A stretch of DNA of 64,000 nucleotides from Rebecca billardiae RCC1528 (taxonomy: Eukaryota; Protista; Haptophyta), in NCBI GenBank assembly GCA_965240325.2, contig OZ251225.1:248001-312000 (forward strand), in the 5' to 3' direction. Under the pieces are notes generated by a model. That model ran no database searches. It was not told where the DNA came from and saw nothing but the letters and a program-made list of their open reading frames with translations. Positions 1 to 64,000 of this stretch are shown one piece after another (the stretch's first letter is position 1; each line of letters opens with the position of its first letter). Made by a program: the position numbers and the translations under genes.

Positions 1-1643
1 TGCGCCCCGCCCGCGGATGACGCGCCGCGCTTGGCCGCCGCCCGCGGTGCCGCGCCGTTGGGGAGCGAGGGGCCGTGCGGCGCGATGGGCGCAGCCGGCG
101 GCGGCGCGGCTGGCAGCGCGGCGCCGATGGCGCGCGCCGATGCGCGCGGGCTGCCGCCGCTCTCCGCCTCGCTCCCTCCGCCCGCCGGCGGCGGCGGCGG
201 CGGTGGCGGCGACGGCAGCGCAGCAGCGGCCGTCGGCGCCTCGGCTGCAGCCGCGGCCCTCGGCGGTGGCGGCGCGGGTGGCACGGCGGTGGTCGGCAGC
301 GGCTTGGGCGGCAGCGGCAGCGGCGCGGCGCGCGGCGGCGCCGCCCACGCCGCCTCGCCCGCCTGCGCCTCAAGCGGCGCCAGCCTCGGCGGCGGCGGCG
401 CCAGCTCCGTCTCCACCTGCAGCGCGCTCACAAGCTCCGCCTTCATCACCTTCACGCGCCGCAGCGAGCGGATGGCGCGTTGCTTGCCCACGATGTCGCC
501 CCGCGCCTTGTGCACGCCGACGCTCTTGAGCTCGGCGTTGATCGCGAGCTTGAGCTGCGCCACGTACGCGTCCACGTCGAGCGCGCCGCACGCCACCAGC
601 CCCTCGAGCGACCCCTTGCGCGCCTCGAGCGCGCGGCGGCGCGCGGCCGCCGCCTGTGTGCCGGCGTGCGCGTACACGCCTGCGCGCGCCTCGAGCTCGT
701 CGAGCTCCCAGCTCAGCACGTCGAACGAGGCGATGCGCGCCGCGTACTCCTCGTCGTCCTCCTCCTCGTCGTCCGCGCGCGCGACCTGCGGCGCGGCGAG
801 CGCCGGCGGCGGATCCTGCGGCTGCGCGGCCGGCGGCGGCGGCGGCGGCGCACGCGGGTGCGCGCGCGCGGACGGGTGCGACGGGTGCGCGCGCGGCGGC
901 AGCGGCTCGGCAGCCGCGTCGGGCGGCGGCGGCGGCGGCGGCGGCGAGGGCTGCCCGCCTGCGCCCGGCCCCGACGCCTCCGCCGACCCCGGCTGCGCAT
1001 CGCGATGTCTGTCGGCAGCGGCCGCGCCGTGCGCGCCTTCACGCCTGCGCGCGCCAGGCGCAGAGCGCTCGCGCGTTTGCGCGTGCTCGGCGGCGTGCTC
1101 GCTCGGCTGATCCCATGGCTCGGCGGCCACGGCGTGCACTGCGCCGCGAGCGTCCATGTCGGCGTCGAGCTCTGCAGCCGTCGCCCCCGCCGCCTCCGCC
1201 GCCTCCGCCACCGCCCACGCGGCGGCCGTGCCACCGGCGTGCGAGCCGTCGCGCAGCCCGTCAGCGCGGCCGTCCGCCTCCTCGTCGCCCTCGCCGAGCG
1301 GCAGCGCCAGGATGGCGTCCGAGCGGTGGTCGAGCCGCGCGCGCGGCTCGCCGCCGCCCGCCGCGCCCACCGCCGGCTCGAGCGGCGGCAGCGGCGGCAC
1401 CGCCGAGCCGCCGCCCGCGGCCGGGCGCGCGCCGGGCGAGCACGGGCCAGAGCCCCCAGAGTCCCGCCGCGCGAACACGCGCAGTGCTGCCTGGATGGCG
1501 TCGAGGGTGGGCGGCGGCTCGGGCTCCGGCTCGGCAGGCGGCGGGCTGGGCACGCGCGCGGGCGCGGCGGGCGGCGGTGCGCGCGACGGCGGTGGCGGCG
1601 GCGGCGGTGGGTGCGCCGCCACGCCAGCATCGCCCCAGCTCCC

Positions 1644-1679
<36 letters not shown>

Positions 1680-2555
1680 GTGCGGTGTCGAGTGCGCGGG
1701 CAGCAGGTCTCCCAGCAGCTCGATCGGCGGCAGCGCGTGCGGCGGCGGTGGGTGGGCGGCCGGAGGGGGCGGCCCCGCGGGCGGCAGCAGGTCGGCGGAG
1801 GACGAGGCGCTCAGGCTGCCGTGTGCGCCGCTGAACGGCTCGGCGTGCGCGCGGCCGCAGCCCCCAGGAGGCAGCGGCGGCGGCGGCGCGTGGTGTGGCG
1901 GCGGGTAGCGCGCAGGGGTGGGCTGGGGCGGGTTCGGCGGCATGCCGTGCCGAGGGAGCAGCTCGGCAGGTGGCGAGGCGCGCGCCGCCAGCCCAGCCAG
2001 CGAGACCGTCGGCACGGCGAAGGAGGTCGCCGTCGAGCCGCCGCCGCCACCGGCCGCGGCAGAGCTCGATCGATCGCCCGGCCCCGCAGGCACAGCCGTG
2101 GGCGCGGATGGCGAGTGCTCGTGGGGCACCGCCGGCTGCGGCGCGTGGGGAGAGGCGGCAAATCCCACGGGCGCGCGCGACGAAGGCGTCGGGGGCCCGG
2201 TCAAGACAGCTGGCGGCGGCGGGACGGGCGGCGAGTGCGCGTGTGCAGCCGGCGGCGGCATCGGTGGCGGAGGCGCGCTTGCGAAGGGCGGCGCGGCCTG
2301 AGGCGGCGGCCCTGGTGGTGGCAGCGGCGGCGGCGGTAGAAAGCCACGGTCCGTGCCCGGCTGCGGCGGCGGCGGCCGCGGAGGCGGCGGCGGCGGCGGC
2401 CCAGTCGCCGCGCCGGCCGCGTGCGCGGCGCGCGGAGTGTCGCACACCGTGCAGCGCGAGGCCGAGGGCGGGTTGATGAGCGTACATGCCTCGCAGCTCC
2501 ACTCGGCGTCGAGTGCCGCCCCCGGTCCGAACGGAGGCGGCGGCAGCGCGTACAT
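1..2555 (-). CDS. Pro-rich protein with N-terminal RanBP2-type zinc finger and a CC2D1A/B (Lgd) C-terminal-like helical domain; 3' end runs off the window
   Basis: Absent from the ORF track, apparently because no stop lies in the window. Manual translation from the ATG at 2555 gives MYALPPPPFGPGAALDAEWSCEACTLINPPSASRCTVCDTPR, which fits W-x-C-x2-C-x3-N-x6-C-x2-C. The same frame at ~420-760 reads IASFDVLSWELDELEAR...AYVAQLKLAINAELKSVGVHKARGD...AIRSLRRVKVMKAEL, resembling the CC2D1 C-terminus. Confidence 0.7.
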
Positions 2556-2778
2556 GTCAACACGCTGACGTCCGCCGGGCGTGGGAAGGACCACTTCGCG
2601 TGTGCCTGGCCTGCTTGCTGACCAAGGTGATGTGCTTGGCCTCCTTGTGCAGTCTATGCCGGCACGGCAGCCATGGCTGCCCCGGCCGGCGCGGGCAAAG
2701 TCCGGGCGCACTCGCGCAGCAGGCGCCTCACGCAGCAGCGCGCCCGCCGCTGCACGGCGGCATTCACGCGCGCCGGGC

Positions 2779-4221
2779 ATGACGTTTGAGAAGGAGATCG
2801 AGGCGAACCGCGACCTGGCGCTGCGCGCCGGGCAGGTGCAGGACGCGGTGGATGCGCTCCTCGCCCTCGAGCGCACAGCACGCCTGGCCGGCGACATCCC
2901 CGGCACGACCGAGGTGGTCGTTGCGATCGTGAAGATTGTGCACGACGCCAACAACTGGACGATGCTCAACGAGACCATCCAGCTGCTGGCGAAGCGGCGA
3001 GCGCAGCTGAAGCAGGTGCGCGCCGCGTGCGCCGGCCGAACGAACCCGACCCCGCCCGCGAGGCTCACGAGCCCCATCGGCGCATCCGCCGCCGCCGCGC
3101 CGCCCGCGCCGCGCGTGCGTGCCGGCCGCCGCTCCGCCGCTGGAACCGCGCAGGCGATCCAGGCGATGGTGCAGGAGGCCACCAAGTGGGTGGACGAGCA
3201 GAAGGACGCGGCGCTCAAGCTCGAGCTCATCTCCACGCTGCGCGCGGTGACGGAGGGCAAAATCTACGTCGAGGTCGAGCGCGCACGGCTGTCGCTCACG
3301 CTCGCGCAGATGCACGAGGCCGAGGGCAAGCTGGAGGAGGCGCGCTCGGTGCTGCAGGACACGCAGGTGGAGACGCTCGGCGGGATGGACAAGCGCGAGA
3401 AGACCGAGTTCATCCTGCAGCAGGTGCGCCTCTGCCTCGAGACCGGCGACTTTGTGCGCGCGTGGATCATGGCGAAGAAGATCAACCTCAAGTTCTTTGA
3501 CGACGGCTCGCTCGACGACCTCAAGGTGCGCTACTTCCACCTCGTCACGAGGTACCACATGTTCAACAAGGACACGCTCGAGCTGTTCCGCGCGTTCCAG
3601 TCGCTCTTCGACACGAAGACCATCCGCGACGACCCCGCGCTGCGCGACGAGGCGCTCAAGCTCGCGGTGGTGTACCTGCTGCTCTCGCCCTTCTCCAACG
3701 AGCAGCACGACCAGATGCACCGGCTCAAGCCGACCAAGGAGCTGAGCGGGCTGCCGCTGTACGCGCGGCTGCTCGAGCTGTTCACCACGCACGAGATCTT
3801 CGTGTACGCGGACGTGCAGGCCGAGCTCGAGGCGGAGATCGCGCCCGGCGGCCCGCTCGGCCGCGCGCTCTCGCAGTTTGGCGGCACGCAGGCGCACATC
3901 TGCGAGGCGATGCACCTGCGGGTCGTGCAGCACAACGTGCGCGTGCTCGAGAAGTTCTACAAGCGCATATCGGTGGCGCGCGCCGCGGCGCTGCTCAAGG
4001 TGAGCGAGGCGGACACCGAGCGGGAGCTCTCCGAGATGGTGACGAGCGGCTCGGTGTACGCGCGCATCGACCGCCCCGCCGGCGTCGTCACGTTCAAACG
4101 GCCGCAGCAGCCGAACGAGCTGCTCAACGATTGGTCGGGGAACATCTCGCAGCTGCTCAACCTCGTCGAGTCGACGTGCCACCAGATCCACAAGGAGACG
4201 ATGGTGCACAACGTGGCCTGA
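2779..4221 (+). CDS. RPN5: 26S proteasome regulatory subunit RPN5/PSMD12 (PCI domain); exons 2779-3015 and 3154-4221
   Basis: Motifs LLALERTARLAGD, LAKRRAQLKQA, VTEGKIYVEVERARL, QVETLGGMDKREK, RVVQHNVRV, ARIDRPAGVV and LNDWSGNISQLL...IHKETMVH. An in-frame 138-nt GT-AG intron (3016-3153, GTGCGC...CGCAG) accounts for the low-complexity insert in ORF 2581..4221. Confidence 0.96.
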   Translation: MTFEKEIEANRDLALRAGQVQDAVDALLALERTARLAGDIPGTTEVVVAIVKIVHDANNWTMLNETIQLLAKRRAQLKQVRAACAGRTNPTPPARLTSPIGASAAAAPPAPRVRAGRRSAAGTAQAIQAMVQEATKWVDEQKDAALKLELISTLRAVTEGKIYVEVERARLSLTLAQMHEAEGKLEEARSVLQDTQVETLGGMDKREKTEFILQQVRLCLETGDFVRAWIMAKKINLKFFDDGSLDDLKVRYFHLVTRYHMFNKDTLELFRAFQSLFDTKTIRDDPALRDEALKLAVVYLLLSPFSNEQHDQMHRLKPTKELSGLPLYARLLELFTTHEIFVYADVQAELEAEIAPGGPLGRALSQFGGTQAHICEAMHLRVVQHNVRVLEKFYKRISVARAAALLKVSEADTERELSEMVTSGSVYARIDRPAGVVTFKRPQQPNELLNDWSGNISQLLNLVESTCHQIHKETMVHNVA

Positions 4222-4910
4222 GCGGGGCACGCACGCGCCGCCGGGGTGGCTCGCGAGGGGCGCCGTGCGGCCGCACACGCGGCGCGAGGGGGCTGCGCAC
4301 GCCGGGCCGAGTGGCCCACCGCGGAGTGCTGCCGGCGCTCACCACTGCTAACGACGGCCAGGCTGCCGCGACTCCATCCGACTCGTGTCTCATCGCGCGG
4401 GAGGCCGACAGAGCTTGGGCCGGCAGCGTGCTATGTGACCGCGTCTGTCGGACGTCGCGGAGCACGCGCACTACGGGTTCAGCTGACGCCAGAAGGGCCG
4501 AACCCGCGAACCGGCACATTGATTGTACTGCGAGTGCCGCTGAGAAGCAGTAGTCTGTGTGAGTGTGACGCCGGCATGGCCCGCGGCACGACTGAGCATG
4601 CACCAAGTCTGCGGCCCAGGCCGGGGCAGCCGCGCACCGTACCCCGGTGCCCAATCCGCCCATGATATGTGGGGTTATTGGCACCCATCTCACACCGCGC
4701 GTCTGTCGGCGTCGAGCGGCCAGTCCTGCCGCGCGCTCGGCCCGAGCGCTGGCTGCCGCTCGCACGTTGTTTTCCGAGGACCAAAATCCCATATGAATTA
4801 TGATACAATGTATGAAGTCTGGTATCTCGCCGCGTGGCTCCGCCCTGCCCGCGGCGTGTGCCTCGCCTCCTCGCTGCATCTGGATGGCGCAGGCGCTTCG
4901 AGGACGGCTA

Positions 4911-5110
4911 GACATATATATATATCTGCTGATATATCGTCGTCGACGATATATGTAATGTGATGACGATGACGACGACATATATCAGATGATGACTATA
5001 TATATATGACGACATCGGATTACAGATGATATATATATATTAAGTATATAATAATTATATATTCGCGACGTTGATATGTAATAACGCGATGATGATGATT
5101 GATGTGATGC
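4911..5110. repeat. AT-rich low-complexity island, (TA)n/(GAT)n
   Basis: Runs of tatatata and gatgatgat between two convergent genes in otherwise very GC-rich DNA. Confidence 0.7.
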
Positions 5111-5419
5111 GCTGATGCTACGACCGGTAAAAATCTTGCGGGCGGCGTCGGCAGCCTCTGCCTAGGCCCGCCCTAGGGTGTCCCATTCGAAATATTTGAC
5201 AGGCGTGGAAGCAGTCGCCTGCAGTAGTACGTCGCCATTCGCCAGTCGGGCGTGGACCGAGACGGTCTTGCCGAGCTAGCTCGCGCCAAAGTGCCAGCGC
5301 GGCATCATCATCTCAGGCATGAGCCAGCCGTCGCCACGCGGCACGCGCGCCCGTTTCCCAGGGTCAGAGGGTGGTCTCCGCCACCGTCGACCCGGGACCC
5401 CCGTCGGAGGTCCCGGCGC

Positions 5420-6679
5420 TTACTCGACATACAGCTTCATGCCCGCGGCGTTGAGTCGGTCGACGAGCACCTGGCCGAGCGCACTCGCGGGCGTGAGCAC
5501 GCCGCCCTTTGGGTCGCACTTCTCGCGCTGGAGCGCGAGGCAGAGCGCAGACTCGATCGACATGAGCGCGGTCGCCTTGTACCCGGGGTCGCCGGCGGTG
5601 CCGCTCTGCACGTGCGCCGTGACGACGTGCTTCGCGCCGCCGTCGGCGTGGGCGATGACGCGCGCGTTGAAGTAGCCCGCGTCCTGCGCCGCCTTGGACG
5701 GCCCCTCGCCCGGCCTGGGCAGCAGCCCCAGCTTGAAGAGCAGCCCGCGCACAGGCGGCACGGCGAGGCTGAGCACCGCCGTCGAGAGGCCAAACACCAT
5801 CAGCGCGGCGACGGGGAGGCTCGGGCACTCGGCGACCTCGGAGTACGCCATGCTCCGCCCGTACGTGTACGAGAGCAGCGCATTCGACTTGCGCACGACC
5901 GGCGCGTTCACCGGCGCCATCACAAAGGGCGCCGTCCACTTCTTGACCGCGTCGTTGTACCCGATCACGCGGGGCGCGCACGCGAGCGTGCCCGTGTCCG
6001 GGCCGCCGGTGGCACCGGCCGGGTCGAGGGCGTACGCGCCGCGCTCGGCGGCCGCAGACGCGCCCGGCAGGCTGTTCCCGCCCGCCATCAGCGCGAGCAC
6101 CGTCGCCAGCGTGCCGCCGGAGAAGCCGCCGCTCGCGCTGCCGTGCAGCATCGTCATCTTCGAGCAGCCGCAGCCGTGCCGGCTGCGCATCGCGCTCGCG
6201 GCCATGAACGCGCCGAGGTCCGAGGGCACCGAGTCAAAGCCGCAGCCGTGCAGCACGACCGCCTGCGACGCGACGCACGCCTCGTGGTGCTTGTCGTACG
6301 ACTCGCGGTGCAGCGGCACCTCGCCTGTGATGTCCACGTAGTGCGTGCCGTGCTTGGCGCACAGCTCGACGACGGGGAGCGCCTTGTCGATGAAGGGCGT
6401 GCCCGCGTAGTTGGCAACCACACGCGTGGACGAGATCACCCGCTCGAGCGCCTCGAGGTCCGTCACGTCACACACGAGCTTCTCGACCCCCTCGCGCGAC
6501 GCGAGCGATGCGAGCACGTTATCGAGCTTGCTCGCAGAGCGGCCGGCGATCGCCCAGCGCACGGTCGTGGAGGGGGAGGCGGCCGGGCTGTAGTGTCGTG
6601 AGAGGTACTGCGCCGCGAGCTTGCCAGTGAAGCCCGTGGCGCCGAGCACCACCACGTCGTACTTCGGGCTCGTCGGCAT
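5420..6679 (-). CDS. Saccharopine dehydrogenase-like oxidoreductase (SCCPDH / trans-acting enoyl reductase family)
   Basis: Start at MPTSPKYDVVVLGATGFTG (Rossmann motif). Family motifs WAIAGRS, GTHYVDITGE, CGFDSVPSDLG, SGGT, GEGPS, GDPGYKATA and GGVLTPASALG. Confidence 0.92.
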   Translation of the reverse strand: MPTSPKYDVVVLGATGFTGKLAAQYLSRHYSPAASPSTTVRWAIAGRSASKLDNVLASLASREGVEKLVCDVTDLEALERVISSTRVVANYAGTPFIDKALPVVELCAKHGTHYVDITGEVPLHRESYDKHHEACVASQAVVLHGCGFDSVPSDLGAFMAASAMRSRHGCGCSKMTMLHGSASGGFSGGTLATVLALMAGGNSLPGASAAAERGAYALDPAGATGGPDTGTLACAPRVIGYNDAVKKWTAPFVMAPVNAPVVRKSNALLSYTYGRSMAYSEVAECPSLPVAALMVFGLSTAVLSLAVPPVRGLLFKLGLLPRPGEGPSKAAQDAGYFNARVIAHADGGAKHVVTAHVQSGTAGDPGYKATALMSIESALCLALQREKCDPKGGVLTPASALGQVLVDRLNAAGMKLYVE

Positions 6680-7017
6680 GCTCGCACAGCTTGGCGGAGG
6701 CGGGCGTGAGTGCGCGCGCGGCGAGGCGGGCGACCGCGCCAGCCAAGTCGCACACTGCTGACCAGCAGTCTTGCGCACACGTGCGGAGCTGAGCGGAAGC
6801 CAATGCTCATGCGAGCGCCCGGGAACTTCAGCCGCCGGTTTGGCGCCCACGCGGCGGCGACGACGGGCGTAGACGGGGCCCGTGGCGGCGGCGCAGGCGC
6901 GGCCGAGAACGTCACGGCCGTGGTGGGCAAGGGCCGTGGTGCCAAGGGTTGACGAGTGACGGGGTTGCGACTCCCCCTGGGCTCCTCAGCAGTCAGCGCA
7001 CGCGCCGGCGCGCTTCC

Positions 7018-8853
7018 ATGCTCCCTCCTTGCTGTGGTGATGTGGCGCGTCGCCGACGCCATCTGCTGCTGGCGCTAGCGCTCACCCTCATCGAGGACTG
7101 TGGGGCCCTCGCACAGATGGCCTCGCCGACGGCACGCCTTCGGTACGACTGGAGGCCTCAAGCCATGTTTGGCGTCCCTGCGCTGGCAGGCGGCGAGGTG
7201 ACACCCAAGCTGGCCAGGCTCTGCGACGGTGCCTCGGGAAATGCGTCCGGTGGCCGCGGCAGTACCGGCTGCAACGCGCCACGCGTGATGCCGACACTAC
7301 GCGGTCCGCACTTGCCGCAGCCACCCGCTGGCTCGTCGCCAATGGTGCAGCAGAATGCACCGGTGGCCAGGCTCCGTCCGCGCGAGATTCGACACCTGGG
7401 CGTCCCTGACGCGCGCTACGTGATGCTCTTCTGCAGGAGGTACCACCAGTGTGCTGCCACCGCGATCAATCGCAGGGACACCCAGCAGTACGTCCGCGAG
7501 GGCGCGGACTACACGCCCGTCGACGGCACGAGCGAGGAGAGGACCGACGATTCGCTCGGGGTTGCGCTCCTGGACGGCGCATTCAACCAGGTTGCGCGCG
7601 GCGTGATGGTGCGGGTCACGTCCTGCCCCTCGTCTCTCTCGGACTGCCGCTTCCTCCGCGAGCCGTGCGAGGTGGGTGTGGGTACCTGTCTGGGCGGCAA
7701 GGGTGGCCTGTGGGCGTCCTGCCTCTGCCGTCCGATCGAGGCGGCCAACAAGTACGCAGTGGGGCCGCTGGTGCTCGAATGTGTGCGCGGAGCGCGTGGC
7801 ACAGGCGCATGTGCGCTGCGTGCGAAGCTGCTCGTTGAGACCCACGGCGGATACATCTTTGCAGCGAGGAACGCAGAAGGCCGTGCGCTTGGTGTGCGGC
7901 CAAAACGGCGGGACCGCAACCTGCTGCCCTTCTGGTACAAGGAGAGGCTGCATGTGCTGTGGAGCTTGGCCCCCTCGGGCTGGAGTCCTCTGCGACAGGG
8001 GCCTGCGCCGGCTGTTGTGATGGTGAACGCCAGCCTGGAGAGCGCCAGGCCCAACGAGTGCCCCCTCTGCTTCCGCAGGTTCAGCGCGGCCGACGTGCCG
8101 CCCAGCCGCGTCTTGCCGTTGGCCAGGCTGGAGATGGGCGCGCAGCCTGCGCAGACAGACGTGAAGGGTGGCTGGGCTGGTGGCAAGGCCAGCAGCAGCG
8201 CCACTGCTGCGGCCGCTCGCCCAAGCACTGGCACCGCCGTGCCCACCGCCTCCGAGGCCAAGGCGTGGGTATCGCTGATGCGGACGCATGCGGGCATGCG
8301 ATCGGTGGTCCCTCGAATACACCTCTCAGCTGGCCCCCTCTTCCTCACGCAGAGTCATGAGCTGCTGCTCGCGGTGCACGTGCACGTGGGCGAGAATGAG
8401 CCGGGGCTGACGCCGAGCTCATCAGTGGATCCTGCGGAACTGTCCCATGCGGCGCGCGCGCAGCTCGACGCAGACGACGCTCCGGTCTTCAGATACGGCC
8501 ACCACTACACCCAAATCATGCTCACCCTCGACGCGCACCCGCCCTTCGCCATCCGCCGGCTCGGCCCCGAGTGGTGCTTCCCTGCGCTGGGCTCAGCTGC
8601 GGGCTCTGCTGAGCGGCAAGACGACTGCGAGGGCATCCAATTCATCCTGGGCATGGAGCCGGTGCAGAGTGACGAGCAGCATCAGCACCGTCGTCATCAA
8701 AGCGGCGGAGGAGGGAATTCGTCATCCCGCCTGCTCTTATTCTCGTATGGCGTGAACGATTGCGCGGCTAGTGTGGCACAGGTGTTGCTCGACGACGTGC
8801 TCAGTGGGCTGCGCTCGGTGTGGCAATGGCTCGGAGCCCATCATCATATATGA
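7018..8853 (+). CDS. Secreted or type-II membrane protein with a probable glycoside hydrolase/mannosyltransferase-like beta-propeller C-terminus
   Basis: First ATG at 7018 is followed by a hydrophobic stretch (HLLLALALTLI). Motifs RNLLPF...LHVLWSLAP, HYTQIMLTLDAHPPFAIRRLGPEWCF, IQFILGM and LLFSYGVNDC resemble GH130/BMT-like five-bladed propeller proteins. The function is inferred. Confidence 0.55.
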   Translation: MLPPCCGDVARRRRHLLLALALTLIEDCGALAQMASPTARLRYDWRPQAMFGVPALAGGEVTPKLARLCDGASGNASGGRGSTGCNAPRVMPTLRGPHLPQPPAGSSPMVQQNAPVARLRPREIRHLGVPDARYVMLFCRRYHQCAATAINRRDTQQYVREGADYTPVDGTSEERTDDSLGVALLDGAFNQVARGVMVRVTSCPSSLSDCRFLREPCEVGVGTCLGGKGGLWASCLCRPIEAANKYAVGPLVLECVRGARGTGACALRAKLLVETHGGYIFAARNAEGRALGVRPKRRDRNLLPFWYKERLHVLWSLAPSGWSPLRQGPAPAVVMVNASLESARPNECPLCFRRFSAADVPPSRVLPLARLEMGAQPAQTDVKGGWAGGKASSSATAAAARPSTGTAVPTASEAKAWVSLMRTHAGMRSVVPRIHLSAGPLFLTQSHELLLAVHVHVGENEPGLTPSSSVDPAELSHAARAQLDADDAPVFRYGHHYTQIMLTLDAHPPFAIRRLGPEWCFPALGSAAGSAERQDDCEGIQFILGMEPVQSDEQHQHRRHQSGGGGNSSSRLLLFSYGVNDCAASVAQVLLDDVLSGLRSVWQWLGAHHHI

Positions 8854-9669
8854 CGATGCTGAGGCTCCGCGGCTTCGATCGTCCGCGTCGGTTGATCCGT
8901 TGACCCCCCCAGTCGTCCGGACGTCCGGTCACCAGGAGGGCGCGGCCGTTAGGGGGTCAACCGGAGCGCTGAAGCCGCCTGAGGAGATCGAGCACTGCGT
9001 GCGCTATTTAGTCGGATAGAATAACCTTGCTAGTCCTCAGCTGGCAAACTGCCGCGCGCGCGCGCGCGCGGGCGCACAAGTTCCCGCTCCCCCCACTGCG
9101 TCCTTGCTTTTATGTGCGGCCCCCGACCAGAACGAGTGAGGGGGCGGACGCCCGGGCCTTTCAGCCCGAGCGCCCTTGTTATTGTTAGTGGCTTTGCCTC
9201 CGCCATCTCCTTACGCGAGCAAGCAGAAAGCAGAGGCTCACCGCGAGACGAGGTTCATCGACGTTTGTACATTTGACCTCGGCTTCGCGGGAGTGGTCGA
9301 TTGGTGAGCCCAACGTTTGTTCAAGCAAGTTACAGTGTCTCTGAACTTGTGGGCGGTCTAGTCTCGATATTGATGTTGTTGCCGAACCAGCAATGTTCCA
9401 TCCGATGATTCGTCCGCTTTCTTTTTGGGGCAGAGCAGGACTCCATGGTCACCGCTGAAGTAAGCGATAGTATATGCTTTGTTCGTCATTGTCGTTTGCC
9501 AGGGACCCACTGACTGTGGATACCTTGGGCAACAGACAACGATTCCCCTTTCCTTTCCTACGATGAAATAAGGAAAAAGCGCATAAGGATGGTTGTTGAA
9601 GCCGTTTTCATTGGCTTCAACAGGCTCGGCTTGCTCGCCGGAAAAGAAGCACCGCTGCCCTGTTTATTC

Positions 9670-10131
9670 GGGGCGATGGCCGACGCGACGGGAGTGGTGG
9701 GTTTGGCAGTCCGCGGCGGTTATCGCGTTATGACTGCCGCGTTGCTGCTCCGCCGCCGCCCGTGCCCCTCCCCGCTAGGTGGGCGTATACCTGGCCGGAC
9801 GCGGGCTCGGCGCTCGCAGCGGCATCGCCGGAGTGACCGCACGGTGACGAGATGTGAGTCGGAAGCAGCTCGCCTTTGCGGCGCGGGTACCAAGCGGAAA
9901 GTGAGCGTACCTGCAGGCGGGCCGACCCTCGGCGTGACAGGCGCACCTTCGGGGCCGGTCAGGGCAGCCCACGTCGTGCAGCCGACCGCTTCCGCCGCGA
10001 CTGCCCCCCGGCGCACCCTGCCCCGGCCGACGCCTGAGCACAGCGGCCCCGCCCGGGCCCGGGGCCCCCAGGCGGCAGGCCGCGGCGGCGCCGGCACACT
10101 CACGGACAGCCAGCGGCGCTCCTCCGCCTCC
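9670..10131 (+). repeat. Split direct repeat A, copy 1 (462 bp)
   Basis: ggggcgatggccgacgcg...cctccgcctcc recurs at offset 4217. The ORF track shows identical peptides at 9728..9946 and 13945..14163. Confidence 0.95.
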
Positions 10132-10431
10132 TTCGCTCCCCGTTCCTCGTTGTCCCCCCCTGGCGTGGTGCGCGTGCATCACGCTCGAACTCTCACGATG
10201 CTGCTTCGGCGTCCTTCTGCGGCGGCATCCGACGGTCGTGCGCACTGCGAGGCGGAGCGCGAGGTGCTGGGCACTGCCGTCCGTCGTGCTCCCTCCTCCT
10301 CATGGCCCACTGCTTTACTCGAGGGGAACGCTCAGCGCCTTCTGCTTCTCTCATCCGCTCGTGCGCGACCACGCTTGTGCTGGGTGTCCTTCTGAGGCGT
10401 CCGGTGGCCGGGCGCACATCGGGGGCGCACA

Positions 10432-11245
10432 TCGGGGTGGTAAGTGAGGTGCCGGTGCGCTGCCGTCCGTCGTGCGCGCTCCTCGCTCATCTCCACCTGC
10501 TTCGCTCGAGCGTGGGCGCGCTCGGCGCTGTCTGCCTCGCTCGCGCGCGAGCGCATTTTGGCGCTGGACGAGACTCGTGCGCATCCATGCTGCTTCTGCG
10601 TCCATCGGCAGCGTCCGGCGGCTGGGCGCACGGCGGGGCGGCGCCAGCGGGCGTGTGTCGGGCACGCTCCACGCTCCTCACCAGCTGCTGCGCGCTCGCG
10701 GGGGCGCGCTCAACAACACGCTCCTCACCAGCTGCTGCGCGCTTGCGGGGGCGCGCTCAACAACACCTTCTGCCCTTCGTCCGAGCTGGAGCGCATGTCG
10801 GCGGCGCGGGCAGTGAGCGCACACATGCTGCTTCGGAACGTCGGGGTGGTAAGCGAGGTGCCGGTGCGCTGCCGTCCGTCGGGCGCGCTCCTCGCTCATC
10901 TCCACCTGCTTCGCTCGAGCGTGGGCGCGCTCGGCGCTGTCTACCTCGCTCGCGCGCGAGCGCATTTTGGCGCTGGACGAGACTCGTGCGCATCCATGCT
11001 GCTTCTGCGTCCATCGGCAGCGTCCGGCGGCTGGGCGCACGGCGGGGCGGCGCCAGCGGGCGTGTGTCGGGCACGCTCCACGCTCCTCACCAGCTGCTGC
11101 GCGCTCGAGGGGGTGCGCTCAACAACACGCTCCTCACCAGCTGCTGCGCGCTCGCGGGGGCGCGCTCAACAACACCTTCTGCCCTTCGTCCGAGCTGGAG
11201 CGCATGTCGGCGGCGCGGGCAGTGAGCGCACACATGCTACTTCGG
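10432..11245 (+). repeat. Tandem duplication, ~409-bp unit x2
   Basis: tcggggtggtaag(t/c)gaggtgccggtgcg begins at 10432 and 10841; the copies are near-identical through cacatgct(g/a)cttcgg. Confidence 0.92.
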
Positions 11246-11566
11246 CGTCCCGTTCTCGGCCATCTGTTGGGCGGCCGGCGGGGCGGCGCGTGAGGTGTCG
11301 TTGCGCTGTCGTCCGTCGGGCACACTCGTCGCTCATCACCTTCTACTTCGCTTGAGCGGAACCGCGCGCTTCATCACCTTCGATCTGCCCCCCGCTCGAG
11401 CGAGCGCGCTTCTTCGGCGCGGGCCCCTCGGGGCGCAACAGCGGAGCCGCGCGCGCTCCGCGTGTTCGCGCTCGCCGCACGCCGCTGCCGCGCTGCAAGC
11501 ACGCCGCCGCCACTCGCCGCCGCACGACTCACCCTTCTCTACAGCTCGCCGTCGCTCACTCGCGCG

Positions 11567-11652
11567 TCTATCTGTCTATCTATCTGTCTATCTATCTGTC
11601 TATCTGTCTATCTGTCTATCTGTCTATCTGTCTATCTGTCTATCTGTCTATC
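11567..11652 (+). repeat. (TCTATCTG)n/(TCTA)n microsatellite
   Basis: Directly visible tctatctgtctatc run. Confidence 0.95.
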
Positions 11653-11706
11653 CCTCGCGCGCGCGCCGATCATCATGCGCCGATCATCGTGTGCGCACCC
11701 TATCTT

Positions 11707-12205
11707 CTCCGCGCGTCACTTGCGCCTATCTCATCTCCGCGCGTTACTTGCGCCTACTATCTACTTCTCCGCGCGTTACTTGCGCCTGTCTCCGCGCGTC
11801 ACTTGCGCCTATCTACTTCTCCGCGCGTTACTTGCGCCTACTATATCTACTTCCCCACGCGTTTCTTGCGCCTGTCTCCGCGCGTCACTTGTGCCTATAC
11901 CTCCTCCGCGCGTTACTTGCGCCTATACTATCTACTTCTCCGCGCGTTACTTGCGCCTGTCTCCGCGCGTTACTTGCGCCTACTATATCTTCTCCGCGCG
12001 TTTACTTGCGCCTATCTTCTCCGCGCGTTACTTGCGCCTATGTCTCCGCGCGTTACTTGCGCCTACTATATCTTCTCCGCGCGTTACTTGCGCCTATCTT
12101 CTCCGCGCGTTACTTGCGCCTATCTCCTCCGCGCGTTACTTGCGCCTATGTCCTCCGCGCCTATCGTCTCCGCGCGCATCTTCTCCGCGCGTCACTCGCA
12201 CCTGT
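11707..12205 (+). repeat. Minisatellite: ~16-19 copies of a 21-bp core CTCCGCGCGTTACTTGCGCCT with 2-13-nt variable linkers
   Basis: About 16 full copies plus degenerate ones, counted by eye. Linkers such as gt, atctt and actatctactt recur. Confidence 0.92.
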
Positions 12206-12239
12206 CTTCTCATGCGCGCGCGCCGATCATCATCATGTG

Positions 12240-12566
12240 CGCGCGCCGATCATCACTTCGTGCTCAGCGTAACCATCGCATCATCATCCGGGTGCCGAGC
12301 GTGCCATCATCGCACACACCTTTCGGCGCGCTTACATGGGCGTACGTGGTGTCTGTGGCCGGGGCGTGGGGGACGACGTCGTCGGCGGGCTGGCGTTGAT
12401 ACCCGCGCGCGCCGATCATCATTCGTGCTCCGCGCAACCATCATCATCATTCGGGTGCCGAGTGCGCCATCCTCGCGCGCACCTTTCGGCGCGCTTACAT
12501 GGGTGTACGTGGTGTCTGTGGCCGGGGTGTCGGGGACGACGTTGTCGGCGGGCCGGCGTTGATACC
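12240..12566 (+). repeat. Tandem duplication, ~163-bp unit x2
   Basis: cgcgcgcgccgatcatca...gggtgccgag...cctttcggcgcgcttacatggg...ggcgttgatacc is repeated at offset ~163. Confidence 0.85.
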
Positions 12567-13765
12567 TGCGCCGCGTGGCGGCTCTGGCGGATGCAGCTCT
12601 CGCCGGTCGGCTGCCACTGCAGCGGGGCGCGCGCGCTGCTGGGCGTTTTCGGGCGCGAAAAGCGACGTGGCCCGCTGGCCACCTGCGGCGCTTTCACCTG
12701 GCCTTGGTCTTCCTCGCTCGTCACCTTCTGCGTCGCTCGAGCGCGGACGCGCTCATCATCGTCAATCACCTCCTGTCTATCGCTCGAACCGCTGCTTTCC
12801 GTTCCGTTCCGTTTCTACGCGCGTTCCTTTCCTCACGCCGAGCGTGCCTGGCCCTTCCCGCCACGCGCCACGCGTTCCTCTCCCATTCCTGTGCCATCTT
12901 CCTCACTCATCACCTCCTGCTTCGCTCGAGCGCTCGAACGTGGTCGCGTTCATCGTCAATCGCCTTGTGCCTCTCGCGCGAGCCGTTGCGGCGAATTCGT
13001 CACGCGCGCGCATGGTCATGCGCGCGCGCCGATCATCGCGTGACGATCATCATGCGCGCGCACCGACCAGCACCGATCATCATGCGCGCGCGCCGTCATG
13101 CGCGCGCGCCGAGTATCATGCGCCGTTTATCATGCGCGCGCTCCGATCCGCCCGCGCGTGCACCGCTCATCGTGCGCGCGCACCGATCGTCATTCGTGCG
13201 CCGCACGGCCATCACCATTCGCGCACCGTGCGCGTCACCTCGCACGCCCCTTTTCGGCGCGCTTTCACGGGCGCTCGTGCGGTCTGCAGGCGCGTGGTTG
13301 ACGACGTTGTCGGCAAGCCGACGTCGATACCTGCGCCTCATGTCGGCTCGGGTGTGTTCCGCGACGGCTCGGGCGCATGCGCTCTCGCCGGCCGGCGGCG
13401 GCGGCGGCAGTGCGCGCGTGCTGCTGGGCGGTTTCGTCGGGCAAGTGGACGGCGTGGCCTGCGGGTCACCTGCAGCGCTTCGCCTGGCCTGTGCCGGCGC
13501 GCGACGACGGGCGGGTTACGCCAGTGGTCCTGTGGTCCGCCGGTCGCTGCGGGCTCTCGGCGACCTCTGGCAGGGGCTGAGCGCAGTGAGCGCTGGGGGG
13601 GAGGGGGGGGGGCACCCAGTCCGCCGCTCCGCGGCCTCACACCGGCGGCGTGCGGCGTGGTGGTGGGCAGGGCGCTGCGCCTCTGGGGGTCGGGGCCGGG
13701 CCTGGCCTCGGCCGCGCCGGCCGACGCCGGCCACGCCGGCGTGGCGCCTGGCGCTGCGCCTCTTT

Positions 13766-13885
13766 GGGCGGGCGCTGCCTCGCCGCCCTGCCCCCCCCCG
13801 TGGCGACTGGCGGCCCCAGGCAACCCCTGCATCCGCCTATCGTAAACACCGGATCGCCAGAAGGAGCGCGACGCGCGCGCGGTTA
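13766..13885 (+). repeat. Split direct repeat B, copy 1 (120 bp)
   Basis: gggcgggcgctgcctcgcc...gcgcgcggtta; identical copy at offset 666. Confidence 0.95.
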
Positions 13886-13886
13886 T

Positions 13887-14348
13887 GGGGCGATGGCCGA
13901 CGCGACGGGAGTGGTGGGTTTGGCAGTCCGCGGCGGTTATCGCGTTATGACTGCCGCGTTGCTGCTCCGCCGCCGCCCGTGCCCCTCCCCGCTAGGTGGG
14001 CGTATACCTGGCCGGACGCGGGCTCGGCGCTCGCAGCGGCATCGCCGGAGTGACCGCACGGTGACGAGATGTGAGTCGGAAGCAGCTCGCCTTTGCGGCG
14101 CGGGTACCAAGCGGAAAGTGAGCGTACCTGCAGGCGGGCCGACCCTCGGCGTGACAGGCGCACCTTCGGGGCCGGTCAGGGCAGCCCACGTCGTGCAGCC
14201 GACCGCTTCCGCCGCGACTGCCCCCCGGCGCACCCTGCCCCGGCCGACGCCTGAGCACAGCGGCCCCGCCCGGGCCCGGGGCCCCCAGGCGGCAGGCCGC
14301 GGCGGCGCCGGCACACTCACGGACAGCCAGCGGCGCTCCTCCGCCTCC
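13887..14348 (+). repeat. Split direct repeat A, copy 2
   Basis: Matches 9670-10131 and is separated from B1 by a single T. Confidence 0.95.
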
Positions 14349-14431
14349 CGCCCGCCCTCCCTGGCGTGGGATCGCCGCGCTGGGGTGGGTGCGGCTTGAG
14401 TCAGCGTCCACGGGGGGGGCGATGTGCTGCC

Positions 14432-14551
14432 GGGCGGGCGCTGCCTCGCCGCCCTGCCCCCCCCCGTGGCGACTGGCGGCCCCAGGCAACCCCTGCATCC
14501 GCCTATCGTAAACACCGGATCGCCAGAAGGAGCGCGACGCGCGCGCGGTTA
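14432..14551 (+). repeat. Split direct repeat B, copy 2 (element right end)
   Basis: Matches 13766-13885. Confidence 0.95.
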
Positions 14552-15941
14552 GGGTTGATGGAATCCCGTAACAACGAAAATAATGCGGGCGGGTGGGAGG
14601 GAAAGAGCTTTGATTCCTGTGCAGAAGGAGGCGACCCTTGCTCACGTCGATCGCGAGCTCTCCATCCATAGGAGCTGCCAGCCCCCTCCTTCGAAGCGCG
14701 ACGCAAACACGTGTTTTCCGGCGGGCCCGCGCCCAGGTGCGCCGGCGCGAGGCGCAACCCCGCGCCCGTCCACGCTCCGCGCCCGGGGCGCGGCGCAGGA
14801 GGCGCGCCCGGCCCGGAGACTTCGCCGTCGCAGGGCGATGGCTGCCAATGCGGCGACCGCCGATGGATCGCCTCTGCCCGCTGCTCGGGGGCCGCACCCG
14901 GCCACGGTCCTCGCTCGGCGTGTGATCCTCGTGTGTCGCACAAGCCTCTGCCTTCGTGGGCTCCGCGTTTGGTCCCGGCTCCGCCTGTCCTCTCACTTCT
15001 GCACTGGCGCGCGCGCGCGCGCGCGGCGGCGATGACTGACCGTACTTCATCTACACTTCCTGTCGCGCGACAGTGTACCTCTGCATCATACGTACTGCCC
15101 GTACGGCTGCATCCGAGTACGTTTGTTCGTCCTGGATGTTCCATTTGCCAGCTACCTCTCTCCGAGGCCTCACGCGTTCGGCTGCCTACTGGGCCCTTGG
15201 CTGCCAGCTACGATCCGAATGGAGTCTCTCTTGCGCGCGCGCGCGGCGCGCGCGGCGCCGCCAACTCTGGTGAGAGCCTCCGCCTGTATCCTGCCTTACT
15301 GCCGGCCTCTACCGGCCGTCAGTGGCTATGTTGCCAAGGGCCGCCGACGGTTGGCCCGACTAAAGTTCTCGTTAGACACTGTGGTCTAAGAGGGGATATA
15401 TATATATATATATATTATTTAAAATATAAGCAGAATAAAAGCGCTATAGATCATCGTCGCGCGGCGTCAGCGCGTCGTATAGTAGTCTTACTCTTAAGTA
15501 GTCTTTGATCACTAGGAAAAAGGACGGGAGCGGGTGATATGACGATGATATGATTATGAAGTGATCTGCGAGCGGCGAGTCCGCGCGACGATGGCGAGTA
15601 TAGGTCGTGTAGCAGCATATGCTACGGGCGCCACGCCGTGCAGTCCGGCTATACTCTCGCCCGTGCTCGCTCAGCGGCTCAGTCATCGCGCTCCGCGGCC
15701 CCGTCGTGGCGGTCTGACACCGCCGCCGCGGCGCGGCACTCCCCGGGGCGACGCGCGCAGCCGGGCCCTTGCACTCACGCACTCGGCATCGACGCGGCGG
15801 CGAGGCTGCAGTGTCAGTGTGCCGTGACGGAGCTGGTGGCACGTAGCTGCACCGCGGGCCCCCAACTACGTTGGTTCTGACGCGGAAGAGGACCGCGGAA
15901 CGCGGTCATATATGACGATGAGGATGACGACGCGATATATG

Positions 15942-17959
15942 CTATCGTCCACCGACCAGCGTTTGCAGGCAGCGTCCAGCGAGCGACGCGAGCGCCTCGT
16001 TGATCGCGTCGCCCACGGACGCGCCAAAGTGCACCGTGCGCCGCGCAGCGGACTCAGCGCCGAGGCGCGTGAGCGTGAGCAGCGGCTCGACGAGCGCGAG
16101 CCGCTGCGCCTCGGCGAGCCCCCAGCTGAGCATCATGCGCCGCGTCTTGGCGCGGCCGAAGCGGTAGCCGTACGCGAGTGCGGAGAGGCAGCACGCGCAC
16201 ACGGTCACCACCGAGATGAGCCAGCCGAGAGCCGTGCGCACGTGCGCGCCGCACGACGCGTGGCACGCCAGCCGCGCGAGGCGCGGCGCCCACGCCTGCG
16301 CGCGCGCCGCGCGCCGCGCGCTCGCGCGCGCCTCCGCGTCCACGCGCGCCGCGTACCACGCGCACAGCGCGCGGAACGAGACGGCGCCGTCCCGCCCGTC
16401 CGCGGCGCCGAGCGTGGGTAGCGCGCGCGCCACGGCCCACCGCCCAAAGCCGAGCTCCTCGAGGAAGCGGCGCGCGACGGCCGGGTGCACACAGCCGGTG
16501 AGCATCGGGTCTGCGAGCACAAAGCGGTAGCGCAGCAGCGAGGCGGAGGCGGAGTCGAGGCCGTGCGCGTGCGGCGCGGCGAGGACGGAGAGGCTCGCCA
16601 GGCTCGAGTGCGTCAGCTCGGACGCAGTCCCGACCGAGACGGCGGCGCCGCTCTCGCGCGCCGGCCGCGCGCGCGCGCTCGGCTGCTGTGCGCGCGCGCT
16701 CGGCTCCTCGCTGGCCGTCGAGAGCCGGGCGCCGAGGAGGCGCGCCGGCTGCGGCGAGAGCCCGGCGGCACGCAGCCGCTCCGACTCGGTGGGCGCCTCG
16801 AAGCGCGAGCTCGCCGAGGGCAGGTGCGGTGGCGGTGCGAGAGGCGCGGAGATGGCGCGCGCGTGCGCCGGAGCGGGAGTCGGCGCGGCCGGCGCGCGCG
16901 AGGGCAGCGAGGGCAGCGAGGGCAGCGAGGGCGCTTCCGACTGACTCCGCCAGCCGGGCTGCGAGGGCAGCGGCAGCCGATGCCGCCCGGCCGAGCGCGC
17001 GCGCCGCCAGCCGTCCTCGAGGCTGGGCGGCGCGCGCAGCGGGATGACGCGGTCGTCGGCGTGCGGCGGCGCGGGCGCGGGCGGCGAGAGCGGCGGCGAG
17101 CGCGGCGAGCCAGCGCGGGCCGCAGCCCCTCCGCCCTCGAGGCCGTGGCGCGCGCAGACGCCCGACGGCGGCTGCTGCGCAATGGGCGGCAGCGCGGCGG
17201 AGGGCGCGGCCGAGGCGCCCGCCAGCTGGGCGGGCGAGGCGCGGCCGGAGAGCAGGTGCAGCGGCGAGCCGCGCCCGCCGGAGAGGTGCGGCGACGCCCA
17301 CGCCCACGTCACGCTCGAGCCCGACATGCTCGAGAGCCGTCCGCTCGGACCGCTGCCGGACGCGCGCGCCGGCCGAGCGCGCGCGCGCGGCTCTGCGGCC
17401 GGGTGCGCGCGCGGATGGCCGGGCGCGTGCCCGGCGTCAGAGCGCCGCTCGCTGCTGCCCTGGCTGGGCGGCGAGCCGTGCCGTCCACGCCCGGCCGCCC
17501 GCTGCGCGCCGCTGCCACCACTGCCGCCATCGCCCGCGGCCGCGGCCGCTTGCGCGCTCCCGCCGCCCAGCGCGACCGCGCGCGTGCGAGCGGGTGCGGT
17601 CGAGTGCTCCGGTGAGCGCGGCGGGCGAGGCGGGAGGACGAGCGGGCGGCCTGCCGAGCCGAGCGGGGGCAGCGGCCTGGGCGGCGTGTCCGGGCAGCTG
17701 TCGAGCGACGCGGGCTCGCGCGGAGCAAACGGCTGCGGCGAAGCAGCACCAGTCGCGGCGCGCGCGCGCGGCGCCTCCCGGCGGCGGCCGAGGGGCGGCG
17801 CAGACGCAGACGCAGACGCAGAGGGCCGCCGCCGCGCCGCGGGCAGCTCGGTGCTGCGCCGCGCGGCGCGCGCGGTGTGCTCGAGCATGCGTGCCGTGTG
17901 CTCGCGCAGCGCACGCTCCGTGAGCGCGCTCGGCACCGAGCCGAGCGCACTCGCCGGCG

Positions 17960-18011
<52 letters not shown>

Positions 18012-21000
18012 CGCGGGGTCTGGCAGCTCGTCGGCGGAGACGCGCGAGCGCACGCCTTCGGGCGCCGCGCCGGCGCGCGCGAGCGCCATCGCCGCGGAGC
18101 AGCTCCGCTCGGAGCCATCGGAGCTGGAGCCGCTGCCGCCCGCGTCGCGCACGCCCGCCGGCGCGGCCGCGGGTGCGGGTGCGGCCGCGCCCCGTGCGCA
18201 CCGCGCGGGCGGGTCGGGCGGCGAGTCGGCAGACACGGCGATGGCGACGGGCGAGGGCTGCTGGCGGCGTGACGGGCGGACGCGCTCGTGCGCACCGCCC
18301 GCGGGCGCGGCCGCGCGGCCCCGCCGGTCCCACCAGCTGAGCTCGCGGCGCGGTGCGGCGCGGCCGGCGCGCCCGCGCGCCCGCGCCCCTTGCTCGGGCG
18401 CCGGCTCGGGTGCGCCGAGCGCGGCCGCGCGCACGCGCACCGCCTCGGCATACACGAGCCGCGCGCGCTCGGCGCGGCTGAGCACCCTCTGCGCGGCGCC
18501 CTGCCGCGGCCTGCGCACGAACAGCGCCTTGACGACGAAGAGCAGCGGCGCGCTGAGCAGCGCGGTCGTCGCCGCGGCGAGCAGCTCGTGGATCAGCACA
18601 ACGGGCGCGCCCTCGGGCGCGTCGTCGTAGAGCGCGCACGAGAGCACGAGGCCGAGCGCAGCCGCCGCCCAGAAGAGGATGGCGAGCTCGGAGGGCAGGA
18701 GCAAGGGCTCGCGCCGGCCGAGCAGCGCGCCGAGCAGCGTGTGCTCCGACCCCGCACGCGCTGCGAGCGCGCGCGCGAGCCCGAGCGCGTCCGCGCCGCT
18801 CAGCCGCCGCGCGGGCGCCCACAGCGCCGCGAGCCGCGAGCGCTTGCCACCGCCGCCGCCGCCGCCGCCGGGCAGCGAGCTCGCCGCGTGCGACTCCGCC
18901 TCGTCGACCGCCGCCCTGCGCGCGAGCAGCCCGCGGACGTACCGCTGGATCTCGCACGCGGCGTGCTGCTCGGCGAGCGCGGCGAGGAGCGCGGGCGAGA
19001 TCTCCGCATCGCCGCCGGCCGAGGCGGCCGCGCCGGGTGCGCGCGCGCCGTGCATGCTGAGCGCGCGCCGGAAGACGCGCTGCCCCGCGGGCTGCTCCTC
19101 CTCCGCGCCCTCGTCCGCGACCACCTGCGCGGCCTTGCGCCGCGCGGCCTGCCGGTCGCGGCAGCCGAGCGCGCACACGGACGCGAGGCACGCCGCGGCG
19201 AGGCTGCCGATCAGCGCGTGCAGCGTCGGGTCGCGCTCGGCCGCGGGCGCGAGCAGCGCGCCCGCCACGTCGTCCGCGCCGAGCGGCTCGAGCCTGAACG
19301 CCTTGGCGTCGTCGAGCGCGTCCGCCGCCGAGTCGGGCACGTCGAGCGCCACGCCGGCAAACTCGGTGAGGTGGTCGCACGCGCACCAGAGGAGCGTGGA
19401 GCCGTCCGCCGGCAGCGTCGTGCACCCGTCCGCCACCCACGCGCCACGTGCCAGGTCCCACCAGCGGCACTCCGTCACCGCGCCCGCCGCCGCCACCGAG
19501 CCGTTCGGAGCGCCCGCCGCGGCCGGCGGCAGCGGCGGGATGCCGAGCAGCAGCGGCTCGGCCAGCCCCGAGATGGCCAGCGCCGAGCCGCTGGCCGCGG
19601 AGGCGAGCGTGACCGAGAAGACGCTCGTCGCGGTGGGCGTGGCCGCCGAGCCGTTCAGCGCCGCGTCCGCCGCTGGCGCGCGCAGGCCCGCTCTGCCCAC
19701 GCTCCACAGCAGCACGTCCACGCCCGAGCCGCCCAGCGCCGACGCGTCGACGCCGGCGAGCGCGCTCGGCGGCACGCGCAGCGCGCCCGCGCCGCCCGCG
19801 GCGGCGAGGCTGGCGTTGAGCAGCGCGGACGGCGCGAGCCGCGCGGCGGACACGTTGAGCGCCGCGCCCACCGCCGTGACCGCCTGCTCGCCAGGCAGTG
19901 CCCCGACCAGCAGCGAGCGAGCAAGGCTGTGCGCGGCGGTGGCCGCAGCCGCGCCCACCGCGGCCGCCTGCGCGCGTGTGAGCGCGTCTGCGGGCGCGCT
20001 GAGCGCCGCGTCCATCGCGTCGAAGAGCGCGGCGCCCTCGGCCGCGCCCACGCCCGTCTCCGCCGCCGCCGCGCCGATGGCCGCGGCCTGCGCCAGCGCG
20101 CTCAGCTGCACCTCGCCCGCCGCGAGCGCTTCAGTCGGCGCCGCGCTCAGCACCGCGCGCAGCGCCGCGGCCGTGTGCGCGCGCGATGCCTCCTCGTCGA
20201 GGGCGCCCGCGCCCGCCGCGCCCGCCGTGAGCTCGAGCAGCGAGATCGAGGTTGCGACCTCGGCATCCAGCGACGCGTTGGCAGGCACGGGGCCGCCCAG
20301 CTCGGCAGCGATCGCGCCGGCGAGCTGCAGCGAGCGAGTCGTGTCGCCCGCGGCGAGCGCGAGCTGTGCGCGCGCCACCGCCGCGCTCACGGCCGCGTCC
20401 GCCACCGCGCCGCCCGAGCCGGGCACGGCGGCGTCAGCTGCGGCGGCGGCGTCGGCGCGGAGCGAGTACACGCGCACGGACGTCGCCGCGCGCGCGCTCG
20501 CGCCCAGCGCGTCCGCCACGCGCACGTACAGCGTGCGGTTGCCCGCGGGCAGCAGCGCGAGCGCGTGCGCCGAGCGCTGCGCCGCGCCGAGCGCCGCGGC
20601 CGCGCCCTCGTCCGCAGCCGCGTGCGAGAAGGCGTAGCTCAGCGGCAGGTCGTCCGCGTCGTCGTCCGTCCAGCTGATCGCGCGCAGCGCAAACAGCGTG
20701 AGCGCGGCGACGCCGTGCGCCGGCGAGACCGCCAGCGCCCCGCCGTGCGGCGGCCGGTTGACCACCACGACCAGCTCCGCGACCGCCGCGCCGCCGGCCG
20801 CGCCGTCCGCGCGCCGCGTCGCGCGCACCTCGAACGCGTAGGTCGCGCCCGGGCTGAGCGCGCCGCTGCGGAAGGCGAGCGCGGGCTGCGCGGCGCCCGT
20901 CGTCGTGACGCCGGCGCTGTCGGCCAGGTCGATCGACGCGGGCGCGCGCGCGCCGCCCGCGCCCACGAGCCACGCGCGCCACGCAAAGTCGTGCGCCGCC

Positions 21001-24000
21001 TCCGCCTCTGCGCCGTCGGCGAGCTCGGCGTCCGCGGCGGCGTCGATGGTGGCGCGGAGGACGAGGCGACCGCTGCTGCGCTGCCACGTGGGCGCAGCCT
21101 TGCGCGCGGCGAGCGGCGCAAGGCGCAGTGCCGGCAGCGGCGCCGCGGCCGCCGCCACCTCGACAATCGCCTCTGCCGCCGCGGGCGCGAGCGCGGGCGC
21201 GCCGGGCGCGGACACGAGCACGCGCACGAGATACGCTGCGCCGTGCGGCAGCGCGCTCGGCGGCAGCAGCAGCGTGGGCGAGGTGGCGTTGGCGAGGTCG
21301 AGTTCGACGGGCGCGCCGTCTGCCGCGCGCGCCACAGCCCACGCGAACGCGAGCCCGCCGCCTGCCGCCTCGTTCGGGTTGGCCGAGGCGGAGGCGTCCA
21401 GCCACACTGCGTCGGCGCCGCCCACGCGCGCGGCGCTTGGCGTGAGCGCGGCGCGCAGCGGCAAGTAGGGCACGCGCAGCGAGACGTCGGCGCTCGCGCT
21501 GAGCTCGGGCGCCGCGGCCATCGTCGCGAGCACGCGCAGCGTGTACGCGTGCCCCGCGCTGAGCGCCCACGGCGGCAGCCGCAGCGTCGCGCCGGCGGCA
21601 TCGCTCAGGTCGGGCACGCGTGGCGCCGCGGCACTCGGCGCGGCCGAGCTGCCGGCGCCGTCATCGCGCGTCACGTTGAGCACCGCCCAGCCGAAGCGCA
21701 CCTGCGCGGAGAGCGTGGATGGCCAGCACGGGGACAGCTCAACGTTCGCCGAGAGCCGCACGGCGCTGTTTGCGCGCGCGAGCACGCCCGACGACCGCCC
21801 ATCCACCTCGACGCTCGGGCCGTCCGGCGGCGCGCGCGCCACGGCGTGAGTCGCGGGCGCGGACGCGATGCCGAGCGCGGAGGTGAGGACGAGGGAGAAG
21901 ACGAAGCCGCCCTCGGCGCCGAGCGCGGACGGGCCGAGCTCGAGCACCGCCTGCGTCGGCGGCAGCGCCTCGAGCAACGCCGACAACGCCGCCACCGTCG
22001 CGGCGGGCGGCGGGTCTGCCGCGAGCGGCGCCACGCGCCACTCAAAGGAGAGAGGCAAGACACCGCCTCCGCCGCCCACGCCGCCGACGAGGCGGAGGGA
22101 GGCGCCGGCGCACGCCGCAACGACGCGTGCCCCGGACACGCTTGCGATGGGCGCGGCGCACGCCGAGCTCACGCCGCACGGGGCGTCCGCCGAGATCACC
22201 ACGCTCGCCGCAGCCGCGTACGCGTGCGCCGCGCACGGCGCCGCGGGCGCGCGCGCCGCGCACGCGACGTGGGCGATGACCCCAGCGCGCACGCCCACGC
22301 GGTCGCCCGGCCGGACGCGCGAGGCCGCGCGCAGGTTCACGACGAGCGAGCGGTCGTCCCGCCAGTAGCACTGCCGCTCGCCTGCGCCGCCGTCGGCCGC
22401 GTCGGCCGCGGCCGAGTCGCCGGCCACGAGGCCGAGCGTCTCGTCGTCGAGCAGCGGCGCGCACCGCGCCAGCCCGGCGTTCAGCCCGCCGCGGTCGGTC
22501 GGCGCGTCGAAGCGGAGCACGAGGCTGGTGGCGCTCGAGTCGAACGCGGCGGAGAGTAGGGCCGGCGCGGCGAGCGGCGGCGGCGGCGGCGGTGCCGACG
22601 GCGGCGGCGGCGGCGGGCCTGGCGGCGGGCTCGGCGGCGGCAGCGGAGGCTGGAGCGGTGGCGGCGCGCTCGGCGGTGGCGCTGACTCGCCGGAGGGCGG
22701 TGGGCTTGACGGCGGGCTCGGTGACGGTGGCGCGAGCAGCAGGCTCGGCGGAGGGCTTGGCGGCGGGCTGGGTGGCGGCGGCGCACGTGGCGGCGAAGGA
22801 GGCGGACTGGGCGGCGGGTTCGGTGGCGGTGGCGCTGGTGGCGGCGACAGAGGCGGGCTTGGAGGCGGGCTCGGTGGCGAAGGCGCAGGTGGCGGCGAAG
22901 GAGGCGGGCTTGGAGGCGGGCTCGGTGGTGACGGCGCAGGTGGCGGCGACGGAGGCGGGCTTGGAGGCGGGCTCGGTGGCGGCGGGGCCAGCGGCGGCGA
23001 GGGCGGCGGGCTCGGTGGCGGGCTCGGTGGTGGCGGCGCAGGTGGCGGCGACGGAGGCGGGCTGGGCGGCGGGCTGGGCGGTGGTGGCGCCGGTGGCAGC
23101 GACGGAGGCGGGCTCGGAGGCGGGTTCGGTGGCGGTGGCACAGGTGGCGGCGACGGAGACGGGCTGGGCGGCGGGCTCGGTGGCGGCGGCGCACGTGGCG
23201 GCGACGGAGGCGGACTGGGCGGCGGGTTCGGTGGCGGTGGCGCAGGTGGCGGCGACAGAGGCGGGCTTGGAGGCGGGCTCAGTGGCGGCGGCGCCGGTGG
23301 CGGCGACGGAGGCGGGCTTGGCGGCGGGTTCGGTGGCGGCGGCGCCGGTGGCGGCGACGGAGGCGGGCTGGGCGGCGGGCTCGGCGGCGGTGGCGCAGGT
23401 GGCAGCGACGGAGGCGGGCTGGGCGGCGGGCTCGGCGCCGGTGGCGCAGGTGGCGGCGACGGAGGCGGGCTCGGAGGCGGGTTCGGTTGCGGCTTCGCAC
23501 GTGGCGGCGACGGAGGCGGACTGGGCGGCGGATTCGGTGGCGGTGGCGCAGGTGGCGGCGACAGAGGCGGGCTTGGAGGCGGGCTCGGTGGTGGCGGCGC
23601 AGGTGGCGGCGAAGGAGGCGGGCTTGGAGGCGGGCTCGGCGGCGGCGGCGCCGGTGGCGGCGACGGAGGCGGGCTTGGAGGCGGGTTCGGTTGCGGTGGC
23701 GCAGGTGATGGCGACGGAGGTGGGCTCGGCGGCGGGCTCGGTGGCGGCGGAGCAGGTGGCGGGCTCGGAGGTGGGCTTGGAGGCAAGCTCGGCGGCGGCG
23801 GCGCCGGTGGCGGCGACGGAGGCGGGCTTGGCGGCGGGTTCGGAGGCGGCGGCGCCGGTGGCGGCGACGGAGGCGGGCCGGGCGGCGGGCTCGGCGGCGG
23901 TGGCGAAGGTGGCGGCGACGGAGGCGGGCTGGGCGGCGGGCTCAGCGGCGGTGGCGCAGGTGGCGGCGACGGAGGCGGGCTCGGCGGCGGGCTCGGTGGC

Positions 24001-27000
24001 GGCGGGCTCGGCAGCAGGCTTGGCGGCGGGCTCGGCGGCGGGCTCGGTGGCGGCGGCGCAGGTGGCGGCGATGGCGGTGGCGGGCCCGGCGGGCTCGGCG
24101 GTGGCGATGGCGGCGGCACCGGCGGCGGGCTCGGTGGTGGCGATGGTGGCACCGATGGCGGTGGTGACGGTGGCGGCGCCGGCGGTGGCGGGCCTGGCGG
24201 CGGGCTCGGCGGTGGCGATGGCGGCGGCACCGGCGGCGGAGAGGGCGGCGGCGATGGTGGCACCGATGGCGGTGGCGACGGTGGCGGCGCCGGCGGTGGC
24301 GGGCTCGGCGGCGGGCTCGGCGGTGGCGATGGCGGCGGCACCGGAGGTGGGCTTGGCGGCGGCGATGGTGGCACCGATGGCGGTGGTGACGGCGGCGGCG
24401 CCGGCGGTGGTGGGCCCGGCGGCGGGCTCGGCGGTGGCGATGGCGGCGGTATCGGCGGCGGAGTCGGCGGCGGCGATGGTGGCACCGATGGCGGTGGTGA
24501 CGGTGGCGGCGCCGGCGGTGGCGGGCCCGGCGGCGGGCTCGGCGGTGGCGATGGCGGCGGCATCGGCGGCGGGCTCGGTGGTGGCGATGGTGGCATCGAT
24601 GGCGGTGGTGACGGTGGCGGCGCCGGCGGTGGCGGGCCCGGCGGCGGGCTCGGCGGTGGCGATGGCGGCGGCATCGGCGGCGGCATCGGCGGCGGCGATG
24701 GTGGCACCGATGGCGGTGGTGACGGTGGCGGCGCCGGCGGTGGCGGGCCCGGCGGCGGGCTCGGCGGTGGCGATGGCGGCGGCATCGGCGGCGGGCTCGG
24801 TGGTGGCGATGGTGGCATCGATGGCGGTGGTGACGGTGGCGGCGCCGGCGGTGGCGGACCCGGCGGCGGGCTCGGCGGTGGCGATGGCGGCGGCATCGGC
24901 GGCGGGCTCGGCGGTGGCGATGGTGGCACCGATGGCGGTGGTGACGGTGGCGGCGCCGGCGGTGGTGGGCCCGGCGGCGGGCTCGGCGGTGGCGATGGCG
25001 GCGGCACCGGAGGTGGGCTCGGCGGTGGTGATGGTGGCACCGATGGCGGTGGTGACGGTGGCGGCGCCGGCGGTGGCCGGCCTGGCGGCGGGCTCGGCGG
25101 TGGCGATGGCGGCAGTATCGGCGGCGGGCTCGGCGGTGGCGATGGTGGCACCGATGGCGGTGGTGATGGTGGCGGCGCCGGCGGTGGCCGGCCTGGCGGC
25201 GGGCTCGGCGGTGGCGATGGCGGCGGTATCGGCGGCGGGCTCGGCGGTGGCGATGGTGGCACCGATGGCGGTGGTGACGGTGGCGGCGCCGGCGGTGGCC
25301 GGCCTGGCGGCGGGCTCGGCGGTGGCGATGGCGGCGGTATCGGCGGCGGGCTCGGCGGTGGCGATGGTGGCACCGATGGCGGTGGTGACGGTGGCGGCGC
25401 CGGCGGTGGTGGGCCCGGCGGCGGGCTCGGCGGTGGCGATGGCGGCGGCATCGGCGGCGGAGTCGGCGGCGGCGATGGTGGCACCGATGGCGGTGGTGAC
25501 GGTGGCGGCGCCGGCGGTGGCGGGCCCGGCGGCGGGCTCGGCGGTGGCGATGGCGGCGGCATCGGCGGCGGGCTCGGCGGTGGCGATGGTGGCACCGATG
25601 GCGGTGGTGACGGTGGCGGCGCCGGCGGTGGCCGGCCTGGCGGCGGGCTCGGCGGTGGCGATGGCGGCGGTATCGGCGGCGGGCTCGGCGGTGGCGATGG
25701 TGGCACCGATGGCGGTGGTGACGGTGGCGGCGCCGGCGGTGGCCGGCCTGGCGGCGGGCTCGGCGGTGGCGATGGCGCCGGCATCGGCGGCGGGCTCGGC
25801 GGTGGCGATGGTGGCACCGATGGCGGTGGTGACGGTGGCGGCGCCGGCGGTGGCGGGCCCGGCGGCGGGCTCGGCGGTGGCGATGGCGGCGGCATCGGCG
25901 GCGGAGTCGGCGGCGGCAATGGTGGCACCGATGGCGGTGGTGACGGTGGCGGCACCGGCGGTGGCGGGCCCGGCGGCAGGCTCGGCGGTGGCGATGGCGG
26001 CGGCATCGGCGGCGGGCTCGGCGGTGGCGATGGTGGCACCGATGGCGGTGGTGACGGTGGCGGCGCCGGCGGTGGCGGGCCCGGCGGCGGGCTCGGCGGT
26101 GGCGATGGCGGCGGCATCGGCGGCGGGCTCGGCGGTGGCGATGGTGGCACCGATGGCGGTGGTGACGGTGGCGGCGCCGGCGGTGGTGGGCCCGGCGGCG
26201 GGCTCGGCGGTGGCGATGGCGGCGGCATCGGCGGCGGGCTTGGCGGTGGCGATGGTGGCACCGATGGCGGTGGTGACGGTGGCGGCGCCGGCGGTGGCGG
26301 GCCCGGCGGCGGGCTCGGCGGTGGCGACGGCGGCGGTATCGGCGGCGGGCTCGGCGGTGGCGATGGTGGCACCGATGGCGGTGGTGACGGTGGCGGCGCC
26401 GGCGGTGGCGGGCCCGGCGGCGGGCTCGGCGGTGGCGATGGCGGCGGCATCGGCGGCGGGCTCGGTGGTGGCGATGGTGGCACCGATGGCGGTGGTGACG
26501 GTGGCGGCGCCGGCGGTGGCGGGCCCGGCGGCGGGCTCGGCGGTGGCGATGGCGGTGGCACCGGCGGCGGGCTTGGCGGTGGCGATGGTGGCACCGATGG
26601 CGGTGGTGACGGTGGCGGCGCCGGCGGTGGCGGGCCCGGCGGCGGGCTCGGCGGTGGCGACGGCGGCGGTATCGGCGGCGGGCTCGGCGGTGGCGATGGT
26701 GGCACCGATGGCGGTGGTGACGGTGGCGGCGCCGGCGGTGGCGGGCCCGGCGGCGGGCTCGGCGGTGGCGATGGCGGCGGCATCGGCGGCGGGCTCGGTG
26801 GTGGCGATGGTGGCACCGATGGCGGTGGTGACGGTGGCGGCGCCGGCGGTGGCGGGCCCGGCGGCGGGCTCGGCGGTGGCGATGGCGGTGGCACCGGCGG
26901 CGGGCTTGGCGGTGGCGATGGTGGCACCGATGGCGGTGGTGACGGTGGCGGCGCCGGCGGTGGCGGGCCCGGCGGCGGGCTCGGCGGTGGCGATGGCGGC

Positions 27001-30000
27001 GGCATCGGCGGCGGGCTCGGCGGTGGCGATGGTGGCACCGATGGCGGTGGTGACGGTGGCGGCGCCGGCGGTGGTGGGCCCGGCGGCGGGCTCGGCGGTG
27101 GCGATGGCGGCGGCATCGGCGGCGGGCTTGGCGGTGGCGATGGTGGCACAGATGGCGGTGGTGACGGTGGCGGCGCCGGCGGTGGCGGGCCCGGCGGCGG
27201 GCTCGGCGGTGGCGACGGCGGCGGTATCGGCGGCGGGCTCGGCGGTGGCGATGGTGGCACCGATGGCGGTGGTGACGGTGGCGGCGCCGGCGGTGGCGGG
27301 CCCGGCGGCGGGCTCGGCGGTGGCGATGGCGGCGGCATCGGCGGCGGGCTCGGTGGTGGCGATGGTGGCACCGATGGCGGTGGTGACGGTGGCGGCGCCG
27401 GCGGTGGCGGGCCCGGCGGCGGGCTCGGCGGTGGCGATGGCGGCGGCATCGGCGGCGGAGTCGGCGGCGGCGATGGTGGCATCGATGGCGATGGTGACGG
27501 TGGCGGCGCCGGCGGTGGTGGGCCCGGCGGCGGGCTCGGCGGTGGCGATGGCGGCGGCATCGGCGGCGGGCTTGGCGGTGGCGATGGTGGCACAGATGGC
27601 GGTGGTGACGGTGGCGGCGCCGGCGGTGGCGGGCCCGGCGGCGGGCTCGGCGGTGGCGACGGCGGCGGTATCGGCGGCGGGCTCGGCGGTGGCGATGGTG
27701 GCACCGATGGCGGTGGTGACGGTGGCGGCGCCGGCGGTGGCGGGCCCGGCGGCGGGCTCGGCGGTGGCGATGGCGGCGGCATCGGCGGCGGGCTCGGTGG
27801 TGGCGATGGTGGCACCGATGGCGGTGGTGACGGTGGCGGCGCCGGCGGTGGCGGGCCCGGCGGCGGGCTCGGCGGTGGCGATGGCGGCGGCATCGGCGGC
27901 GGAGTCGGCGGCGGCGATGGTGGCATCGATGGCGGTGGTGACGGTGGCGGCGCCGGCGGTGGCGGGCCCGGCGCCGGGCTCGGCAGTGGCGATGGCGGCG
28001 GCATCGGCGGCGGAGTCGGCGGCGGCGATGGTGGCACCGATGGCGGTGGTGACGGTGGCGGCGCCGGCGGTGGCGGGCCCGGCGGCGGGCTCGGCGGTGG
28101 CGATGGCGGCGACATCGGCGGCCGGCTCGGTGGTGGCGATGGTGGCATCGATGGCGGTGGTGACGGTGGCGGCGCCGGCGGTGGCGGGCCTGGCGGCGGG
28201 CTCGGCGGTGGCAATGGCGGCGGCACCGGAGGTGGGCTCGGCGGCGGCGATGGTGGCACCGATGGCGGTGGTGACGGTGGCGGCGCCGGCGGTGGCGAAC
28301 TCGGCGGCGGGCTCGGCGGTGGCGATGGCGGCGGTATCGGCGGCGGGCTCGGTGGTGGCGATGGTGGCACCGATGGCGGTGGTGACGGCGGCGGCGCCGG
28401 CGGTGGTGGGCCCGGCGGCGGGCTCGGCGGTGGCGATGGCGGCGGCATCGGCGGCGGGCTCGGCGGTGGCAATGGCGGCGGCATCGGAGGTGGGCTCGGT
28501 GGTGGCGATGGTGGCACCGATGGCGGTGGTGACGGTGGCGGCGCCGGCGGCGGCGGGCCCGGCGGCGGGCTCGGCGGTGGCGATGGCGGCGGCACCGGCG
28601 GCGGGCTCGGTGGTGGCGATGGTGGCACCGATGGCGGTGGTGACGGTGGCGGCGCCGGCGGTGGCGGGCCTGGCGGCGGGCTCGGCGGTGGCGATGGCGG
28701 CGGCACCGGCGGCGGAGAGGGCGGCGGCGATGGTGGCACCGATGGCGGTGGCGACGGTGGCGGCGCCGGCGGTGGCGGGCTCGGCGGCGGGCTCGGCGGT
28801 GGCGATGGCGGCGGCACCGGAGGTGGGCTCGGCGGCGGCGATGGTGGCACCGATGGCGGTGGTGACGGCGGCGGCGCCGGCGGTGGTGGGCCCGGCGGCG
28901 GGCTCGGCGGTGGCGATGGCGGCGGCACCGGCGGCGGGCTCGGTGGTGGCGATGGTGGCACCGATGGCGGTGGTGACGGTGGCGGCGCCGGCGGTGGCGG
29001 GCTCGGCGGCGGGCTCGGCGGTGGGGACGGTGGCGGCACCGGCGGCGGGCTCGGCGGTGGCGATGGTGGCACCGATGGCGGTGGTGACGGTGGCGGCGCC
29101 GGCGGTGGCGGGCTCGGCGGCGGGCTCGGCGGTGGCGATGGCGGCGGCACCGGAGGTGGGCTCGGCGGCGGCGATGGTGGCAACGATGGCGGTGGTGACG
29201 GTGGCGGCGCCGGCGGTGGCGGGCTCGGCGGCGGGCTCGGCGGTGGGGACGGCGGCGGCACCGGCGGCGGAGAGGGCGGCGGCGATGGTGGCACCGATGG
29301 CGGTGGTGACGGTGGCGGCGCCGGCGGTGGCGGGCTCGGCGGCGGGCTCGGCGGTGGGGACGGCGGCGGCACCGGCGGCGGAGAGGGCGGCGGCGATGGT
29401 GGCACCGATGGCGGTGGTGACGGTGGCGGCGCCGGCGGTGGCGGGCTCGGCGGCGGGCTCGGCGGTGGGGACGGTGGCGGCACCGGCGGCGGAGAGGGCG
29501 GCGGCGATGGTGGCACCGATGGCGGTGGCGACGGCGGCGGCGCCGGCGGTGGCGGGCTCGGCGGCGGGCTCGGCGGTGGGGACGGCGGCGGCACCGGCGG
29601 CGGAGAGGGCGGCGGCGATGGTGGCACCGATGGCGGTGGCGACGGTGGCGGCGCCGGCGGTGGCGGGCTTGGCGGCGGGCTCGGCGGTGGCGATGGCGGC
29701 GGCATCGGAGGCGGGCTCGGCGGTGGCGATGGTGGCACCGATGGCGGTGGTGACGGCGGCGGCGCCGGCGGTGGCGGGCTCGGCGGCGGGCTCGGCGGTG
29801 GGGACGGTGGCGGCACCGGCGGCGGAGAGGGCGGCGGCGATGGTGGCACCGATGGCGGTGGCGACGGTGGCGGCGCCGGCGGTGGCGGGCTCGGCGGCGG
29901 GCTCGGCGGTGGGGACGGCGGCGGCACCGGCGGCGGAGAGGGCGGCGGCGATGGTGGCATCGATGGCGGTGGCGACGGTGGCGGCGCCGGCGGTGGCGGG

Positions 30001-32390
30001 CTCGGCGGCGGGCTCGGCGGTGGGGACGGCGGCGGCACCGGCGGCGGAGAGGGCGGCGGCGATGGTGGCACCGATGGCGGTGGCGACGGTGGCGGCGCCG
30101 GCGGTGGCGGGCTCGGCGGCGGGCTCGGCGGTGGGGACGGCGGCGGCACCGGCGGCGGAGAGGGCGGCGGCGATGGTGGCATCGATGGCGGTGGCGACGG
30201 TGGCGGCGCCGGCGGTGGCGGGCTCGGCGGCGGGCTCGGCGGTGGGGACGGCGGCGGCACCGGCGGCGGAGAGGGCGGCGGCGATGGTGGCACCGATGGC
30301 GGTGGCGACGGTGGCGGCGCCGGCGGTGGCGGGCTTGGCGGCGGGCTCGGCGGTGGCGATGGCGGCGGCATCGGAGGCGGGCTCGGCGGTGGCGATGGTG
30401 GCACCGATGGCGGTGGTGACGGCGGCGGCGCCGGCGGTGGCGGGCTCGGCGGCGGGCTCGGCGGTGGGGACGGTGGCGGCACCGGCGGCGGAGAGGGCGG
30501 CGGCGATGGTGGCACCGATGGCGGTGGCGACGGTGGCGGCGCCGGCAGTGGCGGGCTCGGCGGCGGGCTCGGCGGTGGGGACGGCGGCGGCACCGGCGGC
30601 GGAGAGGGCGGCGGCGATGGTGGCATCGATGGCGGTGGTGACGGTGGCGGCGCCGGCGGTGGCGGGCTCGGCGGCGGGCTCGGCGGTGGGGACGGCGGCG
30701 GCACAGGTGGCGGGCTCGGCGGCGGCGATGGTGGCACCGATGGCGGTGGTGACGGCGGCGGCGCCGGCGGTGGCGGGCTCGGCGGCGGGCTCGGCGGTGG
30801 ACCGGGCGGCGGGCTTGGCGGCGGGCTTGGCGGCGGGCCCGGTGGTGGGCTTGGTGGAGGGCTCGGCGGTGGTGGGCTCGGCGGTGGGCTCGGCGGAGGA
30901 CTGGGCGGGCTCAGCGGTAGGCTCGGCGGCGGGCTAGGCGGCGGGCTCGGCGGCGGGCTCGGCGGCGGGGCGGGCGGGCTCGGCGGCGGCTTAATCGCAT
31001 CGTACGTCAACGTCCACAGCTTCCAGTAGTCGTGCGTGCCCGCTGTCTCGTTCCAGCTGTGGCAGCACTGGCACTCCCACGACGGCACGTCAGGCGCAAA
31101 GCGGAAGACATCGCACGCGTCCATCGTCTGCGACGCGGCCAGTGCGCAGCCCGCGAGCGTCGTGGCACCGAGCTCCGAGCCCTTCTCGTCGCACTGCCGC
31201 CCCTCCACGCGCAGCACCGCCGTCCAGGCGCCCGGCGGCGAGGGCGGCGAGTATGGGACATATGCGACGCTCCAGAGGTCCCACCAGTCGTGGGTGGTGG
31301 TGCCAGGCCACGAGTCGCAGCATCGGCAGAACCAATGGGTGGCCTCAGGAGCCCACATGAAGACAGAGCAGCCAGCCGCGCCCGCGGCGGCCGCGCACTC
31401 CTCGAGGCCCTCCAGGCCGAAGTTGGTGCCTGTGACGTCGCAGTTGCCGCCCTCGAGCAGCAGCGTCGCCACGTACTGGCCCGGGGCCGGCGGCGGGCTC
31501 GGCGGCGGGCTTGGCGGCGCAGGGCAGGCCGGAAAGGAGTCTGGCGTGACTGCAGCCACCACCTCGTCGCCACACACGCCCGTGCCCGTCACATCGAAGA
31601 CGGTGAGGTCCGTCATCAGCTGCACCTCGGTCGGGATCGTGCCGTGGATGGCTGCGTTCGAGGAGAAGTCAGCGTCGAGAAGCGCGCTCAGCCGGCCGAG
31701 CTCGGTGGGCAGGGTGCCCGCCAGCTGTGCGCTCTTCGCGTGCAAGTTGTTCCGCATCCGCGTGAGCATTCCGAGCTCGGTGGGCAGCGTGCCGCTCAGC
31801 GGGTTGGCGGAGACGCGCAGGAAGGTGAGCGCAGGCATCCACACGGCGAGCTCGGTCGGGAGGGTGCCTGTCAGAACGTTACCGTTCACCTTGTACTCGC
31901 CCATGTCGGCGAACGCCGCCAGAGCCGGGTCAGCCACGCTCCCGCTGAACAGGTTTCCGTTCAGGGCGGCCCTCGCGAGCGCGGTCATCCCCTCCAGGGG
32001 CCCAGGAAGCGAGCCCACAAATTGGTTGGAGTTGAACACCACGTGCGTCATCGCGGTGAGCAAGGCGAGCTCCGTTGGCAGCGGGCCGGTGAGGGCGCAC
32101 TTGCCCAAGTCAAGCCTCTCGAGTGCCGTCAGCAAGCCGAGCTCGGTCGGCAACTGGCCCGTGAGCAGCGCGTGATCAGTGAGCACAAGCTCGGTGAGCG
32201 ACGTGAGCGTGCCCAGCGACACGGGCAGGGTGCTCGACAGGCTCGCCTCCGGGTTGATCAGCGAGGAGCAGGCTGACGGGGCTGCCAGGCATGTCACGTA
32301 GGTAGGAGCGTCAGCCAGCGGGACGTACGTGGCGAGACTCGCCGGCAAGCACGCTAACAGGAGGAGGTGGACCCCCCGTGGTCGAGCCAT
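15942..32390 (-). CDS. Giant polycystin-1/REJ-like cell-surface receptor: signal peptide, LRR, two Cys-rich modules, Ser-Pro3 stalk, REJ, GPS, TM helices, IQ, EF-hand-like region
   Basis: Single 5482-aa ORF. Signal peptide MARPRGVHLLLLACLPASLA. Plant-type LRRs (LTGxLPTELGxLTxL, ~31560-32260). Cys-rich modules with CxCC (~31000-31480). REJ-like motifs (LDASASANP, VNRPPHGGAL, WTDDDADDLPLSYAF). GPS motif ECRWWD...W...GC...CACDHLTEFAG (~19350-19475). IQ motif AACEIQRYVRGLLARR. Several hydrophobic helices. Confidence 0.85.
22740..24070 (-). repeat. Coding tandem repeat, ~51-bp (17-aa) unit PPPAPPPPSPPPSPPPS
   Basis: Visible in the protein and DNA; more diverged than the adjacent 111-bp array. Confidence 0.8.
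24070..30800 (-). repeat. Coding tandem repeat, 111-bp (37-aa) unit, ~60 copies
   Basis: Unit PPPPAPPPSPPPSVPPSPPPSPPP(V/M/I)PPPSPPPSPPP(S/G). DNA period of 111 confirmed at, for example, 24511 and 24622. Confidence 0.92.
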
Positions 32391-32510
32391 GTGTAGCAGC
32401 GCTGGTTGTGTGCCGCGCGCGGTGGCCTCCCTTGTATTGAGATCATGAACCTGGTAGTCGTCATTTACTCATTTACCGCCGTGGGGGTAAAATACATATA
32501 TATAGTATCT

Positions 32511-32533
32511 GTCATATATATGGTTAGTCGCCT
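32511..32533 (+). repeat. 23-bp direct repeat, copy 1
   Basis: GTCATATATATGGTTAGTCGCCT. Confidence 0.85.
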
Positions 32534-32924
32534 CGCTAGAGAGGCTGCACGCTGGCGAGCCGGAGCAAGGGCAATCGCCGCCATCCTTGCGGCAGGCTGA
32601 CTCGGCCTGAGCCTGAGGGTCCGCGAGACCGAGTTGATCGAGTGATGACGAGCCGCCGCGACGCGGCGACGACGAGTCACGACGTCTGTCTGTCGACGAC
32701 GAGCGTACGTAGTGACGATGATGCTGACTCATCTCATCGATCATGCGCACTAATATCCACTGCTATTCTCTCATCTGCCAACGCGCCGCTCCCACGCATG
32801 AGCTCTGCGACGCCGTCGGCCCTGCCCACCGGCGGCCCGCAGGCGGTGACGCCCCGCCTGGGCTGTGGACAGCTGCCCCATGCTGAGCCAAGTTGCAGCC
32901 GGCCGCAGTGCGTCCCCGTGCACA

Positions 32925-33075
32925 CGCAAACTGGGCGATTCGGCCCAGTTTGCGATGGCACGGCCGCAGTGGGCGCGTGCCATCTGAAACTGAGGCTTTT
33001 CCCCAGTTTACTGACCCGCGAAGCCCCCCACTGTGCCATCGCAAACTGGGCCAAAAGCCCCAGTTTCAGCTGGCA
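32925..33075. repeat. Array of three related palindromes (AAACTGGG-n-CCCAGTTT core)
   Basis: Perfect 12-bp stem at 32925-32954. Perfect 20-bp inverted repeat 32942-32961 / 33033-33052. 23-bp inverted repeat with 2 mismatches 32978-33000 / 33053-33075. Core period ~56-59 bp. Confidence 0.9.
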
Positions 33076-33195
33076 TCCGCCACTGCAGAGCGCCAGACCT
33101 TATTGGTTCATGAGTTCCGGAGCAAGGGTGGTTGGTCCCGGAGCATGTTACCCGCGCACCGGTAAAGTTCGTCTCACCAAAGGACCATCAAATAC

Positions 33196-36100
33196 CTATG
33201 AGGTCTGTACGCGGTGTGACCGGAACGGCACGTTGAGCAGCAGAGTCTGATAGAAGTACCCATCGCCGTGCGTGGTCGGCAGGCGGAAGTCGGTGATGAT
33301 GCCAATCTCCTTCGCGCGCGCGACGACGAAGAGCGAGCCGGGCGTGGGCGGCGTGCGCGAGGTCGGCTCGCGGTACGGCAGGATCTCCTCGTCCGCCGCG
33401 GCGCCCGCCTCGATCGCGAGCGCGTTCTCGCGCTCGAGCTGCTGCCGCGCGCGCGTGGCCGCCTCCGCGCCCAACGGAGGGACGACGCGCTCGGCGGGGG
33501 TGACGTCCTGCCGTCGGCGCGCGTACTCGTCCGCGCGCAGCAGGCAGGGCAACGCGTCGGCGCGCTGCGCGTCGCTGAGCTGCGCGTACGGCTTGACCTG
33601 GTACCGCGCGTGGAACGCCGGGTACGTGAAGCTCTGCAGCACGCGCGGTCGGCGCTGGTAAGCCTCGATCGGCCCATCGCTCCATCGCGTGTCGCCGGCG
33701 TCGACGGCGCCGCCACGTTTGAGGCCGCGCATGCGGCGCTCGGGCAGCGCGGTCGGCAGCCGCATCGCGCCCTCGCCGCGAGCGATCGCCAGCCCGAGCG
33801 TGCGCGTCACCATCTCGGGCGCGGCGACCACGCGGTTGGTGAAGCGCAGCTGCCGGCTGAGCGCCGAGCGTCCGGCGCGCCTGCGCATGCCGCTCGTCTC
33901 GCGCGTCGCGCCCGTGCCCTCCGGCTTGGCGATGTACTTGGCGATGTACTTGAGGAAGACGACGCCGCGCACGGCCTGCACGTTGATTGCCGCGCCCCAT
34001 GCGGCGAGCCAGAGCGGGACGTACGGCGAGATGCGCCGATCCTCCTCGCGCTCGCAGGTGTACACGAAGCGGCCGGTTTGCGCGTTGAGAGAGTTCGGCC
34101 GCAAGCCGGCCGCGCCGACCGTGAGCGGGAACGGGTACGCGCTCTTGCAACGCCGCAGCGTCGCGCCCTTCTTGCCGCGGGTGCACTTGGGCACGCACTC
34201 GTGCGTCTGCCACCTGCGCACGCACTCGCGCCAAGCGTGCTGCGCCGCCGTGCGCGGCTCGCGCGGCAGACAGTGCGTGATGGCGGCGATGCCCGGCGGC
34301 GGCTCGTCATCGGCGCGCGGCCGCGGCGGCGCCCCCTCGGCCTCGCCCATCTCGGCGTCGCCGGCCGCGTCGTCAGCGCCGTCGGCGCGGTCGGCAGTCG
34401 GTTCCTCGACCCACACCGCCATGTGCACGTGCAGCGAGCCGCGCGCCTGGTCCTCGTGGCGCAGAAACGTGTGCGTGATCTTGCCGAGCGGCGAGAGCAC
34501 GCCTCGACTCAGGTAGCGCTTGAGAAACAGGTCGAGCCGGTGGTGGTAGTGCCGCGTCGCCTCGACGTACGCCTTTTCGTGGTGGTGGCCCCAGCAGGCG
34601 TTCGCGAGGTCGCACCAGCCCGACTCGTTCGCGGTGAGCGTCACAAAGTATTGCGGTGTGCGGTACTGCACCGCCATCGCCATCAGCTGGTGGTAGCGCT
34701 CGCGCCAGTAGCGCAAACTCCCCACGACGGCGCTGCCGACGCGCCGCCCAAACGTCTCCTCCGTGGCGATGTGCTGCGCAGCGCCGGGCGCGGCGCCGTC
34801 GAGCGCCTGCGCGCGCTCGCGCACCTCGCCATCGAGCTTCGCCAGCTGCTCGGGCGTCAGCTTCGCCGCCACGTCGCCCTGCGCGAGCGTCACGCCGCCC
34901 GCGTGCATCGCGCGCTTGTTCGTCCGCTGATGCAGATACATGAGCACCTCGGGCGCGCGCGCGAGCTGCACGTTGGGCGACGTGAGGCGAATGCGCTTGT
35001 AGTGGCCGAAGGAGACGTGACGGCGCTTGCGCGCGCCATATCGGTCGCTGCCGAGGCAGCCGGGCGGCGGCGGCGCGTCGTCCGGATCCCCGTCCGAAGC
35101 CTCGTCGTCGGCGCGCCCTCCGGCCGACGCCGCCCAAAGCAGCGCCGCGTCGTCATCGTCGGCCGCGCCCTCGGCGCCGCGCTCGGGCTCGCGCACGTCG
35201 GGCTCGCGCCAACCGCCGAGGCCGTACCGGTACCACGCGGTGAGCACGGCCGTATCCGCTGTGCCGTCGTACGCGCCCGTCGCCGGCTCGCCCACCGCGC
35301 TGAAGGGCGCCGGGCGCGGCGGGCGGCGCTGCGCCTCGGCCGCCGCCGCCTCGGCGCGCGAGACCACCGTGCCGAGCGTCTGGTGGCGAAGCGCGTTGTG
35401 CGCGAGCAGCGCCTGCGGGTCAGGCTCGACGCCCGACTCGAGCACGCCCTCGAACGCGAAGGGTACGCCGTCGCCGCTCGGTCGCGGCGGTGGCGGCGCC
35501 GCCGGGTCGACCGCCTCCGCCTCCGCATCGGCGAGCGTCGCGTCCTCATAGTCGGCGATTGGCAGGCCGCTCGCGGCGAGCTGGTCGCCGAGCGCGCCCT
35601 CGGCCGGCGGGAACGGGTCTCGTAGGTTGCGCAGCAGCTCGCGCTCGAGGCACACGAGCATGTCGCGCACGAGCGGGTGCGTGCGCTTCAGCTCGTCCAG
35701 CGCGGCGCGCAGCCGGCGATCTCGATCGGTGCACGGCATGCCCTCGCGACGAGAGGCCAGGATGACGTCCGACCAGCCCGCAAAGTCAGCGGGCAGCAGC
35801 AACCCGCCGCCGCCCATCGAGTCGTAGCCGTTGCCCATCCTGCCCGCATAGCCTCGAAAGAGCGCGGACTCCATCTTCAGCACGGACAGCGCGAGCCGCT
35901 CCTCGACGGTGAGCGCAGCGAGGGCGGGCGGCAGCGGCACGCCCAGGCCGGTGGGCTTGAGCTCGCCCTCGATCGAGGTGAAGCCGTCGCACAGGTCGAG
36001 GCGCGACGTCGACGTCGTGTGCACCGCAAACGGCTCGGTCGGCAGCTTGGTGGCCTGCGCGCACGGCGTGCACGACCACGCGGTGTGGTACTGCCGCCGC

Positions 36101-39100
36101 GAACGGCGCGTGTCGTAGCTGTTCTGCAGAAGCATGCGCGCCGCGTACGCGCGCTCCTTGCCCTCCGCCTCCTCGTCCGGCGCAAAGTTGAAGAGGTCGG
36201 CGGCGACCATGGTGTGCTCGCGCTCGAGCTCGCGGATGAACGGCTGGTACACGCGGTACGCGCGCAGCGACTCGAGCGAGGTGGCGCCGACGACGGTGAC
36301 GCGCCTGGCCTCCTTCGCGTACATCATCGTGCCGCAGCTGAAGCACACGCGGCACGGCCGATCGTCGTACATCGCGAGCGTCTCCGCGAGCACCCCCCAC
36401 TGCTTCTCGTCGAGGTCGAGCTGCATGCTCCCGCCGAGCTGTTCGCGCTCGGCGGCGAGCGCGCGCACGGTGGAGAGGTGCTCGAGGCCCGACCCCACCG
36501 CCGCGTAGTACGCCGCGTGCGCCGAGCGGCGCCGCACCGCGTAGAGCGACTGGTCGCCGATCGCGTACGTCGTCACGATCACCTCGGGCGCGAGGTTGAA
36601 CAGGTCCGCGTCGGCGGCCGTGCTGTCGGGTGGCAGCTCGCGCATCGTCGTCCGTCCGGCGCCGTCGTGCGAGACGTGGACGAGACGCAGCGGAGGCACC
36701 GCGCTCGCGTTGGCCGCGTCGCCCCCTCCCGCCGCCGCGACCGCCGCCGAGAGCTCCGCCACGATCGCGCCGATGGTAGTGTCCGCCGTCACGTCCGCGA
36801 CCGTGATCGCCTCGCGCGGCGCGGGCGACGCGAGGAACTGATCGGCGTGGACGCACGCCTCGCACGCCGAGCACACCTCGAGCGCGGTCGTGGCGCACGA
36901 CGCGGTCTCGCCGCGTCCGTGCGCGCCACCCGCGCCAGCGCGCCCCAAGCCGCCGCCGTCGCCGCCGACCGTCGGCACGCCGCGGTCGCCCGTCGCAGTG
37001 CGGTCGCTCGCGTCACCGCCGACTCCGCCGCCGCCTGCTGCCGCGCCCAACCCCGCACCGCTGGCGCCGCCGGCCGCCCCTGCGGCGCGGCCCTCCGCGC
37101 CGCAGCTGCGCGGCTCGGAGCCGTCGCTCGAGTCCCCGCCGCCCCCGCCGCCGCCCGCGGCCGCACCCGCGCCGCCGGCCGCCGCCGCGTTGCAGCGCGC
37201 CGCGCCCCCAACGCCCATCGCAGACCCGTCACCCGAGTCATCGTCGCCGTCTCCGCCGCCGCCCGCGGCCGCGCCGGTCGCGCTCGCGCTCACGGCGGGG
37301 CCGACGCGCAAAAGGCACCGGCGCGCGCAGCACGTGCAGTCACCAATCGTGTCGGCCGTGCACGCCGACAGGATGATCTGCTCCTGGACCACGGTGAACG
37401 GAAACTCGTACGGAATGGTCGCGCGCTGCCGGCGACGATCGATGCGCGCGCCTGGCGCGTAGTGCGCGCCCGGCTCGAGCGGCGTCCACACGCCGTGCAG
37501 GAGGCGCGTGCGCGGGCGCGAGTAGTCGACGCGATCGACGGCCTCGGGGGGCTGCGCCGTGTCGAACTCGACGCGCAGCAGCCGCAGCGCCTCCGCCCGG
37601 TGCGCCTCGGGCATCCCGGCCGTGGCCGCGCGCAGCGCGGCAGTCGCGCTCGGCAGCTCGCCCGTCTCGGCCTCACACAGGCGCGCGCGCTCGGCAGGAT
37701 CGGCGCAGCGTCGGACGAGCTCGCGCAGCTCGTCGTCTGCGTCGGCGGGGAAGAGCGTCGCGAGCAGCCGCGGCTCGAGCCTGTCCACGACCTCCCGCAG
37801 CCGCAGCAGCCGCTCCTTGCACGCCCTCGGCGTCTTCCCCTCGAATGCGGGCCACGCGCGCTGCGGTGTCGCGTGCAGCACGTGAGCATACTGCGTCTGC
37901 AGCAGGCCGATGTCCTGCTCGATCGTCCACGACGAGTCGTTCTGCGTGTAGAATCGCAGGACGCGCTCGTCGTGCATGGTGCGCAGCGCGGCGTGCAAGC
38001 GCCCGAACGCGCGCTCGGGCGAGTCCTCCGGCGAGAGCTCGCCCTGCGGCTCGGTGCCCGGCTGCCGCTCCCCCTGCGCGCCGCGCGCCGCCTGCGCGCC
38101 GCGCGCCGCGTGGGCGTCGACGCCCTCACAGCCGGTGGGCAACGAGGCCTCGGCCGTGTCGCCGAGCTGCGCGGCGGCGGGGCTGGTGGGGTCGACGTCC
38201 ATGTCGGTCACGGACGGCTCCACCTCGTGCGCGCGCGGCGCCGCCTCGCCCGCGTCGGTGCCGCACGGCGAGCCGCCCGAGAGCGTGCTGAGCGGCCAGA
38301 CGCAGGCGTGCGCGCGCGGCGCGTGCGCGCGCAAAAGGTCCTGCAGCTGGCGCGCGCACTGCGCGAGCGCGGGCTTCGACGCCTGCCGATGACGTTGCGA
38401 CATGCTCTTGGCGGAGCGGCCGTCGAACTGCATGAAGAGCACGGCGAGCGCGTCGTCCACCGGCAGGCACAGCTCGCTCGCGTGCTCGTCGAGCACGGAG
38501 TGCAGCTGCGCGCGGCCCTCGGCCCCGAGCGCGCGCTGCAGAGCCTTGGGCCACGCGTCGCGTGCGCCCGGCGCGCTCGCCACCGAGTCGGCGGCGCGCG
38601 GCCGCTTGCCGGCGGCGGGGCGGCGAGGAAGCTCGACGCTCTTGGCCTGCAGACGCTCGAGCGCGTCGGCGCATTCGCCGCGCAGCAGGTTGTGCAGCGC
38701 CCAGCGATGCGACCGGCACTGCTGGGGCTTGAGGTCCGCGAGGAGCGCATGGCCGCCCGGCGGCGCGCCGACCACACCCGTCTCCAACACCGCGAGGCTC
38801 TGCTCGAGCGAGAAGAGCTGGGACTGCGAGCGCGAGCTGATGAGCGCGCACACGCGCGCATGCGCCTGGGCGCCGAGGACCTCCAGCAGCAACGTGGCCG
38901 GCGGCGACGATATGGCGCTCCCGTCAGCCGCCGCCTGCGTGGTGGATGGACGCCGCGTCGTCGACTCCGACCGCGTCAGGTGGGGCGCGCAACGGTCAGC
39001 AGCTGCGGCGCCATCGCGCGTGCTCGGGGCACGGTGTGCGTCGGTCTGCGGGGCAGCCGTCGCAGCCGATACGGATGGAGCAGCGCCGCCGCGTGCGCTT

Positions 39101-41301
39101 GAAGCGCGGTGCGCGTCGAGCCGCTGGACGGCGGTGGGTGCGTGCTTCCCCAGCAGCGCGCGCAGGCGGTGACGATGCCTGCGGATCTGGTCTGGCGCGA
39201 CACGGCTCAGCGCGGGATGCTCAGCGGCCGCGCCGTAGCCCAGCCCGGTCTCGAGCACGGCGAGGCTCTGCTCGACCGAGAAGTTCGAGGACTTGACGCG
39301 CGCCACGATGATATCGCGGACGGTTGCCAATCCGTCCACGCCCAGCATCGCTGCCAGCGATGCGCCGCCGCCGCGCGCGCGCGCGTTGAGCCAGTCGCCG
39401 TCCACGTGCGCGCCGGGCCGCGCCACCAAACTTGGCGCCAAGTGCCCGCCCTGCTCGCCAGCTCCGCACGGTGGCGCCGTGTCCGCCTCGCTCGCCGCAC
39501 GATCACGATGCGGTGCGCCAACGTGCGCGCACGGCACCGCGTACAGCGCGTGCGCCGCCACGGGCGCTGGGCGGCCCACGCGCGCGGCGCAGCCTGCCGC
39601 AGAGCAGCAGCCCGAGGCTGCCCGCGAGTGCTGCCCGGCAGAGGTTGACGCGATGCGGTCGTGCGACGGCGGCAGCTGCGGCGGCGGCGTCGAAGCGGGC
39701 TCGGCGCCGGCGATCGCACCCGGCGCGTACGCCATCGGCGTGTAGTAGTAGTCGCCACCGGGCATCAGCATCTCCTCGTCGGCCAGCAGCCGCGCGCGCC
39801 GCCGCTCCATGCAGACGATGCCGAGCGCGCCGCGCACCGCGCCCACGCGCCGCGGCGCACGCCCCAACTCCACGCGCGCGCCAGCGGCGGTGCCGCGGAT
39901 TCGCCACAGCGGGCGTGCGCGCCGTTGGATGGCGCGCGCGGCGCGCTCACGCCGCAGCCGCGCGTGCGCGACGGCAAACGCCACGTCCCGCCAGCCCGAC
40001 TCCGCCTTCGAGGCGCGAGCGACGGCAGAGAGGGCTTGCACCCCAGCCGCAGGTGGTGGTGCGAGCAGCTGCGATGGCGGCGCGCGGCCAAACCAGAGCA
40101 GCCCAGCGCGCGCGGCGATCATCATCGCCGATTCGAGCAGCGCGTCGTCCTCGGGAAGAGTGGGCGCGTTCGAGGCGCAAACGCGCAGCGCCGTGCACGC
40201 GGCGCGCACGCCCGCGCCGTACGCCTTGCGCCGTGCTGCATCGGCTCCTGCGCCGTCAGCACGCTGCATTGCTGCTTGCATGCTGCTGAGCGCGCGGCGC
40301 TGCTCGGCGGTCGCCTTGCACCGAATCGAATCGTGGTCGAGCGCGGCGTGCTGCGGCGCGCGCGACATCTCGGCAGTGTCTCGGGGCACCGCGTCGGATG
40401 TCGCATGACGCCGAGACAGGGTGCTGCGGCGGCTGGCCCGCGCACGCCGCCTGCGCACGCCGCCACCAACGCGTCGCGCCGGATTCTCCTCGAACACGTG
40501 CCAGCCTGCTCCGCTTCGGCACGCACGCACGCGTGCGCGTGCCGCGGCGCGTTGCGCCCGCTCGTCGCGCGCGCGCCGGCGTGCGAGGCACGATTCCGTG
40601 GCCAGCGCCAGATCGCCCGCGCGCCAGTCCACCAGCGCGCGCCGCCGCTTGACGTCGTCATCACAGTGTGCCACGCGCAGCGCACCTTGCACGCGTGCGT
40701 GCACGGCATGCATGTGCGCGGGCACGCAGCGTGCGACGCGCTCCAGCACGGCAATCTGAGTGCCCGTCACGTCGAAGCTGTCCACGCCCGGAAGGTCGAG
40801 CCCGCGCGTCGCGCGCCGGCATCGCTCGACGCGCTGAGGGCGAGGCGGAGCATTCGCCTCGCGCAGTGCTCGTCTGACACACCCATGTTCGTCGCGCATG
40901 TGTACAGGAATGCAGCGCATGACGCGTGTAAGCACGGCCATGTGCGTCGCCGACGCGTCGAGGGGGTCCGCCCCCGGCATGCTCAGCCCGAGCGTCTCGT
41001 GCAGCCCCCGGGGCCGAGGCATCGCGAGGCGCAGGACATCGCCTCGTGCGCGCTTAACATGGAGTCGTTCGTCGACCATCCACTCGGGGATGGAATCATA
41101 GACGCGACGCATCTCGGCGAGGGCAGCCCTGGGAGCAGGTTGAGGCCCTCCCATTGGGACCACCGCCACAGCGCCGGCGGAGGCACCACGTCTCGTGCGT
41201 CGCCGTTCACGGCGGACACACTCACGAACTGCAGTCGAACCGGCTGCAGCTGAGACACTTTTCTCCGGCCGAGTCACGCGCGTGTTTCCTGCGCTCGTCA
41301 T
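33196..41301 (-). CDS. Helitron-family Rep (HUH Y2 endonuclease) polyprotein with Myb/SANT-like repeats, a ubiquitin-like domain and a Zn finger; no PIF1 helicase
   Basis: GSLRYW...MA; motif 1 PQYFVTLTANESGW (~34615-34656); motif 2 EDQARGSLHVH (~34423-34455); motif 3 YIAKYIAK (~33925-33950). Also SPYVPLWL, YQRRP, YFYQTLLLNVPFR, and a Helentron-like CxxC...CxxC followed by LPPALAALTVEERLALS. Start uncertain (ATG at 41301 or 41154). Confidence 0.85.
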   Translation of the reverse strand: MTSAGNTRVTRPEKSVSAAAGSTAVRECVRRERRRTRRGASAGAVAVVPMGGPQPAPRAALAEMRRVYDSIPEWMVDERLHVKRARGDVLRLAMPRPRGLHETLGLSMPGADPLDASATHMAVLTRVMRCIPVHMRDEHGCVRRALREANAPPRPQRVERCRRATRGLDLPGVDSFDVTGTQIAVLERVARCVPAHMHAVHARVQGALRVAHCDDDVKRRRALVDWRAGDLALATESCLARRRARDERAQRAAARARVRACRSGAGWHVFEENPARRVGGGVRRRRARASRRSTLSRRHATSDAVPRDTAEMSRAPQHAALDHDSIRCKATAEQRRALSSMQAAMQRADGAGADAARRKAYGAGVRAACTALRVCASNAPTLPEDDALLESAMMIAARAGLLWFGRAPPSQLLAPPPAAGVQALSAVARASKAESGWRDVAFAVAHARLRRERAARAIQRRARPLWRIRGTAAGARVELGRAPRRVGAVRGALGIVCMERRRARLLADEEMLMPGGDYYYTPMAYAPGAIAGAEPASTPPPQLPPSHDRIASTSAGQHSRAASGCCSAAGCAARVGRPAPVAAHALYAVPCAHVGAPHRDRAASEADTAPPCGAGEQGGHLAPSLVARPGAHVDGDWLNARARGGGASLAAMLGVDGLATVRDIIVARVKSSNFSVEQSLAVLETGLGYGAAAEHPALSRVAPDQIRRHRHRLRALLGKHAPTAVQRLDAHRASSARGGAAPSVSAATAAPQTDAHRAPSTRDGAAAADRCAPHLTRSESTTRRPSTTQAAADGSAISSPPATLLLEVLGAQAHARVCALISSRSQSQLFSLEQSLAVLETGVVGAPPGGHALLADLKPQQCRSHRWALHNLLRGECADALERLQAKSVELPRRPAAGKRPRAADSVASAPGARDAWPKALQRALGAEGRAQLHSVLDEHASELCLPVDDALAVLFMQFDGRSAKSMSQRHRQASKPALAQCARQLQDLLRAHAPRAHACVWPLSTLSGGSPCGTDAGEAAPRAHEVEPSVTDMDVDPTSPAAAQLGDTAEASLPTGCEGVDAHAARGAQAARGAQGERQPGTEPQGELSPEDSPERAFGRLHAALRTMHDERVLRFYTQNDSSWTIEQDIGLLQTQYAHVLHATPQRAWPAFEGKTPRACKERLLRLREVVDRLEPRLLATLFPADADDELRELVRRCADPAERARLCEAETGELPSATAALRAATAGMPEAHRAEALRLLRVEFDTAQPPEAVDRVDYSRPRTRLLHGVWTPLEPGAHYAPGARIDRRRQRATIPYEFPFTVVQEQIILSACTADTIGDCTCCARRCLLRVGPAVSASATGAAAGGGGDGDDDSGDGSAMGVGGAARCNAAAAGGAGAAAGGGGGGGDSSDGSEPRSCGAEGRAAGAAGGASGAGLGAAAGGGGVGGDASDRTATGDRGVPTVGGDGGGLGRAGAGGAHGRGETASCATTALEVCSACEACVHADQFLASPAPREAITVADVTADTTIGAIVAELSAAVAAAGGGDAANASAVPPLRLVHVSHDGAGRTTMRELPPDSTAADADLFNLAPEVIVTTYAIGDQSLYAVRRRSAHAAYYAAVGSGLEHLSTVRALAAEREQLGGSMQLDLDEKQWGVLAETLAMYDDRPCRVCFSCGTMMYAKEARRVTVVGATSLESLRAYRVYQPFIRELEREHTMVAADLFNFAPDEEAEGKERAYAARMLLQNSYDTRRSRRQYHTAWSCTPCAQATKLPTEPFAVHTTSTSRLDLCDGFTSIEGELKPTGLGVPLPPALAALTVEERLALSVLKMESALFRGYAGRMGNGYDSMGGGGLLLPADFAGWSDVILASRREGMPCTDRDRRLRAALDELKRTHPLVRDMLVCLERELLRNLRDPFPPAEGALGDQLAASGLPIADYEDATLADAEAEAVDPAAPPPPRPSGDGVPFAFEGVLESGVEPDPQALLAHNALRHQTLGTVVSRAEAAAAEAQRRPPRPAPFSAVGEPATGAYDGTADTAVLTAWYRYGLGGWREPDVREPERGAEGAADDDDAALLWAASAGGRADDEASDGDPDDAPPPPGCLGSDRYGARKRRHVSFGHYKRIRLTSPNVQLARAPEVLMYLHQRTNKRAMHAGGVTLAQGDVAAKLTPEQLAKLDGEVRERAQALDGAAPGAAQHIATEETFGRRVGSAVVGSLRYWRERYHQLMAMAVQYRTPQYFVTLTANESGWCDLANACWGHHHEKAYVEATRHYHHRLDLFLKRYLSRGVLSPLGKITHTFLRHEDQARGSLHVHMAVWVEEPTADRADGADDAAGDAEMGEAEGAPPRPRADDEPPPGIAAITHCLPREPRTAAQHAWRECVRRWQTHECVPKCTRGKKGATLRRCKSAYPFPLTVGAAGLRPNSLNAQTGRFVYTCEREEDRRISPYVPLWLAAWGAAINVQAVRGVVFLKYIAKYIAKPEGTGATRETSGMRRRAGRSALSRQLRFTNRVVAAPEMVTRTLGLAIARGEGAMRLPTALPERRMRGLKRGGAVDAGDTRWSDGPIEAYQRRPRVLQSFTYPAFHARYQVKPYAQLSDAQRADALPCLLRADEYARRRQDVTPAERVVPPLGAEAATRARQQLERENALAIEAGAAADEEILPYREPTSRTPPTPGSLFVVARAKEIGIITDFRLPTTHGDGYFYQTLLLNVPFRSHRVQTS

Positions 41302-41382
41302 CGCGCGGTTATCGAAACGACTATAAGCCAAGACTATGACCGGACGCCCTACTATATGATGTGAGTACTCGTCATGAGACAC

Positions 41383-41489
41383 GTTTGTATGAAAGTAGGG
41401 GGAATGTTTGTATGAAAGTAGGGGGAATGTTTGTATGAAAGTAGGGGGAATGTTTGTATGAAAGTAGGGGGAATGTTTGTATGAAAGTA
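41383..41489 (+). repeat. 23-bp tandem repeat GTTTGTATGAAAGTAGGGGGAAT x4.6
   Basis: Four perfect copies plus a 15-bp partial, just upstream of the Rep ORF. Confidence 0.97.
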
Positions 41490-41596
41490 ACGGCTCTTCA
41501 CATACGAAGATTGGACGCCTCGCGCGCGAACATTGCCGTATTTGCCAATACGGTAGAGGAGTCGGGGGGGGAGCATCAGGTAAAAGTGTGTTGTGC

Positions 41597-41619
41597 GTCA
41601 TATATATGGTTAGTCGCCT
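41597..41619 (+). repeat. 23-bp direct repeat, copy 2 (followed by a degenerate ggttagccgcct)
   Basis: Identical to 32511-32533. Confidence 0.85.
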
Positions 41620-43457
41620 ATCTATCATACGGTTAGCCGCCTTGTCGCAAGCGCCAAGAATAGACACGGAGCCATTTAAATTCCCCTTTATAACGGGCTC
41701 CGGGTGATCAGACTGGCGGCCGAAGCCTCCAGCCCTACCCTGGCCAGCCCCCAACCAACCACCACCCTCACCCAACCTCAAACCACTGACCGATACACCG
41801 AGTGCCTTGACACCACTCCGCTGTGGACAGCCCGCCTCCAGAGGGGGCGGGGGTATGCCATTGCCGACAGCATACAAGCCCAACACTGTGGGGTGGTCCC
41901 AGGTACCAGCAGTGCACTGCCTTGCAATTCGAGATCATCGAGTTTGAGCCGAGTCGGCAGACTGGGCACCCCCTAGGGCGCCCCAGTGTGGGCAGAGGGC
42001 CAGCCACTAGCCGATCCCTGCGCGGGGGAGGGGACGGAGGGGGCTGTCAGCGAGCCCAGTAGCTGGGCCGGGGTCTGGGCCACTGGTCCTGGCAGTGAGG
42101 CGCCTGTATTTCACTCGTGCTGCTATGGAGGCAGATGGTGTCATGTCAGACATGTGTGCGATATCGGGCATCAAGTCAGGGCGTGGGCCGCTGTAGGACG
42201 CAAGCAGAGTGGTGGCGATGGCTAATACGCCTGGGGAGGTGTCGTTTGCGCGCCTCTTTCTGCTGCTCTTTGCAGGGGGTTGCATACTTCGTTGCGCAGG
42301 CTGAGCCTGCCTGCCAGTTGGTGTTAGGATAGGCACATTTGCCTGGTGGGGTGGGCAGTGTCGTTTGGGCGGGGGGCTGTCTTGCTGAGCTTGACTAGGA
42401 GGAGGCAGCCTGCGCCTGGGGGCTGCCAGTGTCTTGGCAGAGCCAGCAGGTGGCTGTGTGGCCTGCTGTCCAGTGTCTGACTGTGTAATGCCGTTGTGAG
42501 CTCCGTGACCAGTGCGACTGCCCGCAGCAGGGTCTGCCTCAATCTCAGGGCCCCCATGTGTCAACACTCAGCAGAATCTCAGGAATCGTAAGCCCCCTAC
42601 AGGTCGATGAGGGCAGAATGAGACAGAGGGCACTTTGAGACAAAGGCGGCGGCCCAGTGGCGGCCCAGTGGCGCCCACTGGGCGTGGTGCATGGCGCCCG
42701 CCTCGCACGCGCTACAGCGCCCGATGAGGTGGACGCAAGTCTGTCAAGACGCGTCGCATGTGTGCCCAAGGTGCATGCCTGGCACCTCCGCTCGTTTGCC
42801 GGCCGCTCCGCTGCCCATGCCTGGCCTGCACGCACCAAACGTAGCCGCCGAACGTGCCCCGCCACTGTGAGACGGCCGCGAACCGCGATGCACGGTGCCC
42901 TTCAGTGACGTGAGCAAGGTAGTCTACTACTGCAAGGGGACGCCAACCTGACGGCTGGCCATGCAATGGGAGGCAGTAGGGACGTCAGACACGCGCCAAG
43001 AGCCCATGGGAAGCTTGCTCTCCCCAGTTGGTGAGCTCGTCGGGCGTGCGCACGCGGTTTGTCTCAAAGTGCCCTCCCCCCCCCAAAGTGAGACAAACTT
43101 GATGGTGCTCGTGCTCCTCAACGGCATGGAGTTAGCCCACGAGACTCGCAGCTTGAACTCTTCGTCTGATGCCCTCCACGACGACGTGCGCGAAGGGCGT
43201 GAGCGCCATCGTGGTGGAGCGCAAAACACGATCCGGGATTTTGTCTCATTCTGCCCTCACCCACCTGTAGGTCTTTGATGATCATTGATCTCACACGCGC
43301 GCCACCGGTTCCTGAACGAAAGAAACCGTCTCAGCCCGGAGCTCGTGTTCGGCCGTGGCGGCGACGGTGGTAGTGAACATGACGCCGGGGGTGTTGCGGG
43401 ACACGGGGGGACGGAGGCGGGTGTGCAGTCGTCGTGGGGTGGCGGTGGCGCTCCACC

Positions 43458-43900
43458 GCGTATGCCGCTGTAAGCTACTGGCTGGGCGCGTGCGCCGCGC
43501 TCGCCACCGCTGTGTGTGGCGGGCTGTGGATAGTGTGCATGCGCTAGCTGTGCAGCCGCTTCGGCACGGGCGCGCTCACGTCGACCGCGAGCGTGTACTT
43601 CGCGTTACCCCCCCCCCCCCCCCCACCCCACCCCCCTCTCCGTTGCCGCGTGCACCCGTGCGCCAACCAATCCGCTTGCACTGTTGTACATGCTGGGCAC
43701 AGTAGTAGCGCTCTCCACCGCTGCGGTCTCGTTCGCCGAGGCCAGCTCGGCGTTCATCTCCGCCTGGATTGTGGGCACCGTGCGCATGCTCGCCGTCACG
43801 TTCGCCGTGCTGTGGCAGGCGCTCATCCTGCACCAGCGCACGAGCGAACCCTCCGTAGGCAATGCGCTCGCGATCGCGCTCAGCGCGACCCTGACTGATG
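43458..43900 (+). pseudogene. Probable fragment of a DMT/EamA-like membrane transporter
   Basis: Reads AYAAVSYWLGACAALATAVCGGLWIVCMR*LCSRFG with an in-frame TAG at 43545. After a poly-C tract and frame change it reads AWIVGTVRMLAVTFAVLWQALILHQ...SVGNALAIAL, like the last EamA helices. Confidence 0.4.
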
Positions 43901-44494
43901 GGCGTGGCGGAGCGCGTGCGCAGCAGCGGTGGCAGCCGGCTGTCGTGACTGTCGTCGCGCCGACCTCGCAGTGGGGCCGCACGGCATGCTCATCAGCAGG
44001 TGGCGGTGGTGGCGGCTGCGAACCCGCCGACAGGCGTCACCGCCCTGAACGGCTGCCCCGTCGAGCGGTTGTGACAGCCGCAGTACTACTACGCCCGCAG
44101 ACGCGCAGTCATGCAGGCACCCCCGGCCCCTACAGTGAATTCTGTGAGACTACCGTTGATGTAGTCATCCAGATTGGGGTGCCTGTGTCACGTCATACTT
44201 ACTTTGAGTCAACTGAAGTTCGGAATGCATCTGCGAGCTGTCCCGATGGTGTACTGCTGAGTGTGCGCCTGCGCACTCAGTGCGCACCCCGCATCCGCGC
44301 CCAGGGTGGGGAGCGCCGCCGTGCCCCCGTTTGGCGGGGTGTTGACTGCCCCCAGCAGCCCAGGTGTTGCCGGGCGCTTACCAAGTTCCGCCCAATCTGC
44401 ATTCTGCAATCCGGACTCCTGACCACCGCTCGCTGATCGGATCTCCAGTCCAGATCTCGCCGAAGGCCGTCGCGGGAGTGCCGCGCGGCGCATC

Positions 44495-45976
44495 ATGTCG
44501 CAGGTGGAGATCAACGCGGACGCCATGCGCAGCGTGCTGGCCCACCTGCCGCCCTCCGGCATCAACGCGTGCCGCGCGGCGTGCTCGGCGTGGCACAAGC
44601 TCGGGTCTGAGGACTTCCTGTGGCGCGCGCTCGCGCACCGACACTTTTGGGCGAGTGCAGATGACGCGCCTGCGGAGCCCATCGCCCCCGAGCCGGCGCA
44701 GCCCTCTGAAGCTGGCGGCGCGCCGGTCGGCAGTGCGCTCGCGCCCTTCACCGCGCCCTCGTCCGGCACGCGCATCGAGGCGTCGTGGTGGCACGCCTTC
44801 TGGCGGTGGTCACAGCTCGCGCGCATCGCCGACGCCGACGGCGCGATGGATGCAGCGCTCTGGCTGCAGGTGGCGCGTGCGTGGGCGACGATCGAGCGGT
44901 GGCTGGCCGCGCACCTGCCCGAGATCGGCGCCACGCTCCGCCCGCCCGCCTCCGCGAGCGTGCTCCGCGCCACCGCCTCCCGCCCCCTGCGGTACATGCG
45001 GAGCGTGCACGACGGGCAGGACATCCCGCTCGACCGCTGCATCGCCACGCGCGACCAGCAGGGCGTGCGCGCGCACATCGGCGGGCTGTGGCTCGGGCTG
45101 TTCGGCGGGTACTCGGGGTACAGCCACGTCGTGTGCTCGCGCATGCACCCGCACGCGCTCGCCGTCGAGCTCCAGAGCCAGCACCCGCCGGGCATGTTCT
45201 CACGAGAGGAGGGCGCGCCGCCCGCGCCGGACGGGCCGCACGGGCTCGAGCTGCTCGCCACCTCCTTCCGGCAGGACCGCTCGTTCGCCGCGGACGCGGA
45301 GGGCGGCGTGTGGGTCGCGCGGGCGGGCACGTGGGAGCGCGCCGGGCCCTCCCTCGCCGGCTGGTTCGCGCACTACGCCGCCTCCCTCGAGGCGGGCACC
45401 TTCCGCGCCGACCTGCTCAAGCCGGACGAGCACGAGTCGCGCGGCATCTCGCTCTTCCCCGCCGTGGTCGACGGCGCGCGCTGCACGCGCGCGTTGACGA
45501 ACGGGATCGAGGTGCTCGCGTCGTCGCTCTTCATGCCGGAGCACCCGCAGGCGTTCGCGTACTCGATCCGCCTGCGCATGCTCGGCGACGCCGACGCCGA
45601 GGGCGCGGACGCGCACAGCGCGCAGCTGCACAGCCGCCACTGGACGGTCCGCGACGGCGCCGACCCGCCACGCACCGTGCGCGGCCTGGGCGTGATCGGC
45701 AAGTTCCCCGTGCTCCGGCCGGGCTTGCGGTATCGCGACGACGAGCAGGTGGACAGCCACGAGCGGGTGGGCTTCGCGCGCGCCGTGCCACCCGGCCGGG
45801 AGAAGAGCGGCTGGTTCATCTACCAGTCCTTCTCAGGGCCGATGACCTCCGCTGAGGGCGGCACGTTTGGCGGCGAACTCGAGTTTGTGCCGGGCACGGT
45901 CGCTCAGCCGCGCGGAGAGCCGTTCCGCGTGCAAGTGGCGCCGTTCGAGCTGAAGCGCGGCGAGTACGTGTACTGA
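44495..45976 (+). CDS. F-box + SMI1/KNR4 + ApaG protein (SKIP16/FBXO3-like)
   Basis: F-box region (SVLAHLPP...CRAACSAW...EDFLWR); SMI1 region (AWATIERWL...TLRPPAS...HDGQ; GLFGGYSGY); ApaG region (TNGIEVLASSLF, FAYSIRLR, QLHSRHW, GLGVIGKFPVL, FRVQVAPFEL). Confidence 0.92.
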   Translation: MSQVEINADAMRSVLAHLPPSGINACRAACSAWHKLGSEDFLWRALAHRHFWASADDAPAEPIAPEPAQPSEAGGAPVGSALAPFTAPSSGTRIEASWWHAFWRWSQLARIADADGAMDAALWLQVARAWATIERWLAAHLPEIGATLRPPASASVLRATASRPLRYMRSVHDGQDIPLDRCIATRDQQGVRAHIGGLWLGLFGGYSGYSHVVCSRMHPHALAVELQSQHPPGMFSREEGAPPAPDGPHGLELLATSFRQDRSFAADAEGGVWVARAGTWERAGPSLAGWFAHYAASLEAGTFRADLLKPDEHESRGISLFPAVVDGARCTRALTNGIEVLASSLFMPEHPQAFAYSIRLRMLGDADAEGADAHSAQLHSRHWTVRDGADPPRTVRGLGVIGKFPVLRPGLRYRDDEQVDSHERVGFARAVPPGREKSGWFIYQSFSGPMTSAEGGTFGGELEFVPGTVAQPRGEPFRVQVAPFELKRGEYVY

Positions 45977-46745
45977 CGTCGACCTCGCACGGCACGGGTA
46001 CGCGTCCCGCCGTCACGCTGGCGTCACGCCTCACGGCGAGAGCTGCCATTGTCACAGCAGGGCTGAGGCCTTGAGGGGTGATCAGGCGCCCGCACGAATA
46101 TCGTCCGAGGTCGTTCGTGATTTCTTGACTGCTGACACCCGCACGTGCACGCAGTGCATGTCCCGCCTGACCGGCTCTGCACAGGTGCTCATCAGCGTGG
46201 TCCTGGCAGTCGTCAAGAGTCTGTCTGTCTGACAAGAGTGTCTGATCCTGATTCTGAAGCAGCAGTGAGCATCAGCGGGCGCGGCTATATATGTCGTATA
46301 GTAGTCACAGTAGTATAGTAGACTACTTTGCAGCGACTCCACCGGCGTCTCTGACGCGACGAAGCCGATGAACCTAGGCTGCACTGCTCAGGCGTGCTCA
46401 GCTGCTGCTGGGAACGGTCTCCGAACGCACGCGGAACCGCGGAACGCCGCGGAACTACACCATCGGAACGCGGATTTCGCGACGCAGCATGCTTGACGAT
46501 ATCGAGCGATCACTCTTCGTCCTTGCGCACACGATTGGGCCGTGGGGCATTGGGGTGATCATGCTTGCAGCCGGCCTGTCTCCACCTCAGCCTCAGGGCA
46601 GAGCCTTGGGAGCGGGAGCCTGACTGCGGCTGACACCGCGCGAGTCACCGAGCCGTCGCCATCCGTGGCGAGCACATGCGGATGCAGCTCGGCAGCAGCG
46701 GCCTCCGCGGCGGCCAAGGACGCCCCCGCGTGGCGACGCGGCGTC

Positions 46746-48386
46746 TCACTTGGAGCGCTTGTAGATCTTCTTGAGGAAGATGTCGAACACCGACCATGGC
46801 ACCTGCTTGGTCGTGCCCTTGAGCTGCATGATGCGCTCGTACGATTCCTTCTCGTACTTCTCGTACAGCTCCGGCAGGCCGATCTGCTTGTACAGCTCCT
46901 TGACCTGCTTCTCCTCGGGCGAGTCCACCTTACACTTGCCGTACACGGTGTCAAGGAACTTCTTCTGCTCGGGCGAGCACAGCTCGTGGTACGCGTGCGC
47001 GAAGAGCCAGCCGCACTTCTTGTCCTGGATGTCCGTGCCGATCTTGCCAATCTGCTCGGGCGTGCCAAAGCAGTCGAGGTAGTCGTCCTGGGCCTGCGGG
47101 CGGCGCGAGGCGGGGCGGCCGTGTGGACGCGAGCGCGGGCGCGTCAGCCGCGGGCGCCGCGCGGCCCGAGCGTGCGTGCGCACCCACTGCGGCGCGGGGC
47201 GCGCCCGCCCCACCGCCCGCGCTCGTCACGCGGCGCGCGTGGGTGCTGCCGCAGCCGTGTGGCGCGCAGCCCTCTGGGTGCACGCGCCTGGAAGTAGATG
47301 CCCATGATCATCAGGATGTCGCGCGCCGCGTCGAACTCGGCCCTGCTCTGCACGCCGCAGACGATCATGCCCATCGCCACGGGCAGGTAGAACGAGTAGA
47401 ACGCCGTCTTGTACTTGACGATCAGCGTCCAGCGGTTGAGCGTGAAGTCGGGCAGGTCGAGGTTCATGCACAGCGTGTCGAGCAGCTGGCCGCACTCCGT
47501 CTGGAACGAGGTCTCGAGCATCAGGTCGACCAGCTGCGGGTAGTACGGCTCGTCGCCGAAGTGACGCTTCATGATCTGTGCGCGGGCGCAGCCGGCGCGG
47601 GCGCGGCGTTGCCCGCTCAGTGCTGCCGGGCGACGGCCGCAGGCCAGGGCAGGCGGCGCAGCACGGCCGCGCGGGCAGCGGCCGACGCGCGCACGCGCTC
47701 ACTTTGTACACGAGCATCTCGATCATGAAGGCGTCGTTGAGGGCGATCTTCTTGACGTGCGGCTGCAAGTACCAGCACTTCTGCCCGCGGCGGGTCTGCG
47801 AGTCGTCCATGAAGTCGTCCGCGACGAGCAGCCACGCCTGCAGCCACTCGACGCACCAGCCGAGCACAGCAAACTTGCACAGCATCTCGTTCGTGACGGG
47901 CTTGCCCGACGCCTTGAGCAGCTCCTTGCCACACTCGACGACCATGAGACCGCGGTTCATCTTGCCGCCGCACACGTTGTAGTCGAGCATGTCCTTCACC
48001 CACTTCACCTCCCCCGGCGGCAGCTCGTAGCCCCACGGCAGCTCCTGGATCACCTCGTTGATCAGCATAGTGTTCACCTTGGAGAACGAGCCCTTCGGGT
48101 CGTCCACGTCGTACGTCGGGTAGGCCTGCGCCGGGGTGCGCGACGGCTTGCCCGTGGGCCACTCAGTCGCTGGGCATCGCATCGACACCGGCTTGCTGCC
48201 CTCACGCCCGATCGTGAGCAGGAAGAGCACGACGACGGCGATGAACGCCACGAGCGCGTACACCGTGGGTGGGTCGAGCTTGGTGAACGCCGTGGTCAGC
48301 AGCGAGAGAGCTGCCGGGTCCTGTGCCACGAAACCCGCGAGCACCGCAGCCGCTCCGGCGAGGAAGAGGCTCGGGAGCGCCGACAT
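46746..48386 (-). CDS. FPPS: Farnesyl diphosphate synthase with N-terminal hydrophobic extension; exons 48386-47703, 47575-47288, 47093-46746
   Basis: Motifs GGKMNRG, FARM LVADDFMDDSQTRRGQKCWY, GQLLD, YKTAFYSFYLP, SARM YFQAQDDYLD and GKIGTDIQDKKC. Introns 47576-47702 (GT-AG) and 47094-47287 (GC-AG). Confidence 0.95.
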
Positions 48387-48590
48387 GATCCCGTTGGCGC
48401 CGACGAGAAGCCGATCCGATGAGATGCGCGCAGGCAGCGAGGACGACGCGAATTCTGCCGCCTCACACGCCTGCACTTTCATTTTCGTGTCACGTCCGGA
48501 CGTCATTCAACGATGGCGGCCGTGAATCCGTGAGTCCGGCTTGACTCCGCCCGCCCCGGCCGGAGCGCCGACGGTCTTGTCTGCCACGGC

Positions 48591-49551
48591 ATGCTGCGCT
48601 TCGGGCTCGGGCTCGGCGCGGGGTTCGCGGCGGGTTACTGCTTCCCCAAGATCAGCGCGCTCAGCGCGATCACGCAGCCTGTCGAGGATGCGCTCGCGTC
48701 AAACCTGCCCTTGCCAAAGCCCGAGCTGAAGCTGATGTGCGCGCCGCGCGCTGCCGGTCTCGCGCGTGTGATGCAGGCCGGTGGCCCGCCCCCTCACCTC
48801 CACGTCTCGATGGATAGGGCCCTAGTCGCGCGTGTGATGCCCGAGGAGGCCTTGTCGCGCTGCACCCTGACCGGCCATGCGCGTTGCGTCCGCCCGTGCT
48901 CACAGGTACTTTGACTTTGCTGGAGCGGCAGAAAAGATTCGGCTGGCGTGCGCCGTGGGGAAGGTGCCGTTCACTGACGTGCGCATCAAGTTCGATCAGT
49001 GGCCGTCGCTCAAGCCGTCTGCGAAGTTCGGGCAGATGCCGCTCCTCGAGGTGGACGGCGAGCAGTTCGCGCAGTCAACGGCGATCCTGACGTACGTGGG
49101 CAAGCTCGGCGGCCTGTACCCCTCGGACCCCAAGAAGGCGCTTGCCGTGGACGAGGTGGTCGGACTGCATGATGATGTCGCCGGCGCCCTCAGGCCGTCA
49201 TTCATGGTGATGCGAGATCCAAAGCTCTCGAAGAAGGAGGCGCAGAGGAAGCAGCTCGAGATGCGCAAGGACCTATGTGACACAAAGCTCCCGGAGCTCT
49301 TCAGCTACTACGAGAAGCTGCTGGACACGAACAACTCTGGTTGGTTTGTCGGCGACGCGCCGACAATCGCCGATGTGGCTGTCTTCTCCCAGCTCCGCTT
49401 CATCTCGTCGGGCGTGCTCGACGGCATTCCGAAGGGGTACGTCGAGAGTACATTCCCCAAGCTTAAGGCGTTTTGTGATCAGGCCGGTGATCTGCCCGAG
49501 GTCAAAAAGTGGTACGCAGATGCGAACTCTACATCAAAGATGACAAAGTAA
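48591..49551 (+). CDS. Glutathione S-transferase (sigma-like) with N-terminal extension; exons 48591-48736 and 48906-49551
   Basis: Splicing the GT-AG intron 48737-48905 gives KLMYFDFAGAAEKIRLA. Also FGQMPLLEVDG, QSTAILTYVGKLGGLYP and GWFVGDAPTIADV. Confidence 0.93.
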
Positions 49552-50741
49552 GTAAACCGCATGATGCTGCGCGCGCGCGGCTCCGGCTTCGGTCCACCCC
49601 CGCAGTCCGGTCACTGGAGCGTTACATCTTGACACTGCAATCGGCGGGATCGCCGCGCCTCTGATGATCTACGATAGCTCCTAGACCACCCCAGGCGGTC
49701 CCTTGGACGACCGTTACGGCGGCCCGAGATCGGACAGATCGGTCATTCGGTGGCATCAGCCACACCTCCAATGGGTTCAGATGACTCTATTTTCTATAAA
49801 TGAATACCCAGTCCGGGTACCATTTTCGCATATATGTATACAGGTGTCCGGAACGCTCCCGGATTGTGCTGAAATCTGCGAGTAAGGGACGGGTAATTAC
49901 ATAGTAAAAATAGATCGAGTCTGAACCTATTGGGAGGTGGTCGGATGCTGCGACATTTCTCGTTGAATGAAGTCGTCAAGAATAAGATCGGGGGTCGGAA
50001 CTCGGAAGGGACTCTGCGGCATGGTCCGCTTGGTTGACTTCGGCTCGGGGCCAAGACGTAACGGAGCTGGGGGGGGTGGACCGGAGCCGGAGCCGCGCCA
50101 TCTACTGCTAACTGCAATAATGATAGATCTGCATCTAACTATCACTTATCAGCGGCGTGAATTTGATCACGGACGATTATACCGCCGCTGCTTGCGCGAG
50201 CGGCGAGACATCGATCCCCTGGCGGGCCGACGGATGATCCGGCGGCCTGAGTGGCGCCATCCGCGCTCGGCGTGTAACTCGCCCTCGGCAATCGGCTGGC
50301 AGAGTTTTCACATTTTTGGCTGCTGAGACCTGAGTGCTGATCGATGACGATCATACGATGATGAATCTATATAGCTAGTCATATTCATGACCGCGTTCCG
50401 CGGTCCTTTTCCGTAGAACGAACGTAGTTCGGGGCCCGCGGTGGCGGTGCACCCTCCGTCGCACCCTCCGTCGCGATCGAGAGTGGGCCCGCCCGGCCGC
50501 GAGCCCGGCAGCGAGTAGACTCCAGCGGCGCGCCGCCGCCCGCCGCGCGGCCGGGCGGGCCCATCGCAGCCGCCGGCGAGGCGCCGATTGTGAACAGTCG
50601 AAGTCATGGCCGACTGACTATCGTCGGCACGCGCTGCTGCTGCGAGATCGTCGGCGTCGGCACGCGCTGCTGCTGCGAGGGCTGCTCGCTCGCCAGCTGA
50701 CCGAGGCACTCGAGCAAGCCAAGGTATGAGTGAGCACGCCT

Positions 50742-51837
50742 CGGATATCCCACTGCTGTCCTGTGCCATAGGACTGGGTCCTATGCCACAGGACAGCCAC
50801 AGGGACGACTCAGTAGACGACATTTTCTCATATTGCCGAATGGTACGACTGCACCTAGGGGTCGGTAGCAGTGTCGCCACCATCCGCCAGAGCGAGCTTG
50901 TTGTGATTTTCGACCACCACCGCATGTTTTGGGCTCCACGGATGGAGCGCGTGAAGCCGTTGCGGTCGTTGCCGCCTTGCAACTCCACGGCGGCAACGCC
51001 GACCGCCATGTGGCACTTGTAGATGACACCCAGCTTGATGCTCACACATCGTGGTTCACTGTGTTCGACCAGAGCCGTATGAGGTTCATCCCCAATGCGT
51101 TTTGGTCCTCGCCAAGCATGGCATTGTACGTCACGCCGGGGCTGCGCGCGCAAGCCGCTGCGGTCTCTCGCGTCGTCAGGTGGTTGCGATCGAGCATCGG
51201 CGCGCATGTAGAGCAAGCCTCGGAGGTAGCCGGAACATCTTGCCATGTCGCGTGCGTGAAAGGTATCGCACCTGTAGACACGCCATGCGTGTGCCGCAGT
51301 CGATTTACGCGACGCTCGACCCGCACGCTCTTGGATTCGTGGGCTCGTGGTCCACAAGGACGGCCGCCACCATCGTGGGAGGTCCGTGGCCGCACGCACG
51401 ATGGCGGTTGCCCTCTCTTCGCCCCGCCCCAGAATCGGTGTGCTACGGGCAGCAACGCGCCTGGCGGCGTGGGCGGCGGTGCGGGCAGCGGCACGGGCAT
51501 CCGGCGCGAGCACTCGCCTGCGCTGTCCGTGCCCAGGGTCGCCGCTCGGCTGCCAGGGGCGAGCAACTGACGCTGTCATGTGCTGGTTGTGGGGCCGTCC
51601 CTGGCGGGCCGGTTGTCTGCGCCACAACCGAGCGCGCGCGCGCGCGCGTACGCGCGCGCGCGCCCGATCGCTGCAGCAGTGGCGGCAGGCGGAGACGGTG
51701 TGTGCCAATAGCTGGTTGAGTTGTGTGTACGATATAGCCACGCCGATGATCGTACGCGCAGAACTGAGGCGCTGGCGCTCTGGTGATCTTGTCCTATGGC
51801 ATAGGACTGAGTCCTATCTGTTGCAGGGGGATATCCG
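50742..51837. mobile_element. Non-autonomous TIR element (~1.1 kb) with a 4-bp GCCT target-site duplication
   Basis: Left end cggatatcccactgc...ataggactgggtcctatgccacaggaca. Right end, reverse-complemented: cggatatccccctgc...ataggactcagtcctatgccataggaca. GCCT at 50738-50741 and 51838-51841. Confidence 0.8.
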
Positions 51838-52748
51838 GCCTCGTCGCAGCCAGCCAGGGCCTCCATGATTTTGTACAGCACCTCGCACGCGTCCTGCTGC
51901 TGCTGCCCAAACGCCGTTGTCCACCGACAGACCTCCGCGATCGCGTCGTGGAGCGGCTTGAGCAAGCTACGCGTCGGCCCCACCTCGCTGGGCCACTCGC
52001 AGTTGACATGCGCGAGCGCCAGCGAGCGCATGCTGGACACGATGGGGTTGGTGCACTGCTCCGCCGCGGCAGATGTGGCGAGCGAGACGATGGAAGGGCA
52101 CGCGAGCAGCGCGGCCAGCAGCGAGCCGAGGTAGCACGTGACGCCTAGGTTGAGCGTGCCCAGCAGGCTGAGCGAGCCGGCCGGGCGCCCCCGCTGCGGT
52201 TGTGCTTGCTCTGCAGCGGGCATTTCCCCGCCGAGCGCGGCGAGTGCCTCGAAGCGGCTGCCAGCTGTTGGGCCGGATGAGGAGGAGGGAGGGAGCTGGC
52301 CTGCTGGGCGCGTGGTGAAGTCGGTGATCAACCGCGCAGCGCCACCGCTGCCGAGTGCGCCCTCCGCCGCCAGCACCTTGCGGACCTGGCCAAGGAGCTG
52401 CTTGATCGCTTTTGTTGACACGCCGTACTCGCTCGCGGCGCCGGGGATGGTCTGCTTGTGCCTGGCGACGGAGATGGCGGCAGCGGTGCTCTGGAACGTG
52501 GTGTTGTTCACCCGCGTCACCGTCCTCGAGTCGAGCAGCGCGTTCAATACGCGGCGAACGTAGTCCTGGTCGGCGTCGCCGGTCGAGGTGCTGCTTGCCA
52601 TCGCCCCCCACGTGCGATCGGGCCCACCTCTGTTGTTTTGCGTCGGTGACGGGGCCGCGACGGCCGACGACTCGACGCTCGCGAGCATCTTCAATAATCT
52701 ATGATCATCATCAGGGTTACTACGTGAAGCGGTAGAATAGAATTTCAT
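51838..52748 (-). pseudogene. HTH + ubiquitin-specific protease (peptidase C19) N-terminal half, interrupted by the TIR element
   Basis: HTH-like segment AAAISVARHKQTIPGAASEYGVSTKAIKQLL; Cys box GTLNLGVTCYLGSLLAALLACP; QQQQDACEVLYKIMEAL. No His box is seen after removing the insertion. Confidence 0.65.
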
Positions 52749-53453
52749 TTACGAGCATTGATACGACGCGGTGCAACGTGAAGCGGTTTTTTTTAAGATA
52801 CGACGCGGTCTAATGACCCATTGTTCATACATGTACAGCATGAATGGGTCGTCATAAACGGCGGGCGGCTCATTTATGACCAGACCGGGCCCTGATGGGT
52901 GATTGATGATCAGAACCCGCAAAAGCTAGCGGCAGTCCAGCACACAAGTAATGAATTAATAACAAGCGCAGTCCAGCACACAAGCAATGAACTAATGGCC
53001 CGCGGTGCCGGCTGGCTATCTAGATACGTCGTCATCGCTCCTTGATGACCTTGCGGCAATCTCATTGGCTGGAAAAATCGCTTGTAACGGTTCGTTACGT
53101 TATGGATCCTAAAGGGCGTGAAGTTTTTTGGACGGGCGTCACTCCAATATGAACTTGTCGTGGGCGCGACCTTTGTCGCCGGATGGATACCTCTAGTGCG
53201 GTCTCAAAATTCGAAACTCGGTCTCCTCCAGCCCTGAAAATCGTCCCCCGTCCCTTTTTTCTTGATCAAAGATCTTTTTGAAACGTGGTTCGGGCCCGCT
53301 GGTGCGGGCTCCACGCTGCGCGCTCCGCCCTGCACCGCGGGCCATAAGCGACTGCTCATGAGTCTCATGTTGCCACATGCATTATTGCATATATCTAAGA
53401 GTCTGCTCGTCGTAGCAGTGATATGAACGTCATAATGCATCAGCCACTGAGAG

Positions 53454-55151
53454 TCAATCATCGTCCAACTCTTCCTGACGCCTCCACTCGCGCTCGAATG
53501 CCGAGCCGCGCACCAGGACGTAGAGCATGGGCACTCCGGGGACCACGACGCCTTTCATGCGGAGCACCTCGACCAGTGAGCGGCTGTGGTCGGGAACGAG
53601 CACGGGCTTCAGCTCGCGCCTGCCCGGCGCGAGGTAGATGTTCACAGCGGGGCACGTGTACTCACGCTGAGCGTCCCACGGTGCCGGCGGCCCGTCGGCC
53701 GGGAGCACCTCCGCGACGATGTCGCGGAGCGCGGTCGACTCGACCACGTCCTGCAGGAAGTCCATCTGCTGGTGCTGCGGGTACAGGAGGGCTATCGGCC
53801 AGTGGACCTCGTCGGCGTCCCGATCCCACCAGACGCGCGCGCCCGAGTGGGGGCCGAGCAGCTGCGCCTCGGTGGCCTCGTCGAGGAACGGGCCGAGCTC
53901 GATGCGCCGCGCGAGGATCGCCTCGCGCTGCTCCTGCTCGGCGCGCTTGCGCTGCTCCGCCGCGGCTTCGGCCGCGCGGCGCGCCGCGAGCGCACTCGCA
54001 ATAGTCTCGGCGAGGGCTTGCAGCTCGCGCGTCTCGTCGTCCTCGCCCGCTGGCGGGGCGCCGTGCTGCCCGCCGCGCAGGTCGAGTGCGAGCGCGCAGA
54101 GGCGCTCGGCCTGCGCGAGCTCGCCCAGCCTGTGCGCACAGAGGGCCCCACGCCTCGCCGCCTTGGCGTGCTTGGGCTCGAGCTCGAGGCACGCGCTGCA
54201 GTCGTTGAGCGCGTGTCGGAAGTTCTTGAGCGAGAGGTGCGCCGCGGCCCGGTTCGCCAGCAGGGCGGCGTTGAGCGCGGGCTCGTCCGCGCGCTCGCGC
54301 AGGCCGCTCGAGTACATCTCCACCGCCGCAGGCCAGTGCGCCTTCCCCTGCTTGAACTCGGCGTTGCCCTTGTCCTTCCAGCGCGCAGCGCGCTCGGAGG
54401 CGGTGCTCTTCAGCGACTCGAGCGAGGCCGCAAAGTCAGCGTCGAACCACAGCACGTCACGATTGGCCTCGGAGGGTGCCCCTGCGGCCGCTTCGGCCGC
54501 GCGCTCGTCGGCGCCCTCGTCGGCGCGCCCGCCGGGCCCGGCGGTGGACGCAGCGCCGAGGGTGATGGCGGACGCGGAGAAGTGCATCACCCGCGGCATG
54601 AACGCGCACGTCGCGTACACAGACTGCGTGTTCAGGCTGGCGAAGTAGGCGAAGTCGTCGTAGGACAGCTCGTCGGCGAAGTGCTCCTTGAACTCGCGCT
54701 CGACCAGCGCGCGAATACGCGAGGCGTCCGCGTCGCCCATCGAGAGTACTGCAGAGAGCACCTGCTCAAACTCGGTGCGCGAGAGCTTGCCGTCGCCGTC
54801 GAGATCGAACACGCGGAAGACGAAGGGTAGCGCGTGCTGCAGCGTGGGGCTTTGCAGCCAGGCGTAGCCTCGCATGAAGCGCGCAAAGTCCAGGCTGGCC
54901 GACGCACCACCGTCCATGATCACGCGGCAGACGGACGCGTGCACGAGCGGGTCGGAGACGCCGAGGTCGCGCACGATCGCGCGCAGGCCATCCTGGGGCA
55001 GGAGGCCGTCCACGACGCGCGTGAAGTGCGGCGGCTTTGAACCGCGCCAGAGCCCGTGCAGCTTCACGACCAGGTCGCGCGGGAAGCCCGTCTCATCCGC
55101 CACATCAGCCACGAGGGATGTGTCCACGCCCTCGTCGTCGTCCTCCGCCAT
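53454..55151 (-). CDS. EF-hand (calcineurin-B/NCS-like) + TPR + Cns1/TTC4 wheel-domain Hsp70/Hsp90 co-chaperone
   Basis: EF loop FRVFDLDGDGKLSRTEF. TPR motifs WKDKGNAEFKQG, LLANRAAAHLSLKNFRHALNDC and KAARRGA. Wheel-domain motifs VHWPIALLYPQHQQMDFLQD, PAPWDAQREY and VVPGVPMLYVL. Confidence 0.88.
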   Translation of the reverse strand: MAEDDDEGVDTSLVADVADETGFPRDLVVKLHGLWRGSKPPHFTRVVDGLLPQDGLRAIVRDLGVSDPLVHASVCRVIMDGGASASLDFARFMRGYAWLQSPTLQHALPFVFRVFDLDGDGKLSRTEFEQVLSAVLSMGDADASRIRALVEREFKEHFADELSYDDFAYFASLNTQSVYATCAFMPRVMHFSASAITLGAASTAGPGGRADEGADERAAEAAAGAPSEANRDVLWFDADFAASLESLKSTASERAARWKDKGNAEFKQGKAHWPAAVEMYSSGLRERADEPALNAALLANRAAAHLSLKNFRHALNDCSACLELEPKHAKAARRGALCAHRLGELAQAERLCALALDLRGGQHGAPPAGEDDETRELQALAETIASALAARRAAEAAAEQRKRAEQEQREAILARRIELGPFLDEATEAQLLGPHSGARVWWDRDADEVHWPIALLYPQHQQMDFLQDVVESTALRDIVAEVLPADGPPAPWDAQREYTCPAVNIYLAPGRRELKPVLVPDHSRSLVEVLRMKGVVVPGVPMLYVLVRGSAFEREWRRQEELDDD

Positions 55152-55278
55152 CGTTGATCCTGCGCTGGTCGAGCTTGGTTCGTGTCGCGTCGGCGCGGTC
55201 TCGACCGCTTTCACGAAGCGCTGGACATCGGTCTGGGCGTCGGCGCGCCGACCGCGACACTTTGGCTGGACGACAAGC

Positions 55279-56068
55279 ATGCGCGCGCTCACGGTTTTGG
55301 CGATCGTCTGTGCGCTTGTGCCGACAGGCGCCACCTACGAGTGGGCGGACTCGCCGGTGTGCGCGTGACGCGTCCGCCACAGAGCCCTCGCGATCAAGCG
55401 CTCAACGCAGGCGGCCCTTTTCCCCGCGCCTTGCGCCTCTGGGAGCAGATCCTCACAGACACCTGGAAGGCGATCTCCGACGGCGATTTCAACACGTTGC
55501 TGGCCTTGGTAGTCTCGCACGACTCCGACTTCGTACATCATCGAGCCTCCGTACGTGCGATCCTGCTCGCTGCGCGTCCTGGCTTGCGTCGCGCTCACTC
55601 GGCGCCGCACCCTCTTGCGCCCCCCACTGGCAGGATGGGCGGGGACCGATGTGGTGGGCGCACGAATTCAGCAACCCCAGTGCGCTCGCACTACTGCAGC
55701 ACTTCAAAGTGACAGAGAGCGACAAGGACGTGAGCGGGCTCCTGCCTGCTGACACATTCCCTGGCAGCGAGGAGGCGCGGATGCAGCTGGTCGCTGACGC
55801 AAAGCAGCGCGTCCCTGGTATCCCAGTGATGCTGCAGCAGTTCGCGGATAAGCTCGAGGAGATGAAGCAGCAGCAGGCTGAGCGCTTCGACGACGACGCG
55901 TCGTTCGCGTCGCCCATGGTGGACCAGGGCGACCAAGAGGATGACTATGGCGACGAGGAGTTTGACGAGGATGAGGACGCCGACGAGGAGGTGGAGGATA
56001 CAGACGACATCGAGGCGAAGATCGCCGCGCTCAAGGCAAAAGCGCAGGAGATGAAGGACGAGGTCTGA
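55279..56068 (+). CDS. Small secreted ankyrin-like protein with acidic tail; exons 55279-55356, 55449-55550, 55634-56068
   Basis: Signal peptide MRALTVLAIVCALVPTGA. Two GT-AG introns join YEWADSP-ILTDTWKAISDGDF...HHRAS-DGRGPMWWAHEF, an ankyrin-like helix-turn-helix. Asp/Glu-rich C-terminus ending KDEV. Confidence 0.7.
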
Positions 56069-56434
56069 ATGGGGTGTTCCAAGGGCTCTGCGGGGCTGCG
56101 CATCCAGACCGACCTAACGTCGATCGTCGTGCCCAGGGTCATCCTCAGACCTGGAAGTATCGCTCGTGCTCGGTGCTGCTGCCGATTGATATTGGCGGGT
56201 GTCAGTCGCAATGGTGATGACCCATTCCGTCCCGTGAGTACAACGCGTTACGCGTGTACGTTGAGCTCACACAGTCGTCTGCGATTGCTGAAGTGTGGTG
56301 AGACTATAATGTCTGTCCGCGCACCAGTAAAGTTCTTTCACGGAGCCAGATAGCCGTTCCGAAATCAAGTTTATGCGGCTCGCCCGCGCGGGCCGCGGCG
56401 AGCTGCCCGAGCAGCAGCATATTTATTAAATCAT

Positions 56435-56497
56435 GAGAGAGAGAGAGAGTGAGTGAGTGAGAGAGAGTGAGTGTGAGAGAGAGAGAGAGAGAGAGAG
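56435..56497 (+). repeat. (GA)n/(GAGT)n microsatellite
   Basis: Directly visible. Confidence 0.95.
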
Positions 56498-57248
56498 TAT
56501 CTATCTAGGTATTTATTTGATCAAATAAATATATATATAATATTGACGCGCGAGTCATCTGATCCGCCGCCTGCCGATATCATTATAGTAATATTATAAT
56601 GTACGTCCGCGGCAGCATTCAGTCAGCCGGCTGGCAGCAGTCGGTTTAATAATTTATCGGTTGATCCTGCCTGTGTCTGACAGACTGTGAGACTGTGAAT
56701 TGATGAGTAAGCTTTTAAAAAGCTATAGCTACTCGGTAAGTACTAAGTTAAAGTACTACCAGCATGCACTGTAACTGTTGCTTGCCTCCGCGGGCGAGCA
56801 GCGCGCAGTTTACGCCGGGCATGTGGACGACCTGCCCACCCTTCATCTTCCAGTTCTTCCTTTCGGCTGGGGCTCGATCAGTCGACGCGGCGTCGCTCAC
56901 AGCGCAGGCAGGTGTTTGGCGTGGCTGCACTCTCGAGGTGGCTGGGATACAACATCCAGGTGCAGCACCCTCCCCGTGTGGTGTCAGAGCGCGCTCTCGA
57001 GCGCGTGCCTCCGAGCGCGGGGCGGCCGCTTGGCGCTTGCTGCAATGGCCGCCTCGATGAGGTGCGGCAACGCGCCCCTCACCTGCCTGCGCCGGTCTGT
57101 TTTGTGGCGGTGTCTTTGTGCAGTGTTGGATGGCGTCAATCACGCCTTAACCAAGTGTGCATGCACGTTAAATCATAGTAGTAAACTGTAACAGAATCAC
57201 CGCTGCCCGCGGCGCCGAGTGGCGCCGTAGGCCTAGCTCATAGTTATA

Positions 57249-59193
57249 GGTGGGTCCCTGGCGATTTTCCAGCGGTCTTTTAAACATTTACCGGGTTTTA
57301 TGGCCGGATTTCTTTTCGCGCGGGGCTCGGGAAAATCGCCGGGCCGCCGGCCGAGGTCCGATCTGAACGCTCCCGACGATGTCGGAGTGCCTCTCCAGCG
57401 CGACCGAGCCGCCGTGTGTCGGGTAGACTACTGCCAACACCTATCGCGCGCTCCAGCGCTTTGCGCGTGCTCACGGATGGGATCCGTGGTCACACATCCC
57501 CCGCCTGGCACGGGCCGGCATGTTTGACTCTCGCCCGGCTAGACGCGTACAGACAACTTGAATCGATCGGCAGGTGTTCGACCCGTGCCTTCGAGCAGGG
57601 TCACTTTTCGCTACAAGCGGGTCAGGCGACGGGAGGCATGGGTCACCATCAGGCATGTGCATACTCTTGACGCTCCCGCCATCTTGAGCAGCTCTACGCA
57701 CCGTGAAGGTGACAATTGGGCTGCGCGCAAGCTGCTCGTGAGAACGCACGACAGCCAGCCCCGGGCTCTCGGGGAGCCATGTGAGCGATTGGCGACTTCC
57801 GAGAGGGCGTGTTTGGTGGGGGTTGGTACCAATAATCGACCAGCAGGCCTGGGATGGGTGCACTGAGGACTTGGGATGCTAAGAAGCCGCCGCGATGTGC
57901 ATCGAGCACGCTGACTTGCCATCCGTGTGCACGATCAAGCGCCAGGAAGATCAGCAGGGCCTTTGACAGCGGCAGCAGGCGCTCAGCGATCCTTCCCTAT
58001 GCCGAGTGTGGGCATAATATGCGGTGCTCGAGCGTGGTCGCAGGATATGGGTCCATTCTTGACAGAACTCGGTCGCGTTGACAGGCGCGGGTGCCACCCC
58101 ACGCTGTTGCTCCTGCCATCGGGTGGTCCCACTCGTTCCGCTTGTTATCTGCGAAGACTCGTACTCAGCAAATCTACGGCTAGGCGTGGTAGACCCCTCA
58201 GACGCATGTCTGATGATTGCCCGGCACGTTCTCGTCGTCACGTTGGGTGTACTTGAGCGAGCGGAAGCCGCAACGTGATGGCTAGGCCAGCAGCTCAACC
58301 ATCTGACGTCTCGCCGGCCAACTGGCTGAGTGCTCTCAGCCTAGCAGCAGCGTCGGTGAACCTATCGTATTGCTGCCTGGCAAGAAGATTGTAGGAGGTA
58401 TCGTCCACGGCATGGGCTGCAGCTGCGGTAGTCGTGGACTGGTGGCGGCCTCACGCGGGTGGGCATACGACGACCGGTGACACGCTGAGTACGAGCACGG
58501 AAGCCGCCGAGCGCGGCAAGCTCCGGCGGTGGCGTTGGCTGATAGTCCAGCCTCGACGGCGGAGGGCTCCCGTGTGACGACGGTGACATGCTCGGTGGCG
58601 GGCGATGATGCGTGCCTCGGCACGCAGCCCGCCACAAACACTGCCACTCGCAGGCAGCCTCCCGTTGCGGCCCGGTTTGCCTGTGTCCGCGTCGCTCGGC
58701 GCCTATTCGATGACCCAACAAACGTACCCACATATCGGAACGAATTTGAATATATAGTGAGCCACATCCATGGTCCATATAAAGTGGGTAACCTTCGTTA
58801 TATATACGGGTAATTGGCTATATACAAAGTGGGTAATCTGCTCGATCTTGCTGTAGTTTGTTGGAGGTATCCGCGCACAGCATAGAGCCCCACTCTTTGC
58901 TTCATAAAATGGTTCGGTCGGGTGTCAACGGTTGCCAATAAGTCATTCCGATCGCATGTCGCCATCTAGCCACCATAACCATCAAGTAACGCTTCGCAAA
59001 ATCTCTATGTGACACTAGTGGCGCGGCGCGCGCGCGCTCGGCCGCGCGACGGCACGCGGAGTAGGATTTGAGGTCGAAACTTTTGCTCCGCCCCGATGGG
59101 ACGCATTTATAGCGTCGGTTCTGGGTGAGAGACGAAATCTAGGACGCCATTCTGAGTGCGCCAGAATATCGCCCCAGTTGGGAGGGACCCACC
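57249..59193. mobile_element. Degenerate non-autonomous TIR element (~1.95 kb) flanked by TA
   Basis: TA|GGTGGGTCCCT at 57247-57259 and AGGGACCCACC|TA at 59183-59195. Subterminal ggcgattttccag is similar to the reverse complement of ccagaatatcgcc. The interior has lower GC and no credible ORF. Confidence 0.6.
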
Positions 59194-59654
59194 TAAATTA
59201 GTTATGGCGGGCCGTTTTTTAATATTATATTCATCATCACTGTCTCATCGGGTAGATATAGACGGCGGGTATAAATCATGCGGCGGCAATCGGCAATCGG
59301 GACTCATCGGGTCACTACTCACTAGACTCTAGCAAACCGTTGTAGCAGACGGTGTAAGTGAAGGTGCGTTGGGGCGACGAGCCGGGCGGCATCGGCCGCC
59401 ACGCACTGGAAACCCACTGAAGCCGGGGCACAACCTTTCGCGCTGAACCCTCTTGAACCGGTCCCGACGGCACGGACGGTAGTCGTCGGCCTCCACGGAG
59501 TCGGTCCATCACTGGTCCATGCAGTGAGGGTTATTGCAGCCGACCATCGGAAGGCGCCGGCGGCGATCGCGCAGGACCTGGGTCCTGGCTCGCTGTCAGA
59601 AACGCGAGCTCGGTTCCTCAACGCCACGTGGCGTACGGAGCACGCGCACGGGTT

Positions 59655-60287
59655 TCAATCGGGGTGCGCCCGCTGCTCAATGTAGTGAATCGATGCAATG
59701 GCCACGAAGATGGCCGCGGAGAGGGTTGCGCCGAGCTGGAAGTAGCCCCACGCCACCTCTGCCACAGTCAGTGTGAGAAAGACGTTTCGTACTCGATCGC
59801 GGATCTGCTGCGCGGCTGCAATCGCCCTCTCGCTGAGCAGGCCGACGCCCGCCGCTGATGTCGCCGCATCAGCGGCGGCGCTTGCAGCCTTCTTCGTCTT
59901 GTGGCGGTCAACAAAGCGGATGAGGTCGTCAAACGAGCGGTCTCCCGAGTACGCAAACACCTTCCCCTGGTGAAAGAGCACGACAGTCGGATAGCCAGTG
60001 ATGGAGAAGCGCTGCGCAAGAGCCGTCTCCTGGGTGGCGTCGACCTTGGCCACGTGCACGCCCGCCGCTCGATCTTTGGTGTGATAGTGCTGAGCCACCC
60101 GCTCGTACACGGGTGCGAGCTGCTTGCAGTGGGCGCACCACGGCGCGTGGAAGTTGAGCAGCCACGTGCCGCCTTTGGTGCGATGTTCGAAGTTCTGCTG
60201 TGTCAACGCGATCGTGTGCTGAGCTGTTGTCAAGGGCAGGAGCATCGCTGCCACCCAACATGTCATCGCCCGAGTCGCCACCGCCAT
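59655..60287 (-). CDS. Thioredoxin/PDI-family membrane protein (TMX-like)
   Basis: Signal peptide; WLLNFHAPWCAHCKQLAP; AKVDAT; ITGYPT; YSGDRS; C-terminal TM helix. Start at ATG 60287 or a nearby downstream ATG. Confidence 0.9.
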   Translation of the reverse strand: MAVATRAMTCWVAAMLLPLTTAQHTIALTQQNFEHRTKGGTWLLNFHAPWCAHCKQLAPVYERVAQHYHTKDRAAGVHVAKVDATQETALAQRFSITGYPTVVLFHQGKVFAYSGDRSFDDLIRFVDRHKTKKAASAAADAATSAAGVGLLSERAIAAAQQIRDRVRNVFLTLTVAEVAWGYFQLGATLSAAIFVAIASIHYIEQRAHPD

Positions 60288-60421
60288 GCTGAGCAAGCGC
60301 TCACCGCCGCTTTGGCCGCAAGAGCCGAGGCCGCGTGTGGGGCCCGGTCGCCCGGACAACGCAACCAGCTCGCCTGTGTGGTGGGCGACCAAGCGAGAGC
60401 TCGGCCTCTGGGAGGGCGAGG

Positions 60422-60679
60422 ATGGTGCCGCGCGGGGTCCGCGAGCTCAGGCTGCTGCTGTGCAAGGGGGCTCCCAGCGAGGGCGCGAAGCAGTTCATCA
60501 TCGAGAAGTATAGCGCCATCAAGGGCGCCAACCCCAAACTCCCCTTCCTCGTGCGCGAGATGAGTGGCGTGACTCCCATGCTCACCGCACGATTTGACCA
60601 CGGTCACGAGAAGGCGGTGCCGCTGGCAGGACTCTCGTCTGGCGACGTGGCGAAGAAGCTGGCTGAGCTGAAGGCCTGA
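60422..60679 (+). CDS. NDUFA2: NADH:ubiquinone oxidoreductase subunit A2 (CI-B8)
   Basis: VRELRLLLC...SEGAKQFI...Y..IK.ANPKLPFLVRE.SGV.P...ARFDHGHE. Confidence 0.92.
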   Translation: MVPRGVRELRLLLCKGAPSEGAKQFIIEKYSAIKGANPKLPFLVREMSGVTPMLTARFDHGHEKAVPLAGLSSGDVAKKLAELKA

Positions 60680-61615
60680 TGAGCGAGGCGCCGCGCTCGT
60701 CGATGCGCTCAACTCGCCCTTTGCCTGCACATCGTCACACGACGGTTAGCAGGATTTGCGACGCGTCAGGGGCCGCGGAGTACGGCCTCGTCGAGAAATG
60801 GCGACAGAAGCCACAACGACGGTCCAGAACGTCGACCTGTGCCACGATGGTCATACAGTTTGGGTCAGGCCGGATGGGCTGATTCCGGACTGATGGCTGT
60901 GGCTCACTGCCGTCAGCCGGCTCGCACCCGTCACCCGCGGCCGTTGACCGCGTAAGCTGACCGGAGTACAGTACTGCCGCGGCTCGGCCGAGCTAAGATT
61001 GCCGGGCCGTCTCGGGGCCGCCTCCGAGACTGAGTCGTCAGTCTTCGCGTCATCTGAAGGCGGCGGATCAGCAGCTGCACATCGTCGCCATAGTACTATA
61101 CGACTACGCTGCTATATCATGGTCAGAACCGCGAGCAAGATTTCCCGGAATCCCGCGCCGCGACTCGGCGGGCCACTCGGTCTCGGAGACGGCGCCGGGC
61201 TGCCGGGCACTTCCCGCCGAGCCGAGCCGCACTGAAAGCGTACTACTCCGCCACGGATTCCACCGGGGCCGGGGCCGGCTCGGCGACCATACTGAGCTAG
61301 TACTGACGTAGTTACTCCCGGCGGTACTCTCCCGCCGAGTCTCCGTAGCGGGCCTCTATGCCTGCGGCCGTGGCCGTGGGGCCCCTTATTGGCTGATATC
61401 GGCGTGGGCTCAAGTATCAGCATCGCGGATCATAGTGCCTTATGGTAGTGGCGCCGATATACGGCGCATTCAGATTTCAGAGTACTCGTCGTACGGTCTG
61501 GACACTGAGTCAGGACAGATCCTGGCGGATCGGAATATTCGGATGATAAATGACTAATCGGAACTCGATGATGAAATCTGCTGTGCTGATGATTGATCAC
61601 TCTGCTCGACGACGC

Positions 61616-63834
61616 TCAATTTTCGTCGCTATCGGCTGCCGCGTCGCTGTCATCCTGATCCTCGTCTGCCGCCGCGGCGAGCCGAGCGAGCGCGCCGCTG
61701 GACGGGTCGGAGGCGACTGCCTCGCGATGGAGGCGGGCGAGCTCTCGCGCGCGCGCCGTGTAGTCGGCGCGCTCCTCCTCGTCCAGCGCGCGCCAGCGCT
61801 CGCCGAGCAGCTTGGCGACCTGTGTCGCGCTCGCCTCCGGCTGCTCTGCCTGCACGCCCGATCGCGCGTCCGCGCTGAAGAGGAAGAAGGCCGTCGGCGG
61901 CCGCTTGGGCTTGGCGGCGCTCGCGGCGCCGCGTGGCTGCGCCGCCGCCGCGCCGCGCCGCCTGGACGAGGCGCGAGGCGGGGCGGGCGCCTTGCTGGCG
62001 GGCGGCGCCGGAGGCGGCGCGTGCCCGGCCGCGCCGGAGCTCGGCGCGTCCGGCTTCCGGCGCTTGCTGGCGCCCTGGCCGCTCGGCGGCGCGGGCAGCA
62101 GCGACGAGGGCGCGCACAGGTGGTCAGCGCGCACGCCGCGCGCCTTGGCCATGCCCGTGATCGCGCTCTGCAGCCGGCTGGACGCAAAGTTGGCGAAGCG
62201 CGCGTCGAAGGGCAGCATCGCGTCGATGCGCTGCTGCGAGACGGTCACGTCGAACTTGTCGAGCACGGGCAGCAGCTGCGCGTCCGTGTGCTCGTGCGAC
62301 CAGCCAAACTTGTCCGCGCAGAAGGCGCGCAGGCCGGCGAGGTCGGGCCGCGCCCAGCGCAGCTCGGGCGGCGCGCCGCCGTCCGGCGCGGTGGGCACGT
62401 CGACGTGGGGCTGCGCGTACGCGGCGCGCACGCGCTCGCTCGGGAAGTCGTCGGGGAAGATCCAGTTCCGCCGGAGCTTGCGGTGCTTGTGCTTGAACGC
62501 CGCGAGCCGCGCCGCGTGCTCGTCCTCGCGCGCGCCCTCGGGCGGCGCCTGCTCGTCCGTGAGCGCCTCTGCCCACGCGCGGAAGCGGCCGAGGTCGAGC
62601 GGCGCGCCCGGCAGCGGGCGGAAGGCGCTGGTGACCTCGGCGGCGTTGACGATGCCCACGCCCTTCACGCCCTCGGTGTAGTCCGAGCCGAGCAGCAGCG
62701 CCAGGTCGATCAGGTCCGCCCTGCCCAGCCCCAGCTCCGCGCCCACGTCCCGCGCCTCGAGCAGCTCCACGTGCCGCCGCTGGTCGAAGAGGTTGCGGTA
62801 CACGCGCGTGCCGCCGAACAGGAGGACGTCCGAGTCGTCGGTGGCGACGCCGTCGACGAGGCCCGCCATCTCGAGCGCGGCGCACTGCGCCTCCGCCTCC
62901 ATCGGCGCGACCACCGCCGGCACGCCGAACAGCCGCAGCAGCTCGTGGCACTCGTCGAGCAGCTCGGGCGTCACGCTGTCCGCGTCACGCGCCGCGCGCC
63001 GCTGCGCCTCCTTGAGCCGGTCGAGGTCGCGCTGCGCGGACAGCTCGCGCGCGCGCTGGGCGGCCGCGGCGGCCGCGGCGGCGGAGGAGGGGTCGGGCGT
63101 CTGAGCCGCCGTGCCGTCGGCGCCTGGTGCCACGCCGGGCGCAGGCGCCCCGACCGAGCCCGCGGGGAACCACGCGACCGCGCCCGGCGCGAGCCGAGAC
63201 GCGGCCGCGCCGGCCGCGGCCGCGGGCGGCGCTCGGGGCGCGGCCGCGGGGGCCGCCGCGCCCTGAGCCGCCCGCGCCGCGCCGCTGATCGGAGGTGGCA
63301 GCGCGGACGGGCCCGCCGCTGCCGCCGCTGCTGCCCCGCCGTCTCCGGTCAGCACAGCCCCAGCCGCCCCAGCCCCAGCAGCAGCCCCAGCAGCAGCAGC
63401 AGCCTGCGCACACGCCGCCAGCGGAGCCGCCGGCCGCGCTGCCTGCCGGGGCGCCGCCGGTGGTGGTGTGCTAGCACTCGGCGCGGCAGCTGCTGCCGGC
63501 GTGGGCAGCCGCGCCGCGGACGAGCTGGGTGGCGCGCTGGCCTGCGCCACGCAAGGCGTGGGCGAGGCGCGTGGCGCAGCAGAGGCGGGGGCAGCGTGCT
63601 TCGCATGGGCTCCGGCCGCGCCGCGCGCGCTCGGGCCGCGGGCTGCTGCGGCGTCCACCGCGCCCGCGGCGGCACCATCCGCGACCGCCAGCTGTGAGCC
63701 CGCGCGGCCGCCAGCGTGCGGCCGCGCGAGGGGCTGCTCGCGGTCTGCGTGGGCGGGGCCTCGCTCGAGCCCGCGCGGCGGCCCATCCCCCGCCTCCGCC
63801 CACACCTCCTCCTCCTCCTCCTCCTCCTCCTCCT

Positions 63835-63885
<51 letters not shown>

Positions 63886-64000
63886 GGTGTGTCGGCGGCC
63901 CGTCCTGCGAGGGCGGGGAGCTGGGTGGGCTGGGCAGCGCCTCCTGCCCGAGCTCGGAGCGGCGCATCGCAGCGAGCCACTCCGGCTGGCGCGAGGCGGC
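61616..64000 (-). CDS. XPG: XPG/Rad2 (ERCC5-like) structure-specific endonuclease, I-domain and H3TH, with a C-terminal HMG box; 5' part outside the window
   Basis: RDADSVT; LLRLFGVPAVVAPMEAEAQCA; VDGVATDDSDVLLFGG; LLGSDYTEGVKGVGIVNA; FPDDFPS..V..AY; QQRID; SSRLQSA. Then HMG box KPKRPPTAFFLFS...R...P...TQVAKLLGERWRALDEEERADY. The frame stays open to the window end. Confidence 0.9.

Follow-up and report, generated by a model that had tools for sequence, protein, structure and literature searches.

The segment between positions 32511 and 41619 of the window (the whole 64-kb stretch of DNA that was analysed) is probably a young and non-autonomous copy of a rolling-circle element of the Helitron-like group, which would have lost the helicase half of its transposase gene and would be flanked by a 23-bp target duplication. 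A new helicase-free class of mobile element is not supported.

The insert, approximately 9.06 kb in length, is located within an AT-rich island of a divergent promoter region, between a polycystin-like (LRR/REJ/GPS) receptor gene and an F-box/ApaG gene. The host genome is that of a GC-rich alga.

The transposase open reading frame

The transposase gene occupies positions 33196–41301 of the minus strand (ATG at 41301, TAG at 33196–33198) and encodes a protein of 2,701 residues, in which an N-terminal extension of approximately 2,000 residues is followed by a Helitron Rep. Three motifs, FVTLTAN (residues 2219–2225, positions 34627–34647), RGSLHVH (residues 2287–2293, positions 34423–34443) and YIAKY (residues 2452–2456, positions 33934–33948), all on the minus strand, correspond to motif I, the HUH motif and the Y2 motif, respectively, and make this Rep one of the two-tyrosine HUH type. 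The Pfam domain Helitron_like_N is matched with an E-value of 2e-19, and in the alignment with Helraiser (7LCC) motif I, the HUH motif and both tyrosines (Y727 and Y731 of Helraiser) are aligned. The open reading frame is thus a Rep, and the frame of about 2,700 residues with three Rep motifs described in an earlier sequence-only reading is present as stated. Also confirmed is its stop seven residues past LLLNVPFR (residues 2687–2694, positions 33220–33243, minus strand), these residues being SHRVQTS, followed by TAG. The Rep and post-Rep region, as delimited by Pfam, the 7LCC alignment and the alignments of relatives, covers residues 2100–2695 (positions 33217–35004, minus strand), the latter being the last residue homologous to relatives. 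Upstream of it, a conserved Cys-rich pre-Rep module (residues 1538–1889, positions 35635–36690, minus strand) is common to the metagenomic relatives, with tblastn matches in L001, L003–L006 and L009–L013 at E-values of 1e-10 to 1e-20. A reported joint from 35545 to 37137 was ignored, one of its sides being only 28 nt long.

The length of the frame is far above chance: in 200 shuffles, no open frame exceeded 839 codons. GC3 amounts to 0.83–0.95 from approximately codon 300 onward, and this strong signal along the whole Rep frame, together with its absence from the tail, argues for a young transposase copy. As a point against truncation, a frame that is perfectly open up to the breakpoint also fits a selected Rep-only gene.

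The tail, i.e. the 662 nt from the Rep stop to the left 23-mer (positions 32534–33195, minus strand), is non-coding: it displays no codon periodicity and contains no remnant of a linker or helicase. It harbours a cluster of related palindromes (AAACTGGGC...GCCCAGTTT, positions 32916–33075), and the fold z-score of the tail is -5.3. Parts of the tail recur elsewhere in the same organism with different flanks, as seen in Logan contigs; in run X1 the region of approximately 32780–32889 reaches a depth of about 11 versus 1–6 over the Rep frame, and one contig diverges at 33067. In the sequencing runs that contain it, the stretch occurs only at a low share and as short Logan contigs, none of which covers 32000–32599; neither an empty site nor further junctions appear among them. 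On the opposite side, the AT-rich leader contains, between the right 23-mer and the Rep ATG, a perfect tandem array (positions 41383–41489) in which a different 23-bp unit is repeated 4.7 times (100% matches, score 214), as well as a hairpin at 41536–41553 with a 7-bp stem (CCGTATT/AATACGG), which is the sole stable stem in a leader fold that is as a whole no better than those of shuffles.

Relatives of the Rep protein

All relatives are metagenome proteins, 33–47% identical to the Rep frame. The closest among 1.84 billion representative proteins are 40–47% identical, and the members of the 90%-identity clusters of the ten top matches are metagenome proteins as well. A homologous-protein search from Rep to the C-terminus returned only four matches (31–37% identity), all with helicase domains and none from the same family at above 50% identity, and a single-protein Rep search of metagenome and viral contigs gave pattern matches among which no relative was confirmed. 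Within the 33 long relatives, PIF1 is present in 29, Exo_endo_phos in one, and DUF6570, which serves as the marker of the HLE2 group in HELIANO (PMC11417382), in four of the more distant ones. There is no DUF6570 match in the Rep frame protein or its closest relatives, nor does the frame match Exo_endo_phos, the Helentron endonuclease marker.

Five relatives, representing three protein clusters, have contig sequence beyond Rep (L001, L003–L006, L007, L009 and L010–L012), and all five encode PIF1 after it. Match coordinates and neighbouring genes are nearly identical in L003–L006 and L009, which resemble one family. In the L003–L006 family, four different left flanks end in T and are followed by TGGCTCCCTCTAGCC, and L004 has, in addition, an inverted partner of 17 nt and, 3 nt away from the junction, a hairpin of 8 bp. 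Judged from these junctions, the ends of this family are of the Helitron2 type, with a 5' TGG after T, a 17-nt asymmetric terminal inverted repeat and a 3' hairpin. The Rep protein scores 265 bits against the relatives with such ends versus 25 bits against Helraiser. The copy belongs to an unnamed clade of Helitron-like elements from marine protists, characterized by very long N-terminal extensions and otherwise found so far in metagenomes only.

The 23-bp direct repeats

The left 23-mer (positions 32511–32533, plus strand) is located 662 nt past the Rep stop, and the right one (positions 41597–41619, plus strand) 295 nt ahead of the Rep ATG; the two copies are exact, as the sequence-only reading had reported with distances of approximately 660 and 300 bp. 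The left copy also places the insert 121 nt upstream of the receptor start codon, so that the promoter of this gene may be altered. The 23-mer, which reads GTCA-TATATA-TGG, occurs exactly only at these two places in the window, with no further match at up to three mismatches, and none is expected from 100 shuffles. The exact 23-mer is absent from the metagenome and viral contigs searched, a result of little bearing on its dispersal, since the organism itself is seemingly absent there. A degenerate third copy (positions 41620–41642, plus strand) abuts the right one; its local alignment to the 23-mer is equalled by none of 2000 shuffles, and we read it as pre-existing target DNA. Its position beside the right 23-mer also fits an iteron-like binding site.

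The flanks of the left and right 23-mers are unrelated on both sides, and in silico removal of the insert restores a continuous AT-rich array composed of a TA-rich stretch, the 23-mer and the degenerate 23-mer. Because the two 23-mers are perfectly identical and sharp-edged, and because this coherent AT-rich array emerges after removal, a recent target duplication is favoured, and the most plausible reading of the 23-mers is a target-site-type duplication within the AT-rich promoter island. A target duplication is not normally made by HUH transposons. Truncated Helitron2 copies are reported to carry variable flanking repeats of 7–19 bp and up to 443 bp, some with extra filler (Bao and Jurka 2013, PMC3627910).

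The regions around the 23-mers were also inspected for element ends. Helitron2/HLE2 elements are characterized by short asymmetric terminal inverted repeats, end hairpins and insertion between T and T, Helitron1 elements by 5'-TC and CTRR-3' ends, a 3' subterminal hairpin and insertion between A and T. At the 23-mers, no inverted terminal repeats or terminal hairpins of the Helitron2 type were found in either element orientation, nor anything of the Helitron1 form. The two end regions share no inverted partner of at least 8 nt (TA runs aside), and terminal folds near the 23-mers are no better than those of shuffles and yield no stable terminal hairpin. A plus-strand element TGGTTAG...GTCA, with Rep in antisense, was rejected: it has no inverted partner or 3' hairpin, and in the relatives Rep is sense-oriented.

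An alternative that we consider unlikely is that the 23-mers and the degenerate third copy are subterminal direct repeats bound by Rep, the true ends lying outside of them and the copy still being helicase-deleted. Candidate 5' ends would then be the TGG starts at 41674 or 41657 (minus strand), and the candidate 3' end would follow an AT hairpin near 32490. Consistent with this, the core GGTTAGYCGCCT is found at three places in the window, at the two ends only, with two of the occurrences in tandem at 23-nt spacing on the 5' side, the TGGCTCC at 41674 agrees over its first 7–8 nt with the 5' terminus of the L003–L006 family, and the second, perfect 23-bp array is found in the same leader. However, the two 23-mers match perfectly in their AT-rich half as well, their identity stops abruptly on both sides, and the tandem neighbour has diverged in exactly this AT-rich half, a pattern of recent duplication rather than of a conserved site. 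Moreover, the terminal repeats of the relatives are inverted, not direct, and for neither candidate 5' end (41674, 41657) did a partner turn up.

It is quite unlikely that no duplication accompanied insertion and that the element landed between two pre-existing, identical tandem 23-bp units of a degenerate AT-rich minisatellite or, in a variant of this explanation, that the repeats mark a head-to-tail junction of partial copies. The degenerate unit at 41620–41642 and a TA-rich partial unit to the left of 32511 do attest to local repetition at the site; yet the element would have had to insert precisely in register where two perfect units meet, and the flanks share nothing beyond the 23-mer.

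The missing helicase and the breakpoint

No PIF1 domain (Pfam) and no Walker A pattern are present in the Rep frame, and in no frame of the 64-kb window did tblastn, queried with the linker and PIF1 portions from six relatives, identify a helicase. Between the Rep stop and the start codon (ATG at 32390) of the adjoining LRR/REJ/GPS receptor gene there are only 805 nt, in agreement with the initial remark that there is neither a Walker A nor room for a PIF1 helicase. The possibility that an intron follows PFR and connects it to a helicase exon was considered and rejected, the window containing no helicase-coding sequence.

Alignments of the relatives to the Rep frame, by tblastn as well as at the protein level, all end at residue 2695, right after LLLNVPFRS. 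At the breakpoint (positions 33196–33216, minus strand), six codons (HRVQTS) without counterpart in any relative are followed by the TAG. The relatives continue past this point into a conserved linker of roughly 170 residues leading into PIF1; P0001, P0010 and P0015 are aligned to query residue 795/800 and then run on into the PIF1 Walker A. The Rep frame thus breaks off within a block conserved among relatives, not behind it. Because this block leads to PIF1 in the relatives, the helicase half was probably lost rather than absent by design, and comparison with these 33–47% identical proteins points to a deletion or truncation event. Of the two options put forward in the sequence-only reading, an internally deleted Helentron-type element proves essentially right, as indicated by the PIF1-carrying Helitron-like clade, with a relative having Helitron2-type ends, and further by the break inside the conserved block. 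The other, a Rep-only family borrowing a host helicase, is contradicted by the same relatives, which continue past PFR into PIF1; this is strong but not final evidence, since the relatives are 33–47% identical and not copies of the same family. Circularization via the direct repeats, also proposed there, fares no better, nothing supporting the 23-mers as recombination or circularization sites.

A genuine Rep-only lineage, or a host-domesticated Rep gene, using replication or a host helicase, appears very improbable. The 2,701 open codons with their strong codon bias, the intact catalytic motifs and a stop that coincides with the domain boundary between Rep and linker speak for such a gene, but the break lies inside the conserved block and is followed by six unrelated codons, PIF1 is found in all relatives with enough contig, and a second copy ending in this way is not known; that the stretch occurs in no RNA run weighs only weakly. 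IS91 and Replitrons are thought to rely on replication or a host helicase. We would give an equally slim chance to a related proposal, in which the 23-mers and the tandem third copy would be Rep-binding repeats of a Helitron lineage that has shed its helicase and still moves, or is maintained as a circle, via replication forks or a host helicase; if true, this lineage would be the Helitron-clade counterpart of IS91 and Replitrons. Finally, a helicase encoded elsewhere, by a distant exon or by a gene split through misassembly or rearrangement, is extremely unlikely: algal genes commonly have introns and read cover is too thin for an assembly check, but no PIF1-like coding sequence exists in any frame of the downstream 33 kb or the upstream 22 kb, the host gene begins 805 nt past the Rep stop, and a 157-nt Logan contig matches positions 33277–33433, just inside the end of the Rep frame, at 100%, though no contig spans the breakpoint.

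Since the helicase is missing here and PIF1 is found in relatives, the copy is a defective derivative and not an autonomous member of the Helitron-like elements. In the proposed course of events, the transposase gene, which is intact from its start codon up to and including the Rep nuclease and breaks off at residue 2695, would have lost its helicase half either by internal deletion or by aberrant, incomplete transposition, and the copy would have inserted into the AT-rich island, flanked by the 23-bp target duplication. Without a helicase and recognizable Helitron2 termini, it is most likely immobile, and might at best be mobilized in trans by relatives of full length.

Comparison with known systems

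Read in this way, the segment is an ordinary defective transposon copy whose value lies mainly in annotation, where the long Rep frame should be called neither a host gene nor a new class of element. Aberrant Helitron2 insertions with long, variable duplications are little known and come from Chlamydomonas (PMC3627910). If the 23-bp repeat is a real target duplication, such duplications would extend to a distant alga, and it would bear on how rolling-circle transposition ends or fails.

Among known systems, one of the nearest is Helitron2/HLE2 (PMC3627910; PMC11417382), with which the copy shares the two-tyrosine HUH Rep matching Helitron_like_N and nearest relatives that are Rep-PIF1 fusions, and to which its relatives are linked by the Helitron2-type ends of the nearest full-length one and by DUF6570 or an endonuclease domain in some. 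It differs from them by the lack of a helicase, of a recognizable inverted terminal repeat or hairpin and of DUF6570, and by its N-terminal extension of about 2,000 residues. The apurinic/apyrimidinic endonuclease of autonomous Helentrons is likewise not in the Rep frame. Canonical Helitron1, represented by Helraiser (7LCC), has these three catalytic motifs too, arranged in identical order, but the sequence match is weak (E-value 7e-5) and a helicase is missing here. Replitrons (Craig 2023, PMC10288648), which occur in algae including a few haptophytes, are likewise eukaryotic, HUH-based and helicase-free, and are marked by short direct repeats at or near both ends that are conserved across copies. 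Their Rep, however, has one catalytic tyrosine, often an HUQ motif, and is allied to the Reps of CRESS-DNA viruses, whereas the Rep described here has two tyrosines and HVH and matches Helitron_like_N and Helraiser. The Chlamydomonas elements CRe-1, 2 and 3 (PMC3627910) are, like this copy, truncated and of Helitron2 type, with direct repeats of unusual, variable length (7–19 bp, sometimes far longer, some with extra non-element sequence beside the repeat). Those copies are 5'-truncated, retain intact 3' ends and encode Fanzor rather than Rep, whereas here the loss would concern the 3' half of the transposase gene.

The Rep reading frame

The minus strand carries an uninterrupted frame of 2,701 residues that begins with an ATG at 41301 and closes with a TAG at 33196–33198. 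GC content at the third codon position is 0.72 in the first ~300 codons, below the remainder, and 0.83–0.95 from there to the end of the ORF; when the same letters were shuffled 200 times, no open frame exceeded 839 codons, as against the 2,701 residues observed. This frame is real coding sequence. Pfam recognizes one domain in it, Helitron_like_N (E-value 2e-19, residues 2186–2294), and no helicase. The three Rep motifs FVTLTAN (residues 2219–2225), RGSLHVH (2287–2293) and YIAKY (2452–2456) lie where the sequence-only reading had placed them, and upon alignment they match motif I, the HUH histidines and both catalytic tyrosines of Helraiser (PDB 7LCC). The same reading had the ORF ending seven residues past LLLNVPFR and lacking a Walker A, which is borne out by the motif positions (LLLNVPFR at residues 2687–2694, then seven residues and the stop) and by a pattern search of the entire protein, in which Walker A is absent. 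N-terminal to Rep are roughly 2,000 residues (window 35635–36690 and 36570–41120, minus strand), among them a Cys-rich module (residues 1538–1889) common to metagenomic relatives at 28–33% identity; no Pfam match was found in this extension outside the module.

Probable loss of the helicase

Two explanations had been offered for a Rep without helicase: an internally deleted Helentron, or a Rep-only family relying on a host helicase and circularising via its direct repeats. The last 800 residues of the ORF were used to query 1.84 billion representative proteins. The top matches, from marine metagenomes, are only 40–47% identical, and since no representative exceeds about 50% identity, none is a copy of the same family. 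Among the best matches, the relative proteins P0001, P0010 and P0015 remain aligned as far as residue 795 of the 800 in the query and extend past LLL..P[FW]R through a conserved stretch, (E/D)LPSSFI...TLHEEC...LLGP...EA..R.F.P, and an acidic linker to a PIF1 Walker A; a fourth, P0003, contains the same block on a short contig that stops ahead of any helicase. In the Rep ORF homology persists through PFRS and is followed by HRVQTS and the stop, residue 2695 being the end of every tblastn alignment of the protein to the relatives' contigs. PIF1 follows Rep in all five relatives whose metagenome contigs were fetched (L001, L003–L006, L007, L009 and L010–L012). L003–L006 and L009, whose match coordinates and gene neighbours are almost the same, are probably one family, so that the five relatives amount to about three independent lines. 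A domain census of relatives of at least 1,000 residues found Helitron_like_N in 33 of 33 and PIF1 in 29.

Because the relatives' homology continues past residue 2695 into PIF1, the break falls inside a conserved block, a pattern typical of deletion or truncation and unlike a natural domain end. A tblastn search of the 64-kb window with the linkers and helicases of six relatives as queries found no helicase or linker sequence, the LLL..PFR motif being the only match; there is thus neither a downstream exon nor a remnant. Taken together, these comparisons support an internally deleted or truncated Helitron-like copy and leave the Rep-only family unsupported, the continuation past PFR into PIF1, which speaks against that family on the sequence-only reading's own terms, being seen in relatives, not in sister copies.

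Tail and leader

The tail, 662 nt from the Rep stop to the left 23-mer, has no codon periodicity and is non-coding. Related palindromes, three of them, all based on AAACTGGGC...GCCCAGTTT, cluster at 32916–33075, and the fold z-score of the tail is -5.3. In a public run holding the same organism, short contigs are 100% identical to the ORF and have a depth of 2–6, and ~32780–32889 of the tail reaches a contig depth of ~11 between flanks that differ from those in the window; the higher depth and the different flanks identify at least parts of the tail as dispersed repeats. Another contig of this run tracks 32802–33067 and diverges beyond. If the tail is the 3' region of the element itself, common to non-autonomous relatives, the defect would be an internal deletion; alternatively, the tail may be unrelated filler.

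In the leader, from the right 23-mer to the Rep ATG, the 23-bp unit GTTTGTATGAAAGTAGGGGGAAT is repeated perfectly in tandem, 4.7 times (41383–41489); this array could act as a promoter element or as a set of binding sites. The unit has the same period as the flanking 23-mer and an unrelated sequence.

Flanking repeats and insertion site

The exact 23-mers are confirmed at 32511–32533 and 41597–41619; a search of the window allowing up to three mismatches yielded no further match, and none is expected by chance. The sequences flanking them are unrelated on either side. Neither an inverted partner nor a stable terminal hairpin was found beside either copy in either orientation, so neither copy marks a canonical Helitron2 terminus. 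Abutting the right copy at 41620–41642 is a degenerate copy (16 of 23 positions, ungapped), a TA-rich partial match lies immediately left of the left copy, and a 12-nt core of the 23-mer occurs in the window only in the two exact copies and the degenerate one. When 32534–41619 is excised in silico, the TA-rich stretch, the 23-mer and the degenerate 23-mer join into one unbroken AT-rich array. Since identity is perfect over the AT-rich half, the edges are sharp and the reconstructed empty site is coherent, the 23-mers are best read as a target-site-type duplication. Target duplications are normally not made by HUH transposons. Alternatives are functional subterminal direct repeats, insertion exactly between two pre-existing tandem units, and a junction left by head-to-tail partial copies.

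Window GC content is 58–82%, and both 23-mers lie in AT-rich islands of 40–55%. The copy is 121 nt upstream of the ATG (32390) of a 5,482-residue ORF on the same minus strand (15942–32390), with a signal-peptide-like start, leucine-rich repeats, a low-complexity stalk of great length that lies on an 82% GC repeat, and both REJ and GPS domains, features that identify a polycystin-like receptor. With an F-box/ApaG gene on its other side, on the plus strand (44495–45973, start at 44495), the insert is in a divergent intergenic region. Further on are genes for a polyprenyl synthetase (47229–48506) and a protein with EF-hand, TPR and Cns1/TTC4 Wheel domains (53457–55334), both on the minus strand. 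At 42596–43271, in the intergenic region that holds the insert, two 30-nt inverted repeats separated by 616 nt are 93% complementary, and a perfect 19-nt pair is nested there; they resemble a small TIR element.

We propose that a Rep-PIF1 element of this clade gave rise to a copy that comprises the leader plus the transposase gene as far as residue 2695, either from an already deleted donor or through an incomplete transposition event. Its insertion into an AT-rich promoter island would have duplicated 23 bp and would be recent, because the ORF is intact and the repeat perfect. Without helicase and recognizable termini the copy is most likely inert; its Rep part could be translatable, but the stretch was found in no RNA run.

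Relationship to Helitron2-type elements

A full-length relative (35% identical, tblastn 1e-73) was assembled in several TARA ocean samples. Its four contigs have four unrelated left flanks, each ending in T and followed by TGGCTCCCTCTAGCC, which sets the 5' end of this multi-copy Helitron2-type element, T|TGGCTCCCTCTAGCC, to the base (L003:2864, L004:1-122, L005:79, L006:92). The left flank on L004 is the 3' end of another copy, and at this head-to-tail junction the 5' end has an inverted partner of 17 nt, with an 8-bp hairpin located three bases ahead of the junction. All these contigs break at a tandem repeat ~9 kb past the Rep start. The relative thus shares the asymmetric terminal inverted repeats, hairpins and T at the target described by Bao and Jurka for Helitron2 (PMC3627910) and by HELIANO for HLE2 (PMC11417382). 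DUF6570, proposed by HELIANO as an HLE2 marker (PMC11417382), was found neither in the 2,701-residue protein nor in its closest relatives; among the 33 longer relatives, 4 have it and one has a Helentron endonuclease domain. Because its full-length relative has such ends, we would assign the element to a divergent branch of marine-protist Helitron-like elements whose ends are of the Helitron2 type. Replitron identity is rejected, the Rep of Replitrons having one tyrosine and being allied to CRESS-DNA viruses (PMC10288648), whereas two catalytic tyrosines are present here. For the 23-mers a candidate precedent is provided by Chlamydomonas, where most truncated Helitron2 copies are flanked by repeats of 7–19 bp, sometimes 44–443 bp, and sometimes have extra sequence beside the flanking repeat (Bao and Jurka, PMC3627910).
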